Assembly (NCBI GenBank): GCA_002269645.1
Contig: NIVC01000730.1
Location: 191,975 to 255,974 of the forward strand
Length of the DNA stretch: 64,000 nucleotides
Direction: 5' to 3'
DNA from: Macrostomum lignano
Taxonomy: Eukaryota
Positions 1-64,000 of the stretch are shown here, in pieces (positions within the stretch are counted from its first letter, which is position 1; each line of letters begins with the position of its first letter). The notes beneath the pieces are model-generated. The model was not told where the DNA came from. It was given only the letters and a program-made list of their open reading frames with translations, and did not search any database. The translations under genes and the position numbers were made by a program.

Positions 1-469
1 GAAGTTTATTTGCGCGTATATATACTAATTTTTCTAAATATGGCGGACAATTTTAAACAAAAATACATAAAAGAATTTATTAGCAGCAAAGTTACAGTAT
101 AAAACCAGTTATTTATTTACGTATACTTACTTCTTGATAATGCTAAAATTAATAATGACAAAAACAATGAATTTACGTAAAAAACGAGAAAAGCTAATGT
201 ATTTAAGCAACTTGGTTACTAGTAAGGCAAAATGAACTGCAAAAATATCAGGCTTGGCAAAAGGTTTACAAAAATAGCACTGGCACAAAACTGACTCATC
301 ACATGAACGCTGTACTGTACTGTTGAGTTTGTTTTGAGCATTCATGATCTCCAATATAAGTACCCTTAGACCCAAAGGTTAGTAAATAAACAGTGCCTAA
401 AAATAGAAGCAATAAACGCGTAATGTGCAAACCAACTTGAATATACTGTGCAAATTCAACAAAAATCAA

Positions 470-1310
470 CTCAAATATCTCACGAACGGTGGCGTCTTTG
501 GCGACGCCTGAGGTGTCATTTTAAAGCTGGGACATGCGTAAAAGAGCGAGTTAAATTTCATCGGAATTGACTGAAAAACACAGGTGGAGCACGTGCACAA
601 AGATTGGGAATACATTTGATTTATAAGGTGAATGTCTGTACACGCCGAGCAATGTTTCGAGTCAAATATCTCACGAACGGTGGCGTCTTTGGCGACGCCT
701 GAGGTGTCATTTTAAAGCTGGGACGTGCGTAAAAGAGCGAGTTAAGTTTTTTGTTTCGTAAGCAAAAAATGGTGTCACAATTTCTTGGCGTATATTTCGA
801 CATACAACGTCAAGCGTTATTGACTCAAAAGCAAAGCACACTTTAGAGTCGAATATCTCAGGAAATACTGTTTCTTTTTCAGCTTCAATGGTGTCATTCT
901 AAAGCTGGGATGTGCGTAAGAATGGAACTATAAATTCATTTAATTTGAGAGCGAAATGGAGTTCTGACATCAGCAAATATGCGCTGTTTCTTGACTTGCC
1001 TTCAAAAAAGCAAATCGCCAAGCACACTTTAAAAGAAAATAATTCAAGAAGTAAAGTATTTTATTAGACGCGTGATGCGGCATTTTACAGCTGAAACATG
1101 CGTAAGAGTTAGTCCATTGTCTTTTTGGGATACGGGGCACATTTATGGGATGTAAAAATTGAATCATTTTCAGAAAACGTTGAAGAGATGCTGAATCAGG
1201 GTGTTGCCAAGCAATCTTTGAAACAATGCACTTCGTAAAGTTTTTTATTTTATAAAACAAATTTGGGCTCATTTGATTGCAAACACATGCGTAAACATCT
1301 GCCAAAAATA
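470..1310. repeat. Degenerate ~190-bp tandem repeat, ~5 units
   Basis: Anchor RTGCGTAA recurs at 534, 725, 912, 1098, 1287 (spacing 186-191). The first two units share ~80 bp almost exactly (474-553 vs 665-745); later units are more diverged. Confidence 0.75.
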
Positions 1311-2043
1311 CGGTTCCGTTTGGTCCATTTTGTTAAAAGTAGTAGATGATCGTTTTGAATATCTGTCTGAATATCTGTCGGGAAACTGAGGTCGAGGCGG
1401 AGAAAGAAAATAAAAATTTGAAAAAGTTAAAATTGGGTTGTTCGGGTTTTTCTTCGAAACCGGTTAGCGTTGCGTTCGCACGAATCAAGCCGGAAATCGC
1501 ACAGATGAATCGCAACGAAATTCTTCTCCTGTTTTACTCCGACAGCCGGGGTCCTCAAGTCCGGGGGGAGGGTAGTCGTAATCGTATCGGAGCGGTCGTG
1601 TAGCGGCGAGGTCGTTCAAATTGATGAAACACTGTAATCGGAGATTCCTGACTCCGTAAAATAATGCGTCGAATAGCTGAGTTTGTTACTTTCAGTAGGG
1701 TAGTTGCTGCCACCACCGTAATTTACGTATTACGGAACGGATAAGTCTCAGAGCTATCTTTGAGATGAGAACTTGGTTATTTTACGCCCCACGGGCAAAT
1801 GACTCAAATAAATACTATGGCAATTATAGTTTAATGAATAAATGGGGCTTATCGTTTATTAAATGTTCCTTAAGATGGAATTGAGCAGGCTTACTAATTA
1901 TTATTAAAATATTAATGACTACGAGCGAGTGTAATTCGTCGGCGGCGCCGGATAATTATAAACTGGTTAAAACGAGAGAAATGCGCAGAGGAAAATGTTT
2001 AAAACAGAGCCAGAGTCGAGCAGAGGGGAAAAACCTTCTTACA

Positions 2044-2990
2044 TTATCGCACCAAAAGGTAGGGTTTATATAATAGGTAAAAGTAGCTCTCCCGCTGGAG
2101 CAGCGTCGGGACTAAGCAATGGGGGCGCACCGCACAAGCGCTGGATCGAGCAAAAATAAACCGTGGGGAGCGCATTCCAACAAATGAACCAGCACCTGGG
2201 AACGAACGCGCACCGCGTGGAAAATACAATGGAAAACGCAATGGACGCAAATCCAGACTCTGGAGGGCAAACAAGGGAACACCACACGGGCAGTTCCGTC
2301 AGGCAAAATTGTCACCGTTTCGAACTTCAAATCAATAGTGGCATCCGCCTGCGCCACAAAACCCTCACATGCTGTAGGCCTACAGTAGTTGAGCTGCTAT
2401 TTATATATATAAAGACTTTTCTTTCCCACTTTTGTAGAAACCAAGGGCTAGGTATTGAGCATTAGCCACTCAACTCAAGGGCCAGATAAGGTTTCAGTCT
2501 AAGACCATGGGCCACAGGGGCACACCAATGCTGCCACTAGCGTAAATATTGTAAGATCCACAATAAAGGGCTTTTCGGGTCCCATACAAATCAATAACAC
2601 TATCTCTATTAGTCAGATATTTTAATGTCTAAATAATAGGACTCAATGGTAGCAAATGGCCTAGGTAGTATAATCCTAGCATTGACTGAATTAGTCCATG
2701 CTTAAATGTGTCTAAATTAGAAGAATAAGAAGATTCTAACTTTGACTCTCTTTACTAACTAATGTGGTAGTGCAGATAGTGGCAATTTTAAGTCTTATGC
2801 TTGAAGCAGTAATAGGACCTGCTACTAATCTACACTTTTACTAGCTAGTTCTTAGGATTGCATACAAATGCTAGGCCTACATTATGCAGATCTCTCCCAC
2901 ACTTATGCCACATTTATTTATGACATCTTGATTATAATGCTTTAATTTTGCTTTTTATTTTAGTGCTTTATCAATATTAAATTGCTACTA
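2044..2990 (-). pseudogene. Possible decayed coding remnant of unknown family
   Basis: The CpG-rich part (2044-2360) has open minus-strand frames, e.g. AQADATIDLKFETVTILPDGTARVVFPC...CVHC...H. The adjacent CpG-poor part is stop-ridden. No family recognised. Confidence 0.2.
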
Positions 2991-3210
2991 GCAATCTACG
3001 CCCCCCGTTGGGGAGCCAAAGAAATGCAATACACGTTTTTTATAAGCTACATATATCCTTGAAATCTTAAAAAATATCCTGTCAAACCTTGTAAGCCTTG
3101 ACATGTCAATAATTCCCCCCCCCACAAGCTTTAACACATCAACTTCCCCCCTTGACATCTCAGCAATGCCCCCAATAAGCCTTGGAAATCTAAAAATATC
3201 TGTCAACCTT

Positions 3211-3266
3211 CTAACCCTAACCCTAGCCTAACCCTAACCCTAACCCTAACCCTAACCTAACCCTAA
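3211..3266 (-). repeat. Interstitial telomeric repeat (CCCTAA)n, ~9 units
   Basis: ctaaccctaaccctagcctaaccctaaccctaaccctaaccctaacctaaccctaa read directly. Confidence 0.9.
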
Positions 3267-4180
3267 AGCATTGAAATTTCAGTAATTCTCTCTGAGAGTC
3301 ATTATAGCACTACTACAGCATTATAGCGATTCCCTGCAAGTCTCGACATCGTTGGGATTCCCAAATGAATCTCTTAACTTCGACATGAAGCTTCTTTTAT
3401 TTTTTACATTACGCTTTTTTATCAGCGATCCCTCCCCTGAGGAGGCATCAAATAATGTAATAAAAAGTTTTCAATAAACTATATGTAGCTTCTGACTTTA
3501 GCCTTGAAATCTCATTTATACCCCCGTGAGCCTTGACATCTCAGCTATTCCCCCGTAAGCCTTAACATGTCAGCGATGGCCCCCATAAACCTTGAAATCT
3601 AAAAAATCCCCTGTTATTCTGTTAACCTTGAAACCCGATAAAATATAACCCTCAACCCACACCTGACCTAAACCTAACTTTAACCCAACCTAAAGCCTTG
3701 AAATCTCAGCAATTCTTCTCCCCTAAGCCTTGACATTTTAGTGATTCGATCCTTCTTTAAGAATCACAGCACTATAACGATTTCCACCAAGCTTTGACAT
3801 CGTAGCAATTCCCAAATGAATCTTTTAACTTCGACATGACTTTTCTTTTATGTATACGTAGTGCTACTTAGTGCTACTAGCTGATAGACTCTGCTTCTAT
3901 CAGCGCCCCCCCCGTGGCGAGCCAACAAAGAATGCAATAAAAAATTGAGTAAAGTACATGAACTTTGAAGTAGCTTCTGACTTTTGCTTTGACATCTCAG
4001 AAACCCCCCCCCGTAATCTCAGTTTTTCTCTAAGAGCCTTGACGTCTCAGTAATTCTCCCCAGCACAGCATTATAGCTTCATTTAATTTTTACATGACAC
4101 CCTTCATGTCTGACATGACGCTTCTTTTATTCTAGCATGATGCTTCTTATAATATTTTAAATGACACTTTCATTAGTTTT

Positions 4181-6090
4181 TAAATGAGGCTTCTATGATT
4201 TTTTCATGACGCTTCTATGATTTTTTACATGACGCTTCTATGATTTTTTACATGACGCTTCTATGATTGTTTACATTACGCTTCTATGATTGTTTACATG
4301 ACGCTTCTATGATTTTTATATGACGCTTCTATGATTGTTTACATAGCGCTTCTATGATTGTTTACATGACGCTTCTATGATTTTTAAATGACGCTTCTAT
4401 GATTTTTTCATGACGCTTCTATGATTGTTTACATGACGCTTCTATGATTGTTTACATGACGCTTCTATGATTTTTATATGACGCTTCTACGATTTTTTAC
4501 CTGGCGCTTCTATGATTGTTTACATGACGCTTCTATGATTTTTAAATGAGGCTTCTTTATTGTTTACATGACGCTTCTATGATTGTTTACATGACGCTTC
4601 TATGATTTTTTACATGACGCTTCTATGATTCATTACATGACGCTTCTATGATTTTTTACATGACGCTTCTATGATTTTTATCTGACGCTTTTACGATTTT
4701 TTACATGGCGCTTCTATGATGGTTTACATGACGCTTCTATGATTGTTTACATAGCGCTTCTATGGTTGTTTACATGACGCTTCTATGATTTTTTACATGA
4801 CGCTTCTATGATTTTTTCATGACGCTGCTACGATTTTTTACATGACGCTTCTATGATTGTTTACATGACGCTTTTGTGATTTTTACATGACGCTTCTATG
4901 ATTTTTTACATGACGCTTCTATGATTTTTTCATGACGCTTCTATGATTTTTTACATGACGCTTCTATGATTTTTTACATGACGCTTCTATGATTGTTTAC
5001 ATGACGCTTCTATGATTGTTTACATGACGCTTCTATGATTGTTTACATGACGCTTCTATGATTTTTTAAATGACGCTTCTATGATTGTTTACATGACGCT
5101 TCTATGATTGTTTACATGACGCTTCTATGATTGTTTACATGACGCTTCTATGATTTTTTATATGACGCTTCTATGATTGTTTACATGACGCTTCTATGAT
5201 TGTTTACATGACGCTTTTGTGATTTTTACATGACGCTTCTATGATTTTTTACATGACGCTTCTATGATTTTTTCATGACGCTTCTATGATTTTTTAAAAA
5301 TGACGCTTCTATGATTTTTATATAACGCTTCTGCGATTTTTTACATGGCGCTTCTATGATTGTTTACATGACGCTTCTATGATTTTTTAAATGACGCTTC
5401 TATGATTTTTTAAATGACGCTTCTATGATTTTTTACATGGCGCTTCTATGATTGTTTACATGACGCTTCTATGATTTTTGACATGACGCTTCTACGATTT
5501 TTTACATGGCGCTTCTATGATTGTTTACATGACGCTTCTATGATTTTTTATATGACGCTTCTATGATTGTTTACATGACGCTTCTATGATTTTTTATATG
5601 ACGCTTCTATGATTGTTTACATGACGCTTGTATGACTGTTTACATGACGCTTCTATGATTGTTTACATGACGCTTCTATGATTGTTTACATGAAGCTTCT
5701 ATGATTGTTTACATGACGCTTCTATGATTTTTTATATGACGCTTCTATGATTGTTTACATGACGCTTCTATGATTTTTTATATGACGCTTCTATGATTGT
5801 TTACATGACGCTTCTATGATTGTTTACATGACGCTTCTATGATTGTTTACATGACGCTTCTATGATTGTTTACATGAAGCTTCTATGATTGTTTACATGA
5901 CGCTTCTATGATTTTTTAAAAATGACGCTTCTATGATTTTTATATAACGCTTCTGCGATTTTTTACATGGCGCTTCTATGATTGTTTACATGACGCTTCT
6001 ATGATTTTTCAAATGACGCTTCTATGATTTTTTACATGGCGCTTCTATGATTGTTTACATGACGCTTCTATGATTTTTACACGACGCTTC
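4181..6090. repeat. 23-bp satellite array (TGTTTACATGACGCTTCTATGAT), ~80 units; copies at 13071-14976 and 21960-23856
   Basis: Period 23 (range 22-25) read directly. Confidence 0.97.
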
Positions 6091-6269
6091 TTTTTAAAAA
6101 GTCTTTTAGTTTTCCTGACGTTGAAAAGCTTTAATTAAAGAAATTATACTCTATGAAAATTCGAACCATCGTTGCTGCATTTAGCAGTTCAGTTTGTTCA
6201 CCTCTAGGCTAGCTCTCATCGTTTTGATATCATCAAATTTTTCACTTATATAATTTAACACTTTAAAAT

Positions 6270-6710
6270 CCAAGCATAAAGTAAATCACACGAAGCAGTT
6301 ATGACATAATCAGTTTCTCAGTCAGTCAGTATCAGTTAACAATATGGTTACGCAATTTAAATCAAGTCTGGTGCTACGCTTCCACACTGTATTTTCAATT
6401 CAAGTCGGAGTTACAATTCAGTTATGATGCAATCTATTTCAGAATCAGAATTCAACCAGTCAGTTTTTTCTCTAGCATTCTTAGAATGTATTTTTCAAGT
6501 CGAAAGAGCTGCTTGACCTTTGCAAAAAAGCATGTTTTTCGAATATTTAATGCCTTAAGCATCGAGCAATTTCTTAGCCACGATGCATGTACAGTCACGG
6601 GAAAATTTCTGATCGAACAGTGCAAGTTCGAACAAAATCGGTCCAGCCATTTTTTCTCTAATCGATCACATAGATAGATAGACACAGACAGACAATTTTT
6701 AGTATATAGG
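6270..6710 (+). mobile_element. Helitron/Helentron-derived non-autonomous (HINE/DINE-1/Lep1-like) segment; copies at ~15155-15596 and ~24035-24476
   Basis: 3' end reads aaaatcggtccagcc...(gata/gaca)n microsatellite...tttagtatatagg, abutting an ACTAGC...ccccccg.tggggagcc head at 6711. Similar heads occur at 2987 and 3876. Family assignment is from remembered architecture, not a search. Confidence 0.5.
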
Positions 6711-7224
6711 ACTAGCCATTTAGCCCCCCGCTGGGGAGCCTTAAAAATGACACCCCAGCATTTAAAATGAAAGTGGTTTTTATTTTGGCCCAAGAGTATA
6801 TAACCTTACTAATTATCCAAAATGTTGATTTCCATTCATCAAAAATTACTTTTTTTGATTTTTGGCAAAGATAAATTGCCATGAATCAAAACTTTCACCA
6901 GCCAAAAAAGTTTCCGACATCAGCCTAAAACCCTTTCTCAATCAGCGAATAATGCCTATCCTTTCAAGCACAAACTCTTAGTGCATATCGTCATTGGCCT
7001 GGGCATATTCTGATCCGCAGCAAATATGCAAATCATTGACGGCCTTAGACCCTCTTTTAATTAGCCTACATCAAAGAATGAAACCTTTAATAGATGCGCT
7101 GGTATGTCCTATTAGCAGAAATCAGCATCACTTGTGTGTACAATTTCATTATCTGAATTACATTAGGTACTTCAGCCGTACTACCTGACTATCTGACAAT
7201 CGCCCAACAACCTAACATCCCCCA

Positions 7225-9240
7225 ACAATTCAGCCATCGTCCATGAGCCTTGGCATCTTAGCAATTCCCCTCCCCCCCAGTAAGCCTTGACATATCAGCA
7301 ATTCTCCCAGTAAGCCTTTACATCTCAGCAATTCCCCCAGTAAGCCTTGAAATCTCACCAATTCCCCCAGTAAGCCTTGACATCTCAGCAATTCCACCAG
7401 TAAGCCTTGACAAGAATTGCTAAGAATTGCTAAGAATACTTGGCTAACAATTGCTAATACTTGCAAGAATTGCTGAGAAGCCTTGAGATCTCAGCAGTTC
7501 CCCCAGTAAGCATTGATATCTCAGCATTCCCCCAGTAAGCCTTGAAATCTCAGCATTCCCCCAGAAAGCCTTCACATCTTAGCAATTCCCAGTAAGACTT
7601 GACAATTCATCAATTCCCCCAGAAAGCCTTGACATCTCAGCAGTTCCCCCATTAAGCATCGACATCGCAGAAATTAAACTCGAGCCTTGACATCTACGCA
7701 GTTCTCTCAGCCGAGTAAGCCTTGACATCCCAACAACTCAACTCCCCTCCCCCAAGAATTCAGCAATCCCCTTATGAGCCTTGATATCTCAGCAATTTCT
7801 TCATGAGCCTTGTCAACTCAGCGATTCCATCCATGAGCTTTGATATCTTAGCAACTCCCATCTTAGCAAGTCTTTAGTTGATGGCAAGTCCTTGGTTGAT
7901 GGTTAACAGAGTGGTTATTCTATGATTAAACCAAAACTGACCCTAAGCCCCTAACCCTAACCCATAAGTGAGTCTTGGCATGTTAGCAATCTCCCCCGTG
8001 AGCCTTGAGCCTGAGCATTTAAGTAACTTCCTCATAAGCTTTGAAATCTAAATTTCACCGAAAGCCTTAAACTGTCAGCAATTTCCGAAGAGCCAAGGCA
8101 TATAACTAATTCGACCCTTTAATCTTAGAAATTCCTTAATGAATCATTTATGATTGACACGACGATGGCTCTATAATTGAACTCAAACCCTAACCCTTAA
8201 CCTGCAGCCGAGTCACAGCATTTCAGCAACTCCTTCTCAGCTCAAGAATGTCAGAAATTCCCCAATGAGCTTTTGAAATCTTAGCAATTTTCCCATGAGC
8301 ATGAAAATTTAGCGACTAACCTTTTGATATCTTGGCACTTTCACACGAGTCTTATGATTGAACCCTAACCCTGCCAAGTCACAGCATTTCAGCAATTCCC
8401 ACTATGAACCACAGCATTTCAACAATTACCCAATGAACCTTGACATTTCCTGAATTTCAGCTATTCCCTTTAGGAGCCTTTGAAATCTCAGCCATTCCCC
8501 TGTGAACCTTAGTATCTCAGCAATACCTAAGAGTCACAGCCTACAGCATTACAGGGATCCCCCGTGAGCTTTGAAATCTCAACTATTCCCCAATGAGCCT
8601 TGATATCTCAGCAACTCCTATTTGAGGCAATATCCCCATGTTTTGCAATCACAGCAATTCCCCCTGAGCCTTGAGCCACAGTATATTTCAGATACCCCCC
8701 ATGAGCCTTGACATTCCCTAATGAGTATTTTATGTAAGACAGGCCTATTCATTTATATGGTTTACGTCTTACTCTTACCCTAAAAATGTCGGCAATTCCC
8801 CCAAGAGCCACAGCATTCCAGAAATTATCTCCATGAGCCTTGACAGCAAATAATTTTAATGAGCCTTGATACCTCAGCAATTTCTCAAATGAACTTTGAA
8901 ATCAAAGCAATTCTGCCCAGAATCACATCAGTATATGAATTTCCCTCTGAGCCTTGACAAGACATCTCCGAATTTCTCCCATGGGCCTTGATCTGGCCCA
9001 TGGCCCAGTAAGCCTTGAAATCTCAATAATTCCCTAGTAAGCCTTGACATCTCAGAAATTCCCTCATTAAGATCGACATCGCAGCAATTGAACTCAAGCT
9101 TTGAAATCAAAGCAATTCTCCCCAGAATCACTGGAATCGAATCCCCAGAATCGCTGAGCCTTGAGATCTTAGAAATTCTCCCATGAGTCTTGATATCACA
9201 GAAATTTCCCATACCAGCCTTGAAATCTTAGCAATTCACA
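7225..9240. repeat. Degenerate ~30-bp minisatellite field (agccttgacatctcagcaattcccc) with CCCTAA patches; copies at ~16111-18125 and ~24991-27002
   Basis: Dozens of variant units. The same family occurs at 3040-3200, 3480-4070, 45771-46636 and 54752-54783. Confidence 0.85.
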
Positions 9241-9399
9241 TTGAGTATTTTATTCTCGACAGACAGCTTTTTTTATGGTTGACATGGTGATTCTTTTGTC
9301 GCTTTTTCTTGTGTTGAGTTTTTTTCTGTATAAAGTAGCATTTATTAAAATCTTACTTTTCAATTAATTACTCAGAAAAACAAAGAAAAAACAGGTAAA

Positions 9400-9728
9400 C
9401 ACTTTAGCAATGGTTTACCATCACTTTAGCAATGGTTTACCATCACTTTAGCAATGGTTCACCAGCAGTTTAGCAATGGTTTAGCATCACTTTAGCAATG
9501 GTTCACCAGCAGTTTAGCAATGGTTTAGAATCACTTTAGCAATGGTTCACCAGCAGTTTAGCAATGGTTCACCAGTAGTTTAGCAATGGTTCACCATCAC
9601 TTTAGCAATGGTTTACCATCACTTTAGCAATGGTTTACCATCACTTTAGCAATGGTTCACCAGCAGTTTAGCAATAGTTCACCAGCAGTTTAGCAATGGT
9701 TCACCAGCAGTTTAGCAATGGGTTCACC
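9400..9728. repeat. 22-bp minisatellite (TTTAGCAATGGTTCACCAGCAG / ...TTTACCATCAC), ~15 units; copies at 18284-18612 and 27161-27489
   Basis: Period 22 read directly. Confidence 0.95.
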
Positions 9729-10827
9729 GGCACTATTCCGCAAAATCTGCATAGGATACAATCATTATTGTCACAGGTCACAAAGATAAATTCGCTGCTT
9801 CAATGCAGGCTCGAACTGCTGACATCAAAGCATTCTGCTTAGCTTCTGCCGGATACTGCCTGCCTACTGCGGCTGTTTTGCCTATTGACATGTGGTCGAA
9901 ATAATCTAGTTTAGCAACTTCAGCCGTTTGAAGTTAACCCCCAGAAATAGGCATTTATCCCTACAACAACCTGAAATTATTTCTGCATTAATCCCGCAAA
10001 AAGACTGCAGTTATTTCTTAGCAGCCGGCATTTATCATCCACTTTTTTTAAAACTTTTATTAAAATTAAGAATGCATGCCCTCAGCGGCATAGAATTGTC
10101 CCCTTAGCCAAAAATATTTCACTTAGCAGCCGCAGAAATCCCCTAAACAACTTGTACTTAATCTTCCACAGTAAATATCCACTCAAAACTCAATAGTTAG
10201 TTATAAGCCTCAGAAGTCTGCCATTATCCTTTAATTAGTCCGCAGTTTTCCCTCTCAGCAGTCTGCAGCTATACGCTCATACGTCTGGAGGAACTACCTC
10301 AGCAGTTTGCAGTTGTTTCCACTTTGCAATCTGCAATGATCCCTTCGACAGTCTGCAGTTCCCCTCAGCAGTCTGCAGTCATTTCATTTTCAGTCTACAA
10401 GTGTTCAATTAACAATTTTCAGTCATCCTCTCAGCAGCCTGCAGTTCTTCTCTCAGCCGGCTCCTCAGTCTCCTCTGCAAACTGCAATTTGCTCAGAATT
10501 GTACGGCTCACTAATCAATTTTCGATACATATCGGCAGTTTTGAAAATCTCAGCATTTAGCAATACCTTCAGCAGTTTTTTTCAGAATCGTCTGCAGTTT
10601 AGCAATTTCATACTTTCATGGAGCTAGGCAATATACCCATTGATGGGATCAGTACGCTCGTAATACATGTACTTGAAGCAGTTTCTACAAATCAAATTTG
10701 CTTATCGACTTGTGCCAAACAGCAAAAATACGTGTAGTTCATTAAGTGTGCCTTGTTAATTAAGCATAAAAGTTTCAATTAGTCGAAGCACAAGCTAAAA
10801 TAAATAATTAGTTCAATTTTAATTGTC

Positions 10828-10907
10828 CGCTGCGAGGTAGACTCGAACCTGGGACCTTACGCCTATCCTAAAACTGGTCCTAGTGCCTACAGTGCGGCTA
10901 CTCCGCC
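10828..10907 (-). mobile_element. tRNA-like/SINE head a (copies 19712-19791, 28588-28668)
   Basis: Minus strand GGCGGAG-TAGCCGCACTGTAGG (A-box-like) ... GGTTCGAGTC (B-box); the cloverleaf does not close properly. Confidence 0.5.
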
Positions 10908-11430
10908 TATTGATCGGAGGGCGACAAAATCAGCCATATATGCTTTGGCATTGCAGTCAAATACACAGCAGTGATAGGCTGCTTAGTGCACGGGTTGTAT
11001 GCAGGCAGAGCCAATGCGCAGTTAAGTAAAATCTATAAATTAGATTTAAGTCTGGAGGAACTAATTCACAGTCTGCAGTTCTTCTCTGGCCGGCACCTCA
11101 ATCCCCTCAGAAAACTGCAATTTGCTCAGAATTGTACGGCTCACTAATCAATTTTCGATACATATCGGCAGTCTTGAAAAGCTCAGCATTTAGCAGCATT
11201 GTCTGCAGTTTAGTAATTTCGTACTTTTATGGAGCTAGACAATACCCATTGATGGATCAGTTATACTCGAAGCAGTTTTTACAAATCAAATTTGATTAGT
11301 GGCTAGTGCCGAGTAGCAAAAAATGAATTGCTAATTAATAAAAAAATGTTTCAATTGAAATTAAATAAAAAATGTTTCAATTTGTCCAGGCACAAGCTAT
11401 AAATTATTGAATTATTTTAATTTTAATTAT

Positions 11431-11513
11431 CCACCGGGGAGGCAGACTCGAACCTTGGACCTTACGTCTAGCCTAAACCTAGTCCTAAGTGCCTACACTG
11501 CGGCTACTCCGCC
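11431..11513 (-). mobile_element. tRNA-like/SINE head b (copies 20316-20398, 29193-29275)
   Basis: Diverged paralogue of head a inside an older ~600-bp internal duplication; A-box-like and GGTTCGAGTC B-box retained. Confidence 0.5.
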
Positions 11514-12120
11514 TATTGATGGGAGGACAACAAAATCAGCCATATATCCTTCAGAACTGCAGTTAAAATACATAGCAGTGATAGGCTGCTCAGTGTGTAG
11601 GCGTGCAGGCGGAGCCAATGCACAGTTGATTGAGTGAAATCTATAAATAGCAATTTTCTATGGAGTCCGCCAGTCAGAGCCAGGGTCAGAATGTACACAC
11701 GCAGCCACTGAGCATTTTTTCTCCTTGCACACTGCAACCAGTATTGAAGCTTACACAGTGGAGAGAGAAAAGTTATGGCGCAATCATAATTGGAATTGGA
11801 ATTCAGCCAGTCCAGTCAAGAATTCAACCTAGTTTGCCCTACCATTAAAAGCATTGGGAAAACTCGTTTTTCGAATATTTAATACCTTTAGCATTAAAGC
11901 CGATTAAAGAAATTTTAACTGTCTTCTTTCCAGATAATTACAAATCTTTTTGTAAAAACGCGATTAAAATTGGTCAATTGGTTCTATCTCTAGAACGTTA
12001 TGCAAATACCAACACAAATTCTCTTCGAGTGAAAGCCACACGAAGCAGCTATGACATAATCAAATACTCAGGCAGTCAGCATCAGTCTCAATTAAAGTTA
12101 GCAATATGGTTACGCAATTT

Positions 12121-12169
12121 ATTATTATTATTATTTATTTTTATTATTTATTATTATTATTAATTATTA
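12121..12169. repeat. (ATT)n-rich junction filler 1
   Basis: 49-bp A/T-only insert between unit 1 end and unit 2 start; absent from both outer breakpoints. Confidence 0.9.
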
Positions 12170-15100
12170 TTCAGTAATTCTCTCTGAGAGTCATTATAGC
12201 ACTACTACAGCATTATAGCGATTCCCTGCAAGTCTCGACATCGTTGGGATTCCCAAATGAATCTCTTAACTTCGACATGAAGCTTCTTTTATTTTTTACA
12301 TTACGCTTTTTTATCAGCGATCCCTCCCTGAGGAGGCATCAAATAATGTAATAAAAAGTTTTCAATAAACTATATGTAGCTTCTGACTTTAGCCTTGAAA
12401 TCTCATTTATACCCCGTGAGCCTTGACATCTCAGCTATTCCCCCCGTAAGCCTTAACATGTCAGCGATGGCCCCCATAAACCTTGAAATCTAAAAAATCC
12501 CTGTTATTCTGTTAACCTTGAAACCCGATAAAATATAACCCTCAACCCACACCTGACCTAAACCTAACTTTAACCCAACCTAAAGCCTTGAAATCTCAGC
12601 AATTCTTCTCCCCTAAGCCTTGACATTTTAGTGATTCGATCCTTCTTTAAGAATCACAGCACTATAACGATTTCCACCAAGCTTTGACATCGTAGCAATT
12701 CCCAAATGAATCTTTTAACTTCGACATGACTTTTCTTTTATGTATACGTAGTGCTACTTAGTGCTACTAGCTGATAGACTCTGCTTCTATCAGCGCCCCC
12801 CCCGTGGCGAGCCAACAAAGAATGCAATAAAAAATTGAGTAAAGTACATGAACTTTGAAGTAGCTTCTGACTTTTGCTTTGACATCTCAGAAACCCCCCC
12901 CCGTAATCTCAGTTTTTCTCTAAGAGCCTTGACGTCTCAGTAATTCTCCCCAGCACAGCATTATAGCTTCATTTAATTTTTACATGACACCCTTCATGTC
13001 TGACATGACGCTTCTTTTATTCTAGCATGATGCTTCTTATAATATTTTAAATGACACTTTCATTAGTTTTTAAATGAGGCTTCTATGATTTTTTCATGAC
13101 GCTTCTATGATTTTTTACATGACGCTTCTATGATTTTTTACATGACGCTTCTATGATTGTTTACATTACGCTTCTATGATTGTTTACATGACGCTTCTAT
13201 GATTTTTATATGACGCTTCTATGATTGTTTACATAGCGCTTCTATGATTGTTTACATGACGCTTCTATGATTTTTAAATGACGCTTCTATGATTTTTTCA
13301 TGACGCTTCTATGATTGTTTACATGACGCTTCTATGATTGTTTACATGACGCTTCTATGATTTTTATATGACGCTTCTACGATTTTTTACCTGGCGCTTC
13401 TATGATTGTTTACATGACGCTTCTATGATTTTTAAATGAGGCTTCTTTATTGTTTACATGACGCTTCTATGATTGTTTACATGACGCTTCTATGATTTTT
13501 TACATGACGCTTCTATGATTCATTACATGACGCTTCTATGATTTTTTACATGACGCTTCTATGATTTTTATCTGACGCTTTTACGATTGTTTACATGACG
13601 CTTCTATGATTGTTTACATGACGCTTCTATGATTGTTTACATGACGCTTCTATGATTTTTTTAAATGACGCTTCTATGATTGTTTACATGACGCTTCTAT
13701 GATTTTTTACATGACGCTTCTATGATTTTTTACATGACGCTTCTATGATTGTTTACATTACGCTTCTATGATTGTTTACATGACGCTTCTATGATTTTTA
13801 TATGACGCTTCTATGATTTTTACATGACGCTTCTATGATTTTTACATGACGCTTCTATGATTTTTAATGACGCTTCTATGATTTTTCATGACGCTTCTAT
13901 GATTGTTTACATGACGCTTCTATGATTGTTTACATGACGCTTCTATGATTTTTATATGACGCTTCTACGATTTTTTACCTGGCGCTTCTATGATTTTTTA
14001 CATGACGCTTCTATGATTTTTTACATGACGCTTCTATGATTGTTTATATGACGCTTCTATGATTGTTTACATGACGCTTCTATGATTGTTTACATGACGC
14101 TTTTGTGATTTTTACATGACGCTTCTATGATTTTTTACATGACGCTTCTATGATTTTTTCATGACGCTTCTATGATTTTTTAAAAATGACGCTTCTATGA
14201 TTTTTATATAACGCTTCTGCGATTTTTTACATGGCGCTTCTATGATTGTTTACATGACGCTTCTATGATTTTTTAAATGACGCTTCTATGATTTTTTAAA
14301 TGACGCTTCTATGATTTTTTACATGGCGCTTCTATGATTGTTTACATGACGCTTCTATGATTTTTGACATGACGCTTCTACGATTTTTTACATGGCGCTT
14401 CTATGATTGTTTACATGACGCTTCTATGATTTTTTATATGACGCTTCTATGATTGTTTACATGACGCTTCTATGATTTTTTATATGACGCTTCTATGATT
14501 GTTTACATGACGCTTGTATGACTGTTTACATGACGCTTCTATGATTGTTTACATGACGCTTCTATGATTGTTTACATGAAGCTTCTATGATTGTTTACAT
14601 GACGCTTCTATGATTTTTTATATGACGCTTCTATGATTGTTTACATGACGCTTCTATGATTTTTTATATGACGCTTCTATGATTGTTTACATGACGCTTC
14701 TATGATTGTTTACATGACGCTTCTATGATTGTTTACATGACGCTTCTATGATTGTTTACATGAAGCTTCTATGATTGTTTACATGACGCTTCTATGATTT
14801 TTTAAAAATGACGCTTCTATGATTTTTATATAACGCTTCTGCGATTTTTTACATGGCGCTTCTATGATTGTTTACATGACGCTTCTATGATTTTTCAAAT
14901 GACGCTTCTATGATTTTTTACATGGCGCTTCTATGATTGTTTACATGACGCTTCTATGATTTTTACACGACGCTTCTTTTTAAAAAGTCTTTTAGTTTTC
15001 CTGACGTTGAAAAGCTTTAATTAAAGAAATTATACTCTATGAAAATTCGAACCATCGTTGCTGCATTTAGCAGTTCAGTTTGTTCACCTCTAGGCTAGCT

Positions 15101-18100
15101 CTCATCGTTTTGATATCATCAAATTTTTCACTTATATAATTTAACACTTTAAAATCCAAGCATAAAGTAAATCACACGAAGCAGTTATGACATAATCAGT
15201 TTCTCAGTCAGTTAGTATCAGTTAACAATATGGTTACGCAATTTAAATCAAGTCTGGTGCTACGCTTCCACACTGTATTTTCAATTCAAGTCGGAGTTAC
15301 AATTCAGTTATGATGCAATCTATTTCAGAATCAGAATTCAACCAGTCAGTTTTTTCTCTAGCATTCTTAGAATGTATTTTTCAAGTCGAAAGAGCTGCTT
15401 GACCTTTGCAAAAAAGCATGTTTTTCGAATATTTAATGCCTTAAGCATCGAGCAATTTCTTAGCCACGATGCATGTACAGTCACGGGAAAATTTCTGATC
15501 GAACAGTGCAAGTTCGAACAAAATCGGTCCAGCCATTTTTTCTCTAATCGATCACATAGATAGATAGACACAGACAGACAATTTTTAGTATATAGGACTA
15601 GCCATTTAGCCCCCCGCTGGGGAGCCTTAAAAATGACACCCCAGCATTTAAAATGAAAGTGGTTTTTATTTTGGCCCAAGAGTATATAACCTTACTAATT
15701 ATCCAAAATGTTGATTTCCATTCATCAAAAATTACTTTTTTTGATTTTTGGCAAAGATAAATTGCCATGAATCAAAACTTTCACCAGCCAAAAAAGTTTC
15801 CGACATCAGCCTAAAACCCTTTCTCAATCAGCGAATAATGCCTATCCTTTCAAGCACAAACTCTTAGTGCATATCGTCATTGGCCTGGGCATATTCTGAT
15901 CCGCAGCAAATATGCAAATCATTGACGGCCTTAGACCCTCTTTTAATTAGCCTACATCAAAGAATGAAACCTTTAATAGATGCGCTGGTATGTCCTATTA
16001 GCAGAAATCAGCATCACTTGTGTGTACAATTTCATTATCTGAATTACATTAGGTACTTCAGCCGTACTACCTGACTATCTGACAATCGCCCAACAACCTA
16101 ACATCCCCCAACAATTCAGCCATCGTCCATGAGCCTTGGCATCTTAGCAATTCCCCTCCCCCCCAGTAAGCCTTGACATATCAGCAATTCTCCCAGTAAG
16201 CCTTTACATCTCAGCAATTCCCCCAGTAAGCCTTGAAATCTCACCAATTCCCCCAGTAAGCCTTGACATCTCAGCAATTCCACCAGTAAGCCTTGACAAG
16301 AATTGCTAAGAATTGCTAAGAATACTTGGCTAACAATTGCTAATACTTGCAAGAATTGCTGAGAAGCCTTGAGATCTCAGCAGTTCCCCCAGTAAGCATT
16401 GATATCTCAGCATTCCCCCAGTAAGCCTTGAAATCTCAGCATTCCCCCAGAAAGCCTTCACATCTTAGCAATTCCCAGTAAGACTTGACAATTCATCAAT
16501 TCCCCCAGAAAGCCTTGACATCTCAGCAGTTCCCCCATTAAGCATCGACATCGCAGAAATTAAACTCGAGCCTTGACATCTACGCAGTTCTCTCAGCCGA
16601 GTAAGCCTTGACATCCCAACAACTCAACTCCCCTCCCCCAAGAATTCAGCAATCCCCTTATGAGCCTTGATATCTCAGCAATTTCTTCATGAGCCTTGTC
16701 AACTCAGCGATTCCATCCATGAGCTTTGATATCTTAGCAACTCCCATCTTAGCAAGTCTTTAGTTGATGGCAAGTCCTTGGTTGATGGTTAACAGAGTGG
16801 TTATTCTATGATTAAACCAAAACTGACCCTAAGCCCCTAACCCTAACCCATAAGTGAGTCTTGGCATGTTAGCAATCTCCCCCGTGAGCCTTGAGCCTGA
16901 GCATTTAAGTAACTTCCTCATAAGCTTTGAAATCTAAATTTCACCGAAAGCCTTAAACTGTCAGCAATTTCCGAAGAGCCAAGGCATATAACTAATTCGA
17001 CCCTTTAATCTTAGAAATTCCTTAATGAATCATTTATGATTGACACGACGATGGCTCTATAATTGAACTCAAACCCTAACCCTTAACCTGCAGCCGAGTC
17101 ACAGCATTTCAGCAACTCCTTCTCAGCTCAAGAATGTCAGAAATTCCCCAATGAGCTTTTGAAATCTTAGCAATTTTCCCATGAGCATGAAAATTTAGCG
17201 ACTAACCTTTTGATATCTTGGCACTTTCACACGAGTCTTATGATTGAACCCTAACCCTGCCAAGTCACAGCATTTCAGCAATTCCCACTATGAACCACAG
17301 CATTTCAACAATTACCCAATGAACCTTGACATTTCCTGAATTTCAGCTATTCCCTTTAGGAGCCTTTGAAATCTCAGCCATTCCCCTGTGAACCTTAGTA
17401 TCTCAGCAATACCTAAGAGTCACAGCCTACAGCATTACAGGGATCCCCCGTGAGCTTTGAAATCTCAACTATTCCCAATGAGCCTTGATATCTCAGCAAC
17501 TCCTATTTGAGGCAATATCCCCATGTTTTGCAATCACAGCAATTCCCCCTGAGCCTTGAGCCACAGTATATTTCAGATACCCCCCATGAGCCTTGACATT
17601 CCCTAATGAGTATTTTATGTAAGACAGGCCTATTCATTTATATGGTTTACGTCTTACTCTTACCCTAAAAATGTCGGCAATTCCCCAAGAGCCACAGCAT
17701 TCCAGAAATTATCTCCATGAGCCTTGACAGCAAATAATTTTAATGAGCCTTGATACCTCAGCAATTTCTCAAATGAACTTTGAAATCAAAGCAATTCTGC
17801 CCAGAATCACATCAGTATATGAATTTCCCTCTGAGCCTTGACAAGACATCTCCGAATTTCTCCCATGGGCCTTGATCTGGCCCATGGCCCAGTAAGCCTT
17901 GAAATCTCAATAATTCCCTAGTAAGCCTTGACATCTCAGAAATTCCCTCATTAAGATCGACATCGCAGCAATTGAACTCAAGCTTTGAAATCAAAGCAAT
18001 TCTCCCCAGAATCACTGGAATCGAATCCCCAGAATCGCTGAGCCTTGAGATCTTAGAAATTCTCCCATGAGTCTTGATATCACAGAAATTTCCCATACCA

Positions 18101-21005
18101 GCCTTGAAATCTTAGCAATTCACATTGAGTATTTTATTCTCGACAGACAGCTTTTTTTATGGTTGACATGGTGATTCTTTTGTCGCTTTTTCTTGTGTTG
18201 AGTTTTTTTCTGTATAAAGTAGCATTTATTAAAATCTTACTTTTCAATTAATTACTCAGAAAAACAAAGAAAAAACAGGTAAACACTTTAGCAATGGTTT
18301 ACCATCACTTTAGCAATGGTTTACCATCACTTTAGCAATGGTTCACCAGCAGTTTAGCAATGGTTTAGCATCACTTTAGCAATGGTTCACCAGCAGTTTA
18401 GCAATGGTTTAGAATCACTTTAGCAATGGTTCACCAGCAGTTTAGCAATGGTTCACCAGTAGTTTAGCAATGGTTCACCATCACTTTAGCAATGGTTTAC
18501 CATCACTTTAGCAATGGTTTACCATCACTTTAGCAATGGTTCACCAGCAGTTTAGCAATAGTTCACCAGCAGTTTAGCAATGGTTCACCAGCAGTTTAGC
18601 AATGGGTTCACCGGCACTATTCCGCAAAATCTGCATAGGATACAATCATTATTGTCACAGGTCACAAAGATAAATTCGCTGCTTCAATGCAGGCTCGAAC
18701 TGCTGACATCAAAGCATTCTGCTTAGCTTCTGCCGGATACTGCCTGCCTACTGCGGCTGTTTTGCCTATTGACATGTGGTCGAAATAATCTAGTTTAGCA
18801 ACTTCAGCCGTTTGAAGTTAACCCCCAGAAATAGGCATTTATCCCTACAACAACCTGAAATTATTTCTGCATTAATCCCGCAAAAAGACTGCAGTTATTT
18901 CTTAGCAGCCGGCATTTATCATCCACTTTTTTTAAAACTTTTATTAAAATTAAGAATGCATGCCCTCAGCGGCATAGAATTGTCCCCTTAGCCAAAAATA
19001 TTTCACTTAGCAGCCGCAGAAATCCCCTAAACAACTTGTACTTAATCTTCCACAGTAAATATCCACTCAAAACTCAATAGTTAGTTATAAGCCTCAGAAG
19101 TCTGCCATTATCCTTTAATTAGTCCGCAGTTTTCCCTCTCAGCAGTCTGCAGCTATACGCTCATACGTCTGGAGGAACTACCTCAGCAGTTTGCAGTTGT
19201 TTCCACTTTGCAATCTGCAATGATCCCTTCGACAGTCTGCAGTTCCCCTCAGCAGTCTGCAGTCATTTCATTTTCAGTCTACAAGTGTTCAATTAACAAT
19301 TTTCAGTCATCCTCTCAGCAGCCTGCAGTTCTTCTCTCAGCCGGCTCCTCAGTCTCCTCTGCAAACTGCAATTTGCTCAGAATTGTACGGCTCACTAATC
19401 AATTTTCGATACATATCGGCAGTTTTGAAAATCTCAGCATTTAGCAATACCTTCAGCAGTTTTTTTCAGAATCGTCTGCAGTTTAGCAATTTCATACTTT
19501 CATGGAGCTAGGCAATATACCCATTGATGGGATCAGTACGCTCGTAATACATGTACTTGAAGCAGTTTCTACAAATCAAATTTGCTTATCGACTTGTGCC
19601 AAACAGCAAAAATACGTGTAGTTCATTAAGTGTGCCTTGTTAATTAAGCATAAAAGTTTCAATTAGTCGAAGCACAAGCTAAAATAAATAATTAGTTCAA
19701 TTTTAATTGTCCGCTGCGAGGTAGACTCGAACCTGGGACCTTACGCCTATCCTAAAACTGGTCCTAGTGCCTACAGTGCGGCTACTCCGCCTATTGATCG
19801 GAGGGCGACAAAATCAGCCATATATGCTTTGGCATTGCAGTCAAATACACAGCAGTGATAGGCTGCTTAGTGCACGGGTTGTATGCAGGCAGAGCCAATG
19901 CGCAGTTAAGTAAAATCTATAAATTAGATTTAAGTCTGGAGGAACTAATTCACAGTCTGCAGTTCTTCTCTGGCCGGCACCTCAATCCCCTCAGAAAACT
20001 GCAATTTGCTCAGAATTGTACGGCTCACTAATCAATTTTCGATACATATCGGCAGTCTTGAAAAGCTCAGCATTTAGCAGCATTGTCTGCAGTTTAGTAA
20101 TTTCGTACTTTTATGGAGCTAGACAATACCCATTGATGGGATCAGTTATACTCGAAGCAGTTTTTACAAATCAAATTTGATTAGTGGCTAGTGCCGAGTA
20201 GCAAAAAATGAATTGCTAATTAATAAAAAAATGTTTCAATTGAAATTAAATAAAAAATGTTTCAATTTGTCCAGGCACAAGCTATAAATTATTGAATTAT
20301 TTTAATTTTAATTATCCACCGGGGAGGCAGACTCGAACCTTGGACCTTACGTCTAGCCTAAACCTAGTCCTAAGTGCCTACACTGCGGCTACTCCGCCTA
20401 TTGATGGGAGGACAACAAAATCAGCCATATATCCTTCAGAACTGCAGTTAAAATACATAGCAGTGATAGGCTGCTCAGTGTGTAGGCGTGCAGGCGGAGC
20501 CAATGCACAGTTGATTGAGTGAAATCTATAAATAGCAATTTTCTATGGAGTCCGCCAGTCAGAGCCAGGGTCAGAATGTACACACGCAGCCACTGAGCAT
20601 TTTTTCTCCTTGCACACTGCAACCAGTATTGAAGCTTACACAGTGGAGAGAGAAAAGTTATGGCGCAATCATAATTGGAATTGGAATTCAGCCAGTCCAG
20701 TCAAGAATTCAACCTAGTTTGCCCTACCATTAAAAGCATTGGGAAAACTCGTTTTTCGAATATTTAATACCTTTAGCATTAAAGCCGATTAAAGAAATTT
20801 TAACTGTCTTCTTTCCAGATAATTACAAATCTTTTTGTAAAAACGCGATTAAAATTGGTCAATTGGTTCTATCTCTAGAACGTTATGCAAATACCAACAC
20901 AAATTCTCTTCGAGTGAAAGCCACACGAAGCAGCTATGACATAATCAAATACTCAGGCAGTCAGCATCAGTCTCAATTAAAGTTAGCAATATGGTTACGC
21001 AATTT
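12170..21005. repeat. Tandem triplication unit 2
   Basis: Near-identical to unit 1; differs by homopolymer lengths, a few transitions and the centre of the 23-bp array. Confidence 0.97.
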
Positions 21006-21054
21006 ATTATTATTATTATTTATTTTTATTATTTATTATTATTATTAATTATTA
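21006..21054. repeat. (ATT)n-rich junction filler 2
   Basis: Same sequence as 12121-12169. Confidence 0.9.
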
Positions 21055-24000
21055 TTCAGTAATTCTCTCTGAGAGTCATTATAGCACTACTACAGCATTA
21101 TAGCGATTCCCTGCAAGTCTCGACATCGTTGGGATTCCCAAATGAATCTCTTAACTTCGACATGAAGCTTCTTTTATTTTTTACATTACGCTTTTTTATC
21201 AGCGATCCCTCCCCTGAGGAGGCATCAAATAATGTAATAAAAAGTTTTCAATAAACTATATGTAGCTTCTGACTTTAGCCTTGAAATCTCATTTATACCC
21301 CCGTGAGCCTTGACATCTCAGCTATTCCCCCCGTAAGCCTTAACATGTCAGCGATGGCCCCCATAAACCTTGAAATCTAAAAAATCCCCTGTTATTCTGT
21401 TAACCTTGAAACCCGATAAAATATAACCCTCAACCCACACCTGACCTAAACCTAACTTTAACCCAACCTAAAGCCTTGAAATCTCAGCAATTCTTCTCCC
21501 CTAAGCCTTGACATTTTAGTGATTCGATCCTTCTTTAAGAATCACAGCACTATAACGATTTCCACCAAGCTTTGACATCGTAGCAATTCCCAAATGAATC
21601 TTTTAACTTCGACATGACTTTTCTTTTATGTATACGTAGTGCTACTTAGTGCTACTAGCTGATAGACTCTGCTTCTATCAGCGCCCCCCCCGTGGCGAGC
21701 CAACAAAGAATGCAATAAAAAATTGAGTAAAGTACATGAACTTTGAAGTAGCTTCTGACTTTTGCTTTGACATCTCAGAAACCGCCCCCCCGTAATCTCA
21801 GTTTTTCTCTAAGAGCCTTGACGTCTCAGTAATTCTCCCCAGCACAGCATTATAGCTTCATTTAATTTTTACATGACACCCTTCATGTCTGACATGACGC
21901 TTCTTTTATTCTAGCATGATGCTTCTTATAATATTTTAAATGACACTTTCATTAGTTTTTAAATGAGGCTTCTATGATTTTTTCATGACGCTTCTATGAT
22001 TTTTTACATGACGCTTCTATGATTTTTTACATGACGCTTCTATGATTGTTTACATTACGCTTCTATGATTGTTTACATGACGCTTCTATGATTTTTATAT
22101 GACGCTTCTATGATTGTTTACATAGCGCTTCTATGATTGTTTACATGACGCTTCTATGATTTTTAAATGACGCTTCTATGATTTTTTCATGACGCTTCTA
22201 TGATTGTTTACATGACGCTTCTATGATTGTTTACATGACGCTTCTATGATTTTTATATGACGCTTCTACGATTTTTTACCTGGCGCTTCTATGATTGTTT
22301 ACATGACGCTTCTATGATTTTTAAATGAGGCTTCTTTATTGTTTACATGACGCTTCTATGATTGTTTACATGACGCTTCTATGATTTTTTACATGACGCT
22401 TCTATGATTCATTACATGACGCTTCTATGATTTTTTACATGACGCTTCTATGATTTTTATCTGACGCTTTTACGATTTTTACATGACGCTTCTATGATTG
22501 TTTACATGACGCTTCTATGATTGTTTACATGACGCTTCTATGATTTTTACATGACGCTTCTATGATTTTTACATGACGCTTCTATGATTTTTTCATGACG
22601 CTTCTATGATTTTTTACATGACGCTTCTATGATTGTTTACATGACGCTTCTATGATTTTTACATGACGCTTCTATGATTTTTACATGACGCTTCTATGAT
22701 TTTTTCATAGACGCTTCTATGATTTTTACATGACGCTTCTATGATTTTTAATGACGCTTCTATGATTTTTACATGACGCTTCTATGATTGTTTACATGAC
22801 GCTTCTATGATTGTTTACATGACGCTTCTATGATTTTTTATGACGCTTCTATGATTTTTACATGACGCTTCTATGATTTTTACATGACGCTTCTATGATT
22901 TTTACATGACGCTTCTATGATTTTTATATGACGCTTCTATGATTGTTTACATGACGCTTCTATGATTGTTTACATGACGCTTTTGTGATTTTTACATGAC
23001 GCTTCTATGATTTTTTACATGACGCTTCTATGATTTTTTCATGACGCTTCTATGATTTTTTAAAAATGACGCTTCTATGATTTTTATATAACGCTTCTGC
23101 GATTTTTTACATGGCGCTTCTATGATTGTTTACATGACGCTTCTATGATTTTTTAAATGACGCTTCTATGATTTTTTAAATGACGCTTCTATGATTTTTT
23201 ACATGGCGCTTCTATGATTGTTTACATGACGCTTCTATGATTTTTGACATGACGCTTCTACGATTTTTTACATGGCGCTTCTATGATTGTTTACATGACG
23301 CTTCTATGATTTTTTATATGACGCTTCTATGATTGTTTACATGACGCTTCTATGATTTTTTATATGACGCTTCTATGATTGTTTACATGACGCTTGTATG
23401 ACTGTTTACATGACGCTTCTATGATTGTTTACATGACGCTTCTATGATTGTTTACATGAAGCTTCTATGATTGTTTACATGACGCTTCTATGATTTTTTA
23501 TATGACGCTTCTATGATTGTTTACATGACGCTTCTATGATTTTTTATATGACGCTTCTATGATTGTTTACATGACGCTTCTATGATTGTTTACATGACGC
23601 TTCTATGATTGTTTACATGACGCTTCTATGATTGTTTACATGAAGCTTCTATGATTGTTTACATGACGCTTCTATGATTTTTTAAAAATGACGCTTCTAT
23701 GATTTTTATATAACGCTTCTGCGATTTTTTACATGGCGCTTCTATGATTGTTTACATGACGCTTCTATGATTTTTCAAATGACGCTTCTATGATTTTTTA
23801 CATGGCGCTTCTATGATTGTTTACATGACGCTTCTATGATTTTTACACGACGCTTCTTTTTAAAAAGTCTTTTAGTTTTCCTGACGTTGAAAAGCTTTAA
23901 TTAAAGAAATTATACTCTATGAAAATTCGAACCATCGTTGCTGCATTTAGCAGTTCAGTTTGTTCACCTCTAGGCTAGCTCTCATCGTTTTGATATCATC

Positions 24001-27000
24001 AAATTTTTCACTTATATAATTTAACACTTTAAAATCCAAGCATAAAGTAAATCACACGAAGCAGTTATGACATAATCAGTTTCTCAGTCAGTCAGTATCA
24101 GTTAACAATATGGTTACGCAATTTAAATCAAGTCTGGTGCTACGCTTCCACACTGTATTTTCAATTCAAGTCGGAGTTACAATTCAGTTATGATGCAATC
24201 TATTTCAGAATCAGAATTCAACCAGTCAGTTTTTTCTCTAGCATTCTTAGAATGTATTTTTCAAGTCGAAAGAGCTGCTTGACCTTTGCAAAAAAGCATG
24301 TTTTTCGAATATTTAATGCCTTAAGCATCGAGCAATTTCTTAGCCACGATGCATGTACAGTCACGGGAAAATTTCTGATCGAACAGTGCAAGTTCGAACA
24401 AAATCGGTCCAGCCATTTTTTCTCTAATCGATCACATAGATAGATAGACACAGACAGACAATTTTTAGTATATAGGACTAGCCATTTAGCCCCCCGCTGG
24501 GGAGCCTTAAAAATGACACCCCAGCATTTAAAATGAAAGTGGTTTTTATTTTGGCCCAAGAGTATATAACCTTACTAATTATCCAAAATGTTGATTTCCA
24601 TTCATCAAAAATTACTTTTTTTGATTTTTGGCAAAGATAAATTGCCATGAATCAAAACTTTCACCAGCCAAAAAAGTTTCCGACATCAGCCTAAAACCCT
24701 TTCTCAATCAGCGAATAATGCCTATCCTTTCAAGCACAAACTCTTAGTGCATATCGTCATTGGCCTGGGCATATTCTGATCCGCAGCAAATATGCAAATC
24801 ATTGACGGCCTTAGACCCTCTTTTAATTAGCCTACATCAAAGAATGAAACCTTTAATAGATGCGCTGGTATGTCCTATTAGCAGAAATCAGCATCACTTG
24901 TGTGTACAATTTCATTATCTGAATTACATTAGGTACTTCAGCCGTACTACCTGACTATCTGACAATCGCCCAACAACCTAACATCCCCCAACAATTCAGC
25001 CATCGTCCATGAGCCTTGGCATCTTAGCAATTCCCCTCCCCCCAGTAAGCCTTGACATATCAGCAATTCTCCCAGTAAGCCTTTACATCTCAGCAATTCC
25101 CCCAGTAAGCCTTGAAATCTCACCAATTCCCCCAGTAAGCCTTGACATCTCAGCAATTCCACCAGTAAGCCTTGACAAGAATTGCTAAGAATTGCTAAGA
25201 ATACTTGGCTAACAATTGCTAATACTTGCAAGAATTGCTGAGAAGCCTTGAGATCTCAGCAGTTCCCCAGTAAGCATTGATATCTCAGCATTCCCCCAGT
25301 AAGCCTTGAAATCTCAGCATTCCCCAGAAAGCCTTCACATCTTAGCAATTCCCAGTAAGACTTGACAATTCATCAATTCCCCCAGAAAGCCTTGACATCT
25401 CAGCAGTTCCCCCATTAAGCATCGACATCGCAGAAATTAAACTCGAGCCTTGACATCTACGCAGTTCTCTCAGCCGAGTAAGCCTTGACATCCCAACAAC
25501 TCAACTCCCCTCCCCAAGAATTCAGCAATCCCCTTATGAGCCTTGATATCTCAGCAATTTCTTCATGAGCCTTGTCAACTCAGCGATTCCATCCATGAGC
25601 TTTGATATCTTAGCAACTCCCATCTTAGCAAGTCTTTAGTTGATGGCAAGTCCTTGGTTGATGGTTAACAGAGTGGTTATTCTATGATTAAACCAAAACT
25701 GACCCTAAGCCCCTAACCCTAACCCATAAGTGAGTCTTGGCATGTTAGCAATCTCCCCCGTGAGCCTTGAGCCTGAGCATTTAAGTAACTTCCTCATAAG
25801 CTTTGAAATCTAAATTTCACCGAAAGCCTTAAACTGTCAGCAATTTCCGAAGAGCCAAGGCATATAACTAATTCGACCCTTTAATCTTAGAAATTCCTTA
25901 ATGAATCATTTATGATTGACACGACGATGGCTCTATAATTGAACTCAAACCCTAACCCTTAACCTGCAGCCGAGTCACAGCATTTCAGCAACTCCTTCTC
26001 AGCTCAAGAATGTCAGAAATTCCCCAATGAGCTTTTGAAATCTTAGCAATTTTCCCATGAGCATGAAAATTTAGCGACTAACCTTTTGATATCTTGGCAC
26101 TTTCACACGAGTCTTATGATTGAACCCTAACCCTGCCAAGTCACAGCATTTCAGCAATTCCCACTATGAACCACAGCATTTCAACAATTACCCAATGAAC
26201 CTTGACATTTCCTGAATTTCAGCTATTCCCTTTAGGAGCCTTTGAAATCTCAGCCATTCCCCTGTGAACCTTAGTATCTCAGCAATACCTAAGAGTCACA
26301 GCCTACAGCATTACAGGGATCCCCCGTGAGCTTTGAAATCTCAACTATTCCCCAATGAGCCTTGATATCTCAGCAACTCCTATTTGAGGCAATATCCCCA
26401 TGTTTTGCAATCACAGCAATTCCCCCTGAGCCTTGAGCCACAGTATATTTCAGATACCCCCATGAGCCTTGACATTCCCTAATGAGTATTTTATGTAAGA
26501 CAGGCCTATTCATTTATATGGTTTACGTCTTACTCTTACCCTAAAAATGTCGGCAATTCCCCCAAGAGCCACAGCATTCCAGAAATTATCTCCATGAGCC
26601 TTGACAGCAAATAATTTTAATGAGCCTTGATACCTCAGCAATTTCTCAAATGAACTTTGAAATCAAAGCAATTCTGCCCAGAATCACATCAGTATATGAA
26701 TTTCCCTCTGAGCCTTGACAAGACATCTCCGAATTTCTCCCATGGGCCTTGATCTGGCCCATGGCCCAGTAAGCCTTGAAATCTCAATAATTCCCTAGTA
26801 AGCCTTGACATCTCAGAAATTCCCTCATTAAGATCGACATCGCAGCAATTGAACTCAAGCTTTGAAATCAAAGCAATTCTCCCCAGAATCACTGGAATCG
26901 AATCCCCAGAATCGCTGAGCCTTGAGATCTTAGAAATTCTCCCATGAGTCTTGATATCACAGAAATTTCCCATACCAGCCTTGAAATCTTAGCAATTCAC

Positions 27001-29882
27001 ATTGAGTATTTTATTCTCGACAGACAGCTTTTTTTATGGTTGACATGGTGATTCTTTTGTCGCTTTTTCTTGTGTTGAGTTTTTTTCTGTATAAAGTAGC
27101 ATTTATTAAAATCTTACTTTTCAATTAATTACTCAGAAAAACAAAGAAAAAACAGGTAAACACTTTAGCAATGGTTTACCATCACTTTAGCAATGGTTTA
27201 CCATCACTTTAGCAATGGTTCACCAGCAGTTTAGCAATGGTTTAGCATCACTTTAGCAATGGTTCACCAGCAGTTTAGCAATGGTTTAGAATCACTTTAG
27301 CAATGGTTCACCAGCAGTTTAGCAATGGTTCACCAGTAGTTTAGCAATGGTTCACCATCACTTTAGCAATGGTTTACCATCACTTTAGCAATGGTTTACC
27401 ATCACTTTAGCAATGGTTCACCAGCAGTTTAGCAATAGTTCACCAGCAGTTTAGCAATGGTTCACCAGCAGTTTAGCAATGGGTTCACCGGCACTATTCC
27501 GCAAAATCTGCATAGGATACAATCATTATTGTCACAGGTCACAAAGATAAATTCGCTGCTTCAATGCAGGCTCGAACTGCTGACATCAAAGCATTCTGCT
27601 TAGCTTCTGCCGGATACTGCCTGCCTACTGCGGCTGTTTTGCCTATTGACATGTGGTCGAAATAATCTAGTTTAGCAACTTCAGCCGTTTGAAGTTAACC
27701 CCCAGAAATAGGCATTTATCCCTACAACAACCTGAAATTATTTCTGCATTAATCCCGCAAAAAGACTGCAGTTATTTCTTAGCAGCCGGCATTTATCATC
27801 CACTTTTTTTAAAACTTTTATTAAAATTAAGAATGCATGCCCTCAGCGGCATAGAATTGTCCCCTTAGCCAAAAATATTTCACTCAGCAGCCGCAGAAAT
27901 CCCCTAAACAACTTGTACTTAATCTTCCACAGTAAATATCCACTCAAAACTCAATAGTTAGTTATAAGCCTCAGAAGTCTGCCATTATCCTTTAATTAGT
28001 CCGCAGTTTTCCCTCTCAGCAGTCTGCAGCTATACGCTCATACGTCTGGAGGAACTACCTCAGCAGTTTGCAGTTGTTTCCACTTTGCAATCTGCAATGA
28101 TCCCTTCGACAGTCTGCAGTTCCCCTCAGCAGTCTGCAGTCATTTCATTTTCAGTCTACAAGTGTTCAATTAACAATTTTCAGTCATCCTCTCAGCAGCC
28201 TGCAGTTCTTCTCTCAGCCGGCTCCTCAGTCTCCTCTGCAAACTGCAATTTGCTCAGAATTGTACGGCTCACTAATCAATTTTCGATACATATCGGCAGT
28301 TTTGAAAATCTCAGCATTTAGCAATACCTTCAGCAGTTTTTTTCAGAATCGTCTGCAGTTTAGCAATTTCATACTTTCATGGAGCTAGGCAATATACCCA
28401 TTGATGGGATCAGTACGCTCGTAATACATGTACTTGAAGCAGTTTCTACAAATCAAATTTGCTTATCGACTTGTGCCAAACAGCAAAAATACGTGTAGTT
28501 CATTAAGTGTGCCTTGTTAATTAAGCATAAAAGTTTCAATTAGTCGAAGCACAAGCTAAAATAAATAATTAGTTCAATTTTAATTGTCCGCTGCGAGGTA
28601 GACTCGAACCTGGGACCTTACGCCTATCCTAAAACTGGTCCTAGTGCCTACAGTGCGGCTACTCCGCCTATTGATCGGAGGGCGACAAAATCAGCCATAT
28701 ATGCTTTGGCATTGCAGTCAAATACACAGCAGTGATAGGCTGCTTAGTGCACGGGTTGTATGCAGGCAGAGCCAATGCGCAGTTAAGTAAAATCTATAAA
28801 TTAGATTTAAGTCTGGAGGAACTAATTCACAGTCTGCAGTTCTTCTCTGGCCGGCACCTCAATCCCCTCAGAAAACTGCAATTTGCTCAGAATTGTACGG
28901 CTCACTAATCAATTTTCGATACATATCGGCAGTCTTGAAAAGCTCAGCATTTAGCAGCATTGTCTGCAGTTTAGTAATTTCGTACTTTTATGGAGCTAGA
29001 CAATACCCATTGATGGGATCAGTTATACTCGAAGCAGTTTTTACAAATCAAATTTGATTAGTGGCTAGTGCCGAGTAGCAAAAAATGAATTGCTAATTAA
29101 TAAAAAAATGTTTCAATTGAAATTAAATAAAAAATGTTTCAATTTGTCCAGGCACAAGCTATAAATTATTGAATTATTTTAATTTTAATTATCCACCGGG
29201 GAGGCAGACTCGAACCTTGGACCTTACGTCTAGCCTAAACCTAGTCCTAAGTGCCTACACTGCGGCTACTCCGCCTATTGATGGGAGGACAACAAAATCA
29301 GCCATATATCCTTCAGAACTGCAGTTAAAATACATAGCAGTGATAGGCTGCTCAGTGTGTAGGCGTGCAGGCGGAGCCAATGCACAGTTGATTGAGTGAA
29401 ATCTATAAATAGCAATTTTCTATGGAGTCCGCCAGTCAGAGCTAGGGTCAGAATGTACACATGCAGCCACTGAGCATTTTTTCTCCTTGCACACTGCAAC
29501 CAGTATTGAAGCTTACACAGTGGAGAGAGAAAAGTTATGGCGCAATCATAATTGGAATTGGAATTCAGCCAGTCCAGTCAAGAATTCAACCTAGTTTGCC
29601 CTACCATTAAAAGCATTGGGAAAACTCGTTTTTCGAATATTTAATACCTTTAGCATTAAAGCCGATTAAAGAAATTTTAACTGTCTTCTTTCCAGATAAT
29701 TACAAATCTTTTTGTAAAAACGCGATTAAAATTGGTCAATTGGTTCTATCTCTAGAACGTTATGCAAATACCAACACAAATTCTCTTCGAGTGAAAGCCA
29801 CACAAAGCAGCTATGACATAATCAAATACTCAGGCAGTCAGCATCAGTCTCAATTAAAGTTAGCAATATGGTTACGCAATTT
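21055..29882. repeat. Tandem triplication unit 3
   Basis: Near-identical to units 1 and 2; continues into unique sequence after gcaattt at 29882. Confidence 0.97.
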
Positions 29883-30400
29883 CTGTCTTTCAACTTGGCA
29901 CAGTGTTTTCAACTTGTAGTGATGCAATCTTTATCAAAATCAGAATTCAGTCAGTCGGTTTTTTCTCTAGCATTTTTACAGCGCATTTCAAGTCGAAAGA
30001 GCTGCTTGACCTTTGCAAAAAAGCATGTTTTTCGAATATTTAATCCCTTTAGCATTGAAGCAGATTAAAGAAATTTTAACCGTCTTCTTTCCAGACAATT
30101 TTGAATCTTTTGGCGAAAACGCGATGAAAATCGGTGAAGAATTGCAATCTGTAGAGCGTTATGGACAAACATACAAACAAACAAACAAACCTTAGAGATT
30201 TAGTATATTTATTAGAGATTTAGTATATTTAGATTATTATTATTATTATTATTTATTAGATAGATAGAAGATTAGAAGATAGATTAGATAGATAGATTTA
30301 GATTAGATAGAAGATAGAAGATAGATTAGATGGACATTCATTCAAACATACAAACCTTAGAGATTTAGTATATTTAGATTTACAAAACACTTGCTTAAAA
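29627..30400 (+). mobile_element. HINE-like element cut by the right breakpoint of the triplication
   Basis: Homologous to 6345-6560. Has a ~400-bp internal duplication (29627 vs 30026), an (ACAA)n microsatellite and repeated agagatttagtatatttagat ends. Confidence 0.5.
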
Positions 30401-30612
30401 TATGTAAATATATAGAAGTTGTTTAGGCCTAGGTCCAATGAATACAGAGGATATAGCAGTTTTTGGAACTTTGTAGTATTAGGCCTACTAGCTACTTTTG
30501 CAATAGGCTAAAGCATTATTCAGTAGTAGTATATTGTAAATTAATATCCCCATTGATTTTTTATTGTCTAGTATAAATAGATAATTGGATTAACACAATA
30601 AGTACCTTTGAC

Positions 30613-31256
30613 TAGTGTTCTACCATAGCCATAGCTATTGCTACGGGATCCTATAGCAAATATGGTAAAATAGATGCTTATGGCAACTATGGATGTGCCT
30701 ATGGTAGTTAGCTACTCTTATGGCTACAACTACGGAAATATGGTAGTTGCTGTCACTGTCACATTCTATAGTATAGATTCCTGTTACCATAGACATAGTT
30801 ATTAATTTAAAAAAATGGAAAAATACTAGAAACAGGTAGAATAAAACAAAGATACTTTAGTAAGCTGTATTATCAACTTAGAAACTTATAGAATATAGTA
30901 TATACCTAATAAAGTACAATAAAACACTAGCAAACTCTAATTTTTATTAATGTAAAAAAGTTCAGCATTAGTATTTTCAGTAGCGATTAAGTATTTATTG
31001 CTTTGTAAAAAGACAAAATGTAATCTTCCAAAGGCAATTGAGTGTTTCTTTTATTTTCTAAATTAATTTGCAGTTGTTTAAGCACTAGGTTATCTTCTTG
31101 ATTCAAAAAATTTTGTTTTATAGACTTTTTAAAACTATGGCTATGACTATGGGAACTATGGTAATATTGGTATCCCTATGGCTATGGATTATGGAGAGTT
31201 GGAATAAGCCATAGTTTTGATCATGGTACATAGACCCTCTTTACAGTAGAACACTG
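30613..31256. mobile_element. hAT-type MITE, 644 bp
   Basis: 8-bp TSD cctttgac at 30605-30612 and 31257-31264; TIRs tagtgttctac / gtagaacactg; subterminal CTAYGG repeats in inverted orientation. Confidence 0.85.
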
Positions 31257-31411
31257 CCTTTGACTATCTGCTTATTAGGCAAAAAGTCAAGCAATAATAG
31301 GCTTTTGGTATCCCATAAGATTGTCAATAAGATCTTGCTTGGATTGCACATAGTCTAACTTTAATAGTGCAATTTAACTCTCACTTTGATGGGATCATAG
31401 TGGTTTGATAA

Positions 31412-31676
31412 AGATTCTTGAAGATAAAAATGCTAGTATAAGATCTCAATCACCTATAAGCTTAAGATTAGAAAGCTTAGTCTTTGCTATAAATTATTTT
31501 TCTTTAAGTTGTCAGTCACTATCAATTATATTGAAAATATCTAGAATATCTAAGCTCTAGTTGATAGTGATTGACAATAGAAAGCAAAAGAATTTATAAC
31601 AGAGACTGTGCTTTTTTGATCTTTAGCTTATAATGTCATTGAAATCCTATACTAGCATCTCTATCTTCAAGAATCT
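31412..31676. repeat. Long imperfect inverted repeat (~120-bp arms, ~25-nt loop)
   Basis: 31412-31530 aligns to the reverse complement of 31556-31676 at roughly 80% identity (manual alignment). Confidence 0.85.
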
Positions 31677-32199
31677 GCCAAGTAGATCCTAAAATTTGAC
31701 AAAAATTATTATTTTATAATCAGCTTGATTAAGGATCATCTATAAGTGAGTTTATGCTTAAAGGTCATGCTTGAACTTAGGTACCCAATTTTAATAGGAT
31801 ATTTCAAAAGCCATCAAATTTAGATTCAAGAATTTGGTTTTGAGCCTTCTAGGGTCAAGGATTTGGTAATTGCTTTGTATTCAAATTTTAGATCTGAAGA
31901 ATTTTCCATGATAATGACAATTCATTTTCCATGAATAGCTAGAAATATTAAGGTATAATAGAAAATATGTAATACTCAGGGAGTTGAAAAAATTGTCATA
32001 GCCTTTTATTATATGGGTGTTTTGATCATGATTTTAGCACTATATTACCATTAGATCATAATCAAGTTTTAAACTTTTTAGTGTTCTTTATAAATTGATT
32101 TATATTTTTAGAAGTTTTATACCAATATAAGTCTTGTTGCCAGTACCTCCAAGCAAGAAAACCAGTAAAAACAAGACATTTTAACTTGAATCATTTAGA

Positions 32200-33190
32200 T
32201 ACTATCCATTGCCTGCAAGCATGTGCTAGCATCTTGCCATGCTAGGCTAGGTAGATAGATCTGTTCTAGTCCAGAGCAAATCCACCTAGCCTTAGAGAGA
32301 GGGCCTCTTGATAGCTATTGAAGCCCAAAAGTCATGTCCTAAATTAGTCACATAGGTTAGACAGTGACAAAGTGCTCTTATAGGAAATCCTGAAATAGTT
32401 GTGCAACATGCAATCAAGCATTGTCTATTTGCGAGCTGATCTCACTTAGTCAGACTAGGTTGAAACGAAAGTATGCCATAGGTTTATGATTCACTACACT
32501 AGAAATAGCTCACCATTTGCTAGGCATCTACCATCTCTGCGTGAGGCAATTTAATCAACTGAGAATTGCTTGTTGGCTGTGAACGTGACTATCAATAAGG
32601 ATTTCTACTTTGTAATGGCATTAAGGTACTGTTTCTGGGGCTCTCCTCTTTTAAACAAAGTCTTGTTCTTAGTCTTAATTCTATTAGCATCCCAATCCTA
32701 AGACACCCATGTCTCATCTTGTATATGCAAATTATACCTTGTCTCACATCTGTCTTTCCTTATCATTATCTCTGAGGTTGTGAGTTACCCATACTTAGCA
32801 TACCTATCTTAGCTATAGATCCTCTCAAAAGATACAAAGTATAGTGCTATGGTCCACTATTTAGCTGCTTAGCTAGATCACAAGATGAGAGGTGAGGATC
32901 CTCACAAACTATCTCCTTTACCTTTATGGCCAAGCGCTTCCCATATCTTATCAGTGGCATCTTTTATCCAGAATCTAGCAATATATGGTTTTCAGGGATA
33001 GAATATCATTGCCCCAAGCAGCTCAATCACCAAGCTTTAGGCAAGTAAGCCTGTGAAATTGAAAATGCATCTTATCAGGCTCAATGCTTTAACTGTGCTT
33101 TTCTTAGGCTCATTGCATGCCTTATAGACAAGGGTTTAGAGCTTGATTCCAAGTAAGTTTTTCATAGCAAGCCAGTTTGTTTATGGCCAT
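32200..33190 (-). pseudogene. Decayed mariner (Tc1/mariner, DD34D-like) transposase
   Basis: Motifs in correct order across frameshifts: HTH EDPHLSSCDLAKQL (32903-32862), WVTHNL = WVPHEL (32791-32774), DETWV (32718-32704), DNA*LHVA = DNARPH (32425-32402), DFW..KRP.L.G (32333 on). Many stops; TIRs not confidently located. Confidence 0.8.
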
Positions 33191-33626
33191 TTTTTATTTA
33201 AGTGAAAAAATTATGGATTATTAATTTTTGTAATTTATAGTTTAAACTGCAAATTTTGTTTAGCAAGAATGTATTAGATAATGCAAAAAAATATGTTTTA
33301 AATATAAATTATAACATATCCTTTGCAATTTTTATCTGTACAATGACTACAAATATTGAGGATCTATCTATAAGGTGGATTAAAAATTTAATGAGAACTA
33401 AATAATACATTCTATTAATGTGAAGCCTTTATGAACCTCCTTGGGCTATTGAGATTTGCTTTTAATAGAAGCTTTATTTGGCTATTGTATATTTATACAC
33501 AAAATTTGAACCTAAACAGCGTTTTATCTATAATTAACTGAAATTGCCATTTCTTTTCAGATTTTATTTATTTTCATTCAATGCAAAGCTATTGCATTGT
33601 TGGGATATTGGTCACTATAAAGCAAT

Positions 33627-34027
33627 ATGACAAGCTTGTCTGGTAAAGGCTTGGTCACTCTGACTGATCTTCCATATATGATACAGCTGCAGATACTTGC
33701 ATACCTGGACCTGCCAGAACTATTAAATAAAGTTGCACCTCTCAATAAATATTTTTATCATCTTGCTCATAATAGTAGGTTTTGGCAAAAGCTTGATTTC
33801 ACTAATTCTCAGTGTCATTTATCATTATCCTACTTGAGACAGCTACTTGGATTTGCACCATTGGCTAGCACTTTGATTTTGAGTCGGCAGGCCTGTGATA
33901 AAGCTGAATTATCAGATGATGTTGCAGATATTTTTGGTGAAGTGTTGCACCGATGCCCACAGCTCGTCTATCTGCAACTGGCATATTTAAGACCTAGTAA
34001 AGAAGCTCTTGCAGGATTATGCATTGG
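33627..34027 (+). CDS. F-box/LRR protein (FBXL family) exon 1, F-box domain
   Basis: LTDLPYMIQLQILAYLDLPELLNKVAPLNKYFYHLAHNSRFWQKLDF is an F-box; GT donor at 34028 (phase 2). Confidence 0.85.
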
Positions 34028-34602
34028 GTAAAGCTCTTGTTAATTTAAAGTTTGTACATGACGCTTCTACCCATCTTGTTTCATTTATATAATAATTTAT
34101 TATAATAAATTATCTTTCTTTCTGGCATTGTCTATCCTCCTTTAACTAGAAGGTAAAACAGCTTTCTACTTTCAGTTCAGTAGCAAAGAAGAATACATAA
34201 GCTATTTTATAAAAATAAAGGCAGCTGAAATCACTTTGATAAGTTTAGAAACCCAAGCTTGCAGGCGTAAAACAACTTGCTAATTGGTTCAGCAATAATG
34301 TACATTAGCCAGTCCACTGAAATGTACATGGCAGCTTTGGGCTGGAATTCCAAGAAAGGCACTAAAATTGGGGTGGGCGTGGGCTCCAACGTATTCGTGT
34401 GGAAAGGCGCAGTTAGAGGGTTTAACCTCGGGGGTAAGAGCCAATTAATGAGCCTTGGCTTTAAAAATACATGCAAATGTTTCTTTTCAACTTACTACTA
34501 AACTGAAAGTAGCTTACGCGGAAATGTGCTGCGTCACCCATCTAGTTATTCTAGTATCTGTGATCCACTCTGAGCACATTCCCACACGCTCTGTTCTGTC
34601 AG

Positions 34603-34960
34603 ACACAGGCACATGCAATCCAGTCAGCCAGTTGGTGGTTACCTGCTTCATCTGGATCTGAGCGGCAGCGACCAGCTCACACCGGAGCTGGTTGAAACGC
34701 TAGCCAGATCTTTTCCTCGGCTTCAATCGCTCTGTCTGGCCCACTGCAGGCAAGCCTGCGATTCCACTACTGGTCATCTTGGTCGCCTGCTTACTCAGCT
34801 GAGCTATATCAATTTAGATGAGAACACGACGCCACCCGAGGCGCTTAACCTGTTGTTGACGTCCCGCACAGACACCTTCGAGAGGGTGGTGCTTGATGCT
34901 AGCGGTTGCGAGTCGAGGCATCTGGCTCCGGCTCTGGCTAGCTGCTCGCGCTTGCGAATG
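34603..34960 (+). CDS. F-box/LRR protein exon 2 (LRRs)
   Basis: LLHLDLSGSDQLT, LQSLCLAHC. AG acceptor at 34601-2 (alternative 34607-8, same phase); GT donor at 34961. Confidence 0.85.
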
Positions 34961-35168
34961 GTGCGCGCGCTATATACCTGTCTTTGTCGCTGTCCATGAT
35001 AGTGCCAGGGACTACTCTAGTAGAAGGAGGCGGGTTTTTACTGATGGGCCATATTTATCAGAAAAGCCTAGTCTAGTCAGTATTTCTGAATATTTGAATT
35101 ATTGTCTAGTAAATAAATTCTCAAAATATCAATGTAAATTTTTATATCCCCGATCATCCCCGAATCAG

Positions 35169-35771
35169 CTTTGCTGCGACTTCGCCGAAGATGTCTCCGA
35201 CGAACTGCTGGACTCTGGCATCAGCCAGCTTGGCTGTCTGGAGTCCCTGACTTTGCGCAAAGCCTATCGAATCTCCGATGAGGCATTCAATCGCCTTGGC
35301 CAGTTTGGACATTTCCCCAGCCTGACTCACCTTGACCTCACCGAGTGTCGCTGCCTCACAGATGAAGGCCTGCATCATCTGGTGTCCAATTTCGGTCATA
35401 GGCTAGAGATCCTAGTGCTCAACTGGTGTTGGAAAATCACCGACAATACTGTTGATCTGCTATTTGACACGTGTCGCCTGATGAGCTCGTTGAGTCTAGT
35501 TGGTCTTCATCAGCTCACTGGCAGGCAGCTGCCGCTCGTTCCGGAGCGCATGCCAGATCTGCGCTTCCTGGACCTGCGCAACTGTAACGCTATCCAGGAC
35601 CCGCTGTGTCATCAGCTGGTGGCCCAGCGGCCGTGCCTCTGCATCGTCGACTTCTTCGGCTTCATTGTTGACGGCAGCTGCGATGCTGGCGGAGTCCCCG
35701 AGCCTGAGTCTGCCGCTGGGTTCACCTTCACTGAGCGTTGGACCCGGCCTCTGCGGCTGCTGAGAATGTAG
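35169..35771 (+). CDS. F-box/LRR protein exon 3 (cysteine-containing LRRs); spliced product ~453 aa
   Basis: LTHLDLTECRCLTDEGL, LEILVLNWCWKITD, LRFLDLRNCNAIQD; phase-0 acceptor at 35168; TAG at 35769. Confidence 0.9.
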   Translation, partial: LCCDFAEDVSDELLDSGISQLGCLESLTLRKAYRISDEAFNRLGQFGHFPSLTHLDLTECRCLTDEGLHHLVSNFGHRLEILVLNWCWKITDNTVDLLFDTCRLMSSLSLVGLHQLTGRQLPLVPERMPDLRFLDLRNCNAIQDPLCHQLVAQRPCLCIVDFFGFIVDGSCDAGGVPEPESAAGFTFTERWTRPLRLLRM

Positions 35772-35809
35772 CTTAATTGGTTTTTATGCTCATGTTTAAC
35801 ACCTTCCCA

Positions 35810-36318
35810 GCCTCCCAAATCCTCAGTTGCTGGGCCACCAGCATCTCAGATCCTCAGTTGCTGGGCCAGCCTCCCAGATCCTCAGTTGCTGGGCCAGCCT
35901 CTCAGATCCTCAGTTGCTGGGCCAGCCTCCCAGATCCTCAGTTGCTGAGCCAGCTTCCCAGATCCTCAGTTGCTGGGCCAGTCTCTCAGATCCTCAGTTA
36001 CTGAGCCAGCTTCCCAGATCCTCAGTTGCTGGGCCAGCTTCCCAGATCCTCAGTTGCTGGGCCAGCCTCCCAGATCCTCAGTTGCTGGGCCAGTCTCTCA
36101 GATCCTCAGTTGCTGGGCCAGCTTCCCAGATCCTCAGTTGCTGGGCCAGCCTCCCAGATTCTCAGTTGCTGGGCCAGTCTCTCAGATCCTCAGTTACTGA
36201 GCCAGCTTCCCAGATCCTCAGTTGCTGGGCTGCCAGCCCCCCAGATCCTCAGTTGCTGGGCCAGCCTCCCAGATCCTCAGTTGCTGGGCCAGCCCCCCAG
36301 ATCCTCAGTTGCTCAGCC
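35810..36318. repeat. 28-bp minisatellite (AGCCTCCCAGATCCTCAGTTGCTGGGCC), ~18 units
   Basis: Starts ~40 bp after the FBXL stop; same family as 40428-41003. Confidence 0.95.
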
Positions 36319-36954
36319 ATGCCTTTAGGTTCAGAGTCAAACTACATAGTTACTAGGCTTTCTTTTTCGCAAATATTTGTTGCTACTAGCTGTTTGTGTT
36401 TTGTTATGTTTCATAATCAACTATACCATAAAATTAGTTTGCTTGACAAAAACTAAAACTTTTGATTCTTGTTGCATATATTGTGCAGTTGGTTGAGATA
36501 GCAAATCATGTGGATTTGCTCTCAGCTACATGTTAAAGTTTCAACCCGGAAACCAGTGGTCAACTTTTCTCAAATCAGAAATTTGTCGACCATTGGTTTT
36601 GGGGTAGAAAATTGAACATTTCGCTGATGTAACTTAATTGCATTTTAATTTAGATTGTCAAAGCTGCACTTAGTAACCTGGCATGCGCCCAACTCTTGTG
36701 CTGTAATTATTGTGATGGCTGTTTTTTAAATAAAGAAACTATTCCTTAAAAATTAAATAAGGATTTGGCATTTCAAACAAGTTGCTGATTCCGGAATCAT
36801 TTTTGACATTGTAAGTTTTTAAAGAGTGTTTTTAAATGCTAGGTTTTCGTTCAAACCTATACCGCACTTGTTTATAAAACTGCCTTGCGGTAAAACCGTT
36901 TAATTATTTTATTTGTTTGTTTCAGCCAGCCAGACACAGGGCGACTGCGTCTCA

Positions 36955-38004
36955 ATGATCTCTTCAATTGTTTCAAGTGCTCGTTTGGCAGGACCTCTGA
37001 CCCAGAGACTCGGTTGGGTGTCTCTTCTTCCGACGTTGACGAAAACTTCCTCTTTAATTTTGCGTCACTCGTGTCGCTATGCTCAACCAGTAGCTTTGTC
37101 GTCAACCCGATCGGTTCAAGTCAGTCCGAGTGTCAGGTTCTTCTCTTCGAAATCTTCGACTCCAACGCATTCGTCTTCGTCTGATAGCGACAGCGACTCC
37201 GATAGCGACTCTTCTTCGTCAGATTCGGATAGCGAATCGGAGGAGGCTGGTTCGAATCCCGGCCCAACGCATAAGTCCGTGTCGGGATCGTCCACTAAGA
37301 CTGGACTTAAAGGGGGTCTTGATGGTGGTGGCATTTTTGCCGCTGCTGCCGCTGGTGTGGCCGCGAAAGCAACAAAAGGATTGACAGAAAGTTCTTCGAT
37401 TGGTTCAAAGCAGCTAGATTCCGGAAGTCCTTCCGGTTCCAAGCCGTCTTCCCCAGAAAGTCAGTCTGATTCGAAGCCATTAACCGGAAGTCCACCAGCT
37501 TCGAAACTACCAACTACCGGAAGTCCACCAGCTTCGCAACCACCAACTACCGGAAGTCCACCAGCTTCGCAACCACCAACTACCGGAAGTTCCGCAAGTC
37601 CACCAGCTTCGCAACCACCAACTACCGGAAGTTCCGCAAGTCCACCAGCTTCGCAACCACCAACTACCGGAAGTTCCGCAAGTCCACCAGCTTCGCAACC
37701 ACCAACTACCGGAAGTTCCGCAAGTCCACCAGCTTCAAAACCACCAACAACCGGAAGTACCGGAAGTGCATCGGGTTCAAATACGTCAGCAAGCGGCAGT
37801 CTATCCGCTACTTCAGGCGCCTTATCGGACTCAAGTCGTATCTATTTGGGCAAATTTTCGGCCAGCATTGATTCAGTGGACAAGTCTCTTGACTACAAGA
37901 ACACTGAGTACTTTGTGTTTGACGACTTGTCTTTCTACGACTACGAGATGATGATGGAAACTAAGCGTCTGCCTCAGCCTAAGAGCAAGCTCACCGATTA
38001 CTGA
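36955..38004 (+). CDS. NDUFV3: NADH dehydrogenase flavoprotein 3-like, long form (~349 aa)
   Basis: Arg-rich presequence ending RFFSS, Ser/Pro/Thr-rich middle, C-terminal YKNTEYFVFDDLSFYDYEMMMETKRLPQPKS matching the NDUFV3 signature. ATG at 36955 follows a tttcag acceptor. Confidence 0.8.
   Translation: MISSIVSSARLAGPLTQRLGWVSLLPTLTKTSSLILRHSCRYAQPVALSSTRSVQVSPSVRFFSSKSSTPTHSSSSDSDSDSDSDSSSSDSDSESEEAGSNPGPTHKSVSGSSTKTGLKGGLDGGGIFAAAAAGVAAKATKGLTESSSIGSKQLDSGSPSGSKPSSPESQSDSKPLTGSPPASKLPTTGSPPASQPPTTGSPPASQPPTTGSSASPPASQPPTTGSSASPPASQPPTTGSSASPPASQPPTTGSSASPPASKPPTTGSTGSASGSNTSASGSLSATSGALSDSSRIYLGKFSASIDSVDKSLDYKNTEYFVFDDLSFYDYEMMMETKRLPQPKSKLTDY
37484..37760 (+). repeat. In-frame coding minisatellite (33/42 bp; SPPASQPPTTG[SSA]) in NDUFV3
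   Basis: ~7 units, all multiples of 3 nt. Confidence 0.9.
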
Positions 38005-38552
38005 CTCATCAAACGTTTTGCCGCACTCTGTCGACTTATCAATCGTTAGAATCTCTTCAGTATACGAGTAGCTCTGAACTATAATTTTATTTGTATTTTC
38101 GATTGACAACCGGAGTTCTCAAGGACAGTTCTTCGTCCTTGCCACTGTTTTCGGGTTTTGAGCTGTGCCATCACATTCTATCTTTTTGTAAGAAACGTTT
38201 CCAAGTCCTGATATAGCACCAAGATTAGAAAATCGCCTTTGGTTTCAGTTTACTGAGTTACGGATAAGTATAATTTTATAACCTTTATTTCTCTCAAAGA
38301 TCATTTTCAACTGTCGTTCATTCTTAACAGCCTGTTTTTAAAATACGAGTATAAACTTCTAAATTCTTTGTTACTTAAAAATTTCAACGCACTTTGTTTT
38401 GTACCCACTATACTATTTAATAAAAATTAACTATGTAAATTCCTTTTTATTCATAGTAGCTTATTAATATTATCAATATAATTGACAGATTTTTAATTTC
38501 TTTACAACTTTTTTCACGATTAGTGTATTTGCGATACTTTGTAAAAATACAT

Positions 38553-39551
38553 GAGGATTAGCGGTGCTCAATCATTAAGGTGCCTGGGATTAGCGGTGCT
38601 CAATCATTAAGGTGCCTGGGATTAGCGGTGCGCAATCATTAAGGTGCCTGGGATTGGCGGTGCGCAATCATTAAGGTGCCTGGGATTGGCGGTGCGCAAT
38701 CTTTAAGGTGCCTGGGATTGGCGGTGCGCAATCATTAAGGTGCCTGGGATTGGCGGTGCTCAATCATTAAGGTGCCTGGGATTAGCGGTGCTCAATCATA
38801 AGTTCCCTGGGATTAGCGGTGCTCAATCATAAGTTCCCTGGGATTAGCGGTGCTCCATCATAAATGTGTCTGAGATTAGCGGTGATCCATCATTAAGGTA
38901 CCTGGGATTAGCGATGCTTGATCATTAAGGTACCTGGGAATAGCGGTGCTCCATCATTTAAAGGTACCTGGGATTAGCGGTGCTCCAGCATTAAGGTATC
39001 TGGGATTAGCAGTGCTTTTATCATTAAGGTACCTGGGATTAGCAGTGCTTTTATCATGAAGGTACCTGGGATTAGCAGTGCTTGATCATTAAGGTACCTG
39101 GGATTAGCAGTGCTCGATCATTAAGGTACCTGGGATTAGCAGTGCTTTTATCATTAAGGTACCTGGGATTAGCAGTGCTTTTATCATTAAGGTACCTGGG
39201 ATTAGCAGTGCTTGATCATTAAGGTACCTGGGATTAGCAGTGCTTTTATCATTAAGGTACCTGGGATTAGCAGTGCTTGATCATTAAGGTACCTGGGATT
39301 AGCAGTGCTTGATCATTAAGGTACCTGGGATTAGCAGTGCTTTTATCATTAAGGTACCTGGGATTAGCAGTGCTTGATCATTAAGGTACCTGGGATTAGC
39401 GGTGCTCAATCATTTTAAGGTACCTGGGATTAGTGGTGCTCCATCATTTAAGGGTACCTGGGATTAGCGGTGCTCCATCATTTAAAGGTACCTGGGAATA
39501 GCGGTGCTCCATCATTTAAAGGTACCTGGGATTAGCGGTGCTTGATCATTA
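38553..39551. repeat. 32-bp minisatellite (CTGGGATTAGCRGTGCTYRATCATTAAGGTRC), ~31 units
   Basis: Period 32 read directly; variants change progressively along the array. Confidence 0.95.
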
Positions 39552-39616
39552 ATCCTTTTTAATAGGTATTAATAGGTCCTACATCTGTCAAACATGAATA
39601 AATTGGTCACCCTCAG

Positions 39617-40303
39617 CATCATAATCATCAGCTGGACCCCAGCGGCTTGCCTGGCACTCAAGTCACAGTGCCAGGCTACCGTAAGGCGCCACCGAATCAC
39701 CCGGCCGTGTCGCGTCTGAAATCGGCGCCAACTCTGTATCAACTCCGGGTCGCTCGGCCCGGCCAGCCGGCCTACAATCTGGAGAAACTGTTCGCCGAGT
39801 TCGAGTCGCTGCACAGGCAGACTCGCCGGCATTCGCTGTCATTGAATCCTTCTGTTCCGCAGCCAAGACTGCCTAGCAGACTGTCTGGACCCGATACTAA
39901 ACGTCACGAGTTCGAGTCTTATCTAGCTGGCATGCTTGAATTGGCTTCTCAACCGGGTCAGTCCGCGTGCGCTCACGCTTTAGCCGCTTTCCTGTCGCCG
40001 CCAGTTGCCATCCATTCGGAGTCTTCACCGAAGCAAAAGCTTCCAACCCGGGCAGCCGCCGTCCTCATTGACTTGGAGCCGGACAATGCTCCGCAGTCTC
40101 AGTTGGACTCTTCAAAATCTGCCTCGAATTCTTTTTCATCTTTTCCGGCACAGAATCGACAGGAGTTGGTCAGTCAGCACGCTCCGGTTGTGATGCTGAG
40201 CGAGGTAGAGGCTCTGCCTCGGTCGGAACTGGACCCGCTGACCAGCGTCATTATCGATACAGTCTATATGAGCGCTTCCGGCTCTTTGCTTGATTTTGAC
40301 TGA
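39617..40303 (+). CDS. PX-domain protein (class II PI3K-like PX) with clathrin-box-like motifs; no in-frame ATG before the domain
   Basis: QVTVPGYRK...TLYQLRVAR...LEKLFAEFESLHRQ...FESYLAGMLEL...LAAFL fits the PX pattern. LIDLE and terminal LLDFD fit the clathrin box. In-frame TAA at 39599; phase-0 AG acceptors at 39616 and 39631. Confidence 0.7.
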   Translation, partial: HHNHQLDPSGLPGTQVTVPGYRKAPPNHPAVSRLKSAPTLYQLRVARPGQPAYNLEKLFAEFESLHRQTRRHSLSLNPSVPQPRLPSRLSGPDTKRHEFESYLAGMLELASQPGQSACAHALAAFLSPPVAIHSESSPKQKLPTRAAAVLIDLEPDNAPQSQLDSSKSASNSFSSFPAQNRQELVSQHAPVVMLSEVEALPRSELDPLTSVIIDTVYMSASGSLLDFD

Positions 40304-40427
40304 GCTTGTCTTTTTATTCGGCATTGAAGAGTAGGTTGGGATTCACCCTGAAGATGAGCAAAAGTGATAACAAAAAGTGCCGATAAATTAAATAGAAAAT
40401 TGGCTCACTGATATTTTGAGGGGGACC

Positions 40428-41003
40428 CCAGATCATCAGTTGCTGGGCTGTCAGCCTCCCAGATCCTCAGTTGCTGGGCCAGCCTCCCAGATCCTCAGTT
40501 GCTGGGCCAGCCTCCCAGATCCTCAGTTGCTGGGCTGCCAGCCTCCCAGATCCTCAGTTGCTGGGCTGCCAGCCTCCCAGATCCTCAGTTGCTGGGCTGC
40601 CAGCCTCCCAGATCCTCAGTTGCTGGGCTGCCAGCCTCCCAGATCCTCAGTTACTGGGCCAGCCTCCCAGATCCTCAGTTGCTGGGCCACAGCCTCCCAG
40701 ATCCTCAGTTACTGGGCCACAGCCTCCCAGATCCTCAGTTACTGGGCCACAGCCTCCCAGATCCTCAGTTACTGGGCCACAGCCTCCCAGATCCTCAGTT
40801 ACTGGGCCACAGCCTCCCAGATCCTCAGTTACTGGGCCACAGCCTCCCAGATCCTCAGTTGCTGGGCTAGCCTCCCAGATCCTCAGTTGCTAGGCTGCCA
40901 GCCTCCCAGATCCTCAGTTGCTGGGCCAGCCTCCCAGATCCTCAATTGCTGGGCTGCCAGTCTCCCAGATCCTCCGTTGCTGGGCTGCCAGCCTCCCAGA
41001 TCC
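40428..41003. repeat. 28/29/32-bp minisatellite, same family as 35810-36318
   Basis: CAGCCTCCCAGATCCTCAGTTGCTGGG core. Confidence 0.95.
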
Positions 41004-41671
41004 TTGCATTCTCATCATAGCAGATTAAATTCGGCCAACTTCGCTGATTTTTTTTATTTGTGTACGTGGCAATAGTTTCAGAAATAGTATTAAAACTTGT
41101 ATTTTCGATCAGAATAAATTCGAAGTTTTATTCTAATTTTCAAAAACTAAAAAATTGAAGGCCAACGAATGCCACTGTATTCCTCATCATATCTGCTGTT
41201 CAATCGTCAGTCTAAAAGCGTTCAAAGTATAAGCGCTTTGGCGGTACACCTTTGGTTAAGGCCCACTGGACCAACCTCTACAATGTTGCTACTTTACTAC
41301 AAATTTGTTTCTATCAAGTAATCTTTAAACTTATTTTCTTGTTGCACTTACTTTCTTAATGAATCTTTCTGAACTCCAGAGAATGTTTCCACCTTTTTAA
41401 TTGGACTTTTGCAACGTCGTCTTCCATTTTTTCATCCTTTTTCGCTGAATAGATTACTCATATTTTGCTAATAACTACGATTAATAATGTTGAGCTAGTT
41501 TGTACATTCCTTTGAAATAATTCTTGCAGTTCATTTTTGTTTAATTCCGTGCAACAATAATATACACGCTGTGCTACACGAGTAAATATGGGCTGTTGTT
41601 TATGTAGAATGGGGAGATAATCCCGTAGTAGTTTAATATTTTAGCGAGTTCTTACTAATTTATTGATCAAT

Positions 41672-42190
41672 TACTGCCCCAATGTACGCACACTCCAGAC
41701 CCCGCCTGCCCGCTGATCAATTCCTGCCCCAATGTACGCACACTCCAGACCCCGCCTGCCCGCTAACCAATTCCTGCCCCAATGTACGCACACCCCAGAC
41801 CCAGCTTGCCCGGTAAACAATTCCTGCCCCAATGTACGCACACCCCAGACCCAGCTTGCCCGGTAAACAATTCCTGCCCCAATGTACGCACACCCCAGAC
41901 CCAGCTTGCCCGGTAAACAATTCCTGCCCCAATGTACGCACACCCAGACCCAGCTTGCCCGGTAAACAGTTCCTGCCCCAATGTACGCACACCCCAGACC
42001 CAGCTTGCCCGGTAAACAATTCCTGCCCCAATGTACGCACACCCCAGACCCAGCTTGCCCGGTAAACAATTCCTGCCCCAATGTACGCACACCCCAGACC
42101 CAGCTTGCCCGGTAAACAATTCCTGCCCCAATGTACGCACACCCAGACCCAGCTTGCCCGGTAAACAGTTCCTGCCCCAATGTACGCACA
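41672..42190. repeat. 50-bp minisatellite, ~10 units, upstream of GALNT
   Basis: ttcctgccccaatgtacgcacaccccagacccagcttgcccggtaaacaa. Confidence 0.95.
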
Positions 42191-42643
42191 ATTTTAAGTT
42201 CCATTGTTTTGAGTTCTACGACGACGATTTTTTATATTGAATTTCTACTTAATTTTCTAGGTTTCAGTCGTACAAGGCACTAAGTAATATGAAGTATTTC
42301 TTATATCAATTTATTTGGAAAGATATATTACAATTTTTCGTCTTTGTATTTGATAAAATTACGTTAATAATGAATTTACTAAGTAATTTATAGCTTCCTT
42401 TAATTAGCCTTTTTGCTGATCCCATAAAAATAAGTTTTCATTAGTTTGATGTAGCAGGTTATTATTCCGGAAGTTAAAATTCGACTTTTTAAAGGCAGTT
42501 ATAGTAGTTCCGAGCGTATGGTTAGCTACAGTTGTGGGCACCCTGGCTTCGGCCAGCGCTGACAGCAATTATGACCCTTCCTACTAGGACTGAATCCCCA
42601 GCATAACTGGAGTCTCCCTACCGGCCTGCCAACTTCAGCCCAA

Positions 42644-43247
42644 ATGCTCCGGTCGCAGCAGTTGCATCAACATCGCCAGCAAAGTTCGGCGAGTCCCAAA
42701 AACCGAGGCGGCCTATTCTGGCGCTACTGGCGCAGCGTCTGCTCTTCATCAGTGACCATTGCGCCATGCTGTTTGATGCGCGTCAGATTGAGATTAGGCA
42801 TTGTGCTCAAATTAGTTTTGCTAGTTTTGCTCACATTAATCTGCCTGCTGTGCTACTGGAACCTGTCAATCAACTTGAAACTGTACTGGCAGTCTAACCC
42901 GGGTAGCAGCAATAATCCTTTGTTAAATCCCAGCTTAAAAATCTTTCCTAAAACACCGGAAGAGCGAGCGGAATATAACAAAGCATTTCATCAGCATTCG
43001 TTTAATGCGTTTCTAAGCGACAGGCTCAGCTTGCAGAGATTAGTGCCGGACACCAGGGACCCCGCCTGCCAGTCCAAGTCTTACTACGCCAATTCTCAGT
43101 CCTACGATAACTTAACCGCATCAGTTATTATCTGCTTCTATAATGAGGCCAAGTCGACCCTTCGCCGCACACTGTACAGCATTTTCAATCGGTCGCCGCC
43201 TCATCTGCTGCACGAAGTGATCGTTCTGGACGATGAAAGCAATAATG
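42644..43247 (+). CDS. GALNT11: Polypeptide GalNAc-transferase, GALNT11-like, exon 1 (type II anchor, stem, GT-A start)
   Basis: TM segment LGIVLKLVLLVLLTLICLLCYW; FNAFLSDRLSLQRLVPDTRDPAC; ASVIICFYNEAKSTLRRT; EVIVLDDES; GT at 43248. Confidence 0.85.
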
Positions 43248-43295
43248 GTTAGTGAATAACTCAGCCTCCTGCGATTTACAAACACTGGATGGATT

Positions 43296-44191
43296 TTTCC
43301 TTTGATCTGAAGGATTTTGAATAACTGGAAGGCTCTTGTCTTTGATCTGAAGGATTTTGAACAACTGGAAGGCTCTTGTCTTTGATCTGAAGGATTTTGG
43401 ATAACTGGAAGGCTCTTGCCTTTGATCTGAAGGATTTTGGATAACTGGAAGGCTCTTGCCTTTGATCTGAAGGATTTTGAATAACTGGAAGGCTCTTGCC
43501 CTTGACCTGAGGATTTTGGATAACTGGAAGGCTCTTGCCTTTGATCTGAAGGATTTTGGATAACTGGAAGGCTCTTGCCTTTGATCTGAAGGATTTTGGA
43601 TAACTGGAAGGCTCTTGCCTTTGATCTGAAGGATTTTGAATAACTGGAAGGCTCTTGCCCTTGACCTAAGGATTTTGGATAACTGGAAGGCTCTTGTCTT
43701 TGATCTGAAGGATTTTGAATAACTGGAAGGCTCTTGCCTTTGATCTGAAGGATTTTGAATAACTGGAAGGCTCTTGCCTTTGATCTGAAGGATTTTGAAC
43801 AACTGGAAGGCTCTTGTCTTTGATCTGAAGGATTTTGAATAACTGGAAGGCTCTTGCCTTTGATCTGAAGGATTTTGAATAACTGGAAGGCTCTTGCCTT
43901 TGATCTGAAGGATTTTGAATAACTGGAAGGCTCTAGTCTTTGATCTGAAGGATTTTGAATAACTGGAAGGCTCTAGTCTTTGATCTGAAGGATTTTGAAT
44001 AACTGGAAGGCTCTAGTCTTTGATCTGAAGGATTTTGAATAACTGGAAGGCTCTAGTCTTTGATCTGAAGGATTTTGAATAACTGGAAGGCTCTAGTCTT
44101 TGATCTGAAGGATTTTTAATAACTGGAAGGCTCTTGTCTTTGATCTGAAGGATTTTTAATAACTGGAAGGCTCTTGTCTTTGATCTGAAGG
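43296..44191. repeat. 40-bp intronic minisatellite, ~22 units
   Basis: ttgatctgaaggattttgaataactggaaggctcttgcct. Confidence 0.95.
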
Positions 44192-44318
44192 AATTCTCGA
44201 ATCTTGTCTAATCTGGGGATCATTATCTAGATGATTCTGTTTTAGCAATACTTTTTGCACCTATCGAGTGTTCTATGTAAATTGAAGACAAAAAACCCCG
44301 ATTCAATGATTTTTCCAG

Positions 44319-44434
44319 GCATCAGCAGCTTCGATGTGAATTTTATATCGTCGAAAATTCGCTACCAAATTGCGCCAATGAAGCTGGGCCTCATCAGGGC
44401 GAGAAATTATGCGGCCAAACTGGCCACAGGGCGG
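44319..44434 (+). CDS. GALNT11: GALNT11-like exon 2
   Basis: GLIRARNYAAKLATGR motif; ttttccag acceptor (phase 1) and gtgagt donor. Confidence 0.85.
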
Positions 44435-44524
44435 GTGAGTGGCTGGCTGTCAGGGTTTACAATCAGTTTGAATTTGGTGCATTTTGATTTTGAATATCTA
44501 TTTAGCTTGTGGAATATAGGCTCC

Positions 44525-44880
44525 CACATCCTCAATCCCCATACCCCTAATTCCCCCACCCTCAGTTCCCATATCATCAATCTCCATACCTTAATTCCCA
44601 CACCCTCCATCCCCATACCTCTAATCCCCATACCCTAATTCCCACACCCTCAATCCCCATACCCTAATTCCCACAGCCTGAATCCCCATACCCCAAATTC
44701 CCACACCCTCAATCCCCATACCCTAATTCCCACACCCTCAATCACCATACCCTAATTCCCACACCCTCAATCCCCATACCCTAATTCCCACACCCTCAAA
44801 CCCCATACCCCAAATTCCCACAAGATCGATCCCCACACTCGATCAATCCCATACCCCTAATCCCCACAGCTTCAATCTCA
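44525..44880. repeat. 29-bp intronic minisatellite (AATCCCCATACCCTAATTCCCACACCCTC), G-tract-rich on minus strand
   Basis: ~12 units; four G-runs per unit on the minus strand. Confidence 0.9.
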
Positions 44881-44889
44881 AACCCGCAG

Positions 44890-45567
44890 GTGCTCATCTT
44901 CCTAGACAGTCACATCGAAGTGAATGTCGGCTGGCTGCAGCCTCTGCTTCATCACCTCAGCATCCGGTCAAAATCGGTCGCTCTTCCCCTAGTAGACGTT
45001 ATCGACGAGAAGACGTTCGAATATTCGGCTACGCCCCACGTTGTCGGCGGTTTCACGTGGAACCTGCGGTTCGCCTGGGATCCCCTGCCGGCCAGTGTGC
45101 CCTTAGACGAGCCGTTCCACTCGCCCGTGATGTCCGGTGGTCTTCTTGCCGTCCGGGCCAGCACCTTCCACGCGTTCGGCGCCTACGACAACCTCATGGA
45201 GACCTGGGGCGGCGAGAATCTGGAGATGTCGTTTCGCTATTGGCAGTGCGGCGGCACCGTGTACGCCTGTCCCTGCTCTCGGGTTGGCCACGTGTTCAGG
45301 AGCCGCCGACCGTACGGCGAGTTCTCTGGCCGGGACAGCTGGCTGTTCAATTCTGTTCGGTTGGCCAACGTGTGGCTGGGCCCGTTTCGCGAGGTGTTCT
45401 TCTATCAGGAGCCCAGGGCTGTTGGTGTGGACCCTGGCGACCTGACCTCCCGGCTGGAGCTGCAGCGGACTCTGGGCTGCGTGTCTTTTAAATGGTATCT
45501 GCTGAATGTGGCCTCCAAGAAGATGATCAGAAGTCTGCCTGGGAGGTTCCGGCATTTGCTGACCTGA
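44890..45567 (+). CDS. GALNT11: GALNT11-like exon 3; spliced product ~465 aa ending without a ricin lectin domain
   Basis: VLIFLDSHIEVNVGWLQPLL (DxH), WGGENLEMSFRYWQCGG, CSRVGHVFRSRRPYG, FKWYL; TGA at 45565. Confidence 0.9.
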   Translation: MLIFLDSHIEVNVGWLQPLLHHLSIRSKSVALPLVDVIDEKTFEYSATPHVVGGFTWNLRFAWDPLPASVPLDEPFHSPVMSGGLLAVRASTFHAFGAYDNLMETWGGENLEMSFRYWQCGGTVYACPCSRVGHVFRSRRPYGEFSGRDSWLFNSVRLANVWLGPFREVFFYQEPRAVGVDPGDLTSRLELQRTLGCVSFKWYLLNVASKKMIRSLPGRFRHLLT

Positions 45568-45770
45568 CCGGGAACTCTTCCAGTGTTTTCTTGGCCTTCC
45601 TTAATTGTGCATTGTTTATGTTTTGTGTAAGAATGTATTTTATATATAAATATGTAGCCCATTTTTATTCTCATCTGGTCGAGATTAACAGTAATAACTT
45701 CATTGTGCAGGCATTTTTGTTACTCATTTATTAGCCAACAGAAAGGTTGCTTCAAGCAAATAAACAACAT

Positions 45771-46636
45771 TTAGCAATTCCCCGTGAGCATTGGCATCTG
45801 TTTAGCAATTCCCCATGAGCATTGGCATCTGATTAGCAATTCCCCGTGAGCATTGGCATCTGATTAGCAATTCCCCGTGAGCATTGGCATCTGATTAGCA
45901 ATTCCCCATGAGCATTGGCATCTGATTAGCAATTCCCCTTTGGCATCTGATTAGCAATTCCCCTTTGGCATCTGATTAGCAATTCCCCTTTGACATCTGA
46001 TTAGCAATTCCCCTTTGACATCTGAATAGCACTTCTCCTTTGACATCTGATTAGCAATTCCCCTTTGGCATCTGAATAGCACTTCCCCTTTGAAATCTGA
46101 TTAGCAATTCCCCTTTGACATCTGAATAGCGATTCCCCTTTGGCATCTGATTAGCAATTCCCCTTTGAAATCTGATTAGCAATTCCCCTTTGACATCTGA
46201 ATAGCAATTCCCCTTTGAAATCTGATTAGCAATTCCCCTTTGGCATCTGAATAGCACTTCCCCTTTGAAATCTGATTAGCAATTCCCCTTTGACATCTGA
46301 ATAGCGATTCCCCTTTGGCATCTGATTAGCAATTCCCCTTTGAAATCTGATTAGCAATTCCCCTTTGACATCTGAATAGCAATTCCCCTTTGAAATCTGA
46401 TTAGCAATTCCCCTTTGGCATCTGAATAGCACTTCCCCTTTGAAATCTGATTAGCAATTCCCCTTTGACATCTGATTAGCAATTCCCCTTTGACATCTGA
46501 TTAGCAATTCCCCTTTGACATCTGATTAGCAATTCCCCTTTGACATCTGATTAGCAATTCCCCTTTGACATCTGATTAGCAATTCCCCTTTGACATCTGA
46601 TTAGCAATTCCCCTTTGACATCTTATTAGCAATTCC
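45771..46636. repeat. 31-bp then 25-bp minisatellite (TTAGCAATTCCCCTTTGACATCTGA)
   Basis: Units read directly; homologous to the ~30-bp family in the triplicated block. Confidence 0.95.
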
Positions 46637-47019
46637 CTAGGCTGTTTTCATGGCAGCTATTACTGTTTAATCCATATTTCGCCTTATCTTTTTAAACCTT
46701 ATCTTTTATTCACGTATATCCAATTTTATCATGTATAATTGTACAAAAATATGTTTAATTCATTTGATTTGATAAATTCAATCAATTCTTTGTCGCAGAA
46801 ATAAAACTTTTATGATACTCGTAAAAAACTTTTTAAACCGGTGCTTTGCTAAATATTATATTATGTAAGCGTATTAATTCTCCACTCGCTTTTTGATTTT
46901 TATGTAGTGGCAAACCGGCCCGCGCGAAGCCTCTGTAGCCGGCTCTCGGGGTCCTTTGAAACTTCACAATAGCAATCCGGCCTCTGTCTCCTCGGCCTCG
47001 GCCTCCGGCTTCTGTCTCT

Positions 47020-47355
47020 TCTCAGCTCTCCTCTCTTTCTTCTCTCCTCTCCTCTCACATATCCCCTCTTCTCTTCCCTCTTCTCTCCTCTCTTCTCTTC
47101 CCTTCTTCGCTCCTCTCCTCTCATATATTCTCTTCTCTCCTCTCATCTCTCCTCTCTTCTCTTCTCTCTTCTCTCCTCTCGTCTCATCTCTCCCCTCTCC
47201 TCTCCTCTCCTCTCTTCTCATCTCTCCCTCTCCTCTCTCCTCTCCTCTCATCTCTTCGCCGTCTTCTCTCCTCTCGTCTCATCTCTTCCCTCTTCTCTCC
47301 TCTCCTCACTTCTCTCCTCTCATATTTTCTCTCCTTTCATCTCCTCTCTCTCCGC
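47020..47355. repeat. CT-rich (TCTCC)n microsatellite / homopyrimidine tract
   Basis: ~330 bp almost pure C/T on the plus strand. Confidence 0.95.
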
Positions 47356-48574
47356 TCTCATCCAAGTCTACCGACTTCGGCCCATTGTTATCTTCTATAC
47401 GTTTAAATTAGAGTAAAAACTTTCAAAAATCAGCATGAAAATCATGAAAACGTGTTGATCTGGTCCAGAAAAATTGTGCTGCAATTTTATGTTTTTACTT
47501 GTTGCAGAAAAACATAACAATATCGCATTATGATTACTACTGTTAACAATGAGACAGGCAGTAGTGAATAGCGGGTTTTTCTGTTAATAAAGGAATATTA
47601 TATATTGATGGCGGCAACTGAGTGCGCGTTTAGCACAACGAGACAAGACTGGATTAGTGTGTAATAAAATATTTTCGAAACTACATTCTACAAAATTCAG
47701 TGCTTGCATTGAAAACAATCAAAAGTGTTAGAAAAAAGTTTGTTCAAGTTACAATTTGTATCGGCATGTACATTACAGGTTAGAAGTTGTTGTTTCGCAT
47801 CTGATATTGCTTTTGTATGCCTGCCTGCCTGTCAGTCAGTTTGATGCAGCAGGGTTTGACTCTGGAAATTCAAATTTGGGTTATTAAAACCTCTACACGA
47901 CGAACCAAAAAATGCGTCACACCCTTTGCCGACGGCTGGCTGGCACGATTTCGTGCCAAGTGCATGAGTGTCAGAATTTCTACCCCCCCCCCGTTCCAGA
48001 CGGCAGCTAGCTCCACAAGTACACCCATATGTAACAAAGCCGCTTAACCAAAAGATAATTTGTCTATGGCTGGGGACCAAATGCTATGGCTGCATGTCTT
48101 ACATTCATGAGAAAACCTTACAGGGAAATATGAAAAGGGCACTACTTTCGGCCATAGATATTTATTGAAATCACTGTCGTGCTTATATTAGTTCTGTCAA
48201 GGACCTGCTTCAGAAATACAGAAACAGTCTTTTATACAATTGGATATTTTAATCCTCTGTCTACCCAAAGCACCAAGCAACATGGTGTTAGACTTTGACG
48301 GAGACTCGGACGTGAGCTGGTTCACTGCTGATGATGAGTCAATTGACGGATCCAAAGTTGAACATCCCCACAGTGACCAGGAAGAAGAGCATGATGAGTG
48401 GTGAAAAGAACAGTGACTGTTTGTGCCGCTTGACAAGGAGTTCCTGCATTGTGTTTGGGTGCTTGCTTTGCTAGCTGGCACATGGTTCATCCTAATTGAC
48501 CATGGTAGGATGAGCGGCTTTTGTGTTGAAACAACAATGAAGTTTTGGTGACCCAATTTCCCCTTTTCTGTCAC

Positions 48575-48758
48575 CAGGGGCGGATTTAGGGGGGCATCCC
48601 CCCCCCCAAATAGCTTGACAGAGCATATTCCGCGCCCCCAAAAACCTGAGTTTTCGCCCCCTAAACTTGATTTTTCGCCCCAAAATGCCTTTTTTGCGCC
48701 TCTAAGCGCCCCAAACTTGGACCGCCCCCCCCCCAATGAAACTCTAGATCCGCCACTG
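48575..48758. mobile_element. hAT-type MITE, 184 bp
   Basis: 8-bp TSD tctgtcac on both sides; TIRs caggggcggatttag / ctagatccgccactg. Confidence 0.9.
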
Positions 48759-49001
48759 TCTGTCACCTATTCTACCGTGTTTTTCTGTTTGAATACTGTT
48801 CAATTTTACAGTTTATTCTATTTATTAATAGTCTAGACTACTTCCTTAAAACCAATGCTTTAATAGTATCAATACAGAAAGCATGATCTACGTTCGTGTT
48901 ATACTCGTACTATATTAATTTACGGATAAGATACAAATGTCCTAGGCACTTCCATCCAAATATACTAAATCTCTAGCAAATACTATTATTCGTTTCTAAT
49001 A

Positions 49002-50686
49002 CACCATTTTACCCTCGATTTTGAACAAGGAGAACTTCGAAACCGACAAACTCCTCTTCAATATTGACACTCTATGGTCGAGCACTCAAAATCTACAATC
49101 AATATTGACAGATCAAGCTTCAATTTTGACAAACTCTGGTTCAATTTTGACAATGCACGTTTAGTCAACTTCTCCTGGGAGAATTCGGTAACAAAGTAAT
49201 CCAATGAAAGCCTGAACGGGGCTGAAGTGAGCTGTGCAAAATCAGCTTATTCTGACTTTGCTTTTTGGATCTACAAGTAATGCCAAAGTTTATTTTTCTC
49301 CATCCTTTTACACACACAGACTAAAATAGCCTGACTGGTTGGGCTGCAAAGTCAGATTCTATTTTGACAGAGTTGCTTCAAAACTGACACTCTATGGTTT
49401 GTGTACCCAAAAAGTCCGCTTCATTTTTGACAACTCCGAATCAATATTGAACAGTTTACAATCGATTTTGACTAAGACTTTTTTGAAATAGATTTTGACC
49501 ATTGTTACTAAGATTTCTCTCTCTCGAGGGGAGGGCGTACTTGCTATTTGGGAGAGGGGGTACTGGCTGCATGTATCTACGAGTATGGGAATCTTTCTAT
49601 CCAGGGATGCTTGCTAGAGTCCCTGCTCTCTCAAGGGACTCTAGCAAAAAGCCGGTCATTTAACATCCCAAGACAGCAAGCATACACCCAGATAGCCAGC
49701 ATATACCCAGATAGCCAGCATACACCCAGATAGCCAGCATATACCCAGATAGCCAGCATACACCCAGATAGCCAGCATATACCCAGATAGCCAGCATACA
49801 CCCAGATAGCCAGCATACACCCAGATAGCCAGCATATACCCAGATAGCCAGCATACACCCAGATAGCCAGCATACACCCAGATAGCCAGCATACACCCAG
49901 ATAGCCAGCATACACCCAGATAGCAAGCATACACCCAGATAGCCAGCATATACCCAAATAGCCAGCATACACCCAGATAGCCAGCATATACCCAGATAGC
50001 CAGCATACACCCAGATAGCAAGCATCTTGCAGATAGCAAGCATCATCCAGGTAGCAAAAATCCAACCAGATAGCAAGCATCCCTGGATAGAAAGATTCCC
50101 ATACTCGTAGATACATGCAGCCAGTACCCCCTCTCCCAAATAGCAAGTACCCCCTCCCCTCGAGAGAGAGAAATCTTAGTAACAATGGTCAAAATCTATT
50201 TTTAAAAATGTCTTAGTCAAAATCGATTGTAAACTGTTCAATATTGATTCGGAGTTGTCAAAATTGAAGCGGACTTTTTGGGTACACAAACCATAGAGTG
50301 TCAGTTTTGAAGCAACTCTGTCAAAATAGAATCTGACTTTGCAGCCCAACCAGTCAGGCTATTTTAGTCTGTGTGTGTAAAAGGATGGAGAAAAATAAAC
50401 TTTGGCATTACTTGTAGATCCAAAAAGCAAAGTCAGAATAAGCTGATTTTGCACAGCTCACTTCAGCCCCGTTAAGGCTTTTATTAGATTACTTTGTTAC
50501 CGAATTCTCCCATGAGAAGTTGACTAAACGTGCATTGTCAAAATTGAACCAGAGTTTGTCAAAATTGAAGCTTGATCTGTCAATATTGATTGTAGATTTT
50601 GAGTGCTCGACCATAGAGTGTCAATATTGAAGAGGAGTTTGTCGGTTTCGAAGTTCTCCTTGTTCAAAATCGAGGGTAAAATGGTG
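49002..50686. mobile_element. Foldback-type non-autonomous DNA transposon (1,685 bp, ~615-bp TIRs, TA target)
   Basis: 49002-49617 is the reverse complement of 50072-50686 with about ten mismatches; flanked by TA; no transposase. Confidence 0.92.
49676..50045. repeat. 19-bp minisatellite (CATACACCCAGATAGCCAG) in the foldback centre
   Basis: ~19 units. Confidence 0.95.
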
Positions 50687-51384
50687 TATACACAGGTATA
50701 CACTTGGTCTTGGTCCCATAATTCTTGATCTGTGATGATTGCCATAGACTGTCACCTAAACTATAGGAAAATAAGCAGCTTTCCAACGAAAGCGGACGTG
50801 GCACGTTTTTGAGCCATGTCAGTCGGCAACGGGGGTATTGAATTCTGCAATCTACGATTGCCCTAGACACTAAGATTCGGTTCCGTCAGTAACTATATGA
50901 TTACTTTATGGCACGAAATCGTGCCATCCGTCTTCTGCCGGTTAAATGTAATTAATAATATAGTTAAAGGTTAGCTGCTTTTATCGTAGATTCCGTTGGT
51001 TGTGGGCACCCTGCCGTAACATCATCAGCGACATTCCGTTGACCCCTGAGCATGTCACAGAATGTCCCGCGAAGGACAAAGAGTGCTGATAACTAGGAAT
51101 TGTACCCCAAGATTTCCCAAATCAGATATAAGGCATTCAGAACTGGATTTGATCCAATTGAATTCCCAATGGGTCTTCATTCGATGGACGAGTGAAGAAA
51201 GATGCAGAAATGCAAGATTTGATGCTGTGAATCGCAGACAACCCCCTTCCGGACAATTTTGAATGTGGCCGCTCAGGAATCGAACCGGGGGCCGTTAGTG
51301 TGTCACCCAGCATCCATGCGCATTTTAATACCTGCAAAATGACACGATCCATCGTGTATCCGTGTACTGCATACTGCTCCTTCA

Positions 51385-51975
51385 TCAGTCAGCTGGTCCA
51401 GCAGCCCCAGCATCCGTAGCCTCATCGCTGGCCTCGTCTCCTGCCGCATCGGCCCGCAGGCCGCCAGCCGAGGAGGCCTCCAGCGCGACCAGGCGCCGCC
51501 TCAGTTTGCTCTGCGTCGAGCCGAACTCGGCCAGCATCCTGGCGAACCGAGTCTGCAGCACGCCGAGCTCGGCGTTCAGCCGCTCGACTCGACGCTCGGT
51601 CGACTCACGATCTTGCAGCGCCTTGGCCAGCGCCTCCTCGTCGATGAGGTTGTCTTTGCGCAGAACCTGCTGTCCTTTCTCCAGCAGTTTGACCTTGGCG
51701 TCGGGGTACTCGGTCAGCGCCTCCCACAGGTCGTTCTTGCTCAGGCAGAACAGGTCCGAGTAGCCGTCGCTGCGCACGTTTGCGGTGCGCCGATTGCCCG
51801 TCTTGTTGCCCGGGATGTTCAGGATGGACACCTCGCCGAACACGCTGCCCTCGCCCAGGGTGACGAAAACGGTTTTGCCGTCTGGTGAGACCACGCTGAG
51901 CTTGCCGCGTTTCACTATGTACATCTCCTTGCCGATGTCGCCCTTGCGGCAGATGTAGTCTCCGGGTGAGTACAC
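51385..51975 (-). CDS. CNGA: CNG channel alpha subunit exon 6 (CNBD and C-terminal leucine zipper)
   Basis: [24 protein letters not shown]...FGEVSIL...NRRTANVRS...LRKDNLID...[12 protein letters not shown]. Confidence 0.95.
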
Positions 51976-52224
51976 CTGCCGTAATTGAGTCGTCGAGCTG
52001 GTTGAATGAGTGCATTACATGTAAATCACACTGCGCAGGCAACAAAAAGATTTTTATTTATTTGAGGCCAACAATTTCCTGTAAATAATACTCTTGAAGA
52101 GATATACATATAGGAAAAATTCTTTTCTTTCTTCAAATGATCAACATGATTGTATTTGATCTGGGGCAGTGAACATTTCCATTGTTTTACTTTTAATGCT
52201 CTGTTGTATTTTATATATCAAAAT

Positions 52225-52400
52225 TTAGCTAGCGTCGGACTCACAACTTGAAAGGTCGGGGGTTCGATTCCCGATCCCACTGGAACAATTTATTTCCTTG
52301 AGCAAGACACTTAACTCTGCATTGCTTCAGTTGGGGTAATTGAGGGTGTGTGGCGACCTCCCAGTCTTTGGACTGAACAGCCGTGCGCAGCCTTCAGATA
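52225..52400 (+). mobile_element. tRNA-derived SINE in CNG intron 5
   Basis: B-box GGTTCGATTCCC followed by ccttgagcaagacacttaac, typical of CORE/V/Meta-type SINE central domains. Confidence 0.65.
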
Positions 52401-53004
52401 CTTGAGCGTACATACAATATGTAGTATAGAAGGTATGTACTTGTATGTATAGGTATTAATAGGCATTGAAATGGAGTGCATACCTAATGGCTCGAGGGAA
52501 CCTGCATGCAATTTAATTACAAATGAACTGTATTTGCATTCAAGACGAACCAAAGCAAAAAGTTCAGCTAATGCCCCAATAGTGAGTATTGCAGGTAGTT
52601 TTAGGCTTTGAAAAATGAAAATAATTAAATATCAAATTTTCACTACATAGCTATGCAAAATACAACAGTAGCCTGTGCTTTGCATTCTGAATTAAAGGAA
52701 TGGTAAATCTTCACCGCCCGAGATCAAATGCAATTATTGATTTTGTGATGACACAAATGATTTTTCCCAGGAAATCGGCCTAAAATTTTGAGTCCTGGTT
52801 ATACTACGTAGCAGTGGTCCTTGGCAAAAATACGATGTTCGACCTTTAAATACTTTAACTGCATAGTACATCCTGACCTTTAATACGGACTTCTGTGCTA
52901 GAGTCTTACAATCCATTACCAACGTTGAGTAAATATTTGGATTTTCGACGCAGCCTTCATTTTTTGTTAAACAGTCCCGTACAGAATGCCAAAAAATGCC
53001 TCAC

Positions 53005-53250
53005 CTGCAGCTTGAGTTTGAGCACCAGCTCAACCAGCAGGCCTGGCTCACAATCCTGGAAGATCGCCACCCTCTTCAGCGTGTCAAAGTGCACGTGGAT
53101 GGCGATCTCAGCCTTGAGTTTGTCTGGCAGGGTGCCCAGAATTCTTTCTTCGTCCAGCGATTGCTTGTTGGTCCACAGGTAGTCGAACCAGCGGATTACG
53201 CGGCGTTCGAGCTCGCGACCTACCTTACGAAACTCCATGTAGCGTTTTAC
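53005..53250 (-). CDS. CNGA: CNG channel exon 5 (C-linker)
   Basis: [10 protein letters not shown]...WFDYLW...[42 protein letters not shown]; canonical AG/GT. Confidence 0.95.
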
Positions 53251-53289
53251 CTGGGAGAGCACGCGGATTTGCGTGTATAGTTACTGTAT

Positions 53290-53540
53290 CTTGCCAACAA
53301 CTGTAATCTACCAGTGTTCTACACTTTAATCTACTGTTATTCTACAATGTAAACTACCATTTTTCTACAATGTAATCTACCATTATTCTAAAATGCAATC
53401 GGCTATTGTGATTTAACCTTTTTTTACATTGTAGTCTACCATTCTTATCCAATGTAATCTACCATTGTTCTACATTGTAATGAACCAATATTCTACATTT
53501 AATCCACTACTAATCTACATTGTAATCTACCATTTGGCAG
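53290..53540. repeat. Degenerate 22-23-bp intronic minisatellite (TGTAATCTACCATTGTTCTACAT)
   Basis: ~10 units. Confidence 0.8.
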
Positions 53541-53571
53541 CTTATAATCCACCCTCAGCCTCCGATCTCAC

Positions 53572-54203
53572 CCCATCCATCCGCATCTGGAACTCGGTCC
53601 TCGCCGCATTCATATTGGTGATCATTGAACCAACATTTCCAACCACCACTGCGAAGATGAGCACACCAACTAGAAAGTCCACGGTCATGAAGGCGTACTC
53701 GAAATCTGTCACCGGCCTTGGCACATCGCCAATAGTTGTTAAAATCATAGTGGACCAGAAAAATGAGTAGATGTACTTTCTAGACAGGTTGTCCCATATG
53801 CTTGTGTAGTTGTACGGCTCGGTGTTCGCCAGGGCGATGAGGTTGTCGGGTCTTGGCGGGTACGTCCACGAGTCCCGGCCCAGGCCCAGCACCAGGCAGA
53901 TGGAGAAGTAGATGCAACCGTTCCAGTGCACCACCACCAGCAGGATCAGGATGAGGTTGCTGATCCGGAACAGGTTGGGATAATTGGTTCGAGTCTCCGT
54001 TCTATCGATGAACTCCTGCAGTCTGAGGCATTTGATCAGCCGGTTGATTCTGACGTAGGTGCCAACGATGCCGATCTGGGGCACGAAGTAAAGTACATCG
54101 GTGGGGAACAGACAGGCCAAGTCCAGCTTGAACCCAGCTGACTGCATGTACACCTGGCGGAGGCGGGGCAGGTCTCTGACCAGCAGGCCCTGCTCGAGGA
54201 AGC
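53572..54203 (-). CDS. CNGA: CNG channel exon 4 (S3-S6, pore)
   Basis: [11 protein letters not shown]...[14 protein letters not shown]...HWNGCIYF...[21 protein letters not shown]...[12 protein letters not shown]. Confidence 0.95.
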
Positions 54204-54237
54204 CTGGGATGATAAATGTTTGGGAAATTTTTATTCA

Positions 54238-54740
54238 TTTCAAATTGCATTTGGGATTTCAGATTGCATTTGGGATTTCAGATTGCATTTGGGATTTCAA
54301 ATTGAATTTGGGATTTCAGATTGCATTTGGGATTTCAGATTGAATTTGGGATTTCAGATTGAATTTGGGATTTCAGACTGATTTGGGATTTCAGATTGAA
54401 TTTGGGATTTCAGATTGAATTTGGGATTTCTGATTGAATGTGGGATTTCAGACTGATTTGGGATTTCTGATTGAATGTGGGATTTCAGATTGAATTTGGG
54501 ATTTCAGATTGAATTTGGGATTTCAGATTGCATTTGGGATTTCAGATTGAATTTGGGATTTCAGATTGAATTTGGGATTTCAGATTGAATTTGGGATTTC
54601 TGATTGAATGTGGGATTTCAGATTGCATTTGGGATTTCAGATTGAATTTGGGATTTCAGATTGAATTTGGGATTTCAGATTGAATTTGGGATTTTTTTAT
54701 TGAATTTGGGATTTCAGATTGAATTTGGGATTTCAGATTT
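54238..54740. repeat. 19-bp intronic minisatellite (TTGGGATTTCAGATTGAAT), ~26 units
   Basis: Read directly. Confidence 0.95.
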
Positions 54741-54798
54741 CAAAAGGTGAGTCTTGACAACTCAGCAATTCCCCCCATGAGCGGAGTACATCATGTAC

Positions 54799-55013
54799 CT
54801 TTCCTAGAACCGATAAACACGTCCACAGCGTACACAGCATCCGCCGCATAGTCTAGCAGGAACCAGGGCCATATCGGGTACTCCTCCTGAATCTGTGTGA
54901 ACGCCGACCTCATCACAATGAATATCAGGTTGTAGCAGGCGGCCACGGACAGCACGGCCAGCCAGCGGTAGTAAAACGGCTGCGACACGTCCACCACAAA
55001 CTCCTTGGCGATG
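54799..55013 (-). CDS. CNGA: CNG channel exon 3 (S1-S2)
   Basis: FVVDVSQPFYYRWLAVLSVAACYNLIFIVMRSAF...WFLLDYAADAVYAVDVF; phases 2/1 consistent with neighbours. Confidence 0.9.
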
Positions 55014-55144
55014 CTGACGGCATGGGGTGGGGGTTGGGCGATGGTACAAGAGATTCGATGAACAACTTTGGGCATTGGGACAATTTTCAGGCCTCTCTCT
55101 GAAGCTTTTTGTGACTGCAGTTTCCAAATTTACTACAACTGAGT

Positions 55145-55480
55145 AGCTGAAGCTGAAGCCTCATTCCCTGAAGCCTCATTCCCTGAAGCCCAATACCCTG
55201 AAGCCTCATTCCCTGAAGCCTCATTCCCTGAAGCCCAATACCCTGAAGCCTCATTCCCTGAAGCCTAATTCCCTGAAGCCTAATTCCCTGAAGCCTCATT
55301 CCCTGAAGCCTCATTCCCTGAAGCCTAATTCCCTGAAGCCTCATTCCCTGAAGCCTCATTCCCTGAAGCCTAATTCCCTGAAGCCTCATTCCTTGAAGCC
55401 TCATTCCCTGAGGCCTCATTCCCTGAAGCCTCATTCCCTGAGGCCTCATTCCCTAAAGCTTCATTCCCTGAAGCCCTATT
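55145..55480. repeat. 15-bp intronic minisatellite (CCTGAAGCCTCATTC)
   Basis: ~22 units. Confidence 0.95.
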
Positions 55481-55485
55481 CCCTT

Positions 55486-55797
55486 AGTTCTCTCAGCCGC
55501 AGACCCTGAAGGTTCAGAGTCTCAGCTCCAGTTCTCTCAGCCGCAGACTCTGAAGGTTCAGAGTCTCAGCTCCAGTTCTCTCAGCCGCAGACCCTGAAGG
55601 TTCAGAGTCTCAGCTCCAGTTCTTTCAGCCGCAGACCCTGAAGGTTCAGAGTCTCAGCTCCAGTTCTTTCAGCCGCAGACCCTGAAGGTTCAGAGTCTCA
55701 GCTCCAGTTCTCTCAGCCGCAGACCCTGAAGGTTCAGAGTCTCAGCTCCAGTTCTCTCAGCCGCAGACCCTGAAGGTTCAGAGTCTCAGCTCCAGTT
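55486..55797. repeat. 44-bp intronic minisatellite, ~7 units, abutting the exon 2 donor
   Basis: agttctctcagccgcagaccctgaaggttcagagtctcagctcc. Confidence 0.95.
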
Positions 55798-55804
55798 CAC
55801 TCAC

Positions 55805-56085
55805 TACCGCATCCTCAGCCGGATTCGCTCGGCCAGTCGCGGTTTTTCCCCGGTTTCCCCGGCAGCTTCGCCTCCCGGATCCGGCATCGCCCCGGCGCCG
55901 ATGCCCAGCTTCACCAGGAACGAGTCCCTGCGCTTGTCGTGCTGTCTCTGCCTCTGGCGCTCCTCCTCCTCCTCCGCCTGCTGCTGCTGGCGCTGCTGTT
56001 GAAGGTCCTGAGTTCGATTGCTCAAACGACGCGAGCCGAGCTCCTCGGCGCTGACCCCGGCCCGGTGGATCCAGCGGTGCAGCGA
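55805..56085 (-). CDS. CNGA: CNG channel exon 2 (N-terminal, SLHRWIHR...RRDSFL)
   Basis: Polypyrimidine + ttccag acceptor at 56086; RRDSFL motif. Donor gtgagt at 55804 (alternative 55807, same phase). Confidence 0.8.
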
Positions 56086-56341
56086 CTGGAATTGATGAGG
56101 CGAGCAAAGACAAGCAGATTCAGCTGGCTGGTTAAATATACAACTGGAGAGACAGTGGCGGAGTGGGGTGCAGGGTTGAGGTGTTTTTGTTCGTCTCGGT
56201 TGATTGTTGAGATCTTTCTTGCACGGGCAGCTTTTGCTGAGGTAATTAGTCAGGTGATTTGGATTCGTGCTCTTTCCGATGCAGTCGCGTTTTTATGGTA
56301 GCAATTAAATAGTTGTGCGGCTCTAGTTGGGCGCCCATTTT

Positions 56342-56785
56342 TCTGTTGCTAGGAGCCGATTTTATCTGTTGCTAGGGGGCGATTTTATCTGTTGCTAGGG
56401 GGGCGATTTTATCTGTTGCTAGGGCAGCGATTTTATCTGTTGCTAGGGCAGCGATTTTATCTGTTGCTAGGGAGGCGATTTTATCTGTTGCTAAGGGAGC
56501 GATTTTATCTGTTGCTAGGGGAGCGATTTTATCTGTTGCTAGGGGAGCGATTTTATCTGTTGCTAGGTGAGCGATTTTATCTGTTGCTAGGGGGGCGATT
56601 TTATCTGTTGCTAAGGGAGCGATTTTATCTGTTGCTAGGGGAGCGATTTTATCTGTTGCTAGGGGAGCGATTTTATCTGTTGCTAGGGAGGCGATTTTAT
56701 CTGTTGCTAGGGGGGCGATTTTATCTGTTGCTAAGGGAGCCGATTTTATCTGTTGCTAGGGGGGCGATTTTATCTGTTGCTAGGG
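56342..56785. repeat. 24-bp minisatellite (TCTGTTGCTAGGGGAGCGATTTTA), 19 units, each an RFX half-site
   Basis: CTGTTGCTAGG in 16 units and CTGTTGCTAAGG in 3. Confidence 0.95.
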
Positions 56786-56924
56786 ACGCCGAGTTTATTT
56801 GTTTCTAGGGCTTTGGATTTTCCTGTTGCCAGGACACCATTATGGTGCTACGAAAGCTAATTTGGTTGCTAAGGTCGTTCTGCAGGGTTGCTAAGGGTTC
56901 AGGGACACCTCAGGATGAGAATAC

Positions 56925-57935
56925 TTCAGGGTGTGGATACTTCAGGGTGTGGATACTTCAGGGTGTGGATACTTCAGGGTGTGGATACTTCAGAGTGTGG
57001 ATACTTCAGGGTGTGGATACTTCAGAGTGTGGATACTTCAGGGTGTGGATACTTCAGAGTGTGGATACTTCAGGGTGTGGATACTTCAAAGTGTGGATAC
57101 TTCAGGGTGTGGATACTTCAGGGTGTGGATACTTCAGGGTGTGGATACTTCAGGGTGTGGATACTTCAGGGTGTGGATACTTCAGGGTGTGGATACTTCA
57201 GGGTGTGGATACTTCAGGATGTGGATACTTCAGGGTGTGGATACTTCAGGGTGTGGATACTTCAGGGTGTGGATACTTCAGGGTGTGGATACTTCAGGGT
57301 GTGGATACTTCAGGGTGTGGATACTTCAGGGTGTGGATACTTCAGGGTACGGATACTTCAGGGTGTGGATACTTCAGAGTGTGGATACTTCAGGGTGTGG
57401 ATACTTCAGGGTGTGGATACTTCAGGGTGTGGATACTTCAGGGTGTGGATACTTCAGGGTGTGGATACTTCAGGGTGTGGATACTTCAGGGTGTGGATAC
57501 TTCAGGGTGTGGATACTTCAGGGTGTGGATACTTCAGGGTGTGGATACTTCAGGGTGTGGATACTTCAGGGTGTGGATACTTCAGGGTGTGGATACTTCA
57601 GGGTGTGGATACTTCAGGATGTGGATACTTCAGGGTGTGGATACTTCAGGGTGTGGATACTTCAGGGTGTGGATACTTCAGGGTGTGGATACTTCAGGGT
57701 GTGGATACTTCAGGGTGTGGATACTTCAGGGTGTGGATACTTCAGGGTGTGGATACTTCAGGGTGTGGATACTTCAGGGTGTGGATACTTCAGGATGTGG
57801 ATACTTCAGGGTGTGGATACTTCAGGGTGTGGATACTTCAGGGTGTGGATACTTCAGGGTGTGGATACTTCAGAGTGTGGATACTTCAGGGTGTGGATAC
57901 TTCAGGGTGTGGATACTTCAGAGTGTGGATACTTC
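56925..57935. repeat. 16-bp minisatellite (CAGGGTGTGGATACTT), ~63 units
   Basis: Read directly; it produces the spurious 339-371 aa ORFs. Confidence 0.97.
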
Positions 57936-58430
57936 TGCTTATTTTTTTAGTAATTGATAGCACGATCAGTTGCTCTTCCAGAGCATGAAAAGCAGATTGT
58001 TCCGGTCAAGCAGAAACCAACAGCTGTAGGAATTCTGAATCCAACGGTAGGCCCTGGCAGCAGGGTGGGAACTCCGGCAGCTGTTGCCAAAATTACTTCC
58101 ACAACTTTGCTTCTACATCAAAGCAGCAATTCGGTTGAAAGAAAACACGCAGTTTCCAAACTGCATGTGTTTCAGAGACAAAAATCTAATACGAAAACGA
58201 GTCCCTCAGCCCCTGACCTGCTCCCGCGACTGCAATTCCTGCAACAATTTTTAATCTTCAAAGCCGAAACAACACCTGAGTCGCTCTCCCTTGCCCCCGC
58301 AAACTCGGTGCTCTGCTGCATCTCACGCGAAGCTGAGGCAGCCTTCTGCCCTTGCCCGGGCGACAGGCAGACAGGCACACACTCCCCGTCTGTCTTTCCT
58401 CCCTTCTATTTTTCCGACTTCTCTGGCCCG

Positions 58431-58444
58431 GTTGCCATGGCAAC
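58431..58444. promoter_or_regulatory. Perfect palindromic RFX X-box GTTGCCATGGCAAC in CNG intron 1
   Basis: Exact match to the canonical X-box, inside a GC-rich unique block; function untested. Confidence 0.65.
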
Positions 58445-58971
58445 CAGTGCTCGAATAGATCTCCTCGGGGAAGAGCGGAAGGAGGCACGGCGGAGGAGAC
58501 GGGAGGCAGGTTTTTCAGTTGTCTTCTTAATGAAGCGAGGCGGCACTGCGATCGGCGGTGCTCCGGGAGGGAGGCTGCTCGTTAAGAATTAGGATGGAGC
58601 AGGACAGGCAGAGCAGCGGGGGGATGAGGCTGCAGCAAAGCGAAGCATTCTCGAGATCTCGAGGCGCAACCGAAACTGAGAGGGCCGCCGAGAGGGACTT
58701 TCTAATTTTAACGGCCCAGGAGAGGGGATGAGACGGAAGGTGAATAAAACCGAAGGCCTTCACACTGAACTCGAGTTGGGGGGGGGAGACAAAGGCTATT
58801 CGAGTAGGCAGGGAAGGAGCAGGGTGTAGAGGCCCTGCAGAGGTTCACCTGCCGAGTTCATTTTCTCGAATTTCGCTGAGCAGTGTGTTGAGCCATGACA
58901 GGCGTGACGGAGGTTGTTGCACGGACAGATACTTTGATGTAGAAGCTGCTGGCCAAATTGCAGGCCGCTTC

Positions 58972-60570
58972 AGGACAGGAAGATCTACTTCAGGACAGTG
59001 AGATCTACCTCAGGACAGTGAGATCTACTTCAGGACAGTGAGATCTACTTCAGGACAGTGAGATCTACTTCAGGACAGTGAGATCTACTTCAGGACAGTG
59101 AGATCTACTTCAGGACAGTGAGATCTACTTCAGGACAGTGAGATCTACTTCAGGACAGTGAGATCTACTTCAGGACAGTGAGATCTACTTCAGGACAGTG
59201 AGATCTACTTCAGGACAGTGAGATCTACATGTACTTCAGGACTTTAAGACAGGGGTATCTACTTTAGGACAGGGGTATCTACTTTAGGACAGGGGTATCT
59301 ACTTTAGGACAGGGGTATCTACTTTAGGACAGGGGTATCTACTTTAGGACAGGGGTATCTACTTTAGGACAGGGGTATCTACTTTAGGACAGGGGTATCT
59401 ACTTTAGGACAGGGGTATCTACTTGGAAACCGGGAGATCTACTTCAGGACAGGTAAATCTACTACAGAAAAGTTTAAAATCTACTTCAGGAAAGATAAAT
59501 CTACTTCAGGACAGGTAAATCTACTTCAGGACAGGTAAATCTACTTCAGGACAGGTAAATCTACTTCAGGACAGCTAAATCTACTTCAGGACAGGTAAAT
59601 CTACTTCAGGATAGGTAAATCTACTTCAGAACAGGTAAATCTACTTCAGGACAGGTAAATCTACTTCAGAACAGGTAAATCTACTTCAGGACAGGTAAAT
59701 CTACTTCAGGATAGGTAAATCTACTTCAGAACAGGTAAATCTACTTCAGGACAGGTAAATCTACTTCAGGACAGGTAAATCTACTTCAGAACAGGTAAAT
59801 CTACTTCAGAACAGGTAAATCTACTTCAGGACAGGTAAATCTACTTCAGAACAGCTAAATCTACTTCAGGATAGGTAAATCTACTTCAGGATAGGTAAAT
59901 CTACTTCAGAACAGGTAAATCTACTTCAAAACAGGTAAATCTACTTCAGAACAGGTAAATCTACTTCAGGACAGGTAAATCTACTTCAGGACAGGTAAAT
60001 CTACTTCAGGACAGGTAAATCTACTTCAGGACAGGTAAATCTACTTCAGGACAGGTAAATCTACTTCAGGACAGGTAAATCTACTTCAGAACAGCTAAAT
60101 CTACTTCAGGACAGGTAAATCTACTTCAGGATAGGTAAATCTACTTCAGAACAGGTAAATCTACTTCAGAACAGGTAAATCTACTTCAGGACAGGTAAAT
60201 CTACTTCAGGATAGGTAAATCTACTTCAGAACAGGTAAATCTACTTCAGAACAGCTAAATCTACTTCAGGACAGGTAAATCTACTTCAGAACAGCTAAAT
60301 CTACTTCAGGACAGGTAAATCTACTTCAGGACAGGTAAATCTACTTCAGGATAGGTAAATCTACTTCAGAACAGGTAAATCTACTTCAGAACAGGTAAAT
60401 CTACTTCAGGACAGGTAAATCTACTTCAGGATAGGTAAATCTACTTCAGAACAGGTAAATCTACTTCAGAACAGCTAAATCTACTTCAGGACAGGTAAAT
60501 CTACTTCAGAACAGCTAAATCTACTTCAGGACAGGTAAATCTACTTAAGGACTGGGAGATCTGCTTCAGG
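58972..60570. repeat. Three consecutive 20-bp minisatellite variants sharing TCTACTT.AGGACAG
   Basis: caggacagtgagatctactt (58972-59230), taggacaggggtatctactt (59250-59425), caggacaggtaaatctactt (59500-60545). Confidence 0.95.
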
Positions 60571-61029
60571 GCAGGTAAATCTAGCGATTACAAATAATGA
60601 TTTCCCAAATCTCTCAATTTTTCTCCGCGGCTAACAGCGAGAAAATAACTCGCCAAGAAGCCCGAACAAGAACAAACGACTACGCCTTCTCTCGGATGAT
60701 TGGTTCACCTAATTACCTTCAAAATGGCGCAGCTTGTTATGGGATTAATCGTATGCGATGCGCTCATTCTGAGTTCGTACTATAGAATACTATTAACATA
60801 ATTCTATACTGAGTGCGACCTAAAAGAGCCTGCTAAGTCCTGCTAAGTAAGCTATAGCTCGAAGCTCTGCTGCTCGAATCCTGAGTTCTTTAAAATCATG
60901 TGCTGAAGGTAGTGACTTCAGATTCTATAGAGATTCACTTATGTCCTACACATTTATTGTACAAGACACAGTAGAGAGTCACGCTCATGTGAAATAGATT
61001 CATTCCTGAGCTATGGAGAGTCACTCCTC

Positions 61030-61991
61030 TGCTATAGAGAGTCACTCCTGTGCTACTCACTCCTGTGCTATAGAGTCACTCCTGTGCTAGTCACTCCTGT
61101 GCTATAGTCACTCCTGTGCTATAGAGTCAATCCTGTGCTAGTCACTCCTGTGCTATAGAGTCACTCCTGTGCTACTCACTCCTGTGCTATAGAGTCACTC
61201 CTGTGCTATAGAGTCACTCCTGTGCTACTCACTCCTGGGCTATAGAGTCACTCCTGTGCTAGTCACTCCTGTGCTATAGTCACTCCTGTGCTATAGAGTC
61301 ACTCCTGTGCTACTCACTCCTGTGCTATAGAGTCACTCCTGTGCTATAGAGTCACTCCTGTGCTACTCACTCATGGGCTATAGAGTCACTCCTGTGCTAC
61401 TCACTCATGGGCTATAGAGTCACTCCTGTGCTAGTCACTCCTGTGCTATAGTCACTCCTGTGCTATAGAGTCACTCCTGTGCTAGTCACTCCTGTTCTAT
61501 AGAGTCACTCCTGTGCTATAGAGTCACTCCTGTGCTACTCACTCCTGTGCTATAGAGTCACTCCTGTGCTATAGAGTCACTCCTATGCTAATCACTCCTG
61601 TGCTATAGAGTCACTCCTGTGCTATAGAGGCACTCCTGTGCTAGTCACTCCTGTGCTATAGTCACTCCTGTGCTATAGAGTCACTCCTGTGCTATAGAGT
61701 CACTCCTGTGCTATAGAGTCACTCCTGTGCTAGTCACTCCTGTGCTATAGAGTCACTCCTGTGCTAGTCACTCCTGTGCTATAGAGTCACTCCTGTGCTA
61801 TAGAGTCACTCCTGTGCTATAGAGTCACTCCTGTGCTATAGAGTCACTCCTGTGCTAGTCACTCCTGTGCTATAGAGTCACTCCTGTGCTAGTCACTCCT
61901 GTGCTATAGAGTCACTCCTGTGCTATAGAGTCACTCCTGTGCTATAGAGTCACTCCTGTGCTATAGAGTCACTCCTGTGCTATAGAGTCAC
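61030..61991. repeat. 19-bp minisatellite (GAGTCACTCCTGTGCTATA) with 15/17-bp deletion variants
   Basis: ~52 units. Confidence 0.95.
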
Positions 61992-62071
61992 TCATATACT
62001 ATATTGATTCGTTTTCTATAAATTCGCCCTACAAACTCCAGAGCCAGACCCGCCCCAGCTGCATCTCTCAC

Positions 62072-62517
62072 CTGTATAGTCCGAACCAGCCTGCCGATGG
62101 TGCCCACCGACACTGTGGATTGCGGAGGCGGCTGCTGAGCTGCAGGCTCCGCCGCTGCCACCGCCGCCTGCTCCTCAACCGTAGCTTCATCGTCTCCAGC
62201 ATCCGAATCTTCATCGTCAAGAGCTTCGCTATCCCCGCTACTGGTGTCGCCTGGATTTTCTGAATCCTGCTCAGCAAATTCATCAACTTCCTCTTGATCC
62301 TCTTCAATCAAAATCCGATCGTCTTTCGAAGGTGCCGGAGTATCGCGTCTTCTAAAACTGCTGTCTGCAGCTTCCTCTTCCGCCGGTTCGCTCTCACCGC
62401 CTGGCTGTCCTCATCAATGACTAAGGTAACTACGCGTGGAGCTGATGCTCGATTGACGCTGTTTTGCGCTGTTGCGGGCAGCTGCTGGTCCAGTCTGGCA
62501 CTGGAGACACCGCTCAT
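62072..62517 (-). CDS. CNGA: Probable CNG channel exon 1 (acidic N-terminus), with an apparent 1-bp deletion near 62400
   Basis: ATG at 62517; acidic frame ends GTIGRLVRTIQ at a cag/gtgaga phase-0 donor. Joining to exon 2 gives GRLVRTIQSLHRWIHR, resembling the CNGA2/3 N-terminal amphipathic helix. One extra G at cag-gc restores a single frame (~803 aa total). Confidence 0.65.
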
Positions 62518-62964
62518 CCTGGCTAACAGCGACTGCCGTGTGTCATAGCGTCTTGCGCCTCTTCCCTAAATATCCCCCTTTTGCAGCTCAGAAATATCCA
62601 AAAACAGTCCCATCTCTTATCCAATCGGTGCACGGCTCGATCTCCAAACCCTGCTCTACTACCTAATCCGCTGTCCACCCGTCCCTAGCTCAGCATAGCG
62701 TACCGCGTTCCCAAGCGTGAGACAAACCTGGGCGGTCACTTTACTTAATTAGTAGCAGCAGCAGTACGTCCACTGCTGTCTCTCTCCGTCTGTCCCTCTA
62801 TAATACCCCTGCTTTCTTCTGAGTGATAAAAGATTTAGTATGAATCATGTTCGGGCACGCGTTCTTAGCGTGACATGCCCCGTATGCTGTACACATTTAC
62901 ATGTAAGTACATCAAGGCTGGTCGCCTCTGCTGCTGCGAATTCCGGTGGCTTTGAATTGATTGA

Positions 62965-63390
62965 TTATCCAGTGGCTTTCAACTAGATTATCCAGTGGCT
63001 TTGAACTAGATTATCCAATGGCTTTGAACTAGATTATCCAATGGCTTTGAACTAGATTATCCAGTGGCTTTGAACTAGATTATCCAGTGGCTTTGAACTA
63101 GATTATCCAGTGGCTTTGAACTAGATTATCCAGTGGCTTTGAACTAGATTATCGAATGGCTTTGAACTAGATTATCCAGTGGCTTTGAACTAGATTATCC
63201 AGTGGCTTTGAACTAGATTATCGAATGGCTTTGAACTAGATTATCCAGTGGCTTTGAACTAGATTATCCAGTGGCTTTGAACTAGATTATCGAATGACTT
63301 TGAACTAGATTATCCAGTGGCTTTGAACTAGATTATCCAGTGGCTTTGAACTAGATTATCCAGTGGCTTTGAACTAGATTATCCAGTGGC
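62965..63390. repeat. 23-bp minisatellite (CTAGATTATCCAGTGGCTTTGAA), ~18 units
   Basis: Read directly. Confidence 0.95.
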
Positions 63391-64000
63391 CATAAACTAA
63401 ATGTCCAATGACCCCAAACAAACAGAAAAGCTGTTTTCAAAAAATAAAAAGGCTTTAAACAACAAAAAAGTTTATTATAATGGTAAACACACACAACGTG
63501 CACTATTGTAATAACTTTATATTTGACTTATTGCAATATTTCTGAGATTAAAACAATACAAGTACGAAAAAAGCTGACAAACAAAACACCGGATTCATAT
63601 TATATACGCGTAATTATTTATTGTGAATAATTTTCTAGTCTATATAACAAAACTATCAGTCAATAATGCCGCAAAAACTAAAAAAACCCTAGTTCTTGTG
63701 AAGTAGTATTGCATTAACATTAGCAGTCTTGCAAACACAAAGCCTGATTATAGAATTATAAACAAACTGGAATCAATAAATCAGTATATAAATCAGAATG
63801 CTGACTTTAGTGAGCAAAATATTAATTATATATCAGTTGCATCAACAATGGGAGATGCCTTTCACCTTAATGCCTTGAAAGACGCTATCATTATTTATGC
63901 AGATATGAATCATGACCAACAAAAAAACTTATAAAAACCCACTGCAGCAAAAAACGTGATTAGTAAATTTTTCTAAACAAGCGCGTCGCATACTACTTAC

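What the first reader, a model, noticed from the sequence alone, without database searches (positions are those of the whole stretch)
30400..34260. RIP-like C-to-T hypermutation field (CpG and CAG contexts) beside a repeat island in an animal genome
Seen: about 9 CpG in 30421-33600 and none in 30985-32430. In a 180-bp sample (32221-32400) TAG+CTA outnumber CAG+CTG about 21 to 4. The hAT MITE TIRs differ by transitions (cagtg to tagtg; inferred ccgtag to ccatag or ctgtaa). The mariner motifs are altered in the C-to-T/G-to-A direction (DNARPH to DNA*LH, inferred R to C/H in the HTH). Established: CpG decay of methylated TEs is ordinary. CpA-to-TpA mutation that spreads into flanks is the hallmark of fungal RIP (RID and DIM-5/DIM-2 pathways), and mammalian DNMT3B makes mCAG. 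Inference: a germline non-CG methylation/deamination or RIP-like genome-defence process may act on this repeat island, which I do not know to be described in animals.
Basis: partly seen in the sequence, partly recalled or inferred. Interest (0 to 1): 0.85.

Follow-up and report, generated by a model that had tools for sequence, protein, structure and literature searches.

The report
CpG-decayed methylated island in flatworm
An old, transposon-derived stretch upstream of an F-box gene in the flatworm Macrostomum lignano has lost almost all its CpGs through ordinary methyl-cytosine decay, not through fungal-style repeat-induced mutation, but it also lacks CAG/CTG in a way that hints at non-CpG methylation and is worth testing.

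Summary
The window is the last 64 kb of Macrostomum lignano contig NIVC01000730.1.

Two paralogous copies of the locus (L001, L003) carry the same AT-rich field. They differ from the window by only 2.0-2.6%, against 1.7-2.0% in the flank. The field therefore predates the copies, and there has been no hypermutation since.

Substitutions polarised across the three copies show CpG C>T at 10 of 22 sites inside the domain (about 2530-2965 and 31160-34260) against 13 of 469 outside (p=3e-9). This is what germline CpG methylation predicts.

The neighbouring 3 x 8.9-kb array is 99.6% identical between units and keeps its CpGs. It is absent from both paralogues, so it is a young insertion into an older field. 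RIP-like targeting of repeats is refuted, and the CpA index (1.44-1.52) is also not RIP-like. The "mariner" is not detectable.

What remains unexplained is a symmetric CWG deficit. The T:C ratio is 3.2 at CAG and 3.1 at CTG, against 1.44 in other non-CpG contexts (p=2e-4). It is found only in CpG-poor windows, including a segment with no homology to the rest. Substitution counts are too few to show its cause.

The parts
2300..2987 (.). Left part of the ancestral AT-rich field, poor in CpG and CWG (GC 0.37, CpG o/e 0.25, TAG+CTA 45 against CAG+CTG 15).
   Evidence: Homologous to L001 3598-4216 and L003 4111-4549. In L001 it abuts the homologue of window 30379 directly.
2988..30378 (.). Young 27.4-kb insertion that splits the field. 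It contains the tandem array 3278-29882 (three 8.89-kb units, 99.6% identical). CpG and CWG content are normal.
   Evidence: Absent from L001 and L003. The units differ by only 22 substitutions. The CpG of its 23-bp minisatellite is kept in 81-85 of 86 units.
30379..33626 (.). Right part of the field: non-coding and TE-derived, with GC 0.318 and CpG o/e 0.11. The T:C ratio is about 3.1 at CAG and CTG and 1.44 in other non-CpG contexts.
   Evidence: Present in all three copies of the locus at 97.4-98.0% substitution identity.
30613..31257 (.). hAT-type MITE (645 bp) with 11-bp TIRs (TAGTGTTCTAC / CAGTGTTCTAC) and subterminal CCATAG/CTATGG repeats. Two repeats still read CTACGG.
   Evidence: The 8-bp target-site duplication CCTTTGAC lies at 30605-30612 and 31258-31265. 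The change CTACGG to CTATGG at 31185 is polarised to the window copy.
31412..31676 (.). 265-bp palindromic (foldback or long-TIR) element whose arms are about 78% complementary.
   Evidence: Of about 12 transition mismatches between the arms, 3 are at CWG/TWG or CWG/CWA pairs.
32150..33000 (-). It has many stops in every frame and its identity is not supported.
   Evidence: No Pfam hit and no PDB hit. E=13 against an intact M. lignano mariner. Only a faint 10-bit, non-collinear match to a mariner HMM.
33627..34260 (+). Exon 1 (33627-34031) and the start of intron 1 of an F-box/LRR gene. This is the 3' part of the CpG-hypermutable domain, whose boundary lies near 34260.
   Evidence: F-box-like Pfam hit. 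The gene is BOX15_Mlig026460g1, P0002. CpG C>T is 3/8 here and 5/74, 3/82 and 2/134 further downstream.

Best explanation
**What it is.** The field is an old block of transposon debris. It holds a hAT MITE, a foldback element and unidentifiable remnants. It lies upstream of, and runs into, the 5' end of an F-box gene of Macrostomum lignano.

**How it works.** The block is cytosine-methylated in the germline. Spontaneous deamination of 5-methylcytosine has removed almost every CpG and is still removing those that remain. A general C-to-T excess, about 2.5 times the T-to-C rate, has carried the block to its AT-rich equilibrium.

**What it is not.** It is not hypermutated and it is not triggered by repeats. 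The 27-kb tandem array beside it is a later insertion that the process has not touched.

**The extra layer.** On top of the CpG decay there is a symmetric CAG/CTG deficit that co-localises with the CpG deficit. The most economical reading is weaker non-CpG (CWG) methylation by the same machinery, followed by the same deamination.

**Shown:** the composition, the CpG hypermutability, the age relative to the array, and the absence of excess divergence.

**Inferred:** that methylation is the cause, and that the CWG deficit shares that cause.
For: **Organism and copies.**
- The window is from M. lignano: L002 matches window 23627-45771 at 100%.
- All three copies of the locus carry the field.

**Polarised substitutions.**
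- CpG C>T is 10/22 inside the domain and 13/469 outside (odds ratio 29, p=2.7e-9).
- The boundary is sharp near 34260.
- Non-CpG C>T is 26/786 in the field and 30/1973 in the flank (p=0.004). T>C is 1.24% against 1.3%.
- The transition equilibrium is 1.2/(1.2+3.0) = GC 0.29, against about 0.32 observed.

**No hypermutation and no repeat targeting.**
- Divergence between copies is 2.0-2.6% in the field and 1.7-2.0% in the flank.
- The array is young, unmutated and absent from the paralogues.

**CWG signature.**
- T:C is 3.18 at CAG and 3.09 at CTG, and 0.95-1.98 in the other nine non-CpG contexts (p=2e-4).
- The index is raised in 8 of 10 CpG-poor windows, including L001:1-500, which has no homology to the rest of the field.
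- It is not raised in 15 AT-rich windows with normal CpG.

**Literature.** M. lignano retains DNMT1 and DNMT3 and has low 5mC levels. The genome-wide pattern is undescribed (PMC11292947, PMC9246332, PMC10658182).
Against: - No methylation data were available, so methylation is inferred from mutability alone.
- There are only 22 CpG sites in the domain, and only one locus (three copies of common descent).
- The CWG rate in polarised substitutions is 4/84 against 22/702 for other non-CpG cytosines (p=0.51). The data cannot show that CWG is mutating faster now.
- The flank used for comparison is partly coding, which may hold down its C>T counts.
- No family consensus could be built for any element in the field, so the older substitution history has not been observed.
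Confidence: 0.7

Rival explanations
1. A RIP-like genome defence. Duplicated DNA is recognised and riddled with C-to-T transitions at CpA/CAG and CpG, and the mutation spreads from the repeat island into its flank.
For: TpA/ApT is 0.94-1.01 in the field, above the window average of 0.82. TAG is enriched and CAG depleted.
Against: - (CpA+TpG)/(ApC+GpT) is 1.44-1.52, and CA/TG o/e is 1.10, so CpA is not depleted.
- The true repeats are 99.6% identical, differ by only 22 substitutions, and keep their CpGs.
- The array was inserted after the field existed.
- The triplicated locus shows no excess divergence.
- An intact mariner 3 kb upstream in L001 has CpG o/e 0.8-0.97.
Confidence: 0.03
2. The CWG deficit is not regional. 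It would reflect a species-wide, context-dependent neutral mutation spectrum that shows only in the oldest unconstrained DNA. It coincides with CpG loss simply because both take time.
For: The field is at compositional equilibrium. Most of the rest of the window is young minisatellite, recent insertion or coding DNA. Of the five substitutions among the young array units outside the minisatellite, three are CAG<->TAG, even though the array's CpGs are not decaying.
Against: In the flank, CWG C>T (7/468) equals other non-CpG C>T (23/1505). Fifteen AT-rich windows with normal CpG have a median CWG index of 0.69, although their ages are unknown.
Confidence: 0.15
3. The composition is inherited. The particular transposons that make up the field were TAG-rich, CAG-poor and CpG-poor when they inserted, and no regional process is needed.
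For: The MITE's subterminal CCATAG repeats and the (TAGA)n microsatellite supply many TAGs that were there from the start. Pattern-selected metagenome sequences that resemble the MITE end, with no wider similarity to the window, also begin with TAGTG.
Against: - CpG hypermutability is measured directly on the present sequence.
- The same twin deficit is seen in at least six sub-segments with no detectable similarity to one another, and in L001:1-500, which has no homology to them.
- The domain runs into exon 1 of a host gene.
Confidence: 0.08
4. Editing by an AID/APOBEC-type single-strand DNA deaminase during transposition or transcription.
For: There is a general excess of C>T over T>C in the field.
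Against: - There is no TC, CC or WRC signature. AGC/GCT and AGCT are enriched rather than depleted, and GC o/e is 1.60.
- The effect is close to strand-symmetric (TAG 66, CTA 42; CAA 51, TTG 54).
- It covers several different elements and host sequence alike.
- There is no burst of divergence.
Confidence: 0.03

Closest known systems
CpG decay of germline-methylated DNA in animals (5mC deamination; mosaic invertebrate methylomes maintained by DNMT1/DNMT3)
   Same: CpG o/e is 0.11. CpG transitions are about 29 times more frequent (odds ratio) than in neighbouring DNA. The domain boundary is sharp. The organism retains DNMT1 and DNMT3.
   Different: Most invertebrates methylate the bodies of active genes. 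Here the domain covers transposon debris, an upstream region and only the first exon. It also carries a CWG deficit that CpG methylation alone does not predict, because CpG decay should create CAG/CTG, not remove it.
Plant CHG methylation (chromomethylase CMT3, symmetric CAG/CTG) and mammalian DNMT3B mCAG
   Same: The cytosine deficit is specific to C(A/T)G. Both predicted products (TAG/CTA and CAA/TTG) are gained. The deficit co-localises with the CpG-methylation footprint on transposon-derived DNA.
   Different: Chromomethylases are not known in animals. Mammalian mCAG is asymmetric (CAG is much more methylated than CTG), whereas here the two contexts are equally depleted. No methylation data or enzyme survey could be obtained here.
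Fungal repeat-induced point mutation (RID, DIM-2)
   Same: The region is AT-rich, TpA is raised, and transposon relics carry stop codons.
   Different: It is not directed at repeats, CpA is not depleted, there is no hypermutation between copies, and adjacent near-identical repeats are untouched.
Reported non-CpG (CpA) methylation in parasitic flatworms (Schistosoma mansoni, Taenia solium)
   Same: It is the same phylum, and the claim is also that cytosine methylation lies outside CpG (PMC3710501, PMC10658182).
   Different: Parasitic flatworms are reported to have lost DNMT1 and DNMT3 (PMC9246332), although PMC10658182 describes the DNMT genes as conserved in T. solium, and the S. mansoni methylation claim is disputed. 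Those reports rest on bisulfite signals. M. lignano keeps DNMT1 and DNMT3, and the evidence here is an evolutionary footprint, not a methylation measurement.

Membership tests
Fungal-type RIP | Acts on duplicated sequences (longer than about 0.4 kb and more than about 80% identical) and leaves them strongly diverged by transitions. | tested here: not met
   The three 8.9-kb units are 99.6% identical and differ by 22 substitutions. The three copies of the locus differ by 2.0-2.6% in the field and 1.7-2.0% in the flank.
Fungal-type RIP | CpA-to-TpA bias: (CpA+TpG)/(ApC+GpT) below about 1.03 and TpA/ApT above about 0.89 (thresholds recalled from the Neurospora literature). | tested here: not met
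   The first index is 1.44-1.52 and fails. TpA/ApT is 0.94-1.01 and passes, but it is not specific in AT-rich DNA.
Fungal-type RIP | RID/DIM-2-type methyltransferase present in the genome. | not testable with these tools
Germline CpG-methylated domain (5mC decay) | CpG depletion relative to base composition. | tested here: met
   CpG o/e is 0.11 over 30379-33626 and 0.25 over 2300-2987, against 0.84 in the background sample.
Germline CpG-methylated domain (5mC decay) | CpG transitions many times more frequent than other transitions and than CpG transitions in unmethylated neighbours. | tested here: met
   10/22 inside the domain against 13/469 outside, p=2.7e-9.
Germline CpG-methylated domain (5mC decay) | DNMT1 and DNMT3 present in the organism. 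| not tested
   Taken from the literature only: PMC11292947 and PMC9246332 state that M. lignano keeps both.
Germline CpG-methylated domain (5mC decay) | 5mC actually present at the locus. | not testable with these tools
   No methylome data were available. The primary report (Wasik et al. 2015) is not in the held library.
CWG (CHG-type) cytosine methylation | Loss of C in both CAG and CTG, with gain of TAG/CTA and CAA/TTG. | tested here: met
   T:C is 3.18 at CAG and 3.09 at CTG, against 1.44 pooled over other contexts (p=2e-4). Markov-1 z scores are -3.0, +2.1 and +2.7.
CWG (CHG-type) cytosine methylation | A measurably higher CWG>TWG substitution rate than at other non-CpG cytosines. | tested here: inconclusive
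   4/84 against 22/702 in the field (p=0.51). Three of 5 substitutions between array units are at CAG/TAG. Three of about 12 transitions between foldback arms are at CWG.
CWG (CHG-type) cytosine methylation | An enzyme with CWG specificity (a chromomethylase or a DNMT3 with that flank preference) and direct mCWG signal. | not testable with these tools
   No genome-wide protein search remained, and no methylome was available.
hAT-superfamily MITE (30613-31257) | 8-bp target-site duplication and short TIRs that begin YAGNG. | tested here: met
   The TSD CCTTTGAC flanks both ends. The TIRs are TAGTGTTCTAC and CAGTGTTCTAC.
Tc1/mariner element (32150-33000) | Recognisable DD(D/E) transposase homology. 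| tested here: not met
   Pfam gave no hit and PDB gave no hit. BLASTP against the L001 mariner gave E=13. An HMM of 120 mariner transposases scored 10 bits, non-collinear, whereas the L001 copy scored 564 bits.
AID/APOBEC editing | Strand-asymmetric C>T in TC, CC or WRC motifs. | tested here: not met
   AGC/GCT and AGCT are enriched, the effect is close to strand-symmetric, and the context is C(A/T)G or CpG.

The most novel reading that the evidence does not exclude
Macrostomum lignano methylates cytosines in the symmetric CWG context as well as at CpG, within discrete islands that cover transposon-derived DNA. Deamination of both marks has left a heritable double footprint (loss of CpG and of CAG/CTG). 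This would be CHG-like methylation in an animal germline, readable from sequence alone.
Probability: 0.3. Interest if true: 0.75.

Novelty: new variant of a known kind. Interest (0 to 1): 0.42.

Why it matters
Where the low-level 5mC of M. lignano sits in the genome is undescribed in the literature I could reach. A 2022 review says the pattern is unknown for any free-living flatworm.

This locus gives a sequence-only prediction of a sharply bounded methylated island:
- It lies over transposon debris and a gene's 5' end, not over a gene body.
- It leaves a neighbouring young tandem array untouched.

If the co-localised CAG/CTG deficit is caused by methylation, it would be symmetric non-CpG methylation with mutational consequences in an animal germline. 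It would also bear on the disputed reports of non-CpG methylation in flatworms.

If the deficit instead turns out to be a species-wide context bias, the finding reduces to ordinary CpG decay.

Tried and rejected
**Mariner identification.** The pseudo-translation of 32150-33000 found nothing:
- in the word-indexed protein search;
- in Pfam;
- in PDB;
- against an intact M. lignano mariner.

**Family consensus for the field's transposons.**
- No other copies exist in the window, L001 or L003.
- A metagenome scan with the MITE end pattern returned three sequences with no wider similarity to the window, sharing only the terminal and subterminal motif.
- The clusters of the mariner protein hits held only short metagenome contigs and no M. 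lignano genomic loci.

**More copies of the locus.** Looking up the neighbouring 228-aa gene returned only the window's own contig.

**Other lines.**
- Rfam and tRNA scans of the window were empty.
- A CCWGG (Dcm-like) context was considered. CCAGG and CCTGG are absent from the field, but fewer than two of each are expected, so nothing can be concluded.
- The primary methylation report for M. lignano is not held.


Full report
**Where the window comes from.** The F-box/LRR gene at 33627-35771 matches a Macrostomum lignano protein. The locus fetched for its cluster member P0002 is 100% identical to window 23627-45771. The window is therefore the last 64 kb of contig NIVC01000730.1 of assembly GCA_002269645.1.

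Two further contigs carry paralogous or homeologous copies of the locus: L001 (NIVC01000305.1) and L003 (NIVC01004673.1). According to reviews, M. lignano retains DNMT1 and DNMT3 and has low 5mC levels. The genomic pattern of methylation is undescribed (PMC11292947, PMC9246332, PMC10658182).

**The observation.**
- There are nine CpGs in 30421-33600.
- There are none in 30985-32431. This is the longest CpG-free run in the window, with about 35 expected at o/e 1.
- TAG+CTA is 21 against CAG+CTG 4 in 32221-32400.

Over 30379-33626, GC is 0.318, CpG o/e is 0.11, TAG+CTA is 189 and CAG+CTG is 51. The other long CpG-free runs are minisatellites whose repeat unit has no CG.

Compared with first-order Markov simulations of 31260-33600:
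- CAG/CTG is depleted (38 against 60.3, z -3.0).
- TAG/CTA is enriched (z +2.1).
- CAA/TTG is enriched (z +2.7).

These are the two products expected if C is lost from CAG and CTG on either strand.

Some of the TAG excess is not mutational. A (TAGA)n-like microsatellite lies at 30255-30331. The hAT MITE at 30613-31257 carries subterminal CCATAG/CTATGG repeats. Two of these still read CTACGG. One CTACGG-to-CTATGG change is polarised to the window copy. That is plain CpG decay.

The MITE itself is confirmed by an 8-bp target-site duplication, CCTTTGAC.

The "mariner" is not confirmed by any of the tests:
- Pfam gave no hit.
- PDB gave no hit.
- A word-indexed protein search found nothing.
- Direct comparison with an intact M. 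lignano mariner found in L001 gave E=13.
- A profile built from 120 mariner transposases gave 10 bits and a non-collinear match, against 564 bits for the L001 element.

**Age and relation to the repeat island.** The tandem array spans 3278-29882, in three 8.89-kb units that are 99.6% identical. It is absent from both paralogous loci. In L001 the homologue of window ...2987 abuts the homologue of window 30379 directly.

Window 2300-2987 has the same composition as the field: CpG o/e 0.25, TAG+CTA 45 and CAG+CTG 15. The field was therefore once a single block of about 4 kb, and a 27.4-kb insertion later split it.

The inserted array shows no sign of attack:
- Only 22 substitutions distinguish the three units.
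- The single CpG of its 23-bp minisatellite is retained in 81-85 of 86 units, although other positions vary.

L001 and L003 each carry their own private insertions in the field. The field is thus a landing pad for insertions, not a product of the repeats.

**Is the field hypermutating?** The three copies were aligned with MAFFT, and each substitution was polarised by majority among them.

Substitution-only divergence is 2.0-2.6% in the field (31160-33378) and 1.7-2.0% in 8 kb of flank. There is no hypermutation since the copies separated.

The spectrum, however, differs sharply at CpG. C>T occurred at 10 of 22 CpG sites in the domain (2530-2965 and 31160-34260) and at 13 of 469 outside it (odds ratio 29, p=2.7e-9).

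Non-CpG C>T is about twice as frequent as in the flank (26/786 against 30/1973, p=0.004). T>C is equal (1.24% against 1.3%). The transition equilibrium is GC 0.29, close to the 0.32 observed.

The simplest account is a germline-methylated island in which 5mC deamination is still removing CpGs, within DNA that has reached its AT-rich neutral equilibrium.

**Why it is not RIP-like.**
- The classical CpA index (CpA+TpG)/(ApC+GpT) is 1.44-1.52. RIP gives values below about 1.03. CA/TG o/e is 1.10.
- The real repeats beside the field are untouched.
- The triplicated locus has not diverged faster than its flanks.
- An intact mariner 3 kb upstream in L001 has normal CpG content.
- Deaminase editing is also unlikely. 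The motifs that AID or APOBEC would deplete are enriched, and the effect is close to strand-symmetric.

**What remains unexplained.** The T:C ratio was computed for each three-base context in 31258-33250. It is 3.18 at CAG and 3.09 at CTG. In the nine other non-CpG contexts it is 0.95-1.98, or 1.44 pooled (Fisher p=2e-4 on halved counts). In non-coding, non-tandem background from the same window it is 0.70 and 1.19.

CpG decay cannot cause this, because CGG-to-CAG and CCG-to-CTG changes would add CWG rather than remove it.

The index (TWG/CWG divided by the T:C ratio of the other contexts) behaves as follows:
- It exceeds 1.6 in 8 of the 10 windows with CpG o/e below 0.3 (median 1.90).
- One of these is L001:1-500, which has no detectable homology to the rest of the field.
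- Its median is 0.63 in 59 windows with CpG o/e of 0.3 or more (Mann-Whitney p=3e-5).
- Its median is 0.69 in 15 AT-rich windows with normal CpG.

The CWG deficit therefore follows the CpG deficit, not AT-richness. It is also present in each of six sub-segments of the field that have no detectable similarity to one another.

Direct rate evidence is too thin to settle the cause:
- CWG C>T is 4/84 against 22/702 for other non-CpG cytosines (p=0.51).
- Three of about 12 transition mismatches between the foldback arms are at CWG.
- Three of the five substitutions between array units outside the minisatellite are CAG<->TAG.

Three readings remain open:
- CWG methylation that accompanies CpG methylation (about 0.3).
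- A species-wide context bias visible only in old neutral DNA (about 0.15).
- Composition inherited from the elements themselves (below 0.1).

**Comparison with known systems.** The CpG part is standard animal 5mC decay. It is unusual only in its placement, over transposon debris and a gene's 5' end rather than a gene body, and in being the first locus-level indication I could find for this species.

The CWG part resembles plant CHG methylation in its symmetry and mammalian DNMT3B mCAG in its enzyme class. It meets the compositional criterion only. The enzymatic and direct-methylation criteria could not be tested.

Non-CpG methylation has been claimed for S. mansoni and T. solium (PMC3710501, PMC10658182). 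One review reports that parasitic flatworms have lost DNMT1 and DNMT3 (PMC9246332), although PMC10658182 describes the DNMT genes as conserved in T. solium, and the S. mansoni methylation claim is disputed.

**Verdict.** The RIP-like, repeat-triggered hypermutation is refuted, and the mariner evidence is not reproducible.

Interest is moderate. The solid part is ordinary. The CWG coupling is a specific, cheap-to-test lead.

Noticed in passing
window 2375-2382, 2872-2879, 30424-30431, 30480-30487; L001 142-149; L003 6045-6056 against window 31351: The palindromic octamer TAGGCCTA occurs 5 times in about 4.4 kb of field, with about 0.04 expected. L003 has an extra AGGCCT where the window and L001 have none, giving TA-GG-CC-TA. 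This looks like the excision footprint of a TA-targeting Tc1/mariner-type element. In CpG-normal DNA the same core occurs as CAGGCCTG (33888, 35365, 53038).
   Followed up: partly
L001 1572-2836: An apparently intact mariner element: 55-nt TIRs that are 93% complementary, TA on both flanks, and a 337-aa match to a mariner HMM (E=1e-172). CpG content is normal. Proteins 95% identical to it occur on short ENA and JGI metagenome contigs.
   Followed up: partly
window 2988-30378 (array 3278-29882): A 27.4-kb insertion made of three 8.89-kb units (99.6% identical), each full of minisatellites. It is absent from both paralogous loci. Its left edge lies next to an interstitial telomere-like (CTAACC)n at 3211-3266.
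   Followed up: partly
window 38600-40400 (228-aa single-exon gene 39617-40303): There is only 1 substitution in 836 aligned sites among the three copies of the locus, against 2-4% in every neighbouring block. This suggests recent gene conversion or very strong constraint.
   Followed up: no
window 6327, 10124, 11681, 11700, 12042 (unit 1 coordinates): Outside the 23-bp minisatellite, the only five substitutions among the three array units are two CpG>TpG and three CAG<->TAG changes. The numbers are tiny, but the contexts are the same as in the field.
   Followed up: partly
L001 4330-6979; L003 4549-5262 and 8091-9747: Each paralogous copy has its own private insertions inside the field, and one in L003 is CpG-rich with TIR-like ends. 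The field is a recurrent insertion target.
   Followed up: no
L005 5813-5834, L006 560-581, L007 1277-1298 (JGI metagenome contigs): Three contigs with no wider similarity to the window carry TAGTGTTCTAC followed by YRTAGC repeats, like the MITE end. This suggests a widespread hAT terminal and subterminal motif whose first base is T.
   Followed up: partly
window 35807-36313 and 40427-41004: Related 28-31-bp minisatellites (CCAGCCTCCCAGATCCTCAGTTGCTGGG-like) lie downstream of the F-box gene and of the 228-aa gene. Their open frames are artefacts of the repeats.
   Followed up: no
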